64,000 nucleotides of DNA, from positions 33,862,304 to 33,926,303 of the forward strand of contig NC_092671.1 in assembly GCF_964355755.1 (NCBI RefSeq), read 5' to 3'. The stretch comes from Antedon mediterranea. Taxonomy: Eukaryota > Animalia > Echinodermata. The translations under genes and the position numbers were made by a program. Below, piece after piece: positions 1-64,000 of this stretch (position 1 is its first letter; each line of letters begins with the position of its first letter). The notes under the pieces were generated by a model. That model searched no databases and was not told where the DNA came from. It was given only the letters and a program-made list of their open reading frames with translations.

Positions 1-34
1 AATTATCTCGCTACTCAACCCCACCCCAAATACA

Positions 35-391
35 TCTAATAAACGCCCATCCACAATATTATATTTATAACACAATTATACTATTTTTAGTAGATTTCTT
101 CGGACGGTTATCTACAATTTACCAAGCATTTGTTATTCTTTTTTACCACTGTTCATATCTACAATAAACACTTATACGCCTAAAACGCTATTAATCATCT
201 AAGACACTTAGGTTAGTGAGTACGTTTAGTTTTACGAATATCAAAAGCATTTAAATAATGGTAACCGACCGAAATTGTCCAGGCCAGAATGTCCTTCTAA
301 AACTGTTTACGTCCCGAGTCATTATCATTCCGAGAACCATCGTCTACACTTCCTAGAGGGGAAGCGAGCGAAGCGAGCTCACACCCTCTAG
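35..391 (+). mobile_element. Short non-autonomous Helitron (copy 1)
   Basis: Starts A|TCTAATAAA at 35. Ends with the hairpin CTAGAGGG..GCGAGCGAAGCGAGC..CCCTCTAG followed by T (CTAG 388-391). No TSD. A near-identical copy lies at 5166-5522. Confidence 0.7.
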
Positions 392-957
392 TACACTATA
401 ATTACTCTATTAACAAATATTGTGTATACAATTAACACAATCAAATATTATTATTGTCAGTTCTTTTTGTGTGAAAATCAAATTACCAGTTTCATACAAC
501 GTGTGGTACCAGAAAAAAAATTATTATAAATATATATAATTATATATCTATAATAATAAGAAAACTATCACAACACATCAATATTGGTTATTGAATTGAA
601 TTTATCACTGATATGTCTGTTCGGGTCAAATTCAGAGTACCATTAATTATTAACTGCCATTGTCTTGTCAAATTGCTCTGGTATTGTAAAAGACAACGAA
701 ATAATCTGTCCAGCTTTATTTATGTTTATCTATTTTGTAATTTGAATCAATAATAATTGTTTTGCGTGTTAATTTACAGGCATAGAAAAAAACTCTACAG
801 AGATTTAAATTAAAATTCTTTATTACAAGGTAAGCATTGTTGAATTGACATAAGTGATATGTACTAGATATTATTAATTAACTGTTATACATTCAAATTA
901 ATAAAATAATAACAGGCTATATGTTATGTTAACAACAGTCTGTAATGAACTGCTTGT

Positions 958-1402
958 TGTAATAAATTACCATTCCCTAACATATAGAGTAACATAGTAT
1001 TTACATGAACATTCTAGAATTAGATGTTTTGATTTAAGAAACCATGTATAATTAATAAGAACAATCAAGAACATTCCAGAAGTGCTATTAATAGAAACTG
1101 TAATCATGTAATAATGAGAAGTATAAAGAATGATCTAGAAGGATAGGAGCATCTTGTATATAAGGGATGTAAACTATTGTAAGGTTGATGGATTAGAGGT
1201 TGGATATCATATTGTAAAGTCATTGTGAAGCTGTTGTTTAAAGTGCTTACTGGATTGTTAAAAGTTGAAGTTGATTGAAATTAAAGCTTTGTTTTTGAGT
1301 TATTTTACAACTTTGTGGATTGTGTGTATACTTTTATGTCACAAGGAAGTTCCTAAAGTATTTTCAACCGCTCGGAAACATACGTGAGAGGAGTTCGTGA
1401 CA
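958..1402 (+). repeat. 5' LTR
   Basis: TGTAATAAATT...TTCGTGACA, a direct repeat of 2897-3341. Confidence 0.95.
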
Positions 1403-1407
1403 TAATT

Positions 1408-1420
1408 TGGTGGCAGCGGT
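1408..1420 (+). other. Primer-binding site complementary to the tRNA-Leu 3' end
   Basis: TGGTGGCAGCGGT lies 5 nt after the 5' LTR. It is the reverse complement of ...ACCGCTGCCA-CCA, the 3' end of eukaryotic tRNA-Leu(AAG/TAG). Confidence 0.8.
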
Positions 1421-1734
1421 TATTTCGATCTACTGTTCGACTTAACTGTGTATTTATCTACGGTTGTGATATTTTGTGGTAGCAGTTTGATCTACTGTAT
1501 TTTGCCATAGATTGGTGGCTGTTTTAGCATCAACTGTACTTTATTGATATTTTGTGAAAGCGGTACTTACGATACTGTGATATTTTACGGAAGCCGCGGT
1601 GCTACGTTTTGTTTAATCGTAAGTACACAAACATTGTTTTAAGAACACTACATTATTTATTTGGAACAGTAGACTTGTGAACGTCTCGGTAACTACGATT
1701 AACTAGTAACAAGACCCTCATCCAGATTTAAAAT

Positions 1735-2823
1735 ATGGCTGATAAACAATCAACAACAAGATCCGGTAGAGAATACAGCGGCGGCGATGAATCTGATTCT
1801 GAGGTAGAATCGGTTCAGTCATTACAACCTGAACAACAGGCAGAAGAGTCTGGACCAACCAGTGGACATAACCCTACAGGGGCTTACTCATCTTCAAAAA
1901 ATGTTTGGTTGTTGATGCAGCAGAACCTTATGATGCAGCAGCAAATGCAGCAAAAACTGCAACAGCAGAATCTTATGATGCGGCAGATGATAGAACATTT
2001 TTTTGAGAAACAGTTTCAAAATAGAAAACACGAAAATCGAAACAACCAGGAGAAAACAGTGAAAGGCACTCCTGAAGTTGACACTAGAGAGGAAAACGAA
2101 TTAAATTCGGAAAAAGGTTCTGTGGTTATTTCACGTCAGTTAGATGATGTGGTTAATTTTCAAGAAGAATTTGGACATTTAGATGGCCAACTACTCAGTG
2201 ACAACCCTCCCAAGGAAAAAGTTCATAAAACCAGAACTGAAAAACAAAAAGTTAGGAAAGAGTTTGCAAAAACAAAGGAAGCTCAATCTAGCCAATATAG
2301 TGAATTAGACATTTTAGATATTGGCAGAGATAAAATTAAGGATTATCAGGTTAAGGATAGAACTTTAATTTCACTTCGAGAACAGATGTTAGTACAGAAA
2401 GATGATGACACTATAAAGATAGTCTGTAAGGATGGAATCTTATTTAGGCAGGTTTTCACTAAACACCAGACAGAACCAATAGAGCAATTAGTAGTTCCAT
2501 ATCCTTGCCGTAATAGTGTATTGAAAGTCTCACATGATATTCCTTTGGCAGGTCATTTAGGTAGGGAAAAGACATTAGATAGGATAAAGCAAAAATTCTT
2601 TTGGCCTGGTATTAGAAAGGATGTGACTGAATATTGCAACACTTGTGAGATTTGTCAGAAAACTTCAAAGTATAAAACTAAATTGAAGGCCCAGTTGCCA
2701 ATAATTAGTGAACCATTCCGACAAATTGACATGAATATTGTTGGTTCATTATTAGTTTTCATTAATAATTATGTTGTATGTTATTATGGCGTATTTAAGT
2801 TTTATAGACTAGGAGTGGGTTAA
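1735..2823 (+). CDS. Remnant gag-pol fusion ORF: Gln-rich N-terminus, integrase H2C2 zinc-binding domain and start of the rve core; no protease, RT or RNase H
   Basis: Motif SHDIPLAGHLGREKTLDRIKQKFFWPGIRKDVTEYCNTCEICQK, then EPFRQIDMNIVG. The ORF lies between the PBS and the PPT. Confidence 0.85.
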   Translation: MADKQSTTRSGREYSGGDESDSEVESVQSLQPEQQAEESGPTSGHNPTGAYSSSKNVWLLMQQNLMMQQQMQQKLQQQNLMMRQMIEHFFEKQFQNRKHENRNNQEKTVKGTPEVDTREENELNSEKGSVVISRQLDDVVNFQEEFGHLDGQLLSDNPPKEKVHKTRTEKQKVRKEFAKTKEAQSSQYSELDILDIGRDKIKDYQVKDRTLISLREQMLVQKDDDTIKIVCKDGILFRQVFTKHQTEPIEQLVVPYPCRNSVLKVSHDIPLAGHLGREKTLDRIKQKFFWPGIRKDVTEYCNTCEICQKTSKYKTKLKAQLPIISEPFRQIDMNIVGSLLVFINNYVVCYYGVFKFYRLGVG

Positions 2824-2896
2824 ATTTTGCCACGTCCATGTATACTTGCCCCTCAAAACTCCAAGAAAGAGTTTTGAGCTCAGAAATAAGGGGGAG

Positions 2897-3341
2897 TGTA
2901 ATAAATTACCATTCCCTAACATATAGAGTAACATAGTATTTACATGAACATTCTAGAATTAGATGTTTTGATTTAAGAAACCATGTATAATTAATAAGAA
3001 CAATCAAGAACATTCCAGAAGTGCTATTAATAGAAACTGTAATCATGTAATAATGAGAAGTATAAAGAATGATCTAGAAGGATAGGAGCATCTTGTATAT
3101 AAGGGATGTAAACTATTGTAAGGTTGTTGGATTAGAGGTTGGATATCATATTGTAAAGTCATTGTGAAGCTGTTGTTTAAAGTGCTTACTGGATTGTTAA
3201 AAGTTGAAGTTGATTGAAATTAAAGCTTTGTTTTTGAGTTATTTTACAACTTTGTGGTTTGTGTGTATACTTTTATGTCACAAGGGAGTTCCTAAAGTAT
3301 TTTCAACCGCTCGGAAACATACGTGAGAGGAGTTCGTGACA
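2897..3341 (+). repeat. 3' LTR
   Basis: Direct repeat of 958-1402, preceded by the PPT. Confidence 0.95.
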
Positions 3342-3456
3342 CTTGTATACATTATGTATTAAATTGATATGCTATTATTAACTTTCTGTAGCTGCGATAT
3401 TATATTTTTTACTTCTCTTAATTACTAAGCTAATTGGTTGATGGAAATGTAGTTAT

Positions 3457-5165
3457 TTAACTATTTTTATTTGTAAATATACAGTAAAATAATTATTCTC
3501 TGTGAAAATTAATAATACTGTATAACAGAACAGTTTCTATTTTCAATTAACATTTAGCCTACTGTAAAAACACAATCAATTTCTCTTTAATTCTACACAT
3601 ATCCACTATTAATTTTAATTATTAAAATTAATTCCCTAACTGTTTGGAATTTACATTTTCGCTGTTTTCTACGGACAATGGAGATCTATCTAATTGTTTT
3701 CTGTTAGTTTACAGAGAATGTTTTACAGATTAGTTACGGCAATTAATTAATGTTTTGCTGTAAACCAGAACTTTCTGTTTTTTTTTACAGAATACCGTAA
3801 ATTAAATATATTTATAAATTTACAGTAGGCCTAAATCATTCTTTGTGAAACAAAAAATCTCTATTTTTAATTAACTATTTAAATTCATTTTTATTGAAAT
3901 AAATAATATTTTCTTGAAAAAAAAAAATTAAACTAACCATCATTTTTTTTTGACACATTGTTTCAATTAATTCATGGGAACATCGGGAAGAATATGTTTT
4001 CCCTCTTCATGATCATTCAAACGAAAATCTTCTAGAATCTTCTTCTATTGATTCGCGCGCGAATTGGAGGAAAGAGTCAAAGACAGGAAAGAGGAATCAC
4101 ATGGCTGGCTGATGCTGGAGATCTGAGTGATCATCTGACCCAGAAGGAGCTACTGTAATATAAGGTCGAACTAACAAGCTTTTTCATTTGAACTTTTGAA
4201 GGTTGATGAATGTGTAGGCCTACTTATTTGCATCTATATTCACTGCGTTGAGATTAGGTAGCCTAAAAACGGAAGGTCTAGGCCAATATAGGCCTGGCCC
4301 TAGGCTAGTGTAATTAGTATTAGGCATTTATGTAGGCCCTCTATAGCTAGACTTGATAACATATTAGTACTAACTATATTGCCTAGCTAATTGTTTGTCT
4401 AACCTAAGCTGAAATAAAAATACATAGGCCTAAACAAAATTGTAAAATAATGAAACATTATTCTTATTAAATAGCAATAATATAATAAGAAGTAAACAGT
4501 AAATAATCATATTACAGTATTGCAAATTGTATATAGAAAGTTGTATTACATTGTCGCCAAACCAATGCATTTATTTATTATACTAAACATTAAACAGGTA
4601 ATATTGCATATTGGATTTTTATTCTTCATTGCAATGCTTGCCTGTTCACTTTGTCACTATTCAACGTACTCAATCAAATCATATTCCAAGCATTATAGAA
4701 TTCATAGAAATGTACATAATTTCAACTTTCCCTGTGGTGTTCCAAACTGTTTTAAAACATTTTCTACTTACTCTGCATTTAACAGTCACATTAGTCGGAA
4801 TCATAAACAGTATCGAGTGGAAAATTCAGTGGTTATCTTCAGATATAGGCCTACCTATAAAATGCAATGTTGGTATATGTGAACAGTATTGTAGTGATAT
4901 GTCCTCTTTGATTAAACACATGAAAAACCACATTGATTTTGGCACTCGGGTAAGTTGTCCCTATAGTTCATGCACAAAATCATTTAATAATAAATTATCG
5001 TTCAAGTCTCATGTATCTCGATACCATAGCTCGACTTTTAACCTTATAGAAAACTCGTACACCAACCGGAACATCGATATATTCTCCACCTCACCCATTT
5101 CCTTTTTCTTCGTGATTTAAAAAAATAGTCCATCAAAAAAGTTATATATTTATATTTACATACCA
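3457..5165 (+). mobile_element. Internal fragment of a CACTA/EnSpm-like DNA transposon (duplicate of ~14092-15742)
   Basis: Nearly identical to 14092-15742. Contains TTTACAG/CTGTAA subterminal-type motifs and a C2H2 zinc-finger ORF. Confidence 0.7.
4634..5120 (+). pseudogene. Frameshifted tandem C2H2 zinc-finger ORF (4 fingers), transposon-borne
   Basis: Frame 1 reads MLACSLC...HYRIH and CGVPNC...HISRNH. After a frameshift near 4830 it reads CNVGIC...HMKNH and CPYSSC...HVSRYH. Confidence 0.7.
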
Positions 5166-5522
5166 TCTATAATAAACGCCCATCCACAATATTATATTTA
5201 TAACACAATTATTCTATTTTTAGTAGATTTCTTCGGACGGTTATCTACAATTTACCAAGCATTTGTTATTCTTTTTTACCACTTTTCATATCTACAATAA
5301 ACACTTATACGCCTAAAACGCTATTAATCATCTAAGACACTTAGGTTAGTGAGTACGTTTAGTTTTACGAATATCAAAAGCATTTAAATAATGGTAACCG
5401 ACCGAAATTTTCCAGGCCAGAATGTCCTTCTAAAACTGTTTACGTCCCGAGTCATTATCATTCCGAGAACCATCGTCTACACTTCCTAGAGGGGAAGCGA
5501 GCGAAGCGAGCTCACCCTCTAG
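5166..5522 (+). mobile_element. Short non-autonomous Helitron (copy 2)
   Basis: A|TCTATAATAAA start, GC-rich hairpin, CTAG|T end at 5519-5522. Confidence 0.72.
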
Positions 5523-6196
5523 TACACTATAATTACTCTATTAACAAATATTTTGTATACAATTAACACAATCAAATATTATTATTGTCAGTTCTTTTTG
5601 TGTGAAAATCAAATTACCAGTTTCATACAACGTGTGGTACCAGAAAAAAAATTATTATAAATATATATAATTATATATCTATAATAATAAGAAAACTATC
5701 ACAGCACATCAATATTGGTTATTGAATTGAATTTATCACTGATATGTCTGTTCGGGTCAAATTCAGAGTACCATTAATTATTAACTGCCATTGTCTTGTC
5801 AAATTGCTCTGGTATTGTAAAAGACAACGAAATAATCTGTCCAGCTTTATTTATGTTTATCTATTTTGTAATTTGAATCAATATTGTTTTGCGTGTTAAT
5901 TCACAGGCATAGAAAAAAACTCTACAGAGATTTAAATTAAAATTCTTTATTACAAGGTAAGCATTGTTGAATTGACATAAGTGATATGTACTAGATATTA
6001 TTAATTAACTGTTATACATTCAAATTAATAAAATAATAACAGGCTATATGTTATGTTAACAACAGTCTGTTATGAACTGCTTGTATACATTATGTATTAA
6101 ATTGATATGCTATTATTAACTTTCTGTAGCTGCGATATTATATTTTTTACTTCTCTTAATTACTAAGCTAATTGGTTGATGGAAATGTAGTTATTT
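5170..6196 (+). repeat. Local duplication of 37-957 plus 3347-3458, carrying the empty LTR insertion site
   Basis: Near-identical sequence with a single CTTGT at 6080-6084 where the first copy holds the LTR element. Confidence 0.9.
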
Positions 6197-6837
6197 TCCC
6201 TTATAGAGTGGTTATTAATGAACAGCTTTTAAAATTAGACAAGGGTCTACTTGTAGTGACATTAAACTAATTATAATAAAATGTAAACGGAGTTTTCTAT
6301 ATTCCACAATACCAAAATTTAAAAGAATTAAATGTATTATTATTTAAAGAAATATGCGACCAAATCGTTGTAGTAAATGTGATAATTGCAGAGAGAGGCT
6401 GGATGAGATGTTGCTACGACGAGAATAGAAATGTGACTAGGAATCTGAGTCGATGACTTATCTCCTTATGTTTCAATGAAAGCCTACTCTCCGAAATCAC
6501 CTAAAAATAAAATTGAAATACTAAGTTTAATACCGTACAATTCATACATTTTACTGAGGGGTTATTTCGATTCGATTCATATGCAGACCAGATAGGTAAA
6601 ATAAAAAATGAATCAGGTAAAAATGGCAAAATAAATTAACTGAGTTATTTATGTATATTGCTCTGCTCTGCGATCTCCTATTTTCCGTCTGCTTCTGGTT
6701 ATGGTTTAATTATATTTATCTACATAGACATAGGATCAACTGGCTTGTTACAAATTTCTCTTTAGGCAGAGAAAATGTATACAGCAGTTAAGAGCAGGAC
6801 TTTATTTGATACTGAACCATGTTGATGCTTCCCTTAA

Positions 6838-7854
6838 AATGGACCTGAAATGGAATTTCGATTTTCAAGAAATTCACACATGTTATTTAAATGTATCAAA
6901 TTAACACAAACCCATACAAATAAAAACAAAATGTATAGTATTTTGAGTAAAAACGAAATTTTAAGATACCATGGTAAATTAGCGAAAATTACTCACGCTA
7001 TTGCAATATTCTATTTTAACGGCCGTCGGAAGCCTCTATATTCACGACGTCACATATACACACGATGATATCGAGAGCGTGTATGCCGCCCGATAGTCAG
7101 TGAATGATCGACGGCCTGGAAAGATACGCAAAGCGTTGACACTAATACTAATGTTGTTGAAATATAGGTCCCTAAAATGTACTTCGTTTGTTCTAAAACC
7201 CGAATTTAGAAGGCCTACCTCCCAAACTTTTACTAGGCCTAGGCCCCCAATCCAGCACGCGGAGTCGATCCACCACCCACATCATGCGGCGAGGCTCCGT
7301 TAAAGCAATATCAACAACTTGCTTCGCTCATTGTCAAGCCAAAGTAAAATATGAATAAAATTCGTTTTCGAACTGCCTGATTCGTGACAAATAAATTATC
7401 ATCTCATATTACTAATTTAATTCTGCTAAACTAAAAACTAAAGAAACTAACACATTTTAGCAGTATAAATTACGAACGATATACAAAATACACGAACGGA
7501 AAATATGGATACGCATCATTGCGCACGGAGCTGTATCCCGGACAACGTTGCCAGGCTAACTTCGGTATTGCCAGAAAAAAACCGTTGATTTTAAGATTTT
7601 AAATCGTCATTTACTCGATGAATAACCGTTTATACGGTAATAATTTTATCTAAAAAAACTGCAAATTTTCCATTGGAGGGATAGGAATATATTCGCAAAG
7701 TGACGTCACCCGCGAATTTTTTTGATTTTCAAATGGGGCTTTCCCCAAAAGGGCCAATTTATATTTTGTAACAATATACATTCTAGCAACACCTAATAGC
7801 CCACAAAACATCATTCTAAAATGAAAAAAATCGAAAATCCATTTCAGGTCCATT
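6838..7854. mobile_element. Non-autonomous TIR DNA transposon with TTAA TSD (Kolobok-like)
   Basis: TTAA|AATGGACCTGAAATGGA ... TCCATTTCAGGTCCATT|TTAA. Confidence 0.85.
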
Positions 7855-7921
7855 TTAAGAACATGTGTAGAAGCTGATATATAAATTATAATAGTATATT
7901 ATTCTCATGACTTACTTTAGT

Positions 7922-10900
7922 TTATCTTCCCGTAGGAGGTCCTGAAACAAAATGGGAATGAACAATTATGAACTGGTGTTTTTTACACATTTAAAATCTC
8001 ACAAGTTCGATGACGGTATAGCAGTTGAATAGCTAATATAATTATACTCTACTGTAGGTCTACGATTATACATGCAAAATAATAACAATTTTAAAAATTA
8101 CAGGGTCTTTACACGATCTTTTCTCTCCATCAAGTTAAAACACAGTATATCGAATGGTACGCTTAAGACTTTGGAGTCTTTAAGAGTTTGGCTTAAGCTG
8201 TAAATGCAATCTACAAATGCAAATTCCAGGTACGATGTTTCTTATATTAATGGATGTAAAAGTCTTTTACGTGTTAAACGTACGGCGGGATCACTATTTT
8301 ACATTTTATACAGACATGATGGTCATTTTTGGTCAAGCAACATTTAAAATCCTGTAGCCTACATTAAGAAACATGAAGTAATTGGTAAATATCATAAAAT
8401 ATGCATTCATTGCTGGATTTAGGATGAGGGGGGGGGGGGTATGACGTATGTAGGTATCGTAAAAAACGCCGAGGCATTCGCGTAGGCCTTATAGTGAGTG
8501 GGTTTAACAACGCCTCTAGTTCACATGCAACATCATTAGTTCCGCAAGGCTTACGCAATACCATACCGTACGTGAACATACCCTATAATTGATAGAAAAT
8601 TAAAGCTAATGAACAATTTCTCATTCTTTATCCTTATGATTTCTAATATTGATACCATTAGTTTCAAAATATTGATTTTTTTAACAATGATGTATGCTAT
8701 TCGATTGGATGAATAATATTGTCTTCAATTAGGCCTATAACCAAAAATAATTGATTTATAAAATAATAGTAGGCATAAATAATATGAAATCTCGTTTGTC
8801 CGATTGATGCATTCTTCTCGTGCATGTGAACATATCATAGATGATAACAGAAAATTAAAGTAAATGGACAATTTGTCATTGTTTATCCTTATGATTCCTA
8901 ATTTTGATATCATTAGTTTCAAAATATTGATTTTTTGAACGATGATGTGTATAAGCTATTCGGTTGGATGAATCATATTTTTCTTCAATTTTAATCATAA
9001 ATAATTGTTTTATAAAATAATTATAATAGTAGGCATATATGCATGTATATTATTACTGTATCTGTGACTTACTTTGAGCAGCGTTTAATCCAGAAGGAGG
9101 TACTGAAAAAAAAAACAGACGTAACAATTATTGATATAGTTATGTTATATTAGCAAAAGTTAGGCTGATGTTTGAAATCTCGTTTGTGGGATAGATGACT
9201 TTCTTTAGTTACTCACTTTCTACTCGACGGATTCTATCCTGACCTGAAATGAAATGAAAATCAGTGTATCAAAACCCACATACAATGTTTTGACATATAA
9301 AAAGATGTTGATGCTGATTTAAACTTTTTTTCCCTAAAACATATAAAATTAAAATTATAAAAATCAGACTTTAAATAGGCCATTGTGTAGTTAAGTTAAT
9401 CATATCCAAAGAAAAACAACTGGAAAATGTAATTGTAAAAAGACAAAATATAGTTTAAATTCAACCCGAAACCCACTTACATTATATTGTATTCAACAAC
9501 AAAAAAATAAAAAATATTATATTGTTCTGTGGAACAATATTTCTTCAATTTTATATCATTTGTATTTAAAGCAGAAGAAAACAATAAGAACTTTTAATTG
9601 TATATTTATTTCAACACATGTAAGTTCGAAATATCTATATCAAGTACTCACCTTCATCTCGACGGACTCTTTTATGATCTGAAACACATTATTTTAAAAA
9701 AATAATAACTGGTTGTATCAGAAGCGCATATGAATTAATGGAAACAAGTTACTTTCAAATCGAAGCTATTGTGATTGTTTGGGGATGGATGAAGGTGATG
9801 AGGTAGGTTATTTGTTGCTCCGGTAAAATTATACTTGGAGTTTAGTTCTATATAATTTATGTTGAATAAGAAGGGTATATTGTAGTTAACATAGGGTCTT
9901 AGTGATACATGTTTTAGGCCAACTGGTAGCTGAGACTCTAATATTTGGTCGGTCCTATTCTTTGCCTTTTTTTGTATTACATTAATGACTACATTACTTT
10001 GAAAATAAAAGAATTAGATATCACATGATTTGCATAGTATTGATATTTCTGACATAGCTTCAACGGAAATGTAGGCAATTACAAATAGGCTTTTATTGCC
10101 AATGTTTGATTATTAAAAAAACGTAGGTCACACATATCATGTACATATTTTAGTATTTAGGCTTATTATCTTTTAAATTGAATTCAACGTGAAATTATCG
10201 AAAATACATGAACATTTGGTAATATGAATGTACCGGTATGCATTGTAACTTACTTTCACCGTTTAATCCACTAGGGGGTGCTGAAACAAAGATCAGACAA
10301 AAATCATGAACACTTTAAAATATTATTCTTTTGAGTATCGAATTACTTTGGAGTGTTATGATGGGGGCTTTACGTTATATATTGACTAATATTGTCTCCA
10401 TCACAGTGAGATTGTTGGAAATGTTTACTTTTGTTAGACAAAGTATAGTGTTTATGGCTGTGACGTCGTCTTTCTCTCAAATTTCAGGCCTATCAATTAT
10501 TAAAAACTGTGTACATGTTTTTGTAACTTACCTCCAGCGTTTAATCCATGAGGAGGTCCTGAAACAAAGAAAAAAAATATGATTGTTTAAATTGAGTAGA
10601 AAAACTTGACCGAAAACCATATTTTAACAACGTATCAGGAATATAAATATAATTTCAGAACAATCGCGAGATTGACGATATCGCCGCGCAGCCATCCACG
10701 TAAGTTGCTGTGACGTCACAAGTAAATGGCAAAATCTGCCTCATGAATTTTCACTGTTGTTAACATACAAGAGAAAGGTACCGTCACTTCAATTGCTAAT
10801 TTCAATTGCCTAAATTTGCCAAAATGTTTAGTCTGGTATTTTGAAGAAACACTTCAATATCCAGATTAGGCAAATGTAACAACAAAAACATTCAACATTT

Positions 10901-12085
10901 ATATTTTTTTACGATTTATTTAAAAAGTGTGTTTACTAGAAATGTTTGCGCTTTGCGAGACAATAAATCGAACTTTTTAATGTACGTGTGCAGGCGCGGG
11001 CAATTGCTGTTTGCCGCAAGTACATCTTTACAAATCGATTAAATTGGAAAAATATATAATGAAAAACTTGAAAGTATTATGTTGGTCCTATACTTTGATG
11101 CTTTGATGGAGTGAGGTATGACTGTATTCTATTTTGTATCACACGTGACTTTAACACAATATCGTGACTCTTTATATATGGCTCTATAACTTGCGGTGAC
11201 GCGCGGACAAAACGGGCAGGTGATTTAATCGTGGACCTATATCTATATACATATGATGTTTTCACAAAACAATAGAAAACGATAGCAATTCAATTGGATA
11301 AACACACCTTTTAAGTTTTGATTATCCAATAGCTTAAGTTATTTATTTTTAATAGTGGTGTTAAAACACCACTATGGTTTTTCTTGGAACTTATCTAACC
11401 CGTAAGAAATGTCACGTAATACGAAAACCAACGATTAAAATAACAAGGATATACGTGTTATAAAATAAACTTGTTAATATAGTAGTTTCAGTATTGTATT
11501 TTCTTGTTTGTCATTATTAATTTATGTTCTACAAATTAAAAACTTCTATCGTTGAATAATATACATTTAAGCATATATAGTACATGATAAAACAATGACT
11601 TACTTCCCATTGCCGAGTCAGCATGAAACAAAAATACTATAACAAATATAACTACCAACGATTGCATGCTGTAAAATAACATGTATAGTGTTAAACATTG
11701 TCAAAAAAAAAAGATATGGAATGAATTGAATATGCAAAATGTATGTAAAATAAACAATAATGCATTGCAAAATCAAATTTAGCTTTCCAATGTTGCGAAA
11801 AGGGATTTTCTTCTGGGAGGCTAAGCTGTCAGGGTATAGGCCTAATTGTACTGTCTCGTTGAACAATAAAAACTCTCGCTTCAGATTTAGAAAAGCATTC
11901 AAATAATTTTAAAGTCTTACACTAAAAAAAAACCAAGAAATTAAACATTAAAAACTGTTGGAAATCTCCTTAGATTAGTGTGATACAATACATGAATGTA
12001 TACAACGTGAGTTGAAAGAAATTATATTTTTTTGGAAAATTTAATATTTTCAACATTATAATAACAATAACACTAACAATAATAC

Positions 12086-12127
<42 letters not shown>

Positions 12128-12250
12128 GCTTTATTTAATCACGGATACTTAACTCAACTGAAAGTTATTTTTCAGAAAGACCTTAAAATCAGTTAGACCC
12201 CTTTACCGAATCAGTGATCATAAGCCTAACACTTACATTTTACTTGACAT
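7922..12250 (-). CDS. Microexon-encoded small secreted peptide precursor, 78 aa: MSSKIMQSLVVIFVIVFLFHADSAMG-RPPHGLNAG-APPSGLNGE-NHKRVRRDE-GQDRIRRVE-IPPSGLNAAQ-RPPTGR*
   Basis: Exons: 12250-12237, 11668-11604, 10558-10532, 10280-10254, 9678-9652, 9243-9217, 9102-9073, 7941-7916 (TAA at 7924-7922). The six microexons have TTTCAG acceptors (exon 2 TTTTACAG) and all exons have GTAAGT/GTGAGT donors. Phases are compatible. The product has a hydrophobic signal peptide, RVRR and RIRR sites and a terminal GR. Confidence 0.8.
8593..9035. repeat. Diverged ~250-bp tandem duplication in an intron of the microexon gene
   Basis: AGAAAATTAAAG...CATTAGTTTCAAAATATTGATTTTTT...AATAGTAGGCAT occurs at ~8593 and again at ~8849. 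Confidence 0.7.
10601..11000 (+). mobile_element. Diverged relative of the TTAA MITE at 16151-16494
   Basis: Shares AACTTGACCGA, TTTCAGAACAATCGCGA, GACGTCACAAGT, GGTACC and TTTACGATTTATTTAAAAAGTGTGTTTACTA. Confidence 0.6.
12087..12126. repeat. (AAT)n microsatellite
   Basis: Trinucleotide run. Confidence 0.9.
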
Positions 12251-12287
12251 GGTGATACAATAACGCCAACTCGAAGAGTAAGAATGA

Positions 12288-12395
12288 TTTATATCAAATG
12301 AACTAACGCATCAAATAGTCTGAATACTAAATGCTAAATGAAAGGAAGGATGAAGAAGATTGTTATATTAGGACAGTTTGAATGTATATGATTGG
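12288..12395 (-). promoter_or_regulatory. Candidate core promoter of the microexon gene (TATAAA plus CCAAT)
   Basis: Minus-strand TATAAA at 12293-12288, ~40 nt upstream of CACCATG (ATG 12250-12248). CCAAT at 12395-12391. Confidence 0.4.
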
Positions 12396-13428
12396 TCAAT
12401 TACTTTACACTAGATTGGAAGGGACGCGAGTTAGAGGCAAACAATGGGATGGGTCACTGTAGGTGTCAATGTTGACACTGCCCTTCCAGTTTAGGTGTGG
12501 ATTGGCTAAAATTCCAGTGCTCACCTAGTGATTCCCACGCTCACACGAAATACAGAAACTATGGTTATAGCAACTATTTCCATGAAAAAAACAAGACTGG
12601 GTCGTGATAGAAGGTTATAGAGAACAGGATACCTGGAAAAATCATCTATAGCATTATAAATCTATGAATTATAGTTTGTATGAACAATCGTATTATGATT
12701 TTCATCATGATATTCTTGACATACCGCGCTATAGAAATATATAAAACAATACCTTACATCGATATATTATTGATGTTTACATCATCAGTGCAACCTTTCA
12801 GTTTGATTGGAACAAACATAATGTCCATTGTTTGTAAGTGTCACATCCAGTTGTGTGAACTCTCTATCACCGTATGTACGTGGGCCCGGCCGATAATACT
12901 CTGAGCCAATTGAAACAGGCTCACATTGAAAAGTTGAAAGCATCTACATTGACGCGACAGTCTACTGGACACAGTTGATGAACAGTAGTTTACTACTGAA
13001 CAGGCTCACCAGAATAGAGAATAAATAAAAAAATAAAATAATATTAATATAACCGTAGACGCAGAGTTATTATTCGTATAGTTATTGGACCACATATTTA
13101 TTTTTAAGTTATATTACCACATGGCACTGCTATATTTACCCGATTTTTTAGTGCTGTATCTCCTCCTACTATAATATATCGAGTGTAATATGAATATTTG
13201 GCAGCATCTCATTTGTATCACATGCCTGTAAGCATGTAAGTGTTATATACATGAAACAAATGTGATGTTGAATTACCATTATTCATATTACTGAAAAAAC
13301 CTAGACTTCAGTACCGATAATTAATTAAAGTGGGTGCTTTATTTATGATTTATTATACATTTCGGAATATTGTTTCGTATACATAATTATGGATTGGCTT
13401 GTTTAACATAACCCAAGGTGCTTATCTA

Positions 13429-15742
13429 CACTGTAAAACAAATCTGTAATTTTACAGATAATATTCTACATTTTTTGTTTGTTATTTATTTTTACAGCAT
13501 AATTTTGTTAAAAAATACATTTTTGCAGTGAAATTCTCTGTTATATTACGAAATTCCGTAAACTTACTACATATCTCTGTAAATTGACGGGAAAAAATAA
13601 TTTAACAACATAACTGTTGGAATTTTAAATTCATACTGTATTTTTACTGAATGTTTTAGGTAATTAATCTGTAATTTTACAGAGAATATTTTACAGATAC
13701 AGTTTACAAACTAATTATGCTAAAAATACATTTTTACTGTAAAGGTCTGTGTTATTTTACAGAAGACCATAAATTAACTACACATTTGTATATATATTTA
13801 CAAAATTTACAAAAAAATAATTATTCTCTTTGAAAATAAATAATATAAAATTACAGAACAAAATATCTATTTACAATTAACATTTATTTTACTGCCAAAA
13901 TACAATCAAATTCTCTTTTAATTCTACACATTTTCACTGTTTTATTACAGACAATGAAGATATCTAATCTAAATCTGTAATTTGACAAAAATACAGAGAA
14001 TGTTTTACAGATTCATTACGGCATAGGCCTAATGTGTTTTAAAAATATATGTTTGAAAGTGTTCTGTTATTTTACGGACCGTAGGCTGAAATTAACTATT
14101 TTTATTTGTAAATATACAGTAAAATAATTATTCTCTGTGAAAATTAAAAATAGGCCTACTGTATAACAGAACAGTTTCTATTTTCAATTAACATTTAGCC
14201 TACTGTAAAAACACAATCAGTTTTTCTTTAATTCTACACATATCCACTATTAATTTTAATTATTAAAATTAATTCCCTAACTGTTTGGAATTTACATTTT
14301 CGCTGTTTTATACGGACAATGGAGATCTATCTAATTGTTTTCTGTTAGTTTACAGAGAATGTTTTACAGATTAGTTACGGCAATTAATTAATGTTTTGCT
14401 GTAAACCAGAACTTTCTGTTTTTTTTTACAGAATACCGTAAATTAAATATAATTATAAATTTACAGTAGGCCTAAATCATTCATTTTTAATTAACTATTT
14501 AAATTCATTTTTATTGAAATAAATAATATTTTCTTGAAAAAAAAAATTAAACTAACCATCATTTTTTTTTGACACATTGTTTCAATTAATTCATGGGAAT
14601 ATCGGGAAGAATACGTTTTCCCTGTTCATGATCATTCAAACGAAAATCTTCTAGAATCTTCTTCTATTGATTCGAGCACGAATTGGAGGAAAGAGTCAAA
14701 GACAGGAAAGAGGAATCGCATGGCTGGCTGATTCTGGAGATCTGAGTGATCATCTGACCCAGAAGGAGCTACTGTAATATAAGGTCGAACTAACAAGCTT
14801 TTTCATTTGAACTTTTTAAGGTTGGTGAATGTGTAGGCCTACTTATTTGCATCTATATTCACTGCGTTGAGATTAGGTAGCCTAAAAACGAAAGGCCTAG
14901 GCCTATATAGGCCTGGCCCTAGGCTAGTGTAATTAGTATTAGGCATTTATGTAGGCCCTCTATAGCTAGACTTGATAACATATTAGTACTAACTATATTG
15001 GCTAGCTAATTGTTTGTTTAACCTAAGCTGAAATAAAAATACATAGGCCTAAATAAAATTGTAAAATAATGAAACAATATTCTTATTAAATAGCAATAAT
15101 ATAATAAGAAGTAAACAGTAAATAATCATATTACAGTATTGCAAATTGTATATAGAAAGTTGTATTACATTGTCGCCAAACCAATGCATTTATTTATTAT
15201 ACTAAACACTATTCAACGTACTCAATCAAATCATATTCCATGCATTATAGAATTCATAGAAATGTACATAATTTCAACTTTCCCTGTGGTGTTCCAAACT
15301 GTTTTAAAACATTTTCTACTTACTCTGCATTTAACAGTCACATTAGTCGGAATCATAAACAGTATCGAGTGGAAAATTCAGTGGTTATCTTCAGATATAG
15401 GCCTACCTATAAAATGCAATGTTGGTATATGTGAACAGTATTGTAGTGATATGTCCTCTTTGATTAAACACATGAAAACCACATTGATTTTGGCACTCGG
15501 GTAAGTTGTCCCTATAGTTCATGCACAAAATCATTTAATAATAAATTATCGTTCAAGTCTCATGTATCTCGATACCATAGCTCGACTTTTAACCTTATAG
15601 AAAACTCGTACACCAACCGGAACATCGATATATTCTCCACCTCACCCATTTCCTTTTTCTAGAAACAAACCTTTAGTTTGTGTCTTCGTTATTTAAAAAA
15701 ATAGTCCATCAAAAAAGTTATATATTTATATTTACATACCAT
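13429..15742 (+). mobile_element. CACTA/EnSpm-like DNA transposon, left end with subterminal repeats and a disrupted C2H2 ORF
   Basis: Starts CACTGTAAAA, followed by many direct and inverted TTTTACAG/CTGTAA motifs over ~1 kb. A zinc-finger ORF remnant at ~15200-15620 carries a deletion. The right end was not found. Confidence 0.7.
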
Positions 15743-16150
15743 GTATGATTTTCTTCATGGTCAGGAAAGCGACTTATACGTACCACACTATATGTAGAAC
15801 TAACATATCTAAATTAATTCGTCTCCTTTTCCATCCGTGCTTTCAATGAAAAAATACTGTTGAATCACCTTGTAGTTTATTTTGTATAGTGTATCTTTAT
15901 TAAAATTCTTTACTTGTTTATCTTTATTTGTATTTATATTTATTTTGTATGTCATTGCATTTTTATGTGAGCGTTTGTGCCTGTCAAGAATTTCCAAAAA
16001 ACACCAACTAAATCTAAATCTAAATCTGATTTGGATTTAATTATGTTACTTATGTAAATTCCGTTTTTAATGTTATCAAACAGAAACGAGATATTATCCA
16101 TTTTTTTTTAATGGTTCTAATAATGTTGAATATTCTGCACAGTTTGTTAA

Positions 16151-16494
16151 AGGACAACTTGACCGAGGACCATACGACTCATTAGGATTACCCCTCAATA
16201 GGGATGTACATTATGATTTCAGAACAATCGCGATATTTACGATATCGTTGCGCGCGCTCACCGTAAATTGATGCGACGTCACAAGTGCATGGCAAATCTA
16301 CCCTCGCTGTTGTTAAAATACAAGAGATAGGTACCATCACTTCAAATGCTAATTTGATTGAATTCAACATTTATATTTGTTTACGATTTATTTAAAAAGT
16401 GTGTTTACTAAAAATGTTCGCGCAATTGTTCTGAAATCATGATATTTACATCCCTAATACGTTTTTAAAATATGGTTATCGGTCAAGATGTCCT
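16151..16494. mobile_element. MITE with TTAA TSD (Kolobok-like)
   Basis: TTAA|AGGACAACTTGACCGA ... TCGGTCAAGATGTCCT|TTAA. Confidence 0.85.
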
Positions 16495-17913
16495 TTAACA
16501 CCGGCTGTAGCATCAATGGTCGAACTTTTATTTAAGCTAGGTCCGAATAATTGAACACTGGCAAGTGACTGTTTAAACAAACCATTACTTGCCATTACGT
16601 CCGTGCGCTGTGTTCAAATGGGAACTTTCATTATTTCTAACTAAAGTTATTGATTTGTGACCAGTTCGTGGTTCATGAAATGAAACCATCGGCGTTATAC
16701 AGTTTTTAATATCAATAGTTGTCATACAATCATAGTTATAATAGCTACAATGTAAGCATAATATCATAGACTGGCTGCTATTAAGCTTTGGTCCCTGGTA
16801 TAAATTTCAAACAGATTTTATAAAAGTGTTAGGGTTATCTAAAAATGGTGTTGGTAGGCCTATACATTTTCTATAATTAATTAGATGTATTTTTTTTCCT
16901 ATACATAATTATTATTCATAATGTATTTATGAACACATAAAAGTGTTAGGATCATCTAAAACTGGTTTCAGAATAAATTGTTTATAATATTGTATGTATA
17001 TTTCCATATACCGGTACATACAGTATTCTAAATAATGTATTTTTTTTTAGTAACTATCTACTTATGCACGTTTATGTTTGATATCAATAGTATAAATTAG
17101 ATATCCATCATTATAAAAATAGATGGAAATATCATCAAGTACAATGTATGTCATCAGGATGAGTTCCTTAAAAATTAAGCTGTGTACAATCAACAGGTAT
17201 TATTATTGAATAAATCCTAAATTAACTGTAAATAGAAGTGGACGAATAAAGGCAATTTGAAGCAATACAAATAGGACTAGATATTGATTTATTCATAACG
17301 CCATACACATGTACAATGCTGAATTAAAAAAGGTAAACAGTCTTGTTCGTGAAGATAATTAATTGAAGTAATTTTATATCGTATTTTGGCCTACAGTTAT
17401 TAATTAACAGCTTTTTATGCAAAAATGTATTTATGTTTTTGGTTCAGAATGTTATTCAGATTCGACTTGATGTTTTAGATTATATTATACTATTATGTCG
17501 TTTATATTTTTAATATATCGTAAGTATTTTTAACTGCCTAGAGCTTCTAAAATGTATCCAGTAAATAATCTCGGTCTCACTATAATGAAAAAAAGGAAGT
17601 TGCTTATGGGACTTATTTCCAATGGGATCCTCAATAACAATTATGGAAAAGACAAAAAAGAAACAAATTACAATACAAAAAGCATGAATACTATGCAATC
17701 CACATATTGCATACTACCTAGATCAGTAGCATGAGTCAAAGAAGAATGATTGTTTGAACACGTTTAACAGTTAAACACTTAATGTACTGTAATGTGATTC
17801 GTATGGACATTTATAAGTCGATGATATATTTAGATTAAGAAACCAATATATTTATGGATAAGTTTGGATTTACATTACCAGTGTTTATAAGTACACATTT
17901 TACGATACCAGTC

Positions 17914-19035
17914 TTTCAAGTTCAAGTTCAAAAACCATTTATTTATTCAAAAAATGGCATTATACAGTATAATATAATTATAGGTGTGTACATAAATGAA
18001 AACATACTAAGCCATCATTTGGGGTCTTCTCTAGAAGAAAACAAGTTTCTTGTCTCGAGAAAGACCCCAGAAACAATACACATACATTTAAACTAATACA
18101 ATTTACTACATAAAATAATAAATAAAAACAAAAACGATGAAATAAAAATAGATACTTTCAGTGTACTACAATCATAATAATATTAAAATTAGTATAAAGA
18201 AATAAGATATTTTTTTTAATTTTTACGAAAAGTATAAAGAGATTTAAAATGCTTTAGTTTATCATCAAGATCATTCCAGATTCGCGGTCCTGAAACAGAA
18301 ACAAAATATTCGGAAATTGTCAGTCTAAAAGGTACATCAAGATGCTGAAATTTATTGTCGATACGTAAATTGTACTTGTGTGATTTTGTATGATGACTTA
18401 ATAGATTAAACATTGTCACAGGGAGTTTGGTATTAAAGAATTGAAAAATAAAGGAAGCAATTTGTGTTGTAAATAGATCATGTAGACTAAAAATATTGAG
18501 TTTTTTAAGTAAAGGTTGGGAAGGGGCGAGATAGTGAGAGAAAGTAATAATACGGGCAGCACGTTTAATTTGTTTATTAAGTTTTTCTAAATTTGATGGT
18601 TAGTCGGCTGCCCAAATAATGTTGCAATAAAGAAGATGAGGTTGTATAAGGGTGTTATATAACAAGAGTAAGATATGTTGTGGAAAAAAGTGTCTTAATT
18701 TACAAAGGATGCCAATTACTTTAGATATCTTTTTAGATACATACGCTTGATGACTGGTCCATCTCAAGTATTCATGTATATAAACTCCAAGGAATAGTAC
18801 TTCGGGTTTACGTTCAATAATATTATTGTTAATGTAAATATCAAGATTAGAGAAATCAATTTGTCTTTGTTGAGTACGAAATAAAATGTAATTAGTTTTC
18901 TGTACATTAACAATAAGCTTATTTGAGATGAACCAGTCAGTCATTTTATTTAGTTCAGTGTTGACGGTGTTATATAAGACATTGATATCAGAATGAGAAT
19001 ACAAAATTGTAGTATCATCAGCAAAGAATATGAGT
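17914..19035 (-). mobile_element. 5'-truncated, degenerate L2/CR1-group (Crack/Daphne-like) LINE
   Basis: Reads FADDT at ~19025, then NKLIVNVQKTNYILF, FLGVYI and LYNTLIQPHLLYCNIIW, later GPRIWNDL. The 3' tail is AATAAA followed by (TTGAAC)n. Confidence 0.85.
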
Positions 19036-21621
19036 GAATATCAGAGTGTCACTTGATCTAGAAATGGTAAAAAATAAGGCATTTCTGAAATGAAAATAAT
19101 TCTTCAGAATGTACGGTGACCCCTTATTATGGAAGCCAATGAGTATCTGTGATCGATTTTCTTTTAATTTTTAATACATTCTACCTCAACGAATTATGTT
19201 ACTTATGAGTTGGCAATATTTTCTTTTGGATGACGTCATCACGTCTTAAAATTTAAATAACGGTGGTTACGTAATTTTACCTACAAGGTATATTTGAATA
19301 CCTACAGCTCTTTTGATTTAAAGTTTACCTCTATGTTTATATTTTAGTATGATAGCTGGTGAAATGTAGATATGAATTCATACAAAAATTAGGCCTATCA
19401 GATGTTGTGACGTTATCATATGGCCAGTTGAAGTTAAAAGGTAGTTTTTTCATCTCTTTCATCAAAGTTATACAATTTTTAAAGAGCGCGCACGGCCCTT
19501 CTCCGTGCCAAATTTTCTTCCAATTGTTATATTTTATTGCTAAATTCATTATCTTTCGATATTGTTATCCACAAGTTTTTTTTATAATGTCATCAGTGCC
19601 AAAAACTTGAACATGATGTGTGTCTGTAATTTCACCTATGCTACACTGTATATAGATATACACAGTACAGTATATACTGTACATAATTATTGTATATGGC
19701 ATATAATAGGCACAACTCAGCACAAAAAGCGTATAATAGGATGGCATACATCAACATTTTTCGATCGTATGTTAACATACGTGCATGTTTAAAAAATATG
19801 AATGTCAATAAAATGATAAAAATGATCATCTATAATTCGTCAAAGTGACGAATTAAATTCTAGTTGTTTTTTGTTTTTTTGTTGTTGTATCTTTACAGAA
19901 TCTTCGTTGATTCAGTATTCTGAGCCGAGGGAAAATTCAAAGATCACATTTCTCTATTTTTGAGATACGGATTGGGTAGGTTTGGTCAGTATGCGTACAT
20001 TTTTATTCTTTCACTTGGGTCTGTCTTGGGCGATGTTTGATGCTGTGTGGATGTTCAAACCGGTTCATGATATGATGTTTGATTCCTAAGAAGTGTGCGG
20101 TTGTCCTCTGTCTTCGGTACTATCTGTTTTTTCAAAATTTGTATTTGCATTTATGCTTCCAGCACTTCCTCTTGTGACGAGACCGAAGTATCGATTTGTT
20201 TTCAGTGTTTTTGGATTAATCCATGTAAAGCTCCGTTTACACTATCAAACGTATGTGGTGTGCCTAAATATGGTAGTGATATACCCAAATATGGTAGTGA
20301 TATGTCATCATCATGTCTATTATGGGCACCTCATATTTTTTTGTCACAAACATTTTAAAGTTTAGACTGAGCTTAAGGATGTGACAGATTAATTTGAGCG
20401 TTTGACTTGCCAAATGATGTTCATGATATGGCCGTAGCACCTACTTTCAAAAGACGTTATATTTTTTTAGTGCCACCTTTTTTAGCAAGCGTGCTTCACA
20501 CGGTTAGACAGAACAAAATCGTTCAATGTAGTTACATATTATAACCATAATCCCGTTTCAGCTTAGATATAATATGCTTTTTTTTATTCGAAACCTATGT
20601 TTATTTATTCATTTATTTATTTAACAACATATTTATACAGGATAAAACACAATCAAGTAGAAATAAACTTGTTTTGCAATGGGGTTGTCTTAAGATCTGT
20701 ATTTAAAAGTATCTTAAATTTGTTTCATTGTGAAGAAAATGTGCATATATTTTTAATTGCAGTACTAAGAAATAATAATAATATATAACACAAATATAAA
20801 TAACATGACAACTTTTAATGACGGATATTAACCAATAACATCAGTTAAAATTGATATGTATTGTACAAGAAATATTTTTTTTTTTTTTAAACAATGTTTC
20901 TGAATAAAACTGATTGTTGTTAGCCTTATTAGGAGTCTATGGTTGTTATAGCATAATATGTGTTTTGTGATGAAAATTATACGTTGTTTGTTCTTTTAAA
21001 CTAAGACGTTAATATATAATAATGACATAATTACTGTGTACAACATACTACGTTATGCATGCTTTAATATTTTTTCTTCTATTTTTGTGCATTCAGTTTA
21101 AATGTTCACTCGAGTTTGAAGTATGTTTAGTGTACTACAACTATAGCAAACATTAATGTTTACTGTACACAACCTTTGATTTTTACTGGTCTAAAATCCA
21201 TATCTACTTTTAACAAATACGTCTTTTTATATATAAATTTGGAGGATTATACATTTTCCTTCCACTTCGTCAATTTACATATACAAGTTAAGTACAGTCA
21301 TTTATACCATCATACCCACCGGGCCGGACGCAAAACAACGTTAATGAAGCGACAGTTAGACTCAATCACCAATCAAAACGTAACTTATTTTTAGTGCACT
21401 TTCATGATTTCTTACTTAATAATAGGGAAGAGTACACTTTCAATTTCCCTCTTTTCTGCTTAATAACCAACATCAATTTACTTATTTGAATTGTGTGCAA
21501 AAAATGATATTCCTTCTAAGCATTCATTCAAAATAGTTTGTCTCTTACTGGTGTTTTAGAATTGCTTTCAATGCTATATTCAAATATCTTAGTTATGAGA
21601 AATCTCTAGGCCTATATTATA

Positions 21622-23761
21622 TTATTTTTCAAAACAAGCATCATCACTGTCATAATCATCACTCTCCTCGTCACTTTTATTATATTCATTTTTATCTTGT
21701 TCTTCTTCTGATGGAGTTGAACTTTCTTCATCATTAGATTCGTCATCAGATTCGATTTCATCATCACTTGATTTTTTCGATTCAATTTCTGATTCAATTT
21801 CTGATTCACTTTCCTCTAAGAAATTATATTCAAGATATATAAATAGGATTTATCAGTATCAGAATGTAATTTTACCGATTATCGGTACTGTATCTACACG
21901 ATGCCCAGTACATGCATCACATGTAATTCACGAGTATTTCCTAGTTGGCCTATCGTAATAACGTAAACAAATCCTTAACATCATTGCGTTATACAAATGC
22001 GATGCAGTCATAGGCCTATTATTATTATTCCTATGATACTGGGCAAATGTTGTATTATTTGGAGATAAAGCGATAGGAATCGGCTGATTTAAACATATAG
22101 ATATGTTATAAATAATAAAACAGACTATTCAAATATAAAAAAAGTGTATTATATCATACAGTAGTTAATTGAAGTAAATACTAATGTTTAAAACCGCTTT
22201 GTCATATTATATTGCATGGATTAAATTCAATAGTACTCTATATGTCATGAATTAATTACCATTTTCCATGTTGCCTGACTCCACGTGACTTTCATCTTCT
22301 ATGACTGCAATTCAAAAACATTTTAAAACAAAATATTATTATAACACACCTGAATGTATTAGTGATTGTGTTTGCGTGCCGTTTGGTTATTAGTTCTACC
22401 TTTCGGAAAAATTATATATAATTACGATAATTAATGGTTATATTGCATGTTCAACTTTCCGTAAACATTTTGAAAACACTGTCGGCCTACTACTAACCCG
22501 TGTCCGAAATTGAACCGCCGCTTCCTTTCTAATTAGCCAAGCTTCCGGCCTATCCTTTCACAATGCTTCAATGTAAGCAGCGGATTATTTTAATAAAAGT
22601 TTACTTTAGGACAGTAAGTGTGTTATAACACAAATTATTATTTGAATTCGTTGGAATGGAGAGAATATTTCATTTGTTGAAAGATTTAACTTCTCTCCGT
22701 CTCGTTAAATAGAGCTGTCAATCTTTCAACTCATGAAATATTTTGTTACCTTCTAAGTCATAAAAATGTATTATTTGTTATTATGACTGTGAACAAAATT
22801 ACAGTGTTTACATCTACATAATGGAACAAAAAACAGAGTATGCTGAAGATAAATGATGCTACAGTTTGTACTGTTATGTCGGTCATCTTGTGATTACAAG
22901 TACAAAATGTTTACACATCTCTGGCTTGTTACTTAGCATGTACACCGGGTTAATCCGTATTCATAACCAACCCACATTATAAATCGTTTTGATAAAACAG
23001 CGCCATCACAGTACTTGCAGTTATGTTTCATTGATATATGGGCACATTTTTAACGAAGGGCCTATTCACACAACGAATAGTTATCACTTTAAAAAACAAA
23101 CTTCATGCTATTTTACCTTTGTCTAACTCAGTAACCGATTGTCCTTGTTCTTCAAAAAACTCAGTGTTACTTTCATTATCTGTTCAAATGAATAAAAACA
23201 AATTAAAAAACTGGTCATTTTACTAATGTACCGTATTACATTTCCCATAACACGGAACTGTATACAAACGGTTAAACACAGATAGTAAACAACTAAACAC
23301 AAAAATCATACAGAACAAAAATGTTGCAATATTTTGTTAAAGTATTTACAAATAAGCCTTCAGAACAATACAATTTCGATTCCGAAAAATACAAATTAAT
23401 TATAAGGACTTTGTGAAATTTCTTACTTGGTTTGTTGGTTGGTGGAGTAGGAAGTTTAATATTTTAAATACGCAAATTACAACATACTAACCTGTTCCAA
23501 TATCTATGCCTATTGATGATTCACTACCCTGTAAAGTAAACAAAAAAAATAATTAAATCCCCCATTTATACTACGTGTGTTATTGATGATTACATGCTTC
23601 TATTAACTCCCAGATTCTCTGACCACCCTGCTTCTATATCATCTACCTGCTTCTATTATCTCCCTGCTTCTCATCACCCTAAAATAAAAACTTACAAGTT
23701 TGGTATCAGACGGTGAAGACCGAGTTAACATTTTTCGATTTATTCGTCTAACCTCACGCAT
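21622..23761 (-). CDS. Adhesion GPCR cytoplasmic tail exons (Ser/Asp/Glu-rich)
   Basis: MREVRRINRKMLTRSSPSDTKL / GSESSIGIDIGT / DNESNTEFFEEQGQSVTELDK / VIEDESHVESGNMEN / EESESEIESEIESKKSSDDE...DDACFEK*. Confidence 0.65.
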
Positions 23762-26700
23762 CTAAAATTTAAAAATATGCATGCAAAATTACATACATCT
23801 ACCAAGTAGATTATTGTCATTTATTGGAGGATTAATCATGAATTAAATAATCTATTGAACTCTTAATTACATCATCAAGAGTGCAATATCAAATTGTGTA
23901 TCGTGAGTAGGTACTGCTTTTGTTTGCACGTTCATTTTTTGTTAAACAATGATGATCACGTTCGATCAACAAAGTAGTGTGCGCCGTGATTGTGCGAAAG
24001 CTACCTATGTTTAGTCGATTCACGACTTCCTATAGAGGGGGGAAAGATGCATTGCCGTGGAAAGTGATATTGTGTTCAAAGAGATTGTTTGACAGAAATT
24101 CCTATCATCAATGGTAGCACTAACTAAATATAAGAACAAGTTTTGTGTTTTGTGTTCTTACTTCTGCTTTTAAAGAATTTTAAAGAATCATATACAACTA
24201 ATTTCAAGCAGTATCTTAAACCATAGGCCTACCTCATAAGAAAAGTAACAATATAGTGCAACAAATATACCATTTGATGCAAATAATAAGCTGAACATTA
24301 ACCAAAATAGGTATTTATCATCCGCCATTACCGCAAACATCCACGTAAAGATAAAAAAGAGGGACAAGAAGCAGCTGCATTCTATACAGCACCTGTAAAA
24401 GAAACAAATAATAGCTATTTAGCATTTCATTTTTTTCCATCAACTTAATCACTTTGCTCTAGAAGTCGATTCATTTTAAGACAAGAATAGTCAAAAACAT
24501 CTTTTTATATCTGAGAACACTTTTTTAAATTAATATAAATGATCACTACAAACACAAGCTCAATCGTTGCATGTTATCGTCAAAGTAATATTTGCTTTAC
24601 AGTATTATCATGATTTTAAAAACTTACCGTACTTGTGCTACTAAATATTCTTTTCGCTTCTTTCCATCAACTTTTGTAATAAATATTATTCCGATAAATA
24701 TTATTCGAATCTGAAATAAAACAAAACTTACCATGAAAAACTTGACATAAATCACTGTGATACGAAATAAGTGTTTCTAATGTTGATAGTGTTGGAACAT
24801 TTATTAATAAAGACAAAACTAAATAAAACTGCTTACAAGAATCAGCGTCATTGCTGGGAAGATAAATGCAACCAAACTTCCAGTTTCGAACTTCAACCAG
24901 CATCTACAAAATGTAAATGTCGTCAATTATATGAACATTAAGTAAAACCGACCAAACCGTCCTTAACGGTTGAAAATGTGAAAAATAATCGATTCTAATT
25001 ATTTAAGCGGGTCGCTATAAATACCTGCATTGTATTATTGCTGTTTACAAGCTAGGCCTACTAACATAACATAACATAACATAACATAACATAACGCTAA
25101 ATAGACTAGGCCTAAGTAATTAAGTAAATTTATTGTCATTTGTAAAGATAAAAAAAGTATTTACATTGACATGAATTGAATCGTTTCTTAAACTAAAACT
25201 TAAACTAAACCCTGTTTACGAGAGGTCGTTTGACGGGAGCTACTTAATATGTAGTACCTTGTTTTTCTCTTTCTAAATAATCATAAACCATAATACAAAG
25301 AATGACCTGTTTTAATGTTTAATAAATATATATTTATTTATTTATTTATTTTATTTTATTCAGTTGTCAACCAACAGCGATGAAACCGCCACTAACAGGT
25401 TGAATCTAAACATAATAAATATATGTATATATAAATCCAAAGGCAAATTACAAAAAAAAATGACAATGCTGTGGGTATCAGTGGCTGGATCTCAATGGAG
25501 ATATAAAAAAATGCGAAAAGATAAATCAAAACGATAAAGTAAAATGCTATTTCATATCTTCCGCCGCATTAAATGATTTGTTCCATTGCACTCATAAACA
25601 TTCATTATTGGTATACTACATTATTATAAAGTTAATACGGGAGCAAAATATTTCTCAACGCATGTAACTAAAAGGTTTTCGTAATACTTGCGCACGCACA
25701 GATATATTTGTTTACAAAGTGGGCGGAGATTGCGCGTTGTATGTTGGAAAATAGCGTTAAAGTTAACGTAAACATCCAGAAAAGTTAGCAGAGCCGTTCA
25801 TCAGTGCGATATGTATGCATATATAATATTTAGGCCTATATTACAAAACGTCAATATTTGTATTCTTTACCCACTTATTTCGTTGTAACCATAATGAATA
25901 CCAAAGAATATTGCCGATAGACATGCCGCTCCACCCCATCCACAGATTAGGTAGCCTGGTTTCTTAGAAATACTTGAACCTTCAAATCGAATTTTGGCTT
26001 TTAACATGTAGAAATATATGCATTCGACAATCAACCACATCAGGATTGCCATGTAGAAGAAATGTATCAAAACTCCAAACGTAGTGCACAGAATCTATAA
26101 ATAAAAGATGATGTCGTATGATGTGTTATGTGTTGTTGCCTGTGTGCGCACCGCCGCTCCTAGTTTGGTTTTTAGTGTCAGCCAGCGTTATTTATCTCTA
26201 TTTATCTACCCCGTGATACTAACATTTCTACATTTTGACATCGAACTGGGTTTCGAAAATATACATCGAAAACGAAAATGGAAACGATACTGAAATGTCT
26301 TAAACATTCAGGAAAGTCTCTGCACAACATATTTTTACTAAACGAGAAGCAACTTTATCAGCATGATTCAATAAGGTTTATACAAAATCTTCAAAAAGTC
26401 ATTGCAAAATGCATGGTGAAGAAGAAGAAAAAAATTGGATCAATTAAGGCCATATACATGGCTGAAGTCGAGTGCGCAAATATGAATTAGTGTCTACCGA
26501 CCGACCAACATAGTGAGCTATAGAGTCACGTTTGCACGCGACTAAAAAGTACGCACATCCTATACGTATATGACATGTGCTCCCATTTCCTTCATGTCAT
26601 GTGTCGCGCACGCTATTTGGGATAAACCTTATCATCGTGTACGTACGCTGTAGTCCATAGTCTCTGAACTGATGATAAATGCAACAATCAATAACAACGC

Positions 26701-29700
26701 ACCAACCAACAAGTTGCAATATATAAATACTGACACAGGTCCTTTGAAAAGTCCCCTAAAGAAAAGAAAAGAGTATCAATTCGTGAAAAAACGAATGCTA
26801 TAAATAATAATTATAAAGAATATTATTTTTTTTTTCTTAAATAAAATGTATCAGGGTAAAATTACAGTTTTCTTCGCGTGGTAGTCATTATTTCACGTAG
26901 TATAGTACATTCTAAAAATTATCATAACTCTGTTTGAAAAACAACTTTGCCGATAAATAGTCCAAAGAAAGAAAATGTGTTTGTATCGTCTGTTGGCGAC
27001 AGAGAGTACATCAGCCCTGCCATGTCAGAATGTTGATTCAAATCCAATCTCCTAATGGTATTACTGTACTTAATTTAATAATTTAGTAATTCTTACCAAA
27101 TAAAATTTATGACTTTCAAGACATATATACATCCAATTATTGAAATGAGACATATGATATATATCCCTATACGTTCTGCTAAACTTTTAAAGTCGAATTC
27201 CTACAAAGAAAATAACACTATAGAATCCAACTGAGTCACTCAAAAACAAGAGGAAATATAACATTAATATTATTTTGAGAAAATGCTTTTGGGGTGTATC
27301 ATTAAATAATAATTGTTATAAAACAAATCTATATTATATAAATTGTTTTATAACAATCTGATGTCGTAAAGTAGCAACGGATTTTGAATAAATCTGCTGC
27401 TTCTGTGGTGGCGTTCTGTGTTCGTATAATAACAATAACAGTTAAAGCTACAAGGGCTAACTGATTTGGCCAAATATTTGTATTATTGTACATGTTTTAC
27501 AAAATGCTGAATTAAATAGAACTATATAGATCTTGTACAGAATTAAACACAAGGACACGTGATAACACAAGTATCCAATTAAATGACGACAAGGATTTAT
27601 TCATTTCATTTCCAAGATAATAGGATAAATTCTACTTAAAAGTTTAATGACAAAAGTTAACTTATGTAAATTTACATTTTATTTTTAAATATTGATAAAA
27701 AAAAAAGACGTACGCTATATTTTTCTGCTGGCACAAAAATTCCAAAAGTGGTTGTGTGTTCGCAACGACACTCCACTGGTGACATGGTCTCAATGACGTC
27801 AGTGCGCCTGCAGCCTAATGTAGACCATTTACTAAAAATGTAAAAATATACTAATTATCCCATTTGTTTCCTCAGTTATAGGATATATCACAAGATATCC
27901 ACTTCAGCTCGTCGATACTTTACAGAAATGTTTATAGTACGGCATATAAAATGGTAAAAAACAAATAAATAAACAAGCGACAGAATAATAATAATACAAA
28001 TCTTTCTTTCAAAAATAGATTAGTTGAGTTTTTTTCGGGAGGACGGATGAATAAGAAATTAATTTTACTTTAGTGTTTGCCATGATACTGTATTTAAAAT
28101 ATGCGATCGTATGTAGAGATATTTATAGAAAAGGCAACATAGTACTAGATGCAATACAATTTATAAGTAATAAAATATTCATACATTGAATTTAAGACGA
28201 CGAACTGGACTAATATAAACATTAAGGTAAATTTACACAGACGTGCGGTAACAATACGGGATAAGCGGAAAGCATTGATCTAGGCTATTTCGTACAACCA
28301 TCTACACAAAACGCGGAGCGGTCGGGCGGTTTACCGGAAACACGCTCAGGACAGATACATATTCTACGTGGAACAAGTTACGCGGGATTCCGCCTACCAT
28401 TACCGCTCGCCTGTGTAATACTCGAATTTGTAAATTGGCTTTAGACGGGATGCGAAATATGTTGTAGGTGATAATTGCCGATTGCCACTCCCGAATATTT
28501 GACCACTTGAACACTTGGCTGACTTTTATCTGTGTTTATTAAAACTTTACCTGTCACCTTCGTCCCAGAAACTACATACAGCATGTTCCTTGTAGTATAA
28601 TTTGTCTTCATGTTTTTCCTGAAATCATTTAACAAAGACAATTATTTGAAGAGTGTTTGTTCAAATCAGATAGCATTGATACGAGTGATGAATTATTTAT
28701 AATGTATGAGATTAATGGAAATGCATTCCAAAGTTTTACCTTCAACCTATTGAATATACAGTTAACATAACGCAGTTGAATTTAGAAGAGCATGCTAACC
28801 TGGGCAGTATGCCTTTATTTTATAGAAATATGATGAAGTCTGTTGTAAAATTAAACAATATCATACATGTAAAACCAAAAACTACCATGGAAATAAAGAG
28901 CCAACAATTGTGGGAAAACAGACATATCATATTGAACAATAAATCTATGTATTTTAAAGTATGGTTATCTTCTGGGTTTAAAACAATCGGAGATATTTAC
29001 ATGAATGATAGAGTACTTTCACCTTGTGAAATATTTCCTAAACTGTATAAACGGCATAACGCCTTAATTGAATATATGTAATTGTTAAAAGCCATACCAA
29101 AAGAGTGGAAAGAAATTATTGAAAAAGGTAATACAAAAAAGGAAGACAATAGTATTCCTAGTCTACGACTTTATATGAAAAATAAAGGAACCGTCTTCTA
29201 TAATCATTTTATTAATAGATGTTCAAAAATACCAAATTCATAAACAAAATGGGAAATAGAACTAGGTAAGGTAGACATTGATTGGAGTAATGTTTGGTAC
29301 TATAAAGTTTATAGACTAAAACATATACCTAAAGTTGCTCAATTTAATTTTAAACTTCTGCATAGAATACTACCATGTAAAAAACGATTGAAAATCTGGA
29401 ACTTAGCAGGTAATGATTTATGTGATAAATGTATAAACAAGGTTGAAACTGAAAAACACATGTTATATAAATGCAGTGTAATTCAATGGATATGGCTTAA
29501 ATTTAAAAATGTCATAGCTAAGAGCTTTTCAAACGAAGACCCAATAACTTGGACTACAGTGATTACTGGATCAAATAACATAATTGTAAATGAATTGATT
29601 TCATTATTTGTATTCTCTATATATAAGTTGCATATATTAACAAAACCTGAAAAAAAAGGAAACAACTATGAAAAAAAGATCTGGAATCTTTTTATTACTG

Positions 29701-32700
29701 AAGTAAAGCATTTAATTGAAAGTGAGTATAAGTGCTACTACTTTAAAGCTCAATGTAAATGGGGAGATATAAAGCAAAATCTCCTTAAATTAATGAAATT
29801 AAAAAAAAATGCTATTTTTATCTCTTAAATACATTGTATATAGGCCTAGTAACTATATTAGTTTTAAGATAATGTCATCCGGGTATGAAGCGACTCACAT
29901 ACACACAGAGCCAAAATATTACCTTGGACTTGCACTGTGTATGGACTCTAACCTTACGGTTTTCATTATATATATCATTCCATCCTATCCATTCTAAACA
30001 CCCTTTTTTCAAGCTTTTGCATTCTTCGTTTTCATCTCATCCATTTTTTTCTTGGTGAAAAGGGAAGATTCTTTATATTCTTCCCCTGAGTTTATAGCCT
30101 CTCTACCCAGATAACGGACACGAACAGAATAAAACAACAATAATAACTTTTTCATAAGTACGTTTTTTTAAAATCAATTTTTATCGTCAGTTTACTGCCA
30201 TCGACATATTTTAATTAATTGTATTTTTAAAAATGTATATGAATGTAAATGTGGTTACTTCTTAACATCAAAATAATCTTAGTCTTATGTATATACTGTT
30301 CAAAAGATATGTATTTTTTTAACAATGTACCTTATAAATAAGAGAATTATATAAATGTGCATATACACATATATTATTTATATTTATAGAACTATAATAA
30401 AAGTGGGACGAACCCACACAAGACAAAAAAAAATGTATGAGATTAACTATAGAACGCTGGAAGTTCATTTAGTGGACGCTTAGCATGCTGCTTAGTAAAA
30501 CAGTGAAGGCTTACTTTCAGTAAACAATGCCAAACTATCAAACGTTGGCTTTTAACTCCAGTTTCATTTTCAGATTGTAGTTGGCGGTTTTGTATTAACA
30601 TACAGTTGCTGTTTATTGACTATTAGTAATGGTTTAATGTCAGATGTTTAATTTTAATTTAAAATGTAGGAACCAAATTAAATATTTATTGTTTATGGTC
30701 GAGACCCAAGTTAAGTCAAATCATTTTACTTACAATTGATAGTTCCATGGAATAGTCAATAGCGACTGAGTGTTTTGAGGTGTTTGAAGCGACCGAGCAC
30801 GATATCAGACCACTTGCTAGTTCGTATGGAACAGGAACTATGTATTCACTTTTCAGAAAAAGAAAACATATGTATGAGAAAAGTATGATTGAACTTTATA
30901 GTTCTTAATTTTTGTTTAGACTAGGGAAGAGCTATTTCACTCTTAGGGAAGAGTTATTTCACTCTTCCATGGTTTAGATTAAATCCTAAAGTACAGTTCT
31001 AAATTCATTGACTCACTACTAATGGTTTTTTATTCGGTTTTATCAGGGCCTACCACAACATTTGATTTGATTTAATTTATTCCAATACCATACATAAATA
31101 ACACACATATATAAGAAGAAACAACAAACGCAATCATTTGTATGGAACCGTGAAGAATAACCCTCCAAATCCTCAAAAGGGGATTTACGTTACATCATCA
31201 TGAGGGATGCTCGTTGTATTGGAAATATTGCCCGAAACATAAAATAAAAGTAAATGGTGCCAGTCTTGTTTATTTATTATATTAAGTACAGTTACGTACC
31301 CATCATTTTGGTCAAAGGTCACGAATGATTTTTCGTGCCCTTCACTCTCTTCAAATGTTGCTCTTTCAAAAAAGGTAACTATGATAGATGCTGTACCTAA
31401 ACATATAGAATAAACTCTATATGTGTTACTTGTATTCTCTTTGTGTAATTACTGCTGATAGAAGTTGATGTTAGTGACAATATATTGACCTTGTTATATA
31501 AATGTATAATATACAATAGTGCAATTACTATTATAAATAATAATATCATATCTTAGCAAATTAGGCCACTTTAAAAATTTATTCCTAGCACTTTGCATGT
31601 GTATATCCATTTTAATGATATTGTAATGTTTAAATTTATATTCGAGCAAATGAATTTCCTTCTAGTTATAAGCAATGCATGATTGTGGCAAATTTCATAC
31701 ATGATGTCCTTCGGATGGCCTGAAGCCGTTGGTCCAGTCTCATAGTGTTATGGGAATCGTCTACCGGTTTGCTTATCTGGGTAAGCGCTGCACTGCTGAC
31801 TGCTAGGAGTACTCGTATACCTAACTGGGATAATATAGACGTATTACCCCAATAGAGGATATTTCCTCAGTATCCAGTTAATTTGGAGGATGGGACAGAA
31901 CAGTGTAAACAAAATATCATAATAGTAAAAGATAATAATCTCATTCTATACATTTAGAAATATATTATACCTGGAACGTTTTTGACTGAACTTGGATCAA
32001 CTCTCAGAAATCCTTTATCATTATTATCAATCTTTTTGGCATTGTCTTTTTCTGAATCTAGGATATCTCCTTTAGGTTGAAAATGAAATGACCAAACCTT
32101 TTGTTTCACTAATTCGACGTTTGAAGCTGTAATCAAATTAAGGACATACTATTTTAATAGAGCATTTAATTAAGATTAATTTGTTAAAATTATTACTTTT
32201 TTATTGTAGATAATTAACATAAATGCAAACAAAGGTATATTATTTGTATTAGTTTACAGACGTTATTTTTATTTGGAAGCGATAGAACATTTAGTTTAAT
32301 ACGTCTGTTAATTTGAAAAAATATGCAACAAATTTGCAATGCAATATTTCAAGAACGTTTAATTTTAGGAGATCTAGTCAAGGCGCCTATAGGCTGATAC
32401 ACGTTTCAATGTTTACCTACTTTGAATACTTAAATGGCATTTCCCAAACTTACCAACTATTTTTGAAGATCGTTTCCATGTTATGTTTAAGTATGAGTCC
32501 TTAGTCGCAATTTCTGTCAATATCTTTTCGGACGCTAAAATTATACCAATTTGTTTTGCCATGTTCTGTAAATTAAATTAATGTATGTAATACACAATGT
32601 ATGTAAGTGTGTTTGACGGGTTTGGTCTATACAAAAAGTCATCACAGTTTAAACATTCTATATTGCAATTAATCATTGGCAATAGCTTAAAGGTGTTGTA

Positions 32701-35700
32701 TTTTAAGCTTCTTTCACATTTGCTCTGGTCCTGTTCCGATTTGGCTTCGGTTTGGCTCCGGCAAATAAAATTGGATCTCCATGCCCATGTTTTGTTTTCA
32801 CAACGTTCAACAAAACAATTATTTTAACTCGATATGTGTGGCTCGGGAAAATGAAAAGTCACTAATGCTATACGCGAATCTGAACTTGAGCCGGATTCGA
32901 ACAGGAGAAAGTGTGAAAGACCATTTTAGAAATTATAATAATGATAGGGTTACCTTCTTGCGTTCTATAACAGTAGTTGTCACGTTAACTGTTTCCTTTA
33001 GAATAAGACAATCACAAAGTAAACGAAACAAAAAGGCATAACATAACACGATTAAAATTAAATCATTTCTATAGAGATGAAATTATTTAACTTATATATA
33101 ATTGTATTCTGTTCATAAGATTGATGTAAAAACATGTTTTTTAACGAATAATATTAAACATTTCTTAGATGATAATCTGTTCATTATCGCTATATAGAAT
33201 ATGACTGAAAACGACTTGTAGTTGTAAAGCAAGAAATTGTTAAGTCCTTGTTTTTACCAGGACAAATTATGTCAAACAATTGTTGAAGTTAAGCATTGCT
33301 TTCCGTTAGAAAGTTTTTGCTATGTTACTACTTTTGAATTGTAAGAAATAAAACAATCGTTTTGACCCTTCTCTTACCTCTGTCATAATGTCTGGCTCTC
33401 TATTTCCTATCAGTTCTGTAGTCTCTGCCATTAATAATAGAGTAATTTCTAAGTCATCTATTTCCGTTTCAGTCAATATTCGGGTCTTTTTTTTTTCTGC
33501 CGCAATAGCTGATATTTGTAAGATGTCCACATTGTCCGTTCCATTAAATAACTGTTGGAATAATAACAACAATACATATTAGATAGAATGTTTATGGACA
33601 CCACCACTTATGTAATGTTTTGATTAAATTGCTACATATAAGGTTTTTTTCCTGAAGTCAGTTAATGGAGGGATCCAATCAGATGATTAGTCACCTATAG
33701 TTTAGTTAGAATTCACAAGTTTCCTTATTATTTCCTTTATTAGCAGAACCATACCATTACTCGTAGGTCGGTGAAAGCAATCCGTATTCTGACCGTAAAC
33801 GTATAAGTCACCATGTTTCCAGTTTTATCAGTAGCTGTGTAAGTCACTTCTGTGATTCCAACCGGAAACACATCTCCGGGATTGTGAGTAGACTCAACAT
33901 GGGGTAACACTCCCGAGTTATCATCCGGGTACGGTGGATTCCAGTTTACCGTTACGTTTGAGTGAACTGTATCGAGGAATACTTGTATGTCTTCGGTAAA
34001 ATTTGTGAAGTATGGTACATCTACGTCTATTTCAGAAAAATGATAAGCTTATATTATTAAATATATTTTAAAACAAGAATAAATGGAAATCTGGCTGAGT
34101 TAAACATAATTATGTATTTAAAAAATAGTAAAATGTAAAATCTTTTATAAATCCAAATATATGTTCTTTATCAAAAACACCATTATTATAAACAAGCCTA
34201 AAGTAACAAAACTTACCATTAACAGTAATTGTAAACTGACATAACTCAATATTACCAGCTCTGTCAACTGCGGTGTAGGTAACTAAGGTATCATACAGCG
34301 GAAACAGGTCTCCGGGGTTGGCGTCTGACGTGACGTGTGGGAACACTTCAGAATTATCGTATGCTCTTGTTGCAACCCAAGTCACATTTGCGTAAGCTTT
34401 TCCAGGAACATTATCTACCTCGAAGTCTAAGGTACAGTTTTTAAAGTAAGGCTTTTCAACATCTAAATAAAAAGAAAGAAGAGCATTATTAGTAATGTGC
34501 GCAACGTGTAATCACGTTTCAACACTACACAAATATCAGAGGTTGTCATGAATTAAATGTTAATAGGCCTAAAGCCTGTTTTCCTGTCGACGTTATTCGA
34601 CGCTATCGTTAACAATAATCGGCGATCTTCTACATAAACATAGAAATGTTAACGATTTACAGGAAAAGAAACTCGCTGTCGTTATCATTTCAACTTGAGC
34701 GTTTTCAAACAATCGTCGTTGAACTGTTACCGATCAACGACGATAGCATCGAATAACGTCGACAGGAAAACAGGCTTAAGTCTTATTTCTCAACATGCAA
34801 ATGTCTCTGTCCGTTTGTAGGATAATTCGAATATAATATGAATGTACGGTCGGCTACACCAGAGCAACTCTTCCAAAGTTATCATAAAAGCACCTTACCT
34901 ATAACGGTTATATTAAACTGGCAATCCTGGATATTAGTGGCTCTGTCGGTCGCTTTGTACATCACTGTCGTTACTCCAAGACGGAAAACGTCACCCGGAA
35001 TGTGGTTCGATACAACACCAAGAACATCGACATTATCGGTAACATTCGGTAACTGCCACGTAACGTTAGCATAAGGTGATCTGTACCATGTTGAAGTTTT
35101 TATATTAACAGGGCAGTATATGAAGAGTGGAGGTTCTCTGTCTAAAATACATAAAACAAACTAAAAAATCAATTACTGTATAATACTGCGACTGTATTTT
35201 GCATTTATTTCATATCCTTATTCAAGACAATAGGCCTATTCTTACATCCAACACAGCACTCACTGTAAGTCGTTCTGATTATTACAGTGCTACAATACTA
35301 CTTTACTAACATTGTTGCCACCATTACTATCGTTAGTGCTTCTACTACATCTACTTCACACTTCTTTTCCTAATACCATTTTAAGTTACTTACCTAAGAC
35401 AAGAATACTAAAAGTATACCACTGTATGTTTCCTGATTGGTCGATGGCTGTATACGTCACATCTGTTTCTCCAAAATAGAATATATCACCCGGACGATGA
35501 TTCGACGTAATATTTAAAGGTTTGCCAGAGTTGTCTTCTACATCAACAACTGTCCAACTGACATGCGCAAAGTTTACACTTGTTTCAGTTAGAACAGTAA
35601 TATTCGAGGTTAAGTTGTAGAAAACTGGGTCTTCTCTATCTAATTACACATAAGTACAATAAAACATATATTATCCCTACGTTTCTATGCTGAGCGATAA

Positions 35701-36243
35701 CACCAAACTACATAATATAAATGTATAGACCTCTATTGTAAAGGAATACGTTTTACAGTAAAAAGTTTTAGGTAATTGTAATTTTTTGTAATACGTAAAG
35801 TCGTTTCAATAATTTGGTCATTCTTAACATTTCCTAAACCTATTGTTTTTTTAATGAAATCATTTTAAAAATGCAATTTTTAACGTCGGATTTAATTTGA
35901 AATGTCATATTCAAGAGAATGAATTGAAAAAGTTACCTAATACAGTAATTTTGAATGAAAACTCATTGGCGTTTTTGAATATATCGTACGCCCAATACGT
36001 CACAGTTGTATTTCCGATGTGAAATGTGGTCTGTGGTTGATGAGTAGAATTGATAAACACTTCTTCCATAGAATTATCAAAGACAGTCGGAAGAGTCCAA
36101 TTTAAAGTGGCAAAAGGTTGATTCGGGTCCGTCACGACCAAAATGTCTTCAGGTTGACTGGAGAACGATGGAATTTCTTCATCTAAGAAATAAATAAACT
36201 TAAATATTATATATATAACCAACTAAGAATAGATACTGTAATT

Positions 36244-36296
<53 letters not shown>

Positions 36297-37241
36297 CAAT
36301 GAAGTTGCGTAGCACTGTGTAAATTATATATAAATCATACTGTAAATTATAGAAACAGTGCTCATATTCGGAACATGATCTCATAATCGCGTCGAGCATA
36401 GCTCATTGGCGAAAGTTCCGTATTTTTTAGTTGTATGGAAAAATGTCTCTGGCGGGATTAGAGATCATGTTCCGAATATGAGCACTGTTTCTATAATTTA
36501 CAGTATGATTTATATATAATTTACACAGTGCTACGCAACTTCATTGATTTACATATACACAATGTTATTTAAAAAACCGTTGCGAATTAAAGTTGGAATT
36601 TATTCTGACTTGTTAAGCCTCCACTGATTGTGAGGGCGTTTGTTGTATGAGAGAATGTATCTGGTGGGTGAAAACCTGTGATAATACCATACATGGCACT
36701 GTGGTCTAGTGGTATGATACTCGCCCTGTAAGCGAGAGGTTGCAGGTTCGAATCCCGCCAGAGACATTTTTCCATACAACTAAAAAATACGGAACTTTCG
36801 CCAATGAGCTATGCTCGACGCGATTATGAGATCATGTTCCGAATATGAGCACTGTTTCTATAATTTACAGTATGATTTATATATAATTTACACAGTGCTA
36901 CGCAACTTCATTGATTTACATATACACAATGTTATTTAAAAAACCGTTGCGAATTAAAGTTGGAATTTATTCTGACTTGTTAAGCCTCCACTGATTGTGA
37001 GGGCGTTTGTTGTATGAGAGAATGTATCTGGTGGGTGAAAACCTGTGATAATACCATACATGGCTCTGTGGTCTAGTGGTATGATACTCGCCCTGTAAGC
37101 GAGAGGTTGCAGGTTCGAATCCCGCCAGAGACATTTTTCCATACAACTAAAAAATACGGAACTTTCGCCAATGAGCTATGCTCGACGCGATTATGAGATC
37201 ATGTTCCGAATATGAGCACTGTTTCTATAATTTACAGTATG

Positions 37242-37302
<61 letters not shown>

Positions 37303-40300
37303 TAAGCAGAATGTGTATGTATTTGTCTGGTTTATATATAGTAATTGAATAAATACTTTTTGAAAATTATAGTATTTTAGCCTTATTTTTGTGTTTGTTT
37401 TTATCTATGAGGTATCCTTTGATGTAATCTTTTAGAGAAGCAATCGTTTCTGATGTCTTAAGTAGAAACTACTGAAACTTCTGTCACTACAGATCTAAAA
37501 ACCCAGCAAATACATTGCCTAATATTATACATTTCATGAGATGTATTCACATAACATGTAGGCCTACTACAGTATATCGTGCATTTAATGTACAGCGTGG
37601 ATTTAAATATGCACATAAAGTACACCAAACATTTTGAAATTAACGTACATCATTCATTTACAGTCATGCATTGCAGTATAGTATATCATGCAATAACATT
37701 ATCATGCATTGCAGTACAGTATAACATGCATTTACAGAATCATCAGTACAGTATATCTTGCATTTGCAGTATCATACATTACAGTACAGTATATCTTGCA
37801 TTTACAGTATCATGCATTACAGTACAGTATATCATGCATTACAGTACAGTCTTGCATTTACAGTATATCATGCATTACAGTGCAGTATATCTAACATTTA
37901 CAGTATATCATGCATTTACAGTATCATACATTACAGTACAGTATACCTGTCACAAGTGACATAAGTTTTGTATTTATTTTGCAAGTCATTCTTACTTTTC
38001 CTTTTGTTTTCATTATTTAAACCTTTCTTTTGTTTTAGGAAACTATTGTTTGAAGCCAGTGGAGCAGAGTGTTTGTGTGAAGAGAAGGAGTGTGTGGAGG
38101 TTGCTGATTGGAGGAGAGGTTTAAGAGTTGAGTTGGTGTGTGAGTTGCTGATTGGTTGAGAAGGATAAGGTGGTGGTATGTGTGCAATTGAGGGAAGGTT
38201 GAGAGGGAGATGGACATTGAGAGGAGACAGAGAAGGAGGGCTATGTTAGGTTATGATAAGCCAGAAAGGAAATAAAGTGATATACATGAAGTTAATAAAT
38301 TGTGCGTTGGAAATGGTTATGCTGAAATAGAGCTGAAGCAGAAAGGAAATAAAGTGATATACATGAAGTTAATAAATTGTGCGTTGGAAATAGTTATGGT
38401 GATATAGAGCTGAAGCAGAAAGGAAATAAAGGGATATACATGAAGTTAATAAATTGTGAGTTGGAAATAATTATGGTGATACAGAGCTGAAGCAGAAAAT
38501 AGAGCTGAAGCAGGAAGGAAATAAAGTTATATACATGAAGTTAATAAATTGTGCGTTGGAAATATTTATGGTGATATAGAGCTGAAGCAGAAAGGAAATA
38601 AAGTGATATACATGAAGTTAATAACTTGTGAGTTGGAAGTAATACTATAAGGCAGTGCAGAAAGACATCAAGAAACATTTTAACTTTATAGGCCTATTTC
38701 ATTTATTTATATGTCAGAAAATAGTTGCAGTTTGAGAAGAATTATAATTGGGAATACAAGCAGAACGGGAGCAGAGGCGTGGGAGTTGTTTAGTTGCAGA
38801 ATCGTTTTAACTGTTATCTTTCTAATTTGTTTATGTGTCAGCGTAGGAGAAAAGGCCAGAAGGAACGATATTGTGGACATTGATTATTGTTTAATTATTC
38901 ATCTTGTGATATTATTGTATTTGGAAGGGGGGTCTCTGGGATTTATTTGACAATAAGACGATGATGTTGATATTTTGTCTGGAAGGATTGGGAATTTGGG
39001 AAAGTGTATAAATTGTGTGGGGAATAGGGATACTGTATCATTGTTTGAGAATTGGTTGGTTTTTTTTTGTGGTTTTTTTTTTGGGGGGTTTGGATTATAA
39101 AAGGAAGAATTGTTTGTCAAAGATTATTAAATTTACTTTTTACATTTATATGTGTACAGTTGTGGCTATTTACCGTTGTTTACCGGTGGTTACCAGATAT
39201 TACATGCATGCATACCATGCATTTACAGTATATCATGCATTACAGTACAGTATATCTTACATTTACAGTATATCATGCATTTACAGTATCATGCATTACA
39301 GTACAGTATATCATGCATTTACAGTATCATACATTACAGTACAGTATATCTTGCATTTACAGTATCATACATTACAGTACAGTATATCTTGCATTTACAG
39401 TATATCATGTATTTACAGTATCATGCATTACAGTACAGTATATCATGCATTTACAGTATCATACATTACAGTACAGTATATCATGCATTTACAGTATCAT
39501 ACATTACAGTACAGTATATCTTGCATTTACAGTATACCTTGCATTTACAGTATATCATGCATTACAGTGCAGTATACCTTGCATTTACAGTATATCACGC
39601 ATTTAAAGTACTAGATGGTACGCTCGCTTTGCTCGCGTACCATCTAGGTCGTGCCCCACAGATGGTTCTCGAATACATAATAATTTCAGCGCTAAAAAAC
39701 TGGCGATTTCAAATGTACGTACCCCAGGACAATAATACATGTCGTTTAGGCCTACAAGAACATATAAATATACACTGTGATTTATGTACTCAACTAAAAT
39801 TAGCACCCTGGGAATTACTTCCGAAAGAGAAAAATTGTTTAAGTCAAATTTAAACAAACTTAATTTGTAACATAGGGTTGAGGGATGGGGAAAAGGATGG
39901 GTGCAAAAAGGAACAAATCAAAAATTCGATTTAATCGTCAATAAATATTAAATTATCTAACTCAAGTTAATTAGTAGGCCTAATGGTTTTAAATTGTTTC
40001 TTAGAGCCAATTCATACTTAAGTTGGTTCCTACCCTACCCACCAAAGTTGTTCTGCGTTTAGGGCATGCGGTGCACCGTAGGCCTATCCTCTACTACTGG
40101 CTTTACAACGCTACTCATGCAAGTAAGGGAAGGGTGATGATGTGGGTGGTTTAACTGTAATAATTAAGATTTGTACATAATATAGGGCGACTGAAAACGC
40201 TAGCTCATTATCCGTTAAAAAAAAAATCTATATCCAACCTTTTTTGAAAAAAAAAATTGATCGAATATCTGTTATGAGTATACAATACAGTACTTGCCTT

Positions 40301-43300
40301 TACGACGCCTGAGGGAATAGACACTTGTGGAACAGAGACTGGAATGTTCCATTCATCGCAAATTAATACATTTGTATAAACGTATATTAAATCTATCAAA
40401 ATAGCATTTTTTAAAGAAAATCGGCCTGTCTTCAACATTATGATGCTGTACTCTAGCTGTTCAACTGGTTTTCAGCGATTAAAAACAATTATCGTAGGAG
40501 GAGATAGGAAAATGCGAAGCATCCTCGTATTATTGTATGCGGGTATTTTTCAAGAAGGACATGCATTAGACAGTGTATACCACGATCGGAAAACACCCAT
40601 ATTTGGAGCAAATCGTTGAACTTTAATTCGTTTTAATCGTCAATAACTAATTATCGAACTCAATTTAATTAGTAAACAGGGTTACATCAGGTGGTTAAAA
40701 TCAGTATCGAAAGTACGAACTAACTTTATATACCATCAAGTAAACATTCTAGAAATAACGCGCGATTTACTGAATTTTGCCCTTACGTAAATTTATATAT
40801 AGATATCATTTATTTAGAGTATAGGGGCCTATACTACGCATTTACAGTATATCATACACTACAGTACATCATGCATTTAAAGTGTATATGCTCTGCCATA
40901 TTTGATTGTTGTACGTGTTTCATTTGTATGTCTAACAGTTGTTTAAAGGACCTCATTGGAATTAGGTTGATTTTTATTTCATTTCATTTCTTGTATTTAG
41001 TCTCACATTATAACAAAAAATAACAAACAATAGAGAGAGAGAGACAGGATTCCCAAAAGCGAACTAAATCAAACTATCAAGTGGGTCTCCAAAACAATAC
41101 ATAATCCTCCAACAATAAATACAAAATTACAACATTTAAAACAACGACTTTATGTGCTATACTTTTGGTTTATTGTTGAATGTATTTGCTTGCAAATTGT
41201 TTGTATTCATATTTTCTTGTAATCTTGTGTTGAAACCAAAAAAAATCAAACAAATTAAATACCATTTACATGTCATTACCTATGATTGCAATATAAAATG
41301 TGGTAACAGCATAATTCCCAGCACCATCGGCGGCAACGCAGTTTACAGTATGGTTTCCAATTCTGAAGACATGTCCTGGGACGTGTGTGCAGTTAATTGT
41401 TGGAGTGTCCTCTGAGTTGTCTCGTGCAATATCTATAACTGACCACCATGCAGGTGCTGTTGGTAAACCTTGATCCGTGTTGATCATCATGTTACTTGGT
41501 CCATTGAAGAATATTGGTTCCTCATTATCTGAAAAAAATGTTATTTCTTTTTGGTCAAATGTCAGCACTTTAATAATTCAGTTGGAAATCCTTGCTGACA
41601 GTAAACAACCGTTTCATAAGTAAAAATAAAGCAGACAGTACAACACCTTATTTTACTAGTGATAATGATGTTTAAAAAGTCTTACCAACAATTGTTATTG
41701 AAAATCCACATTGTGCCTCATTGTCACTTGAATCCGTAGCGAGATAAAATACTTCGTGAATTCCAAGGCGAAATACGTCGTTTGAGTAATAGGTTTGGCT
41801 TATCAGTGGATTGGCACCCGAGTTGTCTGACGCTGTAGGGTCGCTCCAGACAACGTTAGTTGTTGGCAGAAGAGTGTCAGTCGGTACAGAAATATTGGTG
41901 GGACAGTTTGAGAATACAGGAGATTCATTGTCTATGATAAATTAAAGACAGTAATTAATAATTGTACAGTATTAATTGAAAGGTGTTTCACTAACTCTTT
42001 GTTGAATATACAATAACATTAGATCGAATACTAACCTATCACTGTCACTTTAAACTCACAGGTTGCTGTGTTTCCAGAGTTGTCTGTCGCTGTAAATTCT
42101 ATAGAAGTCTCACCGATTGGATAATTTCCACCAACAAGAGTCGCGTTATCGATAACTGGGTCGATTAAACTATTATCAGTGGCTTGTATCGCATTCCACG
42201 CCGTAGAACCAATTGCAGCACCAGGAAGTGTATTGACAACAATATCAGAATGGCAGTTGGTAAAAACCGGTGGAGTTACATCTGTAACGTTACAGAAAAT
42301 AATGGAAAGAAAAAGTCAACTTCTTATGAAATATAATCAGTCAAAGTTTTTTTTTTTAATATCGTCATGACCATCAGATTGAATGATTTTATTTTAAAGA
42401 TAAACTTTAGTCTCAATTTATTTACCAGATAACGAATAACTCACTTTCAATAGTCTGACGGTACACAACTACAGTACATACGTCACAGCATTACATACTT
42501 ACCTTCTAATCTGACTATAAATTGGCATTGCATTTCCAGACCACCCTCGTCTGTTGCAGTGACGGTGACAGTCGTATCACCCAAAGGAAATCTTTGACCA
42601 TTGGTATGAGTACTAGTAACACTTGGTGGAACGCCAGAATTATCAGAGAAAGTAGGATTTTGCCAAGAAACAGATCCCTTCGAGTCTGAGGGTAATACAC
42701 TACCTTCTACAACGTCTGGACAGAACCCAACTGTAGGTGGCTGGTCATCTAAAGAGAAAATCAGATTTTGAGCTACATCCTTATAACAAAAATATTTGAA
42801 AAAAAACCTTTTTTTCTATAACTATAGGTACCGATTTGGTTTGACGAACATGTTTTGACACCTCGACATAAAGCGTTTTTTACCGGTTACGCTGACATCG
42901 TAAGTACACTGATTCTGATTGTTAGCGGCATCGGTGGCTGTGCAAGTAATCGTTGACACTCCAATAGGCATGTTCCTTAAACCAGATTGATCACATGAAA
43001 ATGATGTAACTCCAACGTTATCAGAGGCTGGGGGATCTTCTAACGTTATTGCAGCGTGAGGTTGGTCAGTGTCTGTTGACAAATCAGTAATTTCAGTTGA
43101 GCATGCAATTACGGGGGGTTCTGCATCTGCAAGAAAGTCGAATAGGTGAACGGATTAATGTCATTCTGTGATTGTAACGTTTGCATACCATTTTAAAACA
43201 CCCAAAATATACACACATTTAATTTGTTTATGCTTTTAAAAACAGCATATTTGTTAAATACAAAAAAAAATGAATACAGAAGAAAAATGGTAGCTTACAG

Positions 43301-46300
43301 GGTGTAATCGAAAATTTAACATATATGAATATATTATTATGTGTAAATATAGTGTAAACTTACCAATGACGGTGACATCATAACGACACCCAGTATAAGT
43401 ACACCAGCCTTCATCGGAAACGTACAACTGGACAGTGTACGTTCCCACACCTACTACATCACCAGGGCATATATAGTCAGTCGCTATTCTGCAAGAGTTC
43501 GTAAACAAACCAGAATTATCTGATATAATAATCTCGGGCTGGTATACCATCGTATTTGAACCTGACGGTAGGTTATGTGATTCATCCGTACATTCGGGAC
43601 TTGATATCACCACATCCTCCCAATCTGCAAAATAATGTAAATATGTAAGCATAAATCTTGATATGATGAACGCTTCTGAGCGACTTAGTATTATTTTAAG
43701 TGTATGTTTTAAGGCTATGTTTGTTCACGGGTTTGTTCCAAGTAATCACACAAAAGTCACGCTTGTGCCGGTAATTAAATCTAAATCAGGGAATATCACT
43801 GATAAAGGGAATTATCGGCCAATAGCTTTGGCATGTGTAGCTTCTAAACTTCTAGAGTCATTGTGGTAATTCACTGGACTCCCATGACAAACAGTTTGAC
43901 TTCAAATCTGGTAACTCAACCGAATTGTGTATATTTGCTCTTAAACAGATTATCGAGCATTACAACAATCATGGTAGCCCAGTTTATTGCTGTTTCTTGG
44001 ACGCTAGCAAAGCCTTAGATAAGGTGAACCACTGGACACTTTTCAAGACCCTAATTGACAGGGGTACCCCTTCACCTGTAGTTAAGATACTGAGGTCATG
44101 GTATAGGAATCAGGAATTTGTCAGGTGGGGAAGTTCCGTTTCCGATTCTTTCACTGTTCGTAATGGAGTTCGCCAGGGAGGCGTTATGTCCCCTCTACTT
44201 TACAATGTGTACACTGATCCGTTAACTGTTGAGCTGACTAAGTCAAAAGAAGGTTGTGAAATTAACAGTCTTAAACTGAATTGCCTAAGCTTTGCCGATG
44301 ACTTGGTCCTTCTGGCTCCGTCAGTGACTGGCTTACAAAGCCTAATTGGACTCTGTGAAGGTTTTGGTAGTGACCATGATATTACTTTTAATGAAACCAA
44401 ATCCAAATGATTGCTATTTTGCCCGAAAGTCCGCAACCTCAAAGGTGTTTTACATATTACCTTAAATTGGGCACCTCTAATCGTTGATAAATCAATAACC
44501 TATCTTGGTCATGTGATCAGTAATAACCTGAGTAATGAAAGTGACATCAAACGTCAATATCGATCTATTTGCATTAGGGCCAACTCTCTAAATAGAAAGT
44601 TTGGAAAATGTTCTACTAAGACTAAATGTTAACTATTTAAGAGTTACTGTGTCAGCATGTACTGTTCAACCTTATGGTGTAGATATAATAAGAGCACTCT
44701 GAGATTACTGAAAGTATGTTATAACAATGCCTTACGTTTGCTGCTGAAGCAGCCTAGACATTGTAGTGCAAGCATGACGTTTGTCTTAAATGACGTCCCA
44801 TCCTTAGACGAGTTCATTAGAAAATCTGTTTTTAGTTTTAAAAATCGTGTGAATGCAAGTAGTAATTCCTTGATCATGACCATTAATCGCCACGTTCTTA
44901 ATGTATCAAGAATGCACATACAATGGAATGCTTTGTTGCATTGACTTTATATCTTTACATATCTTTGTTTTTGTTCTATGAGCTGTAAGATTAATATTTT
45001 TTTTCTCTCTTTTGCTATGGATATAATATTATGTCACTATGATACTCCGAAATAAAAAGATAAATGAATAGCGTGATGACACACGGATGTTGATATCCCC
45101 TAAACTTTTGACTGAATTTTGATTGACAAATTGGCTTCATAAAAACAGAAACCACAGAATATTGTACAGAACTTGTCACAGCCAATCATAAGATCAAATG
45201 ACAAGGCACGCTCAGCATTAATAATCAGAAATAAATTGAATGAAAAGTATACAATAGAAATAATATATTATCATTTTTTGTATTGTAGACGCGCCTATTT
45301 TCATTTTCAGTAAATTAACAACACGTGACCGTATGTTTTCTGTTGCAATTATTACAAGTTGTTTAATCAATAATTTTCAAAAAACTGATTATTATAATGG
45401 AGATTTCTTTTTGTAAACACCACCATCATATAAAAAATGTTAGTTTCAGAAAGTGCATAATTTATAGGCATACCATCAACATATACAGAGAATTTGCAAT
45501 AGCCTGTAGCTCCATTAAGCGTCGCTGATATTTCAACTAGAGTTACACCAAGAAGAAAGTTGTCGCCAGGTTGATGAGAGCTGGTGATCGGTATATCTTG
45601 ACCATCAATTTGAACAACTGGTGCAGTCCATGTTACACTTGCGTAGTTGACACCACTGTCTGTTTCCGTAATAATGTTTTCGGGACAAGAACTTTCAAAC
45701 GCACTACCAAAGTCAGGGGAGGAAGAAGTGCCTTAAAAAAAACCATAAATAAAATATGATAAGCTGCCTGTAATGAGCATTTAAATTGAAAATAAATTTT
45801 CCGCAATTTGCCAAGAACAGAGTTAATTTAGAACCATAAAACGCCAAATTATACTACTGCATTTGTGACGGTGATTATATTGATTGGGTAAACCTTGGAT
45901 TACGAATATTCTATAATCCATGGGTAAACAAACGTGTATGAGCTATTCGCATTATTTTAACTCTGAGTCAACACATTTTGGCACTGCATCTTTCTATTGT
46001 TTCAGTATACAGTTTCCCAATTTATTCTTATTAATCAACAGCGTATAAATAACACATAATGAAAATATGGACAGAGTATAAGCATGTACATAATTAATAA
46101 AAAATAATATTGAAACGTAAGAAAGCTTAAAGTGGAGCTCCACCCAGAAAATTACTATTTTTCATACATTTCAACTATTATTTAAAAATATCATCCGTCA
46201 TACTTCATATTTTTTTGAAATTTTTTCAATGAGTACGATTTTCTTGAAAATCACGCCTTTTTGAGTTTTTGGGGGATACCTTGTAATTTCCTATTCTTTT

Positions 46301-49300
46301 ACATGCAAAAGAGGGGTATATTTGAATAATCCTAAAAAATTAATTTCTTCACAAAAAAAAAAATTTAAAAAGCCTTTTCATGTAATTTTTCCAGATCTTT
46401 CTATTTCTGGTATTTTTTATCGCGTATACATTGCGCAATTTTGTGTAAATAGACACTTTCCCCGTTCGGGTCCAATTGGGTTTTTTATTTTGCTAGGGAG
46501 TCTGATCACGTGACATTTTTCACAATCACACTAGCAGCTGGCGATCTGTTATTTTGTCGCGATATTATTTTTGACGGGCGAAAAGTATATTGAAACATTC
46601 TGAATGTGACCCTATCATGTTTCATAGTGTAATAATGTGATTATGAGACTATTACTAAAATGTCAAATTTAACGAGATTTGAGAAAGACGGCTATATATT
46701 CAATAAAGCTAGGCCTAGGCCTACCAGATGCTGCGTGGCCTCTAGCTAGGCTGACAGCAGTGAAGTTTGTTCTGTTGAAACCCAACTTCGGCCTACCCAT
46801 GGGCCATGATAGGGTGCCTGAAAAGTTGATCGCTTTACTACTCTTGTTCTGTATAGGATTTTGTGTTTCACAATTCTTGTGAATGTGCGAGAAAACCCAG
46901 GAACGATAAATGGGGCGAAACGACCAAGAATTTTCAAACCCATGAATGCCATAGGCTTAGACAAAAATTCAAGGCTAGCTAGGCTGAGCAGACGGCTTAG
47001 CTAGGCCTAGGCCTAGCTTAAAGTTAATAAGCAATGATAAGATTAATTATGCTTTTGTTGTACATTGCAAATAATGAGGTTATACATGTAAATTATACTG
47101 ACATTTTTATCGTAAATATTACTTAGGCCTAAACAAATCGTATTAATTGTGTGTATAAAATTTATTCCCCATTTTTCGACACATAATTTACCAAAGGGGA
47201 GACAGTTCACCGGCGACTAAACGCGTCAGTCACTAAGTGTAACGCGTTTCGCGACGTATTGTAAACTAAGCCCCTAAGTTACTGAAAAAGTGTAATGTAT
47301 TAAAAAACACTATTTTCTAACTGATTTTTTAGAAATGGGTTTTTGAAAAATATTTCCGTGTTTTCCCTGTTTTTTTTTGTGTAATCAGTTTCAATTAAAC
47401 ATACTTAAACATAATATAAGCTGAGAAAGTCTGAGTGTAGCTCCACTTTAAGCAAATATAAAGTTATATAACAAATCAGAGCAGGGAAATTAAGATTAGG
47501 CCTGATCTTTTTTTTTACACGATCCTGGGTGTTTTTTTACGAGTTAAAGAGTGATCTGATAATAAAAAAATGTGTTTACTGATGGGTTGTTTGCAGAGAC
47601 CACAACGTCCATGACTACATCCAACCTCTTCCCAGTCATAGCTGAGATGGCTTTCTATTGAGTGACATAATTCCCACCAAACACTTTCCAGGTCATCAGC
47701 GTCATCAATAAAGTCAACTGGAGTACCATCAGTCCAATCTAGTTCTACATCAGTAAGCCTACCAAACGTTTGCGCCACTGCTACAAGACCAATAAAAACA
47801 CTACCGTGCCCCGAGTCTGCACACAGTCCTTTTACAAATTCATTCTCTGCATTAGAATGAATCGATATAGGCTGAGCACCAATTTCCTGGCAATTGCTGA
47901 CGTAATCATCATAATCATTGTTGTTGCACTCCATTGTGTAGCAGTTGCCTTGATAAGTATCTCCGGTACATGCTTCAGGGGACTCTGTAAAAGCAGTCAA
48001 GAGTTGATTCATATGTTTTTATTGTACGATAAACTTGTACCAAAGGTAATTAAAAGTTAAATGATTCAATATGAATATTTTTTTAACTTTTCAAATACAT
48101 CAATTTATTCGATTATTATATACAGTGATTGGAATTTGCTTTATAGGTATTGATTTGTCGAAGATCGTAATAATCAATAATCAAGAGGCAGTTCAGCCGA
48201 AGATGCTATATGTATCACAAATCGGATATCTTCTGTTATATTTATGTCTGTTTATAAACACCCTCAGATGGCAACCTAAGTATAATACCACGTTCTATAG
48301 TCTAGTTTAAAAGCATTTTAAATTATACCAAATGTGTTAAATGTTACAAGTTAACTTGTTTTATTTGAAGCCCTCACTTTTAAACTTTAAAAGTATATAA
48401 AAATTAAAAAATTAATATAACCACTTTTACGAACTTAAAATTACTGAAAACTTGCAAACTGCTCGGTTGCATGAGTTGTCTGTATAAATGTGTGAAATCC
48501 GTGTAACTCCTGAAAAGAACTCGTCTGATTCGTACAAGACAATTTTGTCAAGATTGTTATCAATATAGTCTAAAGCCGTTGAATCTGGAATAGATACTGA
48601 TGATCTACTTGCTTCGCCATCATTTAAAGTTATATAAACGTCGTCAGGGCAATTCGTTATGTTCGGGATTTCATCATCTGGTGAAAAAGCAGTTGTGATA
48701 ACTTGATTTTAGTTTGTTACAATACAAAATATATGATGTACTGTAGGCCTTCTTTAAGCACGTTGTAAATGATAGCAGCCTACGTTGTGTGTTTGTAATT
48801 GTATTTTTGCAGAGTGTGTCTGTTATAGGTATGGTTAATCCTTTAACTATTACAGATACAACTGATTTATACATTATAAATTGAAATAAATTTGGACGAA
48901 ATGTCCTACCAATAAATCTAATTGCTTGATTATATTATACTCTATGTATAAAAAAGAGTTTGAAAAATGAGAAATCAAATGAAATAAAGGTACCTGAAAT
49001 TATCACTTTGAATTTACATGTTGCTTCTTGGTTTCCATCATAACTCCTTGCTATGACTTCTACATTAGTTTTGCCAAATTCAAAATAACTTCCACTCTGA
49101 TGTGTAGAGGATGACTCATATCCGTCTGCAACTGTTACTTGCCAGTAGATACGTTTACGATTTGTTCCAAGATCTGCTGGCTCTCTTTGATTACCAGGAC
49201 AATTAGTAAAACGAACGGCCGCCATACCTTTAAAAATGTGTAAAGTTGTATAAGGGTAACATCTGTCCAAAAGTAAGAAGGTGTATTGTATTAAAACAGC

Positions 49301-52300
49301 ATTTTTACTTCTTTTTTTATAGTATCAATTATAGTAGGCCTTTACAGAATTTCGCAATAAAATATAACCCAAATAAACTAATGCATGAGAAGTTGGATAC
49401 TGGAAAAACATAAAACATAATTCTTATTATAATAGTCACGTGCAAACCCCATGGTTTACCTAGAATATCAAAAGGTACTTACATAACTGACATGTTTTAA
49501 ACAGCAACAAGATCTGTGTAATAAATAAATAAATGATTATTACATTCTAAATTGATCTGAATCCATGTTTGTATTGTACTTTTACTGAGGTTTAAATTAT
49601 ATTTTGTAATATTTATTTTTAATCGTTTATACGAATTTTGCATTAATTTCACTTTATTTAGCAATTTCAAACCATTAAAATTTAGCATTTGATAAGTACA
49701 CTATAATCTTATAATGCAATATATATCATTGTACAATTATTATACCAAATCTCAATTTGTAATACTAAATGTAAATCTTTATACCGTTGTAGGTTCCGTA
49801 ATATAAATTTTCTCTGACTACTTAATTGTGTTATATTTAGATTTTAACACAATATCAACATATTTTGTACAATATAATCTATTAACCTATTGACCACAGA
49901 CTGCTGTGTAATATCATTTATATGTCTATTGTTCATCATACATTGTCAACTAAACTATATCATAGGTCAACATGGATCTATCAATAGGGAGGTTTTGCAA
50001 TCTTACGAATACGATAACGACAACGGATACGTCACGCACAGGTATTCGTTTTTCGTAATCCAGTAAAAATCTGTTTCGCATGGCAACAAAATATTGAGGG
50101 CGCCGTCCAAAATATGACTGCGGTAAATTTGAGCGAAGTGCAGATACGTGTTGCTTGGTGCTTGGCTGCCTAGGCCTAGCGTAACATCAAAGCGAGTGAA
50201 GACTTTAAAAACTGCTATTTATCAAAATTGACCTGGCATTTTAGTAAATTACTTTAGTAAATTACTTTCTTTTTTTTTTTTTTTTTTCAATAACTTTTAT
50301 TTTCTCCTTTTATCAAAAACATTACACTCAACAGAACGTAACAAAACGGAAAACCAAAGACGTTTGAGGACGTCGCATTATCTCAATCGTCATTCTCTTT
50401 TTTCATTATCTCTTTCAATGTTTGATATACTGTACCACAAATACCTCATCATAATCATTTCTTAAGTTAAACCAGGCTATAATAACCCCTTGTCAATAAT
50501 GATTACCAAGTTTTGCATTTTCAACTCTTATTCCTTAATTTAGTTTACAATACGTTTTTGATATGGACATTATACTTATTTCAATTTTTTGCAATATTAT
50601 TCTCCACAGTTTCAGAAAAGAAGAAAGAAAATCAAAGACGAGTGAGGACGTCACATTATAATATTTGATTAAATCACTATACCTCATCATAATCATTTCT
50701 TAATTTAAACCAGGCTATTATAACATATTAACAATAATAGTTACAAAGTTTTGCATTATCTACTCCTATACCTTGATTTGGTTTACAAAGTCAAATTCTT
50801 TTTCCCATAACCATAATTCACCAAAACAATATAAGAGAAATAAATTGTCAAATTTTACTAATGCGTTACAATGAATTATTTCAGTTGCTTATGGGTGTAT
50901 TTCATTCAATTGTCGTTATCTCTTTCTAATACTGGTTCCTATTTTTTAATATGGACATTATATTTATTTTTAATTTTTGCGATATTATTCTCCACAGTTT
51001 CTGTAAAGAGTACCCATCTTTTAAAGTGAATGAAGTTAAGAATAATTTCATTTATCTTGCATTTATATATATATCTCTTAGCAAGAAGTAAAATCATATT
51101 AACAAAAGTTGAATATTTATATTTTTAAAAAAATACCAAAACATATGTCTATATTATTTAATCTAATAGTGATGTCTAATTTCCTGAACCAATAAAACAC
51201 ATCATCCCACAATTTAGAAGTTTTCTCGCCAGATCGTATTAGAAATTCTACTGTTTTTTGTTTTTTTTTTTCCTTACCACAAATAGAACATTTATCATCT
51301 TGAACCAGGCCAATTCTGTGCAGTAACTTATTTGTGAAAAGAATTATATGTATAAATCTGAACTGCAGGAATCGTGTTTTAGTGTCAGGATTACATTCGT
51401 AAGGCATCCTATAAATTAAACTCCAATCAACATTAAAAAGATCAGAAAAGGAAAAGAAGAAGAAAGAAAATCAAAGACGTGTGAGGACGTCACATTATAA
51501 TATTTGATTAAATCACCATACCTCATCATAATCATTTCTTAATTTAAACCAGGCTATTATAACATATTAACAATAATAGTTACAAAGTTTTGCATTATCA
51601 ACTCCTATACCTTGATTTGGCTTACAAAGTCAAATTCTTTCTCCCATATACATAATTCACCAAAACAATATAAGAGAAATAAATTGTCAAATTTACTAAG
51701 GCGTTACAATGAATTATTTCATTTGCTTATGGGTGTATTTCATTCAATTGTCGTTATCTCTTTCTAATAATGGTTCCCATTTTTTAATATGGACATTATA
51801 TTTATTTTTATTTTTTGCGATATTATTCTCCACAGTTTCTGTAAAGAGTACCCATCTTTTAAAGTGAATGAAGTTAAGAGGAATTTCATTGATCTTGCAT
51901 TTATATATATATCTCTTAGCAAGAAGTAAAATCATATTAACAAAAGTTGAATATTTATATTCAAAAATACCAAAACATATGTCTATATAATTTAATCTAA
52001 TAGTGATGTCTAATTTCCTGAACCAATAAAACACATCATCCCACAATTTAGAAGTTTTCTCGCAAGACCACATTAGATGCATTACTGATTCTTTTTCCTT
52101 ACTACAAAGAGAACATTTATTATCTTGAATCAGGCCAATTTTGTGCAATAACTCATTTGTAGGAAGAATTCTATGTATAAATCTGAATTGCAGGTACTGT
52201 GTTTTGGTATCAAGAGTACATTCATAAGGCATCCTATAAATTAAATTCCAATTAACCTTAACAAGATTAGGCTCTTGGTTAAATTCATTACTCCATTTTC

Positions 52301-55300
52301 TATAAGCCTTTGGGGTTATCTTAAATATATTATTAAGCAAATTGTACACAAAGGTGGTTGTTTTTTTTTTAACTTCCATTAATTGTAATAAAACTGGCGA
52401 TTTTCTTGTAGGGTTGGGATTAGCTAATTTTTCTCGGTAATTTTGAGAGATAACATTAACTAAACCAAAAAAAAGAATGAAGTTGCAATTTATAGCATAG
52501 GTATTTTTAAATTCAGTATATGTCATAAAGCGTTGGTTGTTAAGCCTTACATCTGAAATATAATTTACACCTTTTAAGCTCCATGATCTATAAAATATAG
52601 TTTTCTTATTAATTTTAATGTTTTGATTGTACCACAATACTTCATCAGATACATCGTCACCATAATCATTTCTTAGTTTAAACCAGGCTATTAAAACATC
52701 TTGTAAAAAGGAGTTACCAAGCTTTTCATAATTAATTCCTATCCCTTGTTTTGGTTTACAAAGCCAGATCCATTCCCCACCGATGCTCAAAATTTGTTTC
52801 CTAAATAATTGTTTCCATTTTCCGTTTGTGGTTGTGTCTAAAAATCTTTTAACCCAAGTTATTTTTAGGGCTTCATTAAATTTATAAATATTTGTCATTT
52901 TTAAACCTCCATTATCTTTATCATTATACATAGTCTCTCTACTTACTCTATCAGGCTTCCCGCTCCAAAAAAATTTAAATAGAGTTCGCTCCAATTTTTT
53001 CATAAATTCACTTGAAGGGGATGGGAGGACAGAGAATAAATATGTTAATTGAGAAAGAGCCAGTGATTTGATAATTGTAACCTTACCTATTGGTGTTAAA
53101 TCTCTTTGGGACCAAATATTCAGGATTTTCTTTAGTTTCTCAAATTGAACATCATAATTTAATTCAAAGAGTTTGCTTTTATCCAAAGATATGTTTATTC
53201 CCAGAAATTTAACCGGTCCTTTAGTCAATCTATAATCAGGAGTGAAGTTCTTAATTTTATTTTTCAGCCTACCAATATTTAAAAAGCTGGATTTTGCCTT
53301 ATTTAATTTCAACCCGGAAATATTACCAAAGTTTTCTATAACTTTAATTGCATTAGCAATGGATGTTTCAGTTCCATCCAAAATTAGAGTAGTATCATCC
53401 GCAAATTGGGTGATTTTTATTTGACTGTCAGGATTAACACAAATTCCCTTAATTCTGTTGTTTTCCCGTACTGCAATGCCCATTATTTCAGCACACAAAA
53501 TAAAAATATAACAACTTAGTGGGCACCCTTGACGCACGCCCCTTGTTATTTTGAAATAGTTGGATAGGTAACCATTATTGATAACACAACTACTTATATC
53601 TGTATAAAACAAATTGACCCAATTCTTTAAGTCATTTCCAAAACCAAAGAGATCAAGGCACTTATCGATATAAGACCATTCAATTTTATCGTACGCCTTT
53701 TCAAAATCGATAAAAAATAAGGTTCCTGGAATATCGTTTTTATCTGAAAATTCAATCAGGTCTATTATTAATCTGATATTTTCTCCTATATACCTGTTTG
53801 GCAAAAATCCGGTCTGATCATTAGAGATAATTGTTCCCAGAACATTCCTCATTCTGTTTGAAATGGCTTTTGTAATTATTTTATAATCAACGTTTAAAAT
53901 GGATATAGGCCTCCAATTTTTTAATAATAATTCATCTTTGCCATCCTTCGGAATTAGTGAAATTACCCCTCTTCGTTGACTATCTGATAATCTACCATTT
54001 TTAAAACAGTAATTAAATGATTCAACTAGAATGTCACCAATTTGATTCCAGAAAGTTTTATAAAATTCCACTGGATAGCCGTCACATCCTGGACTTTTTG
54101 AATTCGCCATAGATTTCATGGCAATTGTACATTCGTCTAATTCAACTTGACCTTCACAATTTTTCATTTCATTTTCGGATAGTCTAGGTATATTATTAGG
54201 AGAAATGCCAAGTTTTTCTAGCATTTCAACATTATTAATAGAACAATCACTACTGTATAACTTAGAATAAAAATGATATTCCTCTTTTAATACTTTCTTA
54301 TTCCCAGTGACAATGTTTCCTTTATCATTTTTTAAATTTAGTATAGATTTTTTATTGTGATGTATTTTCTCAAGGTTTAAAAAGTATTTAGAATTCTTTT
54401 CACCCTCTTCTATCCATCTACATTTACTACGTATCATTGCCCCTCTAGCTTTATAATTATATATTAATTCCAATTCTCTTTTTTTAGTTTCAAGGTTGAG
54501 GGAGGTGTCTGGGTTTGAATTTTCTGCATACGATATTTCTAGCTCATTAATTTCTTTTTCAAGCTTTTGTTGATGTTTATTACGTTTTTTTGCCTTTTTC
54601 ACAGAATAGTTAATAGTTTGACCCCTAATAACACATTTGATTGTTTCCCATAGGATATCTGGAGTCGCTTCATTATTCTCATTTTTAATATTTGTAATGC
54701 TTTGTTTAATCATATTGACATAATCTATATCCGTTAATAGTGAAACATTTAATTTCCAAGTTCCTTTACCCGGTTTTTCATAATTATTTTTAAAAGCGAC
54801 AGTAATCATTGAATGGTCCGTCCTATAACCAGATGTTATTACATTGTTTTCCACACATGTTTTAAGCGATTTAGTGATTAAAAAGAAATCCAGTCGACAT
54901 AATATAGGTGGGTCATTATTCGATTGCCAAGTAAATTTCTTTGAGTTCGGATTCATTTTACGCCATATATCTATTAAAGATCTTTTTTCCATACATTTTT
55001 TTATCTCATCACGGGCCTTAAAATTGGTATGCATTCTACCACCTTTTTTATCAAGAGTTAAGTCTAGAACACAATTAAAATCCCCTCCATAAATAATGTG
55101 ATTGCAGCAAAAATCATCTAGTAACTTATCTATTTCTCTAAAAAACTGAGGGCTATCTGCATTAGGGGCATATATATTAATGCATGTAAAAGTAAATTAC
55201 TTTCAATAAAGGTATAATTATATTATAGTGGCAGGAATCATTCCTGATTCAAATGCAAAATGTGCAAAATAGATCAAAAACTATACTCGTTTTGTAGTTA

Positions 55301-58300
55301 CGAATATGATGATATGGTGATATTCGTCAACACGAATACGCTTTACGAATATGAAATGGGGATCAGCTCAAAAGTTTCACAAATGTGTGACGTATCCGTT
55401 TTTGTTATCGTATTCGTAAGGTTGCGAAACCTCCGTAATAACTAAGACTAACATCCGATTTACACAAAGACGATAAAAATAGATTTGTATGCATTTTTTA
55501 TATATAACAAGTTTTCATCCTAGAACTTTTATATAAGATAGCTAACATCATGTCTTTCATAAAACTAATATTATACACGTCCAATTAAATGACGTCATGA
55601 TAAGTAAGAGCAATAATACCGAGAGACGGTGTAACGCTATGTTCTTACTGGATTTGTTTGTACTATTGGATTTTTCAACAACAAAAAAACACATCATAAA
55701 TGGTTATCCAATAGTTCTAGAAAGATAACTCTCCTAATTTATTTTTTTATTTGTAAGACTAAATGGGGGTTTATCTATTTCAGCTACTGCTGTCGTCCTA
55801 GTTTGTATCAGCCTTTGTTTGTTTGTTTTTTATTGATTTTCCACACAAAATGAATATGATAATTAAGTAACAATAAACATATATATACAAGAAAGATGTG
55901 TGGTTGGTGGGCAAATAAGTTCAAAGAACTTTAAGGCTTACCAACCAGAAAAGATACAATAAACATTATCAAGTATGACGAGTAATTAATACATAGTAAG
56001 AATATAAAATAAGAAGTAAAAATACATAAGTAAAATAAAAAAATTAAAAAGTAAATAGCCTAAATAAGAAAAACAGTAGTACTGTATAAGTTATTAAAAT
56101 GAATCATAAGTGTTTTAAACTTTAGCATTTGCACAAGTTATAATAAGTTACGTAGTATTTAAGTACTAATAAATTATTAATATTCAGAGACTAAAATCTT
56201 TTTGTAGTTGTATTTAAAACTAGAGACTGTACATTTTCTTTTTAACTCTTGTGAGATAACTCTCCAGAGCTTAGGTCCAACATAAAAAAACAAAGTGACG
56301 ACGGGGCTTATAAAACGACTTATCAGGAATAAAATTATTTATCGAACTTCTAGTGTTATGTGTATGAACTTCAGCAGTTTTTGAAAATAGAGAACTTATA
56401 TGAAAAGGCAAGATATTTTTAGATAAGCGGAACATAAATAGAGCTATCTGAAGCTTATTCAAATCATAAATGTTTAGAACGTTAAGCTTATAAAAAAGTA
56501 ATTTCGAATGTGATCTATAAGATTGCCCTGCACAAAATACGTAAAGCAAGTTTCTGTAATTTGAACAAGCAGTCATTATGGGTAGTCTCATTACTAAGCC
56601 ATGGGCACAATGTATCGAACTTATCTAAGGTAACGGCCCAACTTAAATTAATATATGAAAGAGAAGGTAAAACTAAGACATTGTATAATGTGAGTAGGAT
56701 TTGTTGATGGAGTAGATGTTTAAGTTTGTTAATTATACCTATGTTTCTAGCCTTCAAGCTACTGGTTGTATTAATATGTTGCTTCCATGTCAAATTTGAG
56801 TCAATAGTGACACCAAGGAACTTGATTTCATGAACATGGTTAATTAGCATTTTATCTATGTATATATTTTTATCTGTTTTTGTTTTGGCTTTAGGTTTTG
56901 AAAAAATAATGTAATTGGTTTTGGATATGTTAAGAATTAATTTGTTGCATTTTAACCAGTTTGATATGTTACAAAGTTCATTGTTCATGATATTAAATAA
57001 AGTGTTAAGATTAGAATGTGAATAAAATATGTTAGTATCATCGGCAAAAAGAATAAATTTGAGTATTCTAGAGCTGGAGGGTATGTCGTTAACAAAAATA
57101 GAAAATAAAAGTGGGCCTAGGATTGAGCCTTGGGGAACTCCACATGTAATAAGTGAGTAACTAGAAATAATAATAAATGCCAACATGGAAATATACAAGT
57201 CATAATGCATTAAGACAAGAATTAGGCGGGTTGTCATTGCAAAAAAAAATAGACAATTTCTTAACCTAATACTTTTTTTGTAAAATTATTTATAAGTTAA
57301 CACCAGTATATCTTTACTCATTATTTAATTTTGAAGTTTATAACTTGCGTAACGTCAGAAATATTATAATTCCATTTTGTAAGACCACATCATATAGTTT
57401 ATCTTTTGTCCCATCTATTATAACACATTGGAACGAATTAACAAATGAAATAATCCTCATCTCTTCTTGAGTTTAAAAATTGCTGAAAACCAACTTATTT
57501 AAAACAAAAAAAAACGTTCTTATTATGATACAGGTGATAAGAAGATTACCCAAATTCACACTAGAATCCGACTTGGTTTCAGCTGTCTTAATTCGCATTT
57601 ATTCTTACATGGAATTTGGGACAATCCAAATTGTACTTGTGGCTTTAACTTTGAGAATCCGCTTCATTTCTTATGTTACTGCCCTAAATATAATACACAA
57701 AGAGATGTACAAACATTTCTTGTTAATTCTGGAAGATTTGATTGATGTTTTTGTTTTTAAAATGTTGTATTTGTTAATATGAGGCCTCTTGAAGCTAAGG
57801 TGGTTCCACCTTGTAAGGGGCCTCTGTCTAATATACTGAATAAAAAAAAGTAAAAAATGCCAACAAGCACAATTTTCGTCTAAAGTTATGAGAATCGTTT
57901 TGCTCCTTCTGGCTTATTTGTTTTTGGTTTAGTTTAAAATGATAGTTAGTGGACATTAAGAGGTAGACAGAAGTACCTTGCAGTAAAATAGAAATACTTT
58001 GACTTAGTGCTAAGCCGTATTATCATTCCATTTATTACAGAAATTAATTAGCATTGCTACATGACTATGCCTATATTGCTTGCTCCTGGCAAGATTGTAC
58101 TTGAAATGCAGTTTAACCCAATATATAGACAAACGATCTAAGTAACCACTTATCACAGAATGTTTGTATCAAAATGAAGATATGTGTTATATGATATTAT
58201 ATTATGTTATATTATATTACTATGAAATATGCTATAAACTATGTATCATGTTGATTTTTGGAAAATTATAAACTGTAAAACCATATGTAGTGAAAAAAAA

Positions 58301-58560
58301 CTACATTTGCAAGGTGGTTAGAAAGTTGAACATTTATAAACACGGTAACATTTAGGTTAAATGTGGTAGAACATTCTAGGCCTATCATTACATTTTATAT
58401 TATATTACATTTTAAAAATATTTTTTGTACATACTTCATTGTTTCAGACAATTTTCAAAAAGGCCAAAATCTCTTTTTTGCAAACCGTAACAAACTTTAA
58501 ATAAAATGTTTTCAATAATTGTTTTAACTATTGTACACCTACCTTAAAGTATAATTCCAT
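21622..58560 (-). CDS. Adhesion GPCR, ~1988 aa, 36 coding exons: signal peptide, HYR x2, C-type lectin, HYR x12, GAIN/GPS, 7TM, acidic tail
   Basis: Exons 5'->3': 58560-58543, 49513-49483, 49227-48994, 48677-48435, 47984-47580, 45731-45474, 43624-43364, 43126-42884, 42748-42503, 42281-42036, 41931-41686, 41528-41280, 36182-35937, 35639-35394, 35141-34899, 34462-34217, 34026-33755, 33551-33378, 32995-32954, 32565-32454, 32126-31971, 31396-31300, 30848-30734, 28618-28551, 27831-27714, 27200-27097, 26755-26647, 26094-25871, 24903-24837, 24710-24628, 24392-24233, 23761-23696, 23528-23492, 23179-23117, 22304-22260, 21815-21622. All are GT-AG with compatible phases, totalling 5967 nt. The first two exons and the donors at 48435 and 33755 are the least certain. 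Confidence 0.85.
24233..27200 (-). CDS. Adhesion GPCR 7TM domain exons (secretin-like, 7tm_2)
   Basis: TM3 CTTFGVLIHFFYMAILMWLIVEC, TM4 YLICGWG, ECL2 CWL, TM5 AFIFP, TM6 FTWMF, TM7 ASNGIFVALYC. Confidence 0.9.
25063..25095. repeat. (AACAT)n microsatellite
   Basis: Pentamer run. Confidence 0.85.
26170..26548 (-). mobile_element. Helentron-associated (HINE/DINE-1-like) non-autonomous element
   Basis: The minus strand begins TTTTTAGTCGCGT..ACGTGACT (inverted repeat), followed by (GGTC)n. A similar head lies at 58846 on the plus strand. Confidence 0.5.
27714..33551 (-). CDS. Adhesion GPCR GAIN domain exons ending in the GPS motif
   Basis: Spliced GPS reads HAVCSFWDEGDSKWSTLGCRRTDVIETMSPVECRCEHT/TTFGIFVP, with the conserved C, W, W, C and C-x-C-x-H. 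Confidence 0.85.
28716..30431 (+). mobile_element. 5'-truncated degenerate Tx1/L1-like LINE in an aGPCR intron
   Basis: 15-bp TSD AATGTATGAGATTAA at 28701-28715 and 30432-30446. ORF2 C-terminal remnants LWENRHI, FKLLHRILP and CDKC..ETEKHMLYKC. A-tail present. Confidence 0.85.
31700..31900 (+). mobile_element. Possible ancient SINE central-domain remnant
   Basis: GTCCTTCGGATG..AAGCCGTTGGTCC resembles conserved Deu/Nin/Meta-type SINE cores. This is recalled from memory, not searched. Confidence 0.3.
33755..49227 (-). CDS. HYR (hyalin repeat) array of the adhesion GPCR, one domain per exon (14 domains)
   Basis: Thirteen phase-1/1 exons of 234-261 nt, plus a last 272-nt phase-1/0 exon. Consensus D.E.P.F..CP..I...T......V.W..P.A.DNS.....S.H.PG..F.IG.T.V.Y.A.D..GN...C.F.I.V. 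Confidence 0.92.
34573..34776. mobile_element. PIF/Harbinger-type MITE
   Basis: ~35-bp TIRs AGCCTGTTTTCCTGTCGACGTTATTCGA.. / ..TCGAATAACGTCGACAGGAAAACAGGCT, with TAA TSD on both sides. Confidence 0.85.
36695..36766 (+). tRNA. tRNA-like sequence or pseudo-tRNA (positional anticodon TGT), repeat-borne
   Basis: A box TGGTCTAGTGG, B box GGTTCGAATCC, anticodon arm CTCGC-CCTGTAA-GCGAG, T5 terminator. It has C33 instead of U33 and mismatches in the acceptor and T stems. Confidence 0.55.
37062..37133 (+). tRNA. tRNA-like sequence or pseudo-tRNA, second copy
   Basis: As above, 367 bp downstream. Acceptor stem GGCTCTG/CAGAGAC has one mismatch. Confidence 0.6.
37650..37946. repeat. Minisatellite (CATGCATTTACAGTAT / CATACATTACAGTACAGTATAT variants)
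   Basis: Degenerate 16-22-bp tandem units. Confidence 0.9.
38262..38640. repeat. ~77-bp tandem repeat, ~5 copies
   Basis: AGCTGAAGCAGAAAGGAAATAAAGTGATATACATGAAGTTAATAAATTGTGCGTTGGAAAT.. repeated. Confidence 0.9.
39205..39610. repeat. Minisatellite of the same family as 37650-37946; continues at ~40804-40885 after a Helitron insertion
   Basis: TTTACAGTATATCATGCA-type units. Confidence 0.9.
39611..40803 (-). mobile_element. Complete non-autonomous Helitron
   Basis: Minus strand reads A|TCTATATATAAA ... hairpin CTAGATGGTACGCGAGCAAAGCGAGCGTACCATCTAG|T. Inserted between A and T with no TSD. The 5' ~200 bp are shared with the copy at 62413 (+). Confidence 0.85.
43671..45069 (+). mobile_element. 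5'-truncated RTE-X-like LINE with disrupted RT
   Basis: NYRPIAL, FLDASKA, GVRQGGVMSPLLYNVY and FADDLVLLAPS, with stops and frameshifts. 3' AATAAA. Same family as 60550-62410. Confidence 0.85.
46131..47447. mobile_element. Non-autonomous TIR transposon with TTAA TSD (Kolobok-like)
   Basis: TTAA|AGTGGAGCTCCACCCAGA ... TCTGAGTGTAGCTCCACT|TTAA. Confidence 0.8.
47580..47984 (-). CDS. C-type lectin-like domain exon of the adhesion GPCR
   Basis: C..YQGNCY...C...GAQPISIHSNAENEFV...VFIGL...WTDGTP...C...W...C......C. A 405-nt phase-1/1 exon. Confidence 0.9.
50270..55190 (-). mobile_element. Young 5'-truncated Tx1/L1-clade LINE
   Basis: 14-bp TSD AGTAAATTACTTTC at 50256-50269 and 55191-55204. Poly(A) tail seen as the T-run at 50270-50287, with AATAAA. 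ORF2 is uninterrupted. Confidence 0.93.
51744..55190 (-). CDS. LINE ORF2: partial APE endonuclease, reverse transcriptase and C-terminal zinc-binding (zf-RVT-like) domain
   Basis: Open from the truncation point: INIYAPN, GGDFN, RLDFFL, TDH; KSPGCDG, NWRPISILN, IDFEKAYD, GVRQGCPLS, QFADDT; CSLC..ESVMHLMWSC. Confidence 0.93.
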   Translation of the reverse strand, partial: FTCINIYAPNADSPQFFREIDKLLDDFCCNHIIYGGDFNCVLDLTLDKKGGRMHTNFKARDEIKKCMEKRSLIDIWRKMNPNSKKFTWQSNNDPPILCRLDFFLITKSLKTCVENNVITSGYRTDHSMITVAFKNNYEKPGKGTWKLNVSLLTDIDYVNMIKQSITNIKNENNEATPDILWETIKCVIRGQTINYSVKKAKKRNKHQQKLEKEINELEISYAENSNPDTSLNLETKKRELELIYNYKARGAMIRSKCRWIEEGEKNSKYFLNLEKIHHNKKSILNLKNDKGNIVTGNKKVLKEEYHFYSKLYSSDCSINNVEMLEKLGISPNNIPRLSENEMKNCEGQVELDECTIAMKSMANSKSPGCDGYPVEFYKTFWNQIGDILVESFNYCFKNGRLSDSQRRGVISLIPKDGKDELLLKNWRPISILNVDYKIITKAISNRMRNVLGTIISNDQTGFLPNRYIGENIRLIIDLIEFSDKNDIPGTLFFIDFEKAYDKIEWSYIDKCLDLFGFGNDLKNWVNLFYTDISSCVINNGYLSNYFKITRGVRQGCPLSCYIFILCAEIMGIAVRENNRIKGICVNPDSQIKITQFADDTTLILDGTETSIANAIKVIENFGNISGLKLNKAKSSFLNIGRLKNKIKNFTPDYRLTKGPVKFLGINISLDKSKLFELNYDVQFEKLKKILNIWSQRDLTPIGKVTIIKSLALSQLTYLFSVLPSPSSEFMKKLERTLFKFFWSGKPDRVSRETMYNDKDNGGLKMTNIYKFNEALKITWVKRFLDTTTNGKWKQLFRKQILSIGGEWIWLCKPKQGIGINYEKLGNSFLQDVLIAWFKLRNDYGDDVSDEVLWYNQNIKINKKTIFYRSWSLKGVNYISDVRLNNQRFMTYTEFKNTYAINCNFILFFGLVNVISQNYREKLANPNPTRKSPVLLQLMEVKKKTTTFVYNLLNNIFKITPKAYRKWSNEFNQEPNLVKVNWNLIYRMPYECTLDTKTQYLQFRFIHRILPTNELLHKIGLIQDNKCSLCSKEKESVMHLMWSCEKTSKLWDDVFYWFRKLDITIRLNYIDICFGIFEYKYSTFVNMILLLAKRYIYKCKINEIPLNFIHFKRWVLFTETVENNIAKNKNKYNVHIKKWEPLLERDNDN
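55815..57165 (-). mobile_element. 5'-truncated L2/CR1-group LINE fragment
   Basis: CGVPQGSILGPLLF, LFADDT and KFLGVTID, with a frameshifted C-terminus. Tail is AATAAA followed by (AAAC)n. Confidence 0.85.
57270..57860 (+). mobile_element. Old CR1/L2-like LINE 3' remnant
   Basis: Degenerate WNEL..., RLGFSCLNSHLF...CTCG...HFLCYCP coding remnants followed by AATAAAAAAA. Confidence 0.5.
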
Positions 58561-58845
58561 ATTTTTTCAAAGTTTCAATAAGCAGCTACTTTGTATAGAT
58601 ATAGACCTGGCGATTGCTTGTAACTCATTATTAATATTACGAAGATATTGTATTTTAAGTACTCTATTGATCGAATGATCGATAAAGATACGTACTGTTA
58701 TAGATCTTTGATTGGCTGTTTGATTAGTTTTGTTTCCATGGTAAATCCCGTGACCATTATAAGAACACACAAACATTTGAAGAAATTATAGATTAATTCA
58801 CTAATTTCATTCAATATCAAATATGAACCATGGTAAACTGTATGT

Positions 58846-59090
58846 TTAGTCACGTAAAAACGCGAATTTATAGCTTACTATGTCGTTCGGTTGGTCGTTC
58901 GGTCGGTACGGTAACACTAACTCAATTTTGTGCACGCGAATGCAGCCATGTACGGTATATTATATGGCCTTTTTAACGTTACTGCGTGTTATAATGAAGA
59001 ATATACTAATGTATAAACATTTAGAATCGGGCAACATGTTGTTTAAAGTTAAATGGTTTGTTGAAACATAACGAGTCAATCAAAATAAAA
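58846..59090 (+). mobile_element. Degenerate HINE/DINE-like element head
   Basis: TTTAGTCACGT..ACGCGA..TATAGCTTACTATGT(CGGT)n..ACACTAA..CAGCCATGTA, similar to the reverse complement of 26450-26548. Confidence 0.45.
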
Positions 59091-60014
59091 TGTTTTTCTT
59101 AGGCAAATTCATATAAAAGTATTATATGATAAAAAAACTAAAATAAATACACAGAACAATAATTATATTGAATAATGCATACGGGTACTGCACTTTTAAA
59201 AAGTACAGTAGATATATAGATTTATAATTCATTTATTAAATTGCAATGATTTTTATGAATAATTAGACTTCAAATAAATAGTAATTTACACTGGACGTAT
59301 TTGACAGTTTGAGAAATATATGCATACAATTATAGGTCTAATGCATGCTATATATGCGTAATTAATGTTTGCTAATGTTATTATCGTGTATTATCAATTT
59401 GCAATGGAGGGCTATTTTTTTAATTTGGTTAAAACATCCAAACGAGCACATTGTTTGTTTGACACTATTTTTTTTAAACAAATGTTATCTTCTGGATGCT
59501 ACAGTGTGTGTTTTTATTTACTTAAGAGCAGTTTTTATGAGTCCGGGTCAAAGGTTACTATAAATGGAACTCTTTTCTCTTTTTTAATATACAGTTTATT
59601 GACTCCTTCACTTTACGACAGTACTTGTTAGATCGATTAATTTGGACAATAATATCGATCTTGTTTTATCGATCCACCGGAGCAATGCCCATAGTTTGTA
59701 GACCTATATAACTTAACGGAGTGCAAGTAATGGCATTTATTGAGTAATTTACACGTTTATCAATGTTTATGGAAACTCAGGCGCCATAAATATATTTCCA
59801 ACACGTTAAGTCAGAATAATAAAAAATTAAATTATAAATAATTATTCATTTTTCCACGCCGTCAACATCTCACGGTTGTGAACATTCGTGCAATTTAATA
59901 AACCCCTTAGAGCAATATATGATAAAAATAAGGGCCAAGAGACTCTTCCAATAAGATAATCAATCAATATAAGTGACCTCTTCTATTCTCTTATATTGAT
60001 TCTTCTCTCCTACT

Positions 60015-60371
60015 AACCAAGATTGCTGCCCATCATATTCTCATATATTGCTCCAAAGAATATCTTATATTTATCGGTAGATTCGTCATCAGATTCGCTT
60101 TCGTCACCAACTTTAGTTATCTGTTGAAACATAATTTGAACAATGTGTTATAACGATAAAAATCATGTTCCTACGGAAAGCGTTTAATACACAATTAATA
60201 GGATGAAACAAACATAATTAAAAAAAAAAATATCACTACAATATTATACCATAGTATTTGTAGTCTGTTTTTTTTTTCAAAACTGTGGTCTATTGGTTCG
60301 ACGAAGATGATGATTGATTGTTTTTTATACTAACCTGTTGTCATATCTAAACCTATTGTTGATTCACTTCC
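60015..60371 (-). CDS. 3'-terminal exons of a probable upstream tandem paralog of the adhesion GPCR (possibly frameshifted)
   Basis: The 37-nt exon 60371-60335 (GSESTIGLDMTT) mirrors the 37-nt exon 23528-23492 (GSESSIGIDIGT), with the same TTTACAG and GTTAGT sites. The next exon starts at 60120 and contains GAATCTGATGACGAATCT, as in the last aGPCR exon. Confidence 0.6.
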
Positions 60372-60549
60372 CTGTAAAACAAAACAACAAATTTAAATAC
60401 AAGATATCATTTTAATGTGTTGAGATTAGGCCTATAAGTTAAAATAGTGATGATAATGTTGGAGTGCGTTTAGCGTTCGCCTACAGTAACTCATGTTATT
60501 TGTAAAGAAATCATGCAAATGCGTGTGATCCTTGAGCAAGATTCTTTAC

Positions 60550-62410
60550 CCTGAACAGTACATGCTGACACAGTAACTCTTAAATAGATAACATTTAGTC
60601 TTAGTAGAACAATTTCCAAACTTTCTATTTAGAGAGTTGGCCCTAATGCAAATAGATCGATATTGACGTTTGATGTCACTTTCATCACTCAGGTTATTAC
60701 TGATCACATGACCAAGATAGGTTATTGAATTATCAACGATTAGAGGTGCCTCATTTAAGGTAATATGTGGAACACCTTTGAGGTTGCGGATTTTCGGGAA
60801 AAATAGCAAGCATTTGGATTTGGTTTCATTAAAAGTAATATCATGGTCACTAGCAAAACCTTCACAGAGTCCAATTAGGCTTTGTAAGCTAGTCACTGAC
60901 GGAGCCAAAAGGACCAAGTCATCAGCAAAGCTTAGGCAATTCAGTTTAAGACTGTTAATTTCACAACCTTCTTTTGACTTAGTCAGTTCAACAGTTAACG
61001 GATCAGTGTACACATTGTAAAGTAGAGGGGACATAACGCCTCCCTGGCGAACCCCATTACGAACAGTGAAAGAATCGGAAACGGAACTTCCACACCTGAC
61101 AACAAATTCCTGATTCCTATACCATGACCTCAGTATCTTAACTACAGGTGAAGGGGTGCCCCTGTCAATTAGGGTCTTAAAAAGTGTCCAGTGGTTTACT
61201 TTATCAAAGTCTTTGCTAGCGTCCAAGAAACAGCAATAAACTGGGCTACCATGATCGTTGTAATGCTCGATAATCTGTTTAAGAGCAAATATACACAATT
61301 CGGTTGAGTGACCAGATTTGAGGGCCAACTGGTTGTCATGGGAGTCCAGTGAATTACCACAATGTTGTATCATTACAGACTCTAGAAGTTTAGAAGCTAC
61401 ACATGCCAAAGCTATTGGCCGATAATTCCCTTTATCAGTGACATTCCCTGATTTAGATTTAATTACCGGCACAAGCGTGACTTTTGTGAGACTACTTGGA
61501 ACAAACCCGTGAACAAACATAGCCTTAAAACATACACTTAAAATAATACTAAGTCGCTCAGAAGCGAATTTGAAATGCTCATTGCATAGACCATCATAAA
61601 TATCGCAGCTTTAGCATTGGGCAATTTATCAATTAATAGCTTAATATTATGGGGTGAAACATCAATTTCACCGTCTGTACAGTTTTCAAGAGTTTTATTA
61701 ACAACAGTCTTATGCTCAGATGAGTCAATACTATTAAATAAATCGGAGAAATGTTGACGCCATAGGTCACAAATGTCATTTTCCCCCTTAGCACTACCAA
61801 TAATGTTAGACTGGGAATTGGCGTAGCTGAATTTCTTAACCTTACCCCAGAAACTATTATAGTCCTTATCGTCAAAAGACTTGGCCATCGAGTCCGCCCT
61901 TAGCATTTCTTCGTTGGATTTACACTTTCTGAGGGCATTTTGGAAATTAGATCTAGTGATTTCTATGTGTTCATAGATGTGGCCATATCTTACCCAACCC
62001 ACGCCACTTCAAAATGCTTCCCGGGCATGTTTATGAAATCTAGCTACTCGGTTATTCCACCCAGGGACAACATTGACTTTTTGATTTTTAGTCGACTTAA
62101 AACACCACTCAGAACTGGCTTTCAGACACTCAATAATATTGTCATATAAATCACTAATATCATTGCAATGGCATTCATCTTTAGGCCTACATGAGGAATC
62201 ATTACAAAGTATACCATCGCAATTGAGAGTAAGGTTACTAAGTAAGGATTCAGTTATCTCATTAAAATTGTTTATATCCTCCCTCTTAACATTATTCCAG
62301 TTAACTTTGATAATTTTTGAGGATTCATGCATATTTTCACCCTTGTCATTACAATCATCACAAATATCAATGCCTAAATAGTCAAACGAAATAGGAAAGT
62401 GATCAGAACA
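60550..62410 (-). mobile_element. RTE-X-like LINE fragment (end of APE, linker, RT), truncated at both ends
   Basis: SDHFPI, PGWN and FWGKV, plus RT motifs essentially the same as in the 43671-45069 copy. Frameshifted. Confidence 0.85.
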
Positions 62411-62412
62411 CA

Positions 62413-62616
62413 TCTATATATAAATTTACGTAAGGGCAAAATTCGGTAAATCGCGCCTTACTTTTAGAATTTTTACTCGATGGTATATGAAGTTGGTTCG
62501 TACTTTCGGTACTGATTTTAACCACCTGATGTAACCCTGTTTACTAATTAAATTAAGTTAGATAATTAGTTATTGACGATTAAAACGAATTTAGGTTCAA
62601 CGATTTGCCCCAAATA
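62413..62616 (+). mobile_element. Helitron 5' end, same family as 39611-40803
   Basis: A|TCTATATATAAATTTACGTAAGGGCAAAATTC..., matching the reverse complement of ~40605-40803. The 3' end was not identified. Confidence 0.75.
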
Positions 62617-64000
62617 GCACCCGATTCTGTAGCTGTTAGTACATTCAACGTGGAAGACTATTGACAGTCTACCAGAGACCTATCTGACTGTATTAAGTAC
62701 TTTTAATACACGATATCGCTGTCATTAGGTTCCTATCTGGAGACAATTTGTAACGTTATAGGCTATATCCAATATAAAATCCACTCGGCAACCAGAATAG
62801 TATAGTAGCACAGGTTATGGTATTGCCATGCAAGAAAGGCCTAGGCCTAGTCAATTATTGTACGAATTACGTAATTAGTTTAGTAGCTCATCTACCTTTT
62901 TAGCAGGGCATAATGAATATCGTAGCTAGGCTAGGCCTACTAGCGTGAAATCAACCAATTATTTGGGTGGTATGAGGGGGTGGGTAGAAAGTTAAGTACG
63001 AGTTGCCATGGGTACGAGTCGACCAGGGTACACCCACTAGCCCCACTACTAGAGCATAGGCTATAGTCCTGCGAGAATGGGAAATCTGGCCTAGATTGGC
63101 ATAGGCCTAGATTAGGTACGCCGCAAAAAAGCTATCCTATGAGCATAAAAAGGCCTCGTAGTAGAGCCAAAGGTGTTAGCCCACTACTACGGATCACTAA
63201 TTAATCTATCTAGGCCCGGGCTAGCTAGCATAGGCCTATAGAGTTAATTTTAAATTAAGTAGGCCTAGGCCTGGTTGGTTGGTTGCTGGGCTTCAGTAAT
63301 TTCGGTCGCATTTTCGGCCTACTTTTCAGGACATGTGAGAGGTGAGGTAGGTTAGCCCAGCTAGGCTAACCTAACCTGTAAGTAGTATTCTAGCCCATCC
63401 AAGATGCCTGATGGGTACGAGTTGGCAGCCATTGGTACGAGTGGACCCGTATTCTAGCTAGGGTGTCCTGGTCAACCCGTACCCAAACCAACCCGTATGT
63501 AATATAAATATACTTTTAATAGCATTAAACATGGGTACAGGCGCGCCAGCCCATGATGAGTACGAGCCAGCCCATGATGTGCAGGAGTGGGCCAACATTT
63601 TGGGTATGAGTAAACCAAAATTTGGGTACGTTGTTGGCATGGGTACGTGTTGACCTGTATCCTTCTAGCTAATCTTACTAGGCCTAGAGTAGAGTAGGTC
63701 TATGCTATACCCAGACCGGTTACAATAATGGTCTATTCATTCTGTTTATACTGTAGCTTTATTGATAGCTGGGTTGGGGCGGCTTTTTCTCATTCTAAAA
63801 CAGATTTCCTTATCATAATAAAATAATATATGAATTTAAATGTAATATTGTATACATAATATTAGTAATTGCAATTGCATTTATTATAATTATATATTAT
63901 ACGGTTACCCCTTAATTATACTATAGTATAATTTTCTTGTTATATTTTACAATATTTTCTTCATAGTTCAACAATTTTTTCTTTCACAGGAGAAATTATC

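Follow-up and report, generated by a model that had tools for sequence, protein, structure and literature searches.

On the minus strand of the window, the whole 64-kb stretch of DNA analysed here, lies a gene of the feather star Antedon mediterranea with eight coding exons, all recovered at their places in the sequence, and one untranslated exon. The sequence-only reading had proposed six microexons on this strand, each preceded by TTTCAG and followed by GTAAGT or GTGAGT, which splice in frame, behind two further exons, into a 237-nt coding sequence; every one was found where it had been placed, and the rebuilt translation (78 residues plus stop) is identical to the one originally given. The gene next to it agrees with Antedon mediterranea at 100% identity. 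The exact 78-residue form is a prediction, which exons 3 and 4 enter without RNA joints. Translation would start in exon 1 (coding part of 14 nt, 12250-12237), whose ATG stands in a CACC-ATG context. Exon 2 (65 nt, 11668-11604) encodes the hydrophobic core of a predicted signal peptide and ends in phase 1, just past a likely cleavage site (Ala-Met-Gly). The 9-residue hydropathy profile, which reaches 3.9, bears out the signal-peptide-like N-terminus proposed before. The microexons follow as exon 3 (27 nt, 10558-10532, PPHGLN) and exon 4 (27 nt, 10280-10254, PPSGLN), both of phase 1-1, exon 5 (27 nt, 9678-9652, a KRVRR convertase site with acidic residues), exon 6 (27 nt, 9243-9217, a RIRR site), exon 7 (30 nt, 9102-9073, PPSGLN) and exon 8 (26 nt, 7941-7916, PPTGR and then the stop). 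The stop codon (7924-7922) stands 6 nt ahead of the last junction, and exon 9 (6500-5945) is a 3' UTR with AATAAA at 5951-5946.

Such an arrangement is rarely produced by chance. A strict splice pattern with exons of at most 35 nt matched six times on the minus strand, always within this gene, and twice on the plus strand; the same pattern gave a mean of 0.25 and a maximum of 2 matches in 100 Markov strands. Phase 1 is kept at every boundary from exon 2 on, and all five internal microexons are divisible by 3, so that the frame is preserved in 32 of the 32 possible subsets of exons 3-7. Across these five exons the used frame has no stop, against 4 and 5 in the two alternative frames; of 20,000 letter shuffles, 6.8% contain no stop. 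Exons of at most 36 nt hold 172 of the 237 coding nucleotides, including all 158 past exon 2, and GC content is 0.45 in exons versus 0.30 in introns. The two predicted RxRR sites were both found, at residues 48 and 57, with PPxGLN motifs to either side. Further basic sites are a KR in exon 5 and an RR in both exons 5 and 6, where neuroendocrine convertases could cut as well.

Two sequencing runs bear on transcription: X1, a single run of contigs whose RNA nature was guessed by the tool (share 0.09), and X2, a DNA run that may be the source sample of the assembly. Contig joints in X1 coincide with predicted GT-AG ends and are missing from X2; four have exact GT-AG ends in X1, and none of the four occurs in X2. 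The proposed eight-exon transcript is thereby confirmed in part: four of its seven junctions were found in X1 (two exact, two with letter changes), and no X1 contig showed any of the three that involve exons 3 and 4. The exon 1-2 and exon 8-9 (7916/6500) joints are exact with CT..AC ends, which are also present at joints 2-5 and 5-6. Exon 6 is joined to exons 2, 5, 7 and 8, its joint with exon 2 being 1 nt off and so provisional, and exon 8 is spliced to exons 6, 7 and 9. In some contigs, then, exon 2 is followed directly by exon 5 or by exon 6, with no exon 3 or 4 between, and exon 8 comes straight after exon 6; exon 7 is contained in two X1 contigs and missing from a third. The sides of these joints measure 24-28 letters, short of the 31 that the tool requires for bridging, and four of the key joints are flagged "between: not known". 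Exons 3 and 4 are both present in the DNA run X2, exon 3 within a contig with 0 differences. Neither is covered in X1, where the exon 4 bin has a depth of 0 and one contig joins across it. This missing cover does not amount to silence, since contigs drop rare forms. From X1 bin depths, the 5' UTR of exon 1 probably extends to about 12320.

Judged by their sequences, the microexons derive by copying from just two modules, both of phase 1: one encodes a PPxGLN peptide (P; exons 3, 4, 7 and 8), the other an RxRR cleavage site (R; exons 5 and 6). P exons are identical to each other at 15-21 of 26-27 nt and the two R exons at 19 of 27 nt, whereas P and R exons have just 4-9 nt in common. In one of the P copies a frameshift of 2 nt has produced the terminal Gly-Arg-stop, and the amidation signal could therefore be incidental. 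A profile search of the 64-kb window found no additional module copy.

Whole modules also distinguish the transcript forms, of which X1 carries at least three. Forms without exons 3-4, 3-5 or 7 occur, and they may stem from splicing, alleles or paralogues. The three resolvable length changes in X1 coding exons are in-frame extras of 3, 12 and 39 nt, each divisible by 3; read by hand, the longest has no stop. Three different sequences are found at the exon 8-9 junction in X1, a number that a single diploid locus could not supply. Over part of exon 9 (6035-6444), X1 contigs reach a depth of 43-47 and differ from the window by about 5%; because of this divergence in the UTR, the X1 forms may represent paralogues, or alleles from several pooled animals, instead of products of alternative splicing. 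A second copy within the window was ruled out as their source by comparison of the window sequence. The sole X1 difference listed in exon 2 (11635) is synonymous, as read by hand.

The surroundings record further duplication. Self-BLAST revealed a relic tandem copy (37-5173) of the gene unit at 5170-15749, which keeps both flanks at 94-100% identity and lacks the part corresponding to 6197-14091; the coding core has thus been lost, and an LTR element lies within the 3' UTR of the relic. Tandem copying of the locus is recent. Intron 7 holds a 255-nt tandem duplication (8572-9040, minus strand; 80% identical) whose second copy carries no exon. An assembly artefact was rejected on the strength of an X2 contig that spans 9132-10642 with 0 differences, X2 being possibly the source sample. 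The microexon gene was also considered as a part of the upstream adhesion-GPCR gene; this was rejected, as the GPCR frame stops at 21624-21622, and the two genes are separate. Exon 9, the origin from two modules, the exon-skipped or exon-lacking forms and the relic copy had been overlooked in that reading. Together they speak for a system that varies fast, and less for a neuropeptide under conservation.

Searches for relatives used a weak protein query, the signal-peptide exon extended by its intron flanks in frame (54 residues, of which 21 are real). With this query, none of the proteins of 29-95 residues in a collection of 5.8 billion shared three 5-residue words, and proteins of 96-2000 residues gave one candidate and none at E<=10. 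The exon pattern had 0 matches in metagenome contigs, which is uninformative for an animal gene. Six motifs of the gene had 0 matches in seven supplementary files of the crinoid neuropeptide study (PMC9793003), and the gene has no entry in the precursor list of its supplementary file 2, which includes PCNP1-20, as far as all rows but one, cut short, go. The sequence-only reading had not recognised the PPxGLN motif from any described peptide family. The main text of a starfish paper likewise gave 0 motif matches, and in ophiuroid precursor supplements GLNA alone matched, in a GLNALTFGKR context. Literature searches on the motif and on echinoderm microexon peptides, whose reach does not extend to supplements, returned nothing on the gene. 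The SALMFamide signature (C-terminal L/F-x-F/L/M-amide) is absent, the mature part having no Phe or Met and ending in PPT-G-R.

We tentatively favour the explanation that this spliced feather-star gene encodes a secreted precursor which is cut at RxRR into short proline-rich PPxGLN peptides acting as variable extracellular signals. The signal peptide would be taken off after Gly26, and a furin-type convertase with a carboxypeptidase would free the peptides at RxRR. One product would be a 20-mer with two PPxGLN motifs, made only when exons 3-4 are included; an acidic 5-residue spacer would be freed too, and the C-terminal 16-mer, or 6-mer without exon 7, could be amidated. The peptides predicted to be released have a net charge of 0, no aromatic residue, no cysteine and an X-Pro-Pro start, features that suit receptor ligands resistant to proteases more than they suit membrane-lytic agents. 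The whole product is short and probably disordered. Gain, loss or skipping of any P or R exon would alter the released peptides with the frame intact. Frame-neutral modules and high polymorphism suggest a role in recognition that evolves fast, in immune, epithelial-gland or reproductive signalling, more than that of a conserved neurotransmitter.

A somewhat unlikely alternative is that the gene encodes a neuropeptide or neurohormone precursor of the classical type, specific to crinoids, which PC1/PC2, CPE and PAM would convert in dense-core vesicles into an amidated C-terminal peptide that acts on a GPCR. Signal peptide, KR and RR dibasic sites, acidic spacer, terminal Gly-Arg, repeated motif and X-Pro-Pro starts would all suit it. 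This anatomy agrees with the criteria applied to PCNP1-20 in the consulted portions of PMC9793003, and a product of 78 or 60 residues could have escaped that survey, given its 75-residue cut-off. However, the crinoid precursors listed there mostly have (G)KR sites and closely resemble each other across three species (PMC9793003), whereas module content here varies inside the single run X1, the mature part has no aromatic residue or C-terminal motif of any listed family, and Gly-Arg-stop derives from a frameshifted module. Less probable still is a direct secreted effector, i.e. host-defence, deterrent or adhesive peptides of coelomocytes, saccules or epidermal glands, amplified by a precursor that holds several of them, as Baramicin and apidaecin do. 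RxRR-separated repeats are known from Baramicin (PMC8423362, in the part consulted), local duplication and polymorphism would be in keeping with such a role, and the uncut mature part is rich in Arg, Pro and Gly with a pI of 11.7. Variable secreted repeat proteins are also described for sponge and tunicate immune-type cells in the sections seen of bioRxiv 10.1101/2024.12.24.630263. But the predicted cleaved peptides have a net charge of 0 or -3 and are neither amphipathic nor aromatic, and one to three motif copies bring little amplification.

That the product is a small disordered secreted protein which acts without being cut, in a pool of splice variants such as the proteins of schistosome micro-exon genes (MEGs) form, with RxRR and Gly-Arg incidental, seems improbable. 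The gene layout matches a MEG and X1 shows module-level variants, yet a full RxRR is present in each of two separately kept exons, and every X1 form shown retains at least one of them. A non-coding or decaying transcript with an accidental frame is very improbable indeed: the decayed copy in the neighbourhood and the missing protein match at 29-95 residues (with the weak query) would be expected of it, but the signal peptide, the single open frame, the in-frame variants, the synonymous exon 2 change, the higher exon GC and a stop near enough to the last junction for escape from NMD all speak for coding.

MEGs are described as confined to flatworms in the consulted parts of PMC4350168, PMC4671649 and PMC10526429; here, a transcribed microexon gene for a predicted secreted protein, a kind described as a feature of flatworm parasites, is found in a free-living deuterostome. 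It marks a class of genes that escape both gene finders and neuropeptide surveys with a length filter. In situ and arm-preparation assays already work in A. mediterranea (PMC9793003, portions consulted). The predicted peptides are short and synthesisable, which makes their function directly testable. The modules mirror prohormone logic, peptide exon versus cleavage exon, and the gene shows a route to varying peptide output with the frame unbroken.

Some known molecules bear a surface likeness only. Polymorphic SmPoMuc mucins have a 27-nt exon per 9-residue repeat, but the feather-star product has no mucin-like Ser/Thr richness. The xPPxGL start of cnidarian GLWamides, the RPP start of bradykinin and the LNG of speract are found without their respective Trp-amide, PFR and GGG ends. 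Closer systems are also known. GranRep of Spongilla and YYD of Ciona are lineage-specific like the present gene, with a signal peptide and short imperfect repeats that vary by copy or allele; in contrast to the present gene, GranRep repeats lie within one exon of a 3-exon gene, the cell type is known, and RxRR processing is not described in the sections seen (bioRxiv 10.1101/2024.12.24.630263). Drosophila Baramicin A and apidaecin-type precursors share the signal peptide and tandem related peptides between RXRR sites, and duplication of the Baramicin locus is polymorphic. There is no motif similarity, however, the predicted feather-star peptides are neutral and few, and the one-module-per-exon build is a feather-star feature unmentioned in the consulted part of PMC8423362. 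Crinoid neuropeptide precursors, including PCNP1-20, share a signal peptide, basic cleavage sites and a possible C-terminal amide, but the present gene is unlisted there, carries RxRR where (G)KR is customary, has no family-defining C-terminal motif and varies within the species (PMC9793003, as far as seen).

Finally, the closest parallel in layout is with schistosome MEGs, in which, too, a longer 5' exon holds most of the signal peptide, the mature part is built from symmetric microexons below 36 nt, the product (in the feather star, as predicted) is small and secreted, variants differ in exon content, and annotation easily overlooks the gene (PMC4350168, PMC4671649 and PMC10526429, portions consulted). 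MEGs of S. mansoni have 10-20 microexons against six here (same portions). No match to a MEG family was obtained with the weak signal-peptide query, and the gene is from an echinoderm, not a flatworm. We regard it as a speculative, rather doubtful possibility that the gene is a peptide construction kit, in which frame-neutral peptide and cleavage-site microexons, through exon skipping and copy-number change between alleles or paralogues, would yield a polymorphic set of PPxGLN ligands by which feather stars recognise self, mates or microbes, a MEG-like diversity evolved independently outside flatworms. Unlike those of MEGs, the feather-star exons copy two modules, of which one encodes a convertase site, and the product is thus likely a peptide precursor.

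The microexon gene (minus strand, 7916-12250) is real and transcribed. The eight coding exons proposed in the sequence-only reading were re-located at their places (exon 1, 12250-12237; exon 2, 11668-11604; exon 3, 10558-10532; exon 4, 10280-10254; exon 5, 9678-9652; exon 6, 9243-9217; exon 7, 9102-9073; exon 8, 7941-7916), and joining them reproduces the claimed 237-nt coding sequence of 78 residues. All six microexons are bounded by TTTCAG on one side and GTRAGT on the other and start in phase 1. Under a strict short-exon pattern, six exons are found on the minus strand, all in this gene, and two on the plus strand, whereas 100 Markov sequences gave a mean of 0.25 per strand and at most 2. 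Exons 3-7 hold no stop in the used frame versus four and five in the remaining two, GC content is 0.45 in exons versus 0.30 in introns, and the frame is computed to be kept in 32/32 subsets of exons 3-7. The stop codon lies 6 nt upstream of the last junction, so that NMD should be avoided under the usual 50-nt rule, by which a stop this near the last junction escapes it. A two-codon upstream ORF is seen in the probable 5' UTR (12311-12303, minus strand).

From five runs (four DNA-like and one, X1, guessed to be RNA), X1 and one DNA-like run were compared for splicing; X1, represented by contigs of one run, was then compared again by itself at lower stringency. Among the joints listed, at least four in X1 have exact GT-AG ends (exons 1-2, 2-5, 5-6 and 8-9), and the DNA-like run has depth 0 at each of these four. 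Joint sides in X1 measure 24-28 letters and fall short of the 31 letters that the tool asks for, a length out of reach for 27-nt exons, and four joints carry the flag 'between: not known'. The predicted chain of seven junctions was recovered in part: among the joints listed, 1-2 and 5-6 are exact, 6-7 and 7-8 occur with altered exon-end letters, and none was seen for 2-3, 3-4 and 4-5. The exon 4 bin has an X1 depth of 0, and one contig links exon 2 directly to exon 5. Finally, an X1 contig joins exon 8 to a ninth, untranslated exon starting at 6500; contig depth reaches 43-47 over 6035-6444, with ~5% differences from the window, and an AATAAA lies at 5951-5946.

The six microexons are built from two modules. 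Exons 3, 4, 7 and 8 are copies of one (15-21 of 26-27 nt in common) encoding xPPxGLN, and exons 5 and 6 are copies of another (19/27 nt) encoding RxRR flanked by acidic residues; the peptide and cleavage modules match each other at 4-9 nt only, and profiles of both revealed no additional copy in the window. Exon 8 is a peptide exon in which 2 inserted nt change the Leu-Asn codons to Arg-stop; its Gly-Arg end is therefore a frameshift by-product, whether or not it later became useful. On a larger scale, a tandem relic (37-5173) of a 10.6-kb unit (5170-15749) has both flanks 94-100% identical and is devoid of the core corresponding to 6197-14091, and intron 7 contains an exon-free 255-nt duplication. 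Hence both exons and the gene as a whole are subject to copying and loss. The 3' UTR of the relic copy is interrupted by a young retroelement relic (958-3341) with 445-nt LTRs 99.3% identical, TG...CA ends, a 5-nt target duplication and a 363-residue ORF (1732-2823). A high-copy element with inverted ends (10598-10951) adjoins exon 3 upstream in intron 2, and a related copy lies 5.5 kb away (16145-16500); the intron-2 element could make exons 3-4 more prone to rearrangement or skipping.

Module content varies among the X1 forms, with splicing, alleles or paralogues as alternative sources. Among the joints listed, forms link exons 2-5, 2-6 (one base off), 6-7 and 6-8. A contig of depth 49.5 carries 12 nt more ahead of exon 7 and 3 nt more inside it, and another (depth 63.1) has 39 nt more between exons 7 and 8, a piece with no match within the window and, read by hand, no stop. 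All three length changes are multiples of three (chance ~1 in 27). This 39-nt extra, placed between 9072 and 7941, reads as an almost perfect palindrome of 17+17 nt with 2 mismatches, and its end is similar to both the start and the end of exon 7. An inverted-duplication exon from a different allele or paralogue may account for it, as may a fold-back artefact of the cDNA. The exon 8-9 junction appears as three distinct sequences (depths 22, 61 and 63), more than one diploid locus allows, so either X1 comes from a pool or paralogues of the gene exist.

Residues 8-19 of the product form a hydrophobic core, and we infer that Ala-Met-Gly at the end of exon 2 suits the -3/-1 rule for signal-peptide cleavage. 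RxRR, the furin consensus, occurs at residues 48 and 57, KR and RR being present too. Cleavage would release three products: a 20-mer carrying two PPxGLN motifs, an acidic spacer of 5 residues and a possibly amidated 16-mer; a form without exons 3-4 would leave only the spacer and 16-mer, and one without exon 7 would end in a 6-mer. The predicted PPxGLN peptides have a net charge of 0 and neither aromatic residue nor cysteine, which argues against membrane lysis and suits ligands shielded by their X-Pro-Pro starts. We tentatively favour, with secretion, cleavage, amidation and function all inferred, a secreted precursor that convertases cut into variable signalling peptides with a fast-evolving recognition role. 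A further step, in which peptide exons and cleavage exons would serve recognition as a combinatorial kit, is more doubtful.

A classical neuropeptide precursor would also accommodate the KR and RR sites and possible amidation, and is an unlikely reading. The gene is absent from the crinoid precursors in the covered portions of PMC9793003 (minimum length 75 residues) and of its seven supplements. A direct defence or adhesive effector appears rather improbable. An uncut protein resembling those of schistosome micro-exon genes (MEGs) would share the gene layout and leave the RxRR sites unused, and we give it little credence. A non-coding transcript is barely credible beside the single stop-free frame of exons 3-7.

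The neighbouring adhesion-GPCR gene (minus strand, ~21622-49324; PF00002, PF01825 and PF02494) matches A. mediterranea P0001 and has numerous one-exon HYR domains, a C-type-lectin-like exon (47515-48018) and a very acidic C-terminal tail. At 42843-43094, one of these HYR-domain exons shows 100% identity across 83 residues with an A. mediterranea GPCR/GPS/HYR protein, whose C-terminus is encoded at 21660-21625. Since this frame stops at 21624-21622, 9 kb upstream of the microexon gene, the two are separate genes. Elsewhere, ORF fragments duplicated on the plus strand (4496-5120 and 15115-15504) show a Cys/His spacing like that of C2H2 zinc fingers and are probably a transposon relic. A 1150-residue open frame (51744-55196, minus strand) resembles a non-LTR retrotransposon endonuclease/reverse transcriptase, with more fragments at 18216-19040, 43856-44944, 56271-57285 and 60546-62413, and simple tandem repeat tracts yield overlapping repetitive ORFs at 37555-40000.

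Protein database searches with the signal-peptide exon as the query found no relative, and motif and topic searches of paper texts and the covered supplements found no description of the gene. By gene layout, the nearest known kind in the covered parts of the literature is the schistosome MEG, in which a longer 5' exon carries the signal peptide, the microexons are symmetric and below 36 nt, and the products are small and secreted; MEGs are reported there as confined to flatworms (PMC4350168, PMC10526429, PMC4671649). Against these accounts, the microexon gene agrees in layout but not in lineage or homology, so that it is MEG-like in working and is not classed as a MEG. Apparently undescribed so far, it seems to combine the MEG layout with a multi-peptide precursor. 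Its precursor logic is similar to that of Baramicin A, as far as the covered part of PMC8423362 describes it, and the variable secreted repeat proteins of a sponge and a tunicate, in the portions of their literature covered, offer a looser parallel.

Follow-up and report, generated by a model that had tools for sequence, protein, structure and literature searches.

We believe, with confidence a little better than even, that the window (the whole 64,000-nucleotide stretch of DNA that was analysed) contains a feather star gene that is spliced from micro-exons. Its 73–78-residue product carries a signal peptide and is likely processed at two RxRR sites to give short, proline-rich peptides for signalling or recognition, whose variety is likely due mostly to in-frame differences between alleles along with some exon skipping. 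The best reading of the product is a fast-evolving secreted propeptide, made by a gene with the build of a micro-exon gene (MEG) outside the flatworms. The gene is real and apparently undescribed; in a literature search we found no account of it or of any crinoid micro-exon gene.

Five sequencing runs match the stretch, and we analysed four of them. Run X1 is probably RNA (it carries no record as RNA, but it has joints at exon ends) and was available as contigs only. Runs X2, X4 and X5 are DNA runs, all from one sample (S2), and cover the introns as DNA would.

Exon layout and the two micro-exon classes

A consensus splice-site scan of both strands found six micro-exons on the minus strand, each at its predicted position. 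When these are joined to a signal exon, the result is a single open frame of 73 codons from seven GT-AG exons, and it starts with a hydrophobic leader of 21 residues, continues with two PPxGLN modules, one RVRR and one RIRR module and a third PPxGLN module, and has a short tail that closes in Gly-Arg-stop. The signal-peptide exon (11604–11668, minus strand like all exons of the gene, 65 nt) has its ATG at 11667, ends in phase 1 and is covered by X1 contigs; the signal peptide call rests on hydropathy, which peaks at 3.9 at the hydrophobic N-terminus. Two class-1 PPxGLN micro-exons of 27 nt and phase 1-1 come next, at 10532–10558 (named by no X1 joint) and 10254–10280 (X1 depth 0 in its bin), both called from motif and splice sites. 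They are followed by two class-2 micro-exons, also 27 nt and phase 1-1: one at 9652–9678 with KR and RVRR basic sites, called from its motif and X1 joints, and one at 9217–9243 with the RIRR site, called from its motif and four X1 contigs. The third PPxGLN micro-exon (9073–9102, class 1) is 30 nt long; two X1 contigs retain it and one skips it, and in both X1 variants it is longer. The last coding exon (7916–7941, 26 nt) ends in Gly-Arg-stop, a predicted amidation signal, and is followed by a donor; X1 joints support it.

Micro-exons shorter than 36 nt make up 158 of the 222 coding nucleotides (71%, or 67% when the probable first exon is counted as coding). As had been proposed, the five internal micro-exons are all multiples of 3 and all phase 1-1, so any can be skipped in frame, and every one of the 32 subsets of them stays open. 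All six acceptors are TTTCAG, the donors are GTAAGT or GTGAGT, and the introns of this seven-exon chain run from 114 to 1131 nt, every one GT-AG.

Upstream, we place a probable first exon of about 52 nt at 12237–12288. It is inferred only from the X1 depth sum and a GTAAGT donor at 12236, with no joint displayed; the X1 bin 12175–12425 has a depth of 11.3, which equals a depth of 54.5 over 52 letters and fits an exon at about 12288–12237. The reading frame is open from there into 11668, and translation from an in-frame ATG at 12250 would lengthen the signal peptide by five residues, among them a lysine. At the other end, a 3' non-coding exon (5851–6500) starts at 6500, as given by X1 joints 6488–7915 and 6489–7917 and by X1 cover at 6035–6444; its end is not fixed, with AATAAA at both 5951 and 5851. 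The span first given for the cassette, 7916–10558, does hold the six micro-exons, but it omits the signal exon, the 3' exon from 6500 and the probable first exon.

The two classes of micro-exon named in the original prediction are borne out, with PPxGLN copies at exactly 10558, 10280 and 9102 and a derived form at 7941, and the two cleavage-site copies at 9678 and 9243 related to each other. The class-1 motif has 3 matches where 0.03 would be expected, and the class-2 motif plus donor has 2 where the expectation is 0.00, figures that are upper bounds on the surprise because the motifs were drawn from the exons themselves. Similarity was significant for all seven within-class pairs (reached by only 0–4 of 2000 shuffles) and for none of the eight cross-class pairs (reached by 544–1859 of 2000). 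We had considered that one class might derive from the other, and with this lack of cross-class similarity we reject it. Donors are class-specific as well, GTAAGT in class 1 and GTGAGT in class 2. Judged by its letters, the last coding exon at 7941 is a diverged class-1 copy. No further copies of either class were found within the 64-kb window.

The similarity between exon copies takes in each exon with its splice sites and tapers off within about 15–20 letters of the intron, and the gene would have grown by tandem copying of single phase-1 cassettes together with their splice sites. Self-comparison also found tandemly duplicated intron pieces with 255-nt spacing at 8572–9040. The pieces at 8594–8693 and 8849–8948 are 90% identical, and a second pair lies at 9205–9173 and 8816–8785. 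The duplications had been noted beforehand and are real, though two of the positions given for them were off by one (they should be 8594 and 8786). In the second intron copy, the sequences that flank exon 9102 on either side are fused and the exon itself is missing, so a cassette was probably copied and then lost; this copy is probably a trace of cassette gain and loss.

A splice matrix built from 17 of 25 neighbouring introns gave 161 candidates, among which 10558 ranks 2, 9102 ranks 25 and three others lower, with 9243 below the threshold. Such a matrix is too weak to single out the micro-exons. Rfam gave 0 matches on 5200–13500, and a scan for bacterial promoters, which is not relevant to animal DNA, gave 1 match, at chance level. 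The window is AT-rich, with a GC content of 28–39%.

The peptide gene is flanked by two direct copies, about 95% alike, of a 1.6-kb element with remnants of C2H2 zinc fingers (3457–5173 and 14092–15749), and these could permit deletion or duplication of the whole gene. There is also a duplicate of the gene's distal 3' end (37–957 plus 3342–3458 against 5170–6196, 98.6–100%). This copy resembles a tandem duplicate that has been truncated and lacks the body of the gene, and it is split by a young, short LTR element at 958–3341 (445-nt LTRs, 99.3% identical) that has one 363-residue frame with an integrase zinc-binding domain and is apparently non-autonomous. High-copy small repeats lie within the introns of the peptide gene at 6833–7907 and 10600–10960, and 33-nt inverted ends (6833–6865 and 7827–7859, 97%) bound a MITE-like element of about 1 kb in the last intron. 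Farther along, the minus strand at 21625–49252 has a gene for an adhesion-type GPCR, with a C-type lectin domain, a secretin-family 7TM domain and many exons of HYR type. It matches Antedon mediterranea protein P0001 in 26 stretches at 83–100% identity (lower-identity cross-matches were filtered), which places the animal in Antedon or very near that genus; its first nine placed introns are all phase 1, and one of its introns has palindromic and tandem 430-nt repeats (36202–37346). An open 1150-residue frame on the minus strand at 51744–55196 is, by eye, like a LINE endonuclease-reverse transcriptase, and short tandem copies of its 3' end lie at 50441–52270.

Transcripts, skipping and alleles

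The X1 contigs, at depths of 22–63, connect the ends of exons, and several of the unique intron bins show no coverage (depth 0). Eight of the 12 listed joints involve exons of the peptide gene, and the other four are in repeats at a depth of 10.4 or less. Five of the seven coding exons are carried by X1; 10558 and 10280 have no contig coverage at 80% likeness, and this is no proof that they are skipped. Downstream of the signal exon, four of the seven introns are supported (9652/9243, 9217/9102, 9073/7941 and 7916/6500). Joints 9241–9650 and 9678–11604 both have a depth of 45.3. The second of these, which links the signal exon to 9678, and a further joint that links it to 9242 leave the letters in between unplaced. 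If the signal exon were spliced straight to 9242 the frame would be lost, which makes it probable that such letters do lie there.

One in-frame skip is present in X1. A contig of depth 22.3 joins exon 9243 directly to 7941, beside a contig of depth 63.1 that keeps exon 9102. The sums of contig depths reproduce three bins within 0.1 (the signal exon, 44.41 against 44.4 observed; exon 9243, 36.75 from four contigs against 36.7; and a third bin, 28.54 against 28.5) and confirm a fork directly after exon 9243. They fit only if about 24 letters of the last intron are part of the skip contig as well. The skip contig shares with variant A (below) a private base at position 9217, whereas variant B gave no sign of a skip. 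This contig represents either variant A in an alternative or incompletely spliced form or a third allele.

The expectation that the exons are spliced at the predicted sites and in more than one form held in X1. The idea that splicing switches both the repeat number and the convertase sites is partly supported: the one skip drops exon 9102, but loss of the second cleavage exon was not seen, and this RIRR exon (9243) is kept in all three X1 contigs that reach the 3' half. The remaining differences among the contigs reflect variation in sequence and not a choice of splicing. Most modules are 27 nt as supposed, but the 30-nt exon at 9102 means that the isoforms would not make a pure 27-nt ladder. 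The skip is one fork against 32 possible in-frame forms; contigs lose rare forms, so the single skip limits the claim of combinatorial splicing without refuting it.

X1 holds at least two variants, and both diverge by 5–8% from the window in the 3' exon (11/206, 12/206 and 17/200 letters). Variant A retains 9678, 9243 and 9102 and has 39 extra letters ahead of 7941. In variant B, exon 9102 has 12 more letters at its 5' end and 3 more internally and joins 7941 directly; this variant was not placed on 9678. All three length changes in X1 coding exons (+39, +12 and +3) are multiples of 3, which would happen by chance about 1 time in 27. The only listed change in the signal exon (11635) is synonymous from a reading of the codon.

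The 39-letter insert is absent from the window. It is self-complementary at 30 of 34 positions, its fold has an energy of −15.2 kcal/mol (1 of 2000 shuffles was as low), and it is bordered by a direct repeat, 8 letters long, of the end of the exon. We considered whether the 39 letters could be a separate exon; in the gene region they do not match the introns (score 21, shuffled median 24), and the palindrome and flanking direct repeat favour insertion inside exon 9102. Elements of the hAT group make an 8-letter target duplication. The hairpin and its repeat suggest that exon 9102 bears a footprint of transposon type.

In DNA sample S2, a second haplotype lacks a stretch of 1553 nt (6442–7994), with a joint at 6441–7995 and 5 letters of microhomology. 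The deletion removes the stop exon and the 3' acceptor. The joint is seen in two of the three DNA runs (X2 and X4), all from one sample, and across the fork the depth in X4 falls from 287 to 150, with a short side of only 25 letters; the deletion is likely heterozygous. Since this is likely a null haplotype, the peptide gene may be dispensable. Taken with the two X1 variants, the deletion haplotype amounts to structural variation at the level of alleles. All three S2 DNA runs share a further joint (11695–12231), so that most of the probable first intron (11696–12230) is different in the second haplotype.

Predicted product and alternative explanations

Furin-type convertases cut at R-X-K/R-R, and a glycine followed by a basic residue is an amidation signal. 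The feather star frame has the sequence features of a neuropeptide or peptide-hormone precursor: a signal peptide, convertase sites and a C-terminal glycine. The protein is predicted to be secreted and then cut by a furin-type convertase at the RxRR sites. The N-terminal product would be a peptide that bears two PPxGLN repeats, followed by a short spacer, and the C-terminal product is predicted to be amidated after trimming of Gly-Arg. Skipping of exon 9102 would leave a C-terminal peptide of about 6 residues with the amidated end retained, and the predicted range runs from there to about 29 residues in variant A. Different animals likely make different peptide sets. The distinctive feature of the gene is that the cleavage sites form a cassette class of their own; this is present in the sequence, and its use as a switch is putative.

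We weighed this reading against three others. The original idea is a programmed combinatorial cassette, in which splicing freely mixes peptide and cleavage-site exons so that each allele yields many peptides and processing can be switched; we consider this doubtful. That all 32 subsets stay in frame fits it, although exon symmetry arises automatically from tandem copying of exons. The skip has about a quarter of the depth of variant A (22.3 against 63.1) and the two 5' joints could be more skips, but there is only a single clear fork, the RIRR exon stays in all three contigs of the 3' half, and at the 5' joints unplaced letters probably lie in between, as a direct join to 9242 would break the frame. 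Schistosome MEGs of like build show up to seven skip variants, according to the accessible text of PMC4015677.

It is also conceivable, though we think it quite unlikely, that each allele has one functional form, with the skip as leakiness after the hairpin insertion by the donor of exon 9102 and the variants as noise that is tolerated under weak constraint. The hairpin with its direct repeat does sit beside that donor, the skip carries the base of variant A at 9217 with none seen for variant B, the skip contig reads about 24 letters into the last intron by depth sums, and the deletion haplotype lacks the stop exon. On the other hand, the intron background (depth 2.3–3.8) lies some six to ten times below the depth of the skip contig (22.3), the three indels all preserve the frame, and contigs cannot exclude skipping in variant B. 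We regard as very unlikely an uncut small secreted protein of a matrix, mucus or adhesive, with a casein-like gene build and the RxRR exons as basic patches. The low-complexity Pro/Gly repeats would suit such a protein, as would the lack of a match to any checked crinoid neuropeptide precursor, and 27-nt exons of camel alpha-s2 casein are used differently within and between species in the available part of PMC6437144. Against it, two RxRR sites plus a Gly-Arg end, all within about 50 mature residues, agree with a processed precursor by the usual processing rules, and there are no clusters of cysteine or phosphoserine. We keep the secreted propeptide with mostly allelic variety as our reading.

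A broader proposal, which we put forward tentatively and think unlikely as a whole, is that a free-living deuterostome independently evolved a MEG-like gene with processing sites and repeats as separate splice cassettes, where splicing and alleles would together set peptide length and cut sites and so give individual-specific signatures for recognition or defence.

Comparison with known systems

We found no protein match, among proteins of 29–95 or 96–2000 residues, to the 54-residue genomic frame around the signal exon, which is weak evidence as it covers the signal-exon frame only. A pattern scan of metagenomes gave 0 matches. The peptide motifs were not found in print by a literature search whose reach did not include figures and bioRxiv supplements, and a term search of the accessible supplements of PMC9793003 and PMC6586643 found no motif shared with known crinoid or sea cucumber precursors. 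Genes of this kind may escape annotation; this one is absent from the protein collection (by the signal-exon query) and from the accessible part of the crinoid neuropeptide survey.

In build, the feather star gene has what defines the crinoid precursors PCNP1–20 in the accessible text of PMC9793003, with a signal peptide, basic cleavage sites and a C-terminal glycine. In sequence it is unlike them: none bears PPxGLN, RVRR, RIRR or PPTG in the PCNP list or by term search of the supplements as available (PMC9793003).

The honey bee apidaecin gene is another repeated-exon precursor in which exon number and sequence vary between haplotypes and for which splice variation has been proposed, at least in the part of PMC1847501 available. 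Each apidaecin exon is a complete 28-residue unit, whereas the feather star gene has 9–10-residue repeats and cleavage sites in separate classes, and its predicted peptides are not strongly cationic. The exons of casein genes are phase 0, whereas those of the feather star gene are phase 1; casein is also a larger phosphoprotein, and we saw no sequence likeness. Mammalian alpha-s2 casein (CSN1S2) is alike in its many short duplicated exons, including 27-nt ones, in skipping and cryptic-site extensions, and in species-specific exon sets, as described in the accessible portion of PMC6437144.

The closest likeness in gene build is to the MEGs of Schistosoma, which in the available parts of PMC4671649, PMC4015677 and PMC4350168 have a signal peptide in a longer 5' exon, coding mostly by symmetric exons shorter than 36 nt, a small product, and skipping. 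In the feather star gene we likewise found coding mostly by micro-exons, symmetry, a signal peptide in a longer 5' exon and a long 3' flanking exon (6500 to at least 6035). MEGs have many isoforms; here we have one skip fork in one set of contigs, possibly a third allele or leakage. The feather star also differs as a free-living echinoderm, in having dedicated convertase-site exons and a predicted amidated end, and in a stop codon that lies in a micro-exon. No sequence likeness to schistosome MEG families was found with the signal-exon frame as the only query, a weak test. Given the crinoid host and this result, we do not count the gene as a member of the schistosome MEG protein families.

MEGs "appear to be restricted to platyhelminths" in the accessible text of PMC4350168, and those that encode small secreted proteins have been described as peculiar to flatworms, where they are linked to the evasion of hosts. 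The presence of this build in a feather star suggests that it can arise independently through tandem copying of phase-1 cassettes. Whether programmed splicing or allelic churn makes the variety is a question common to MEGs, apidaecin and caseins.
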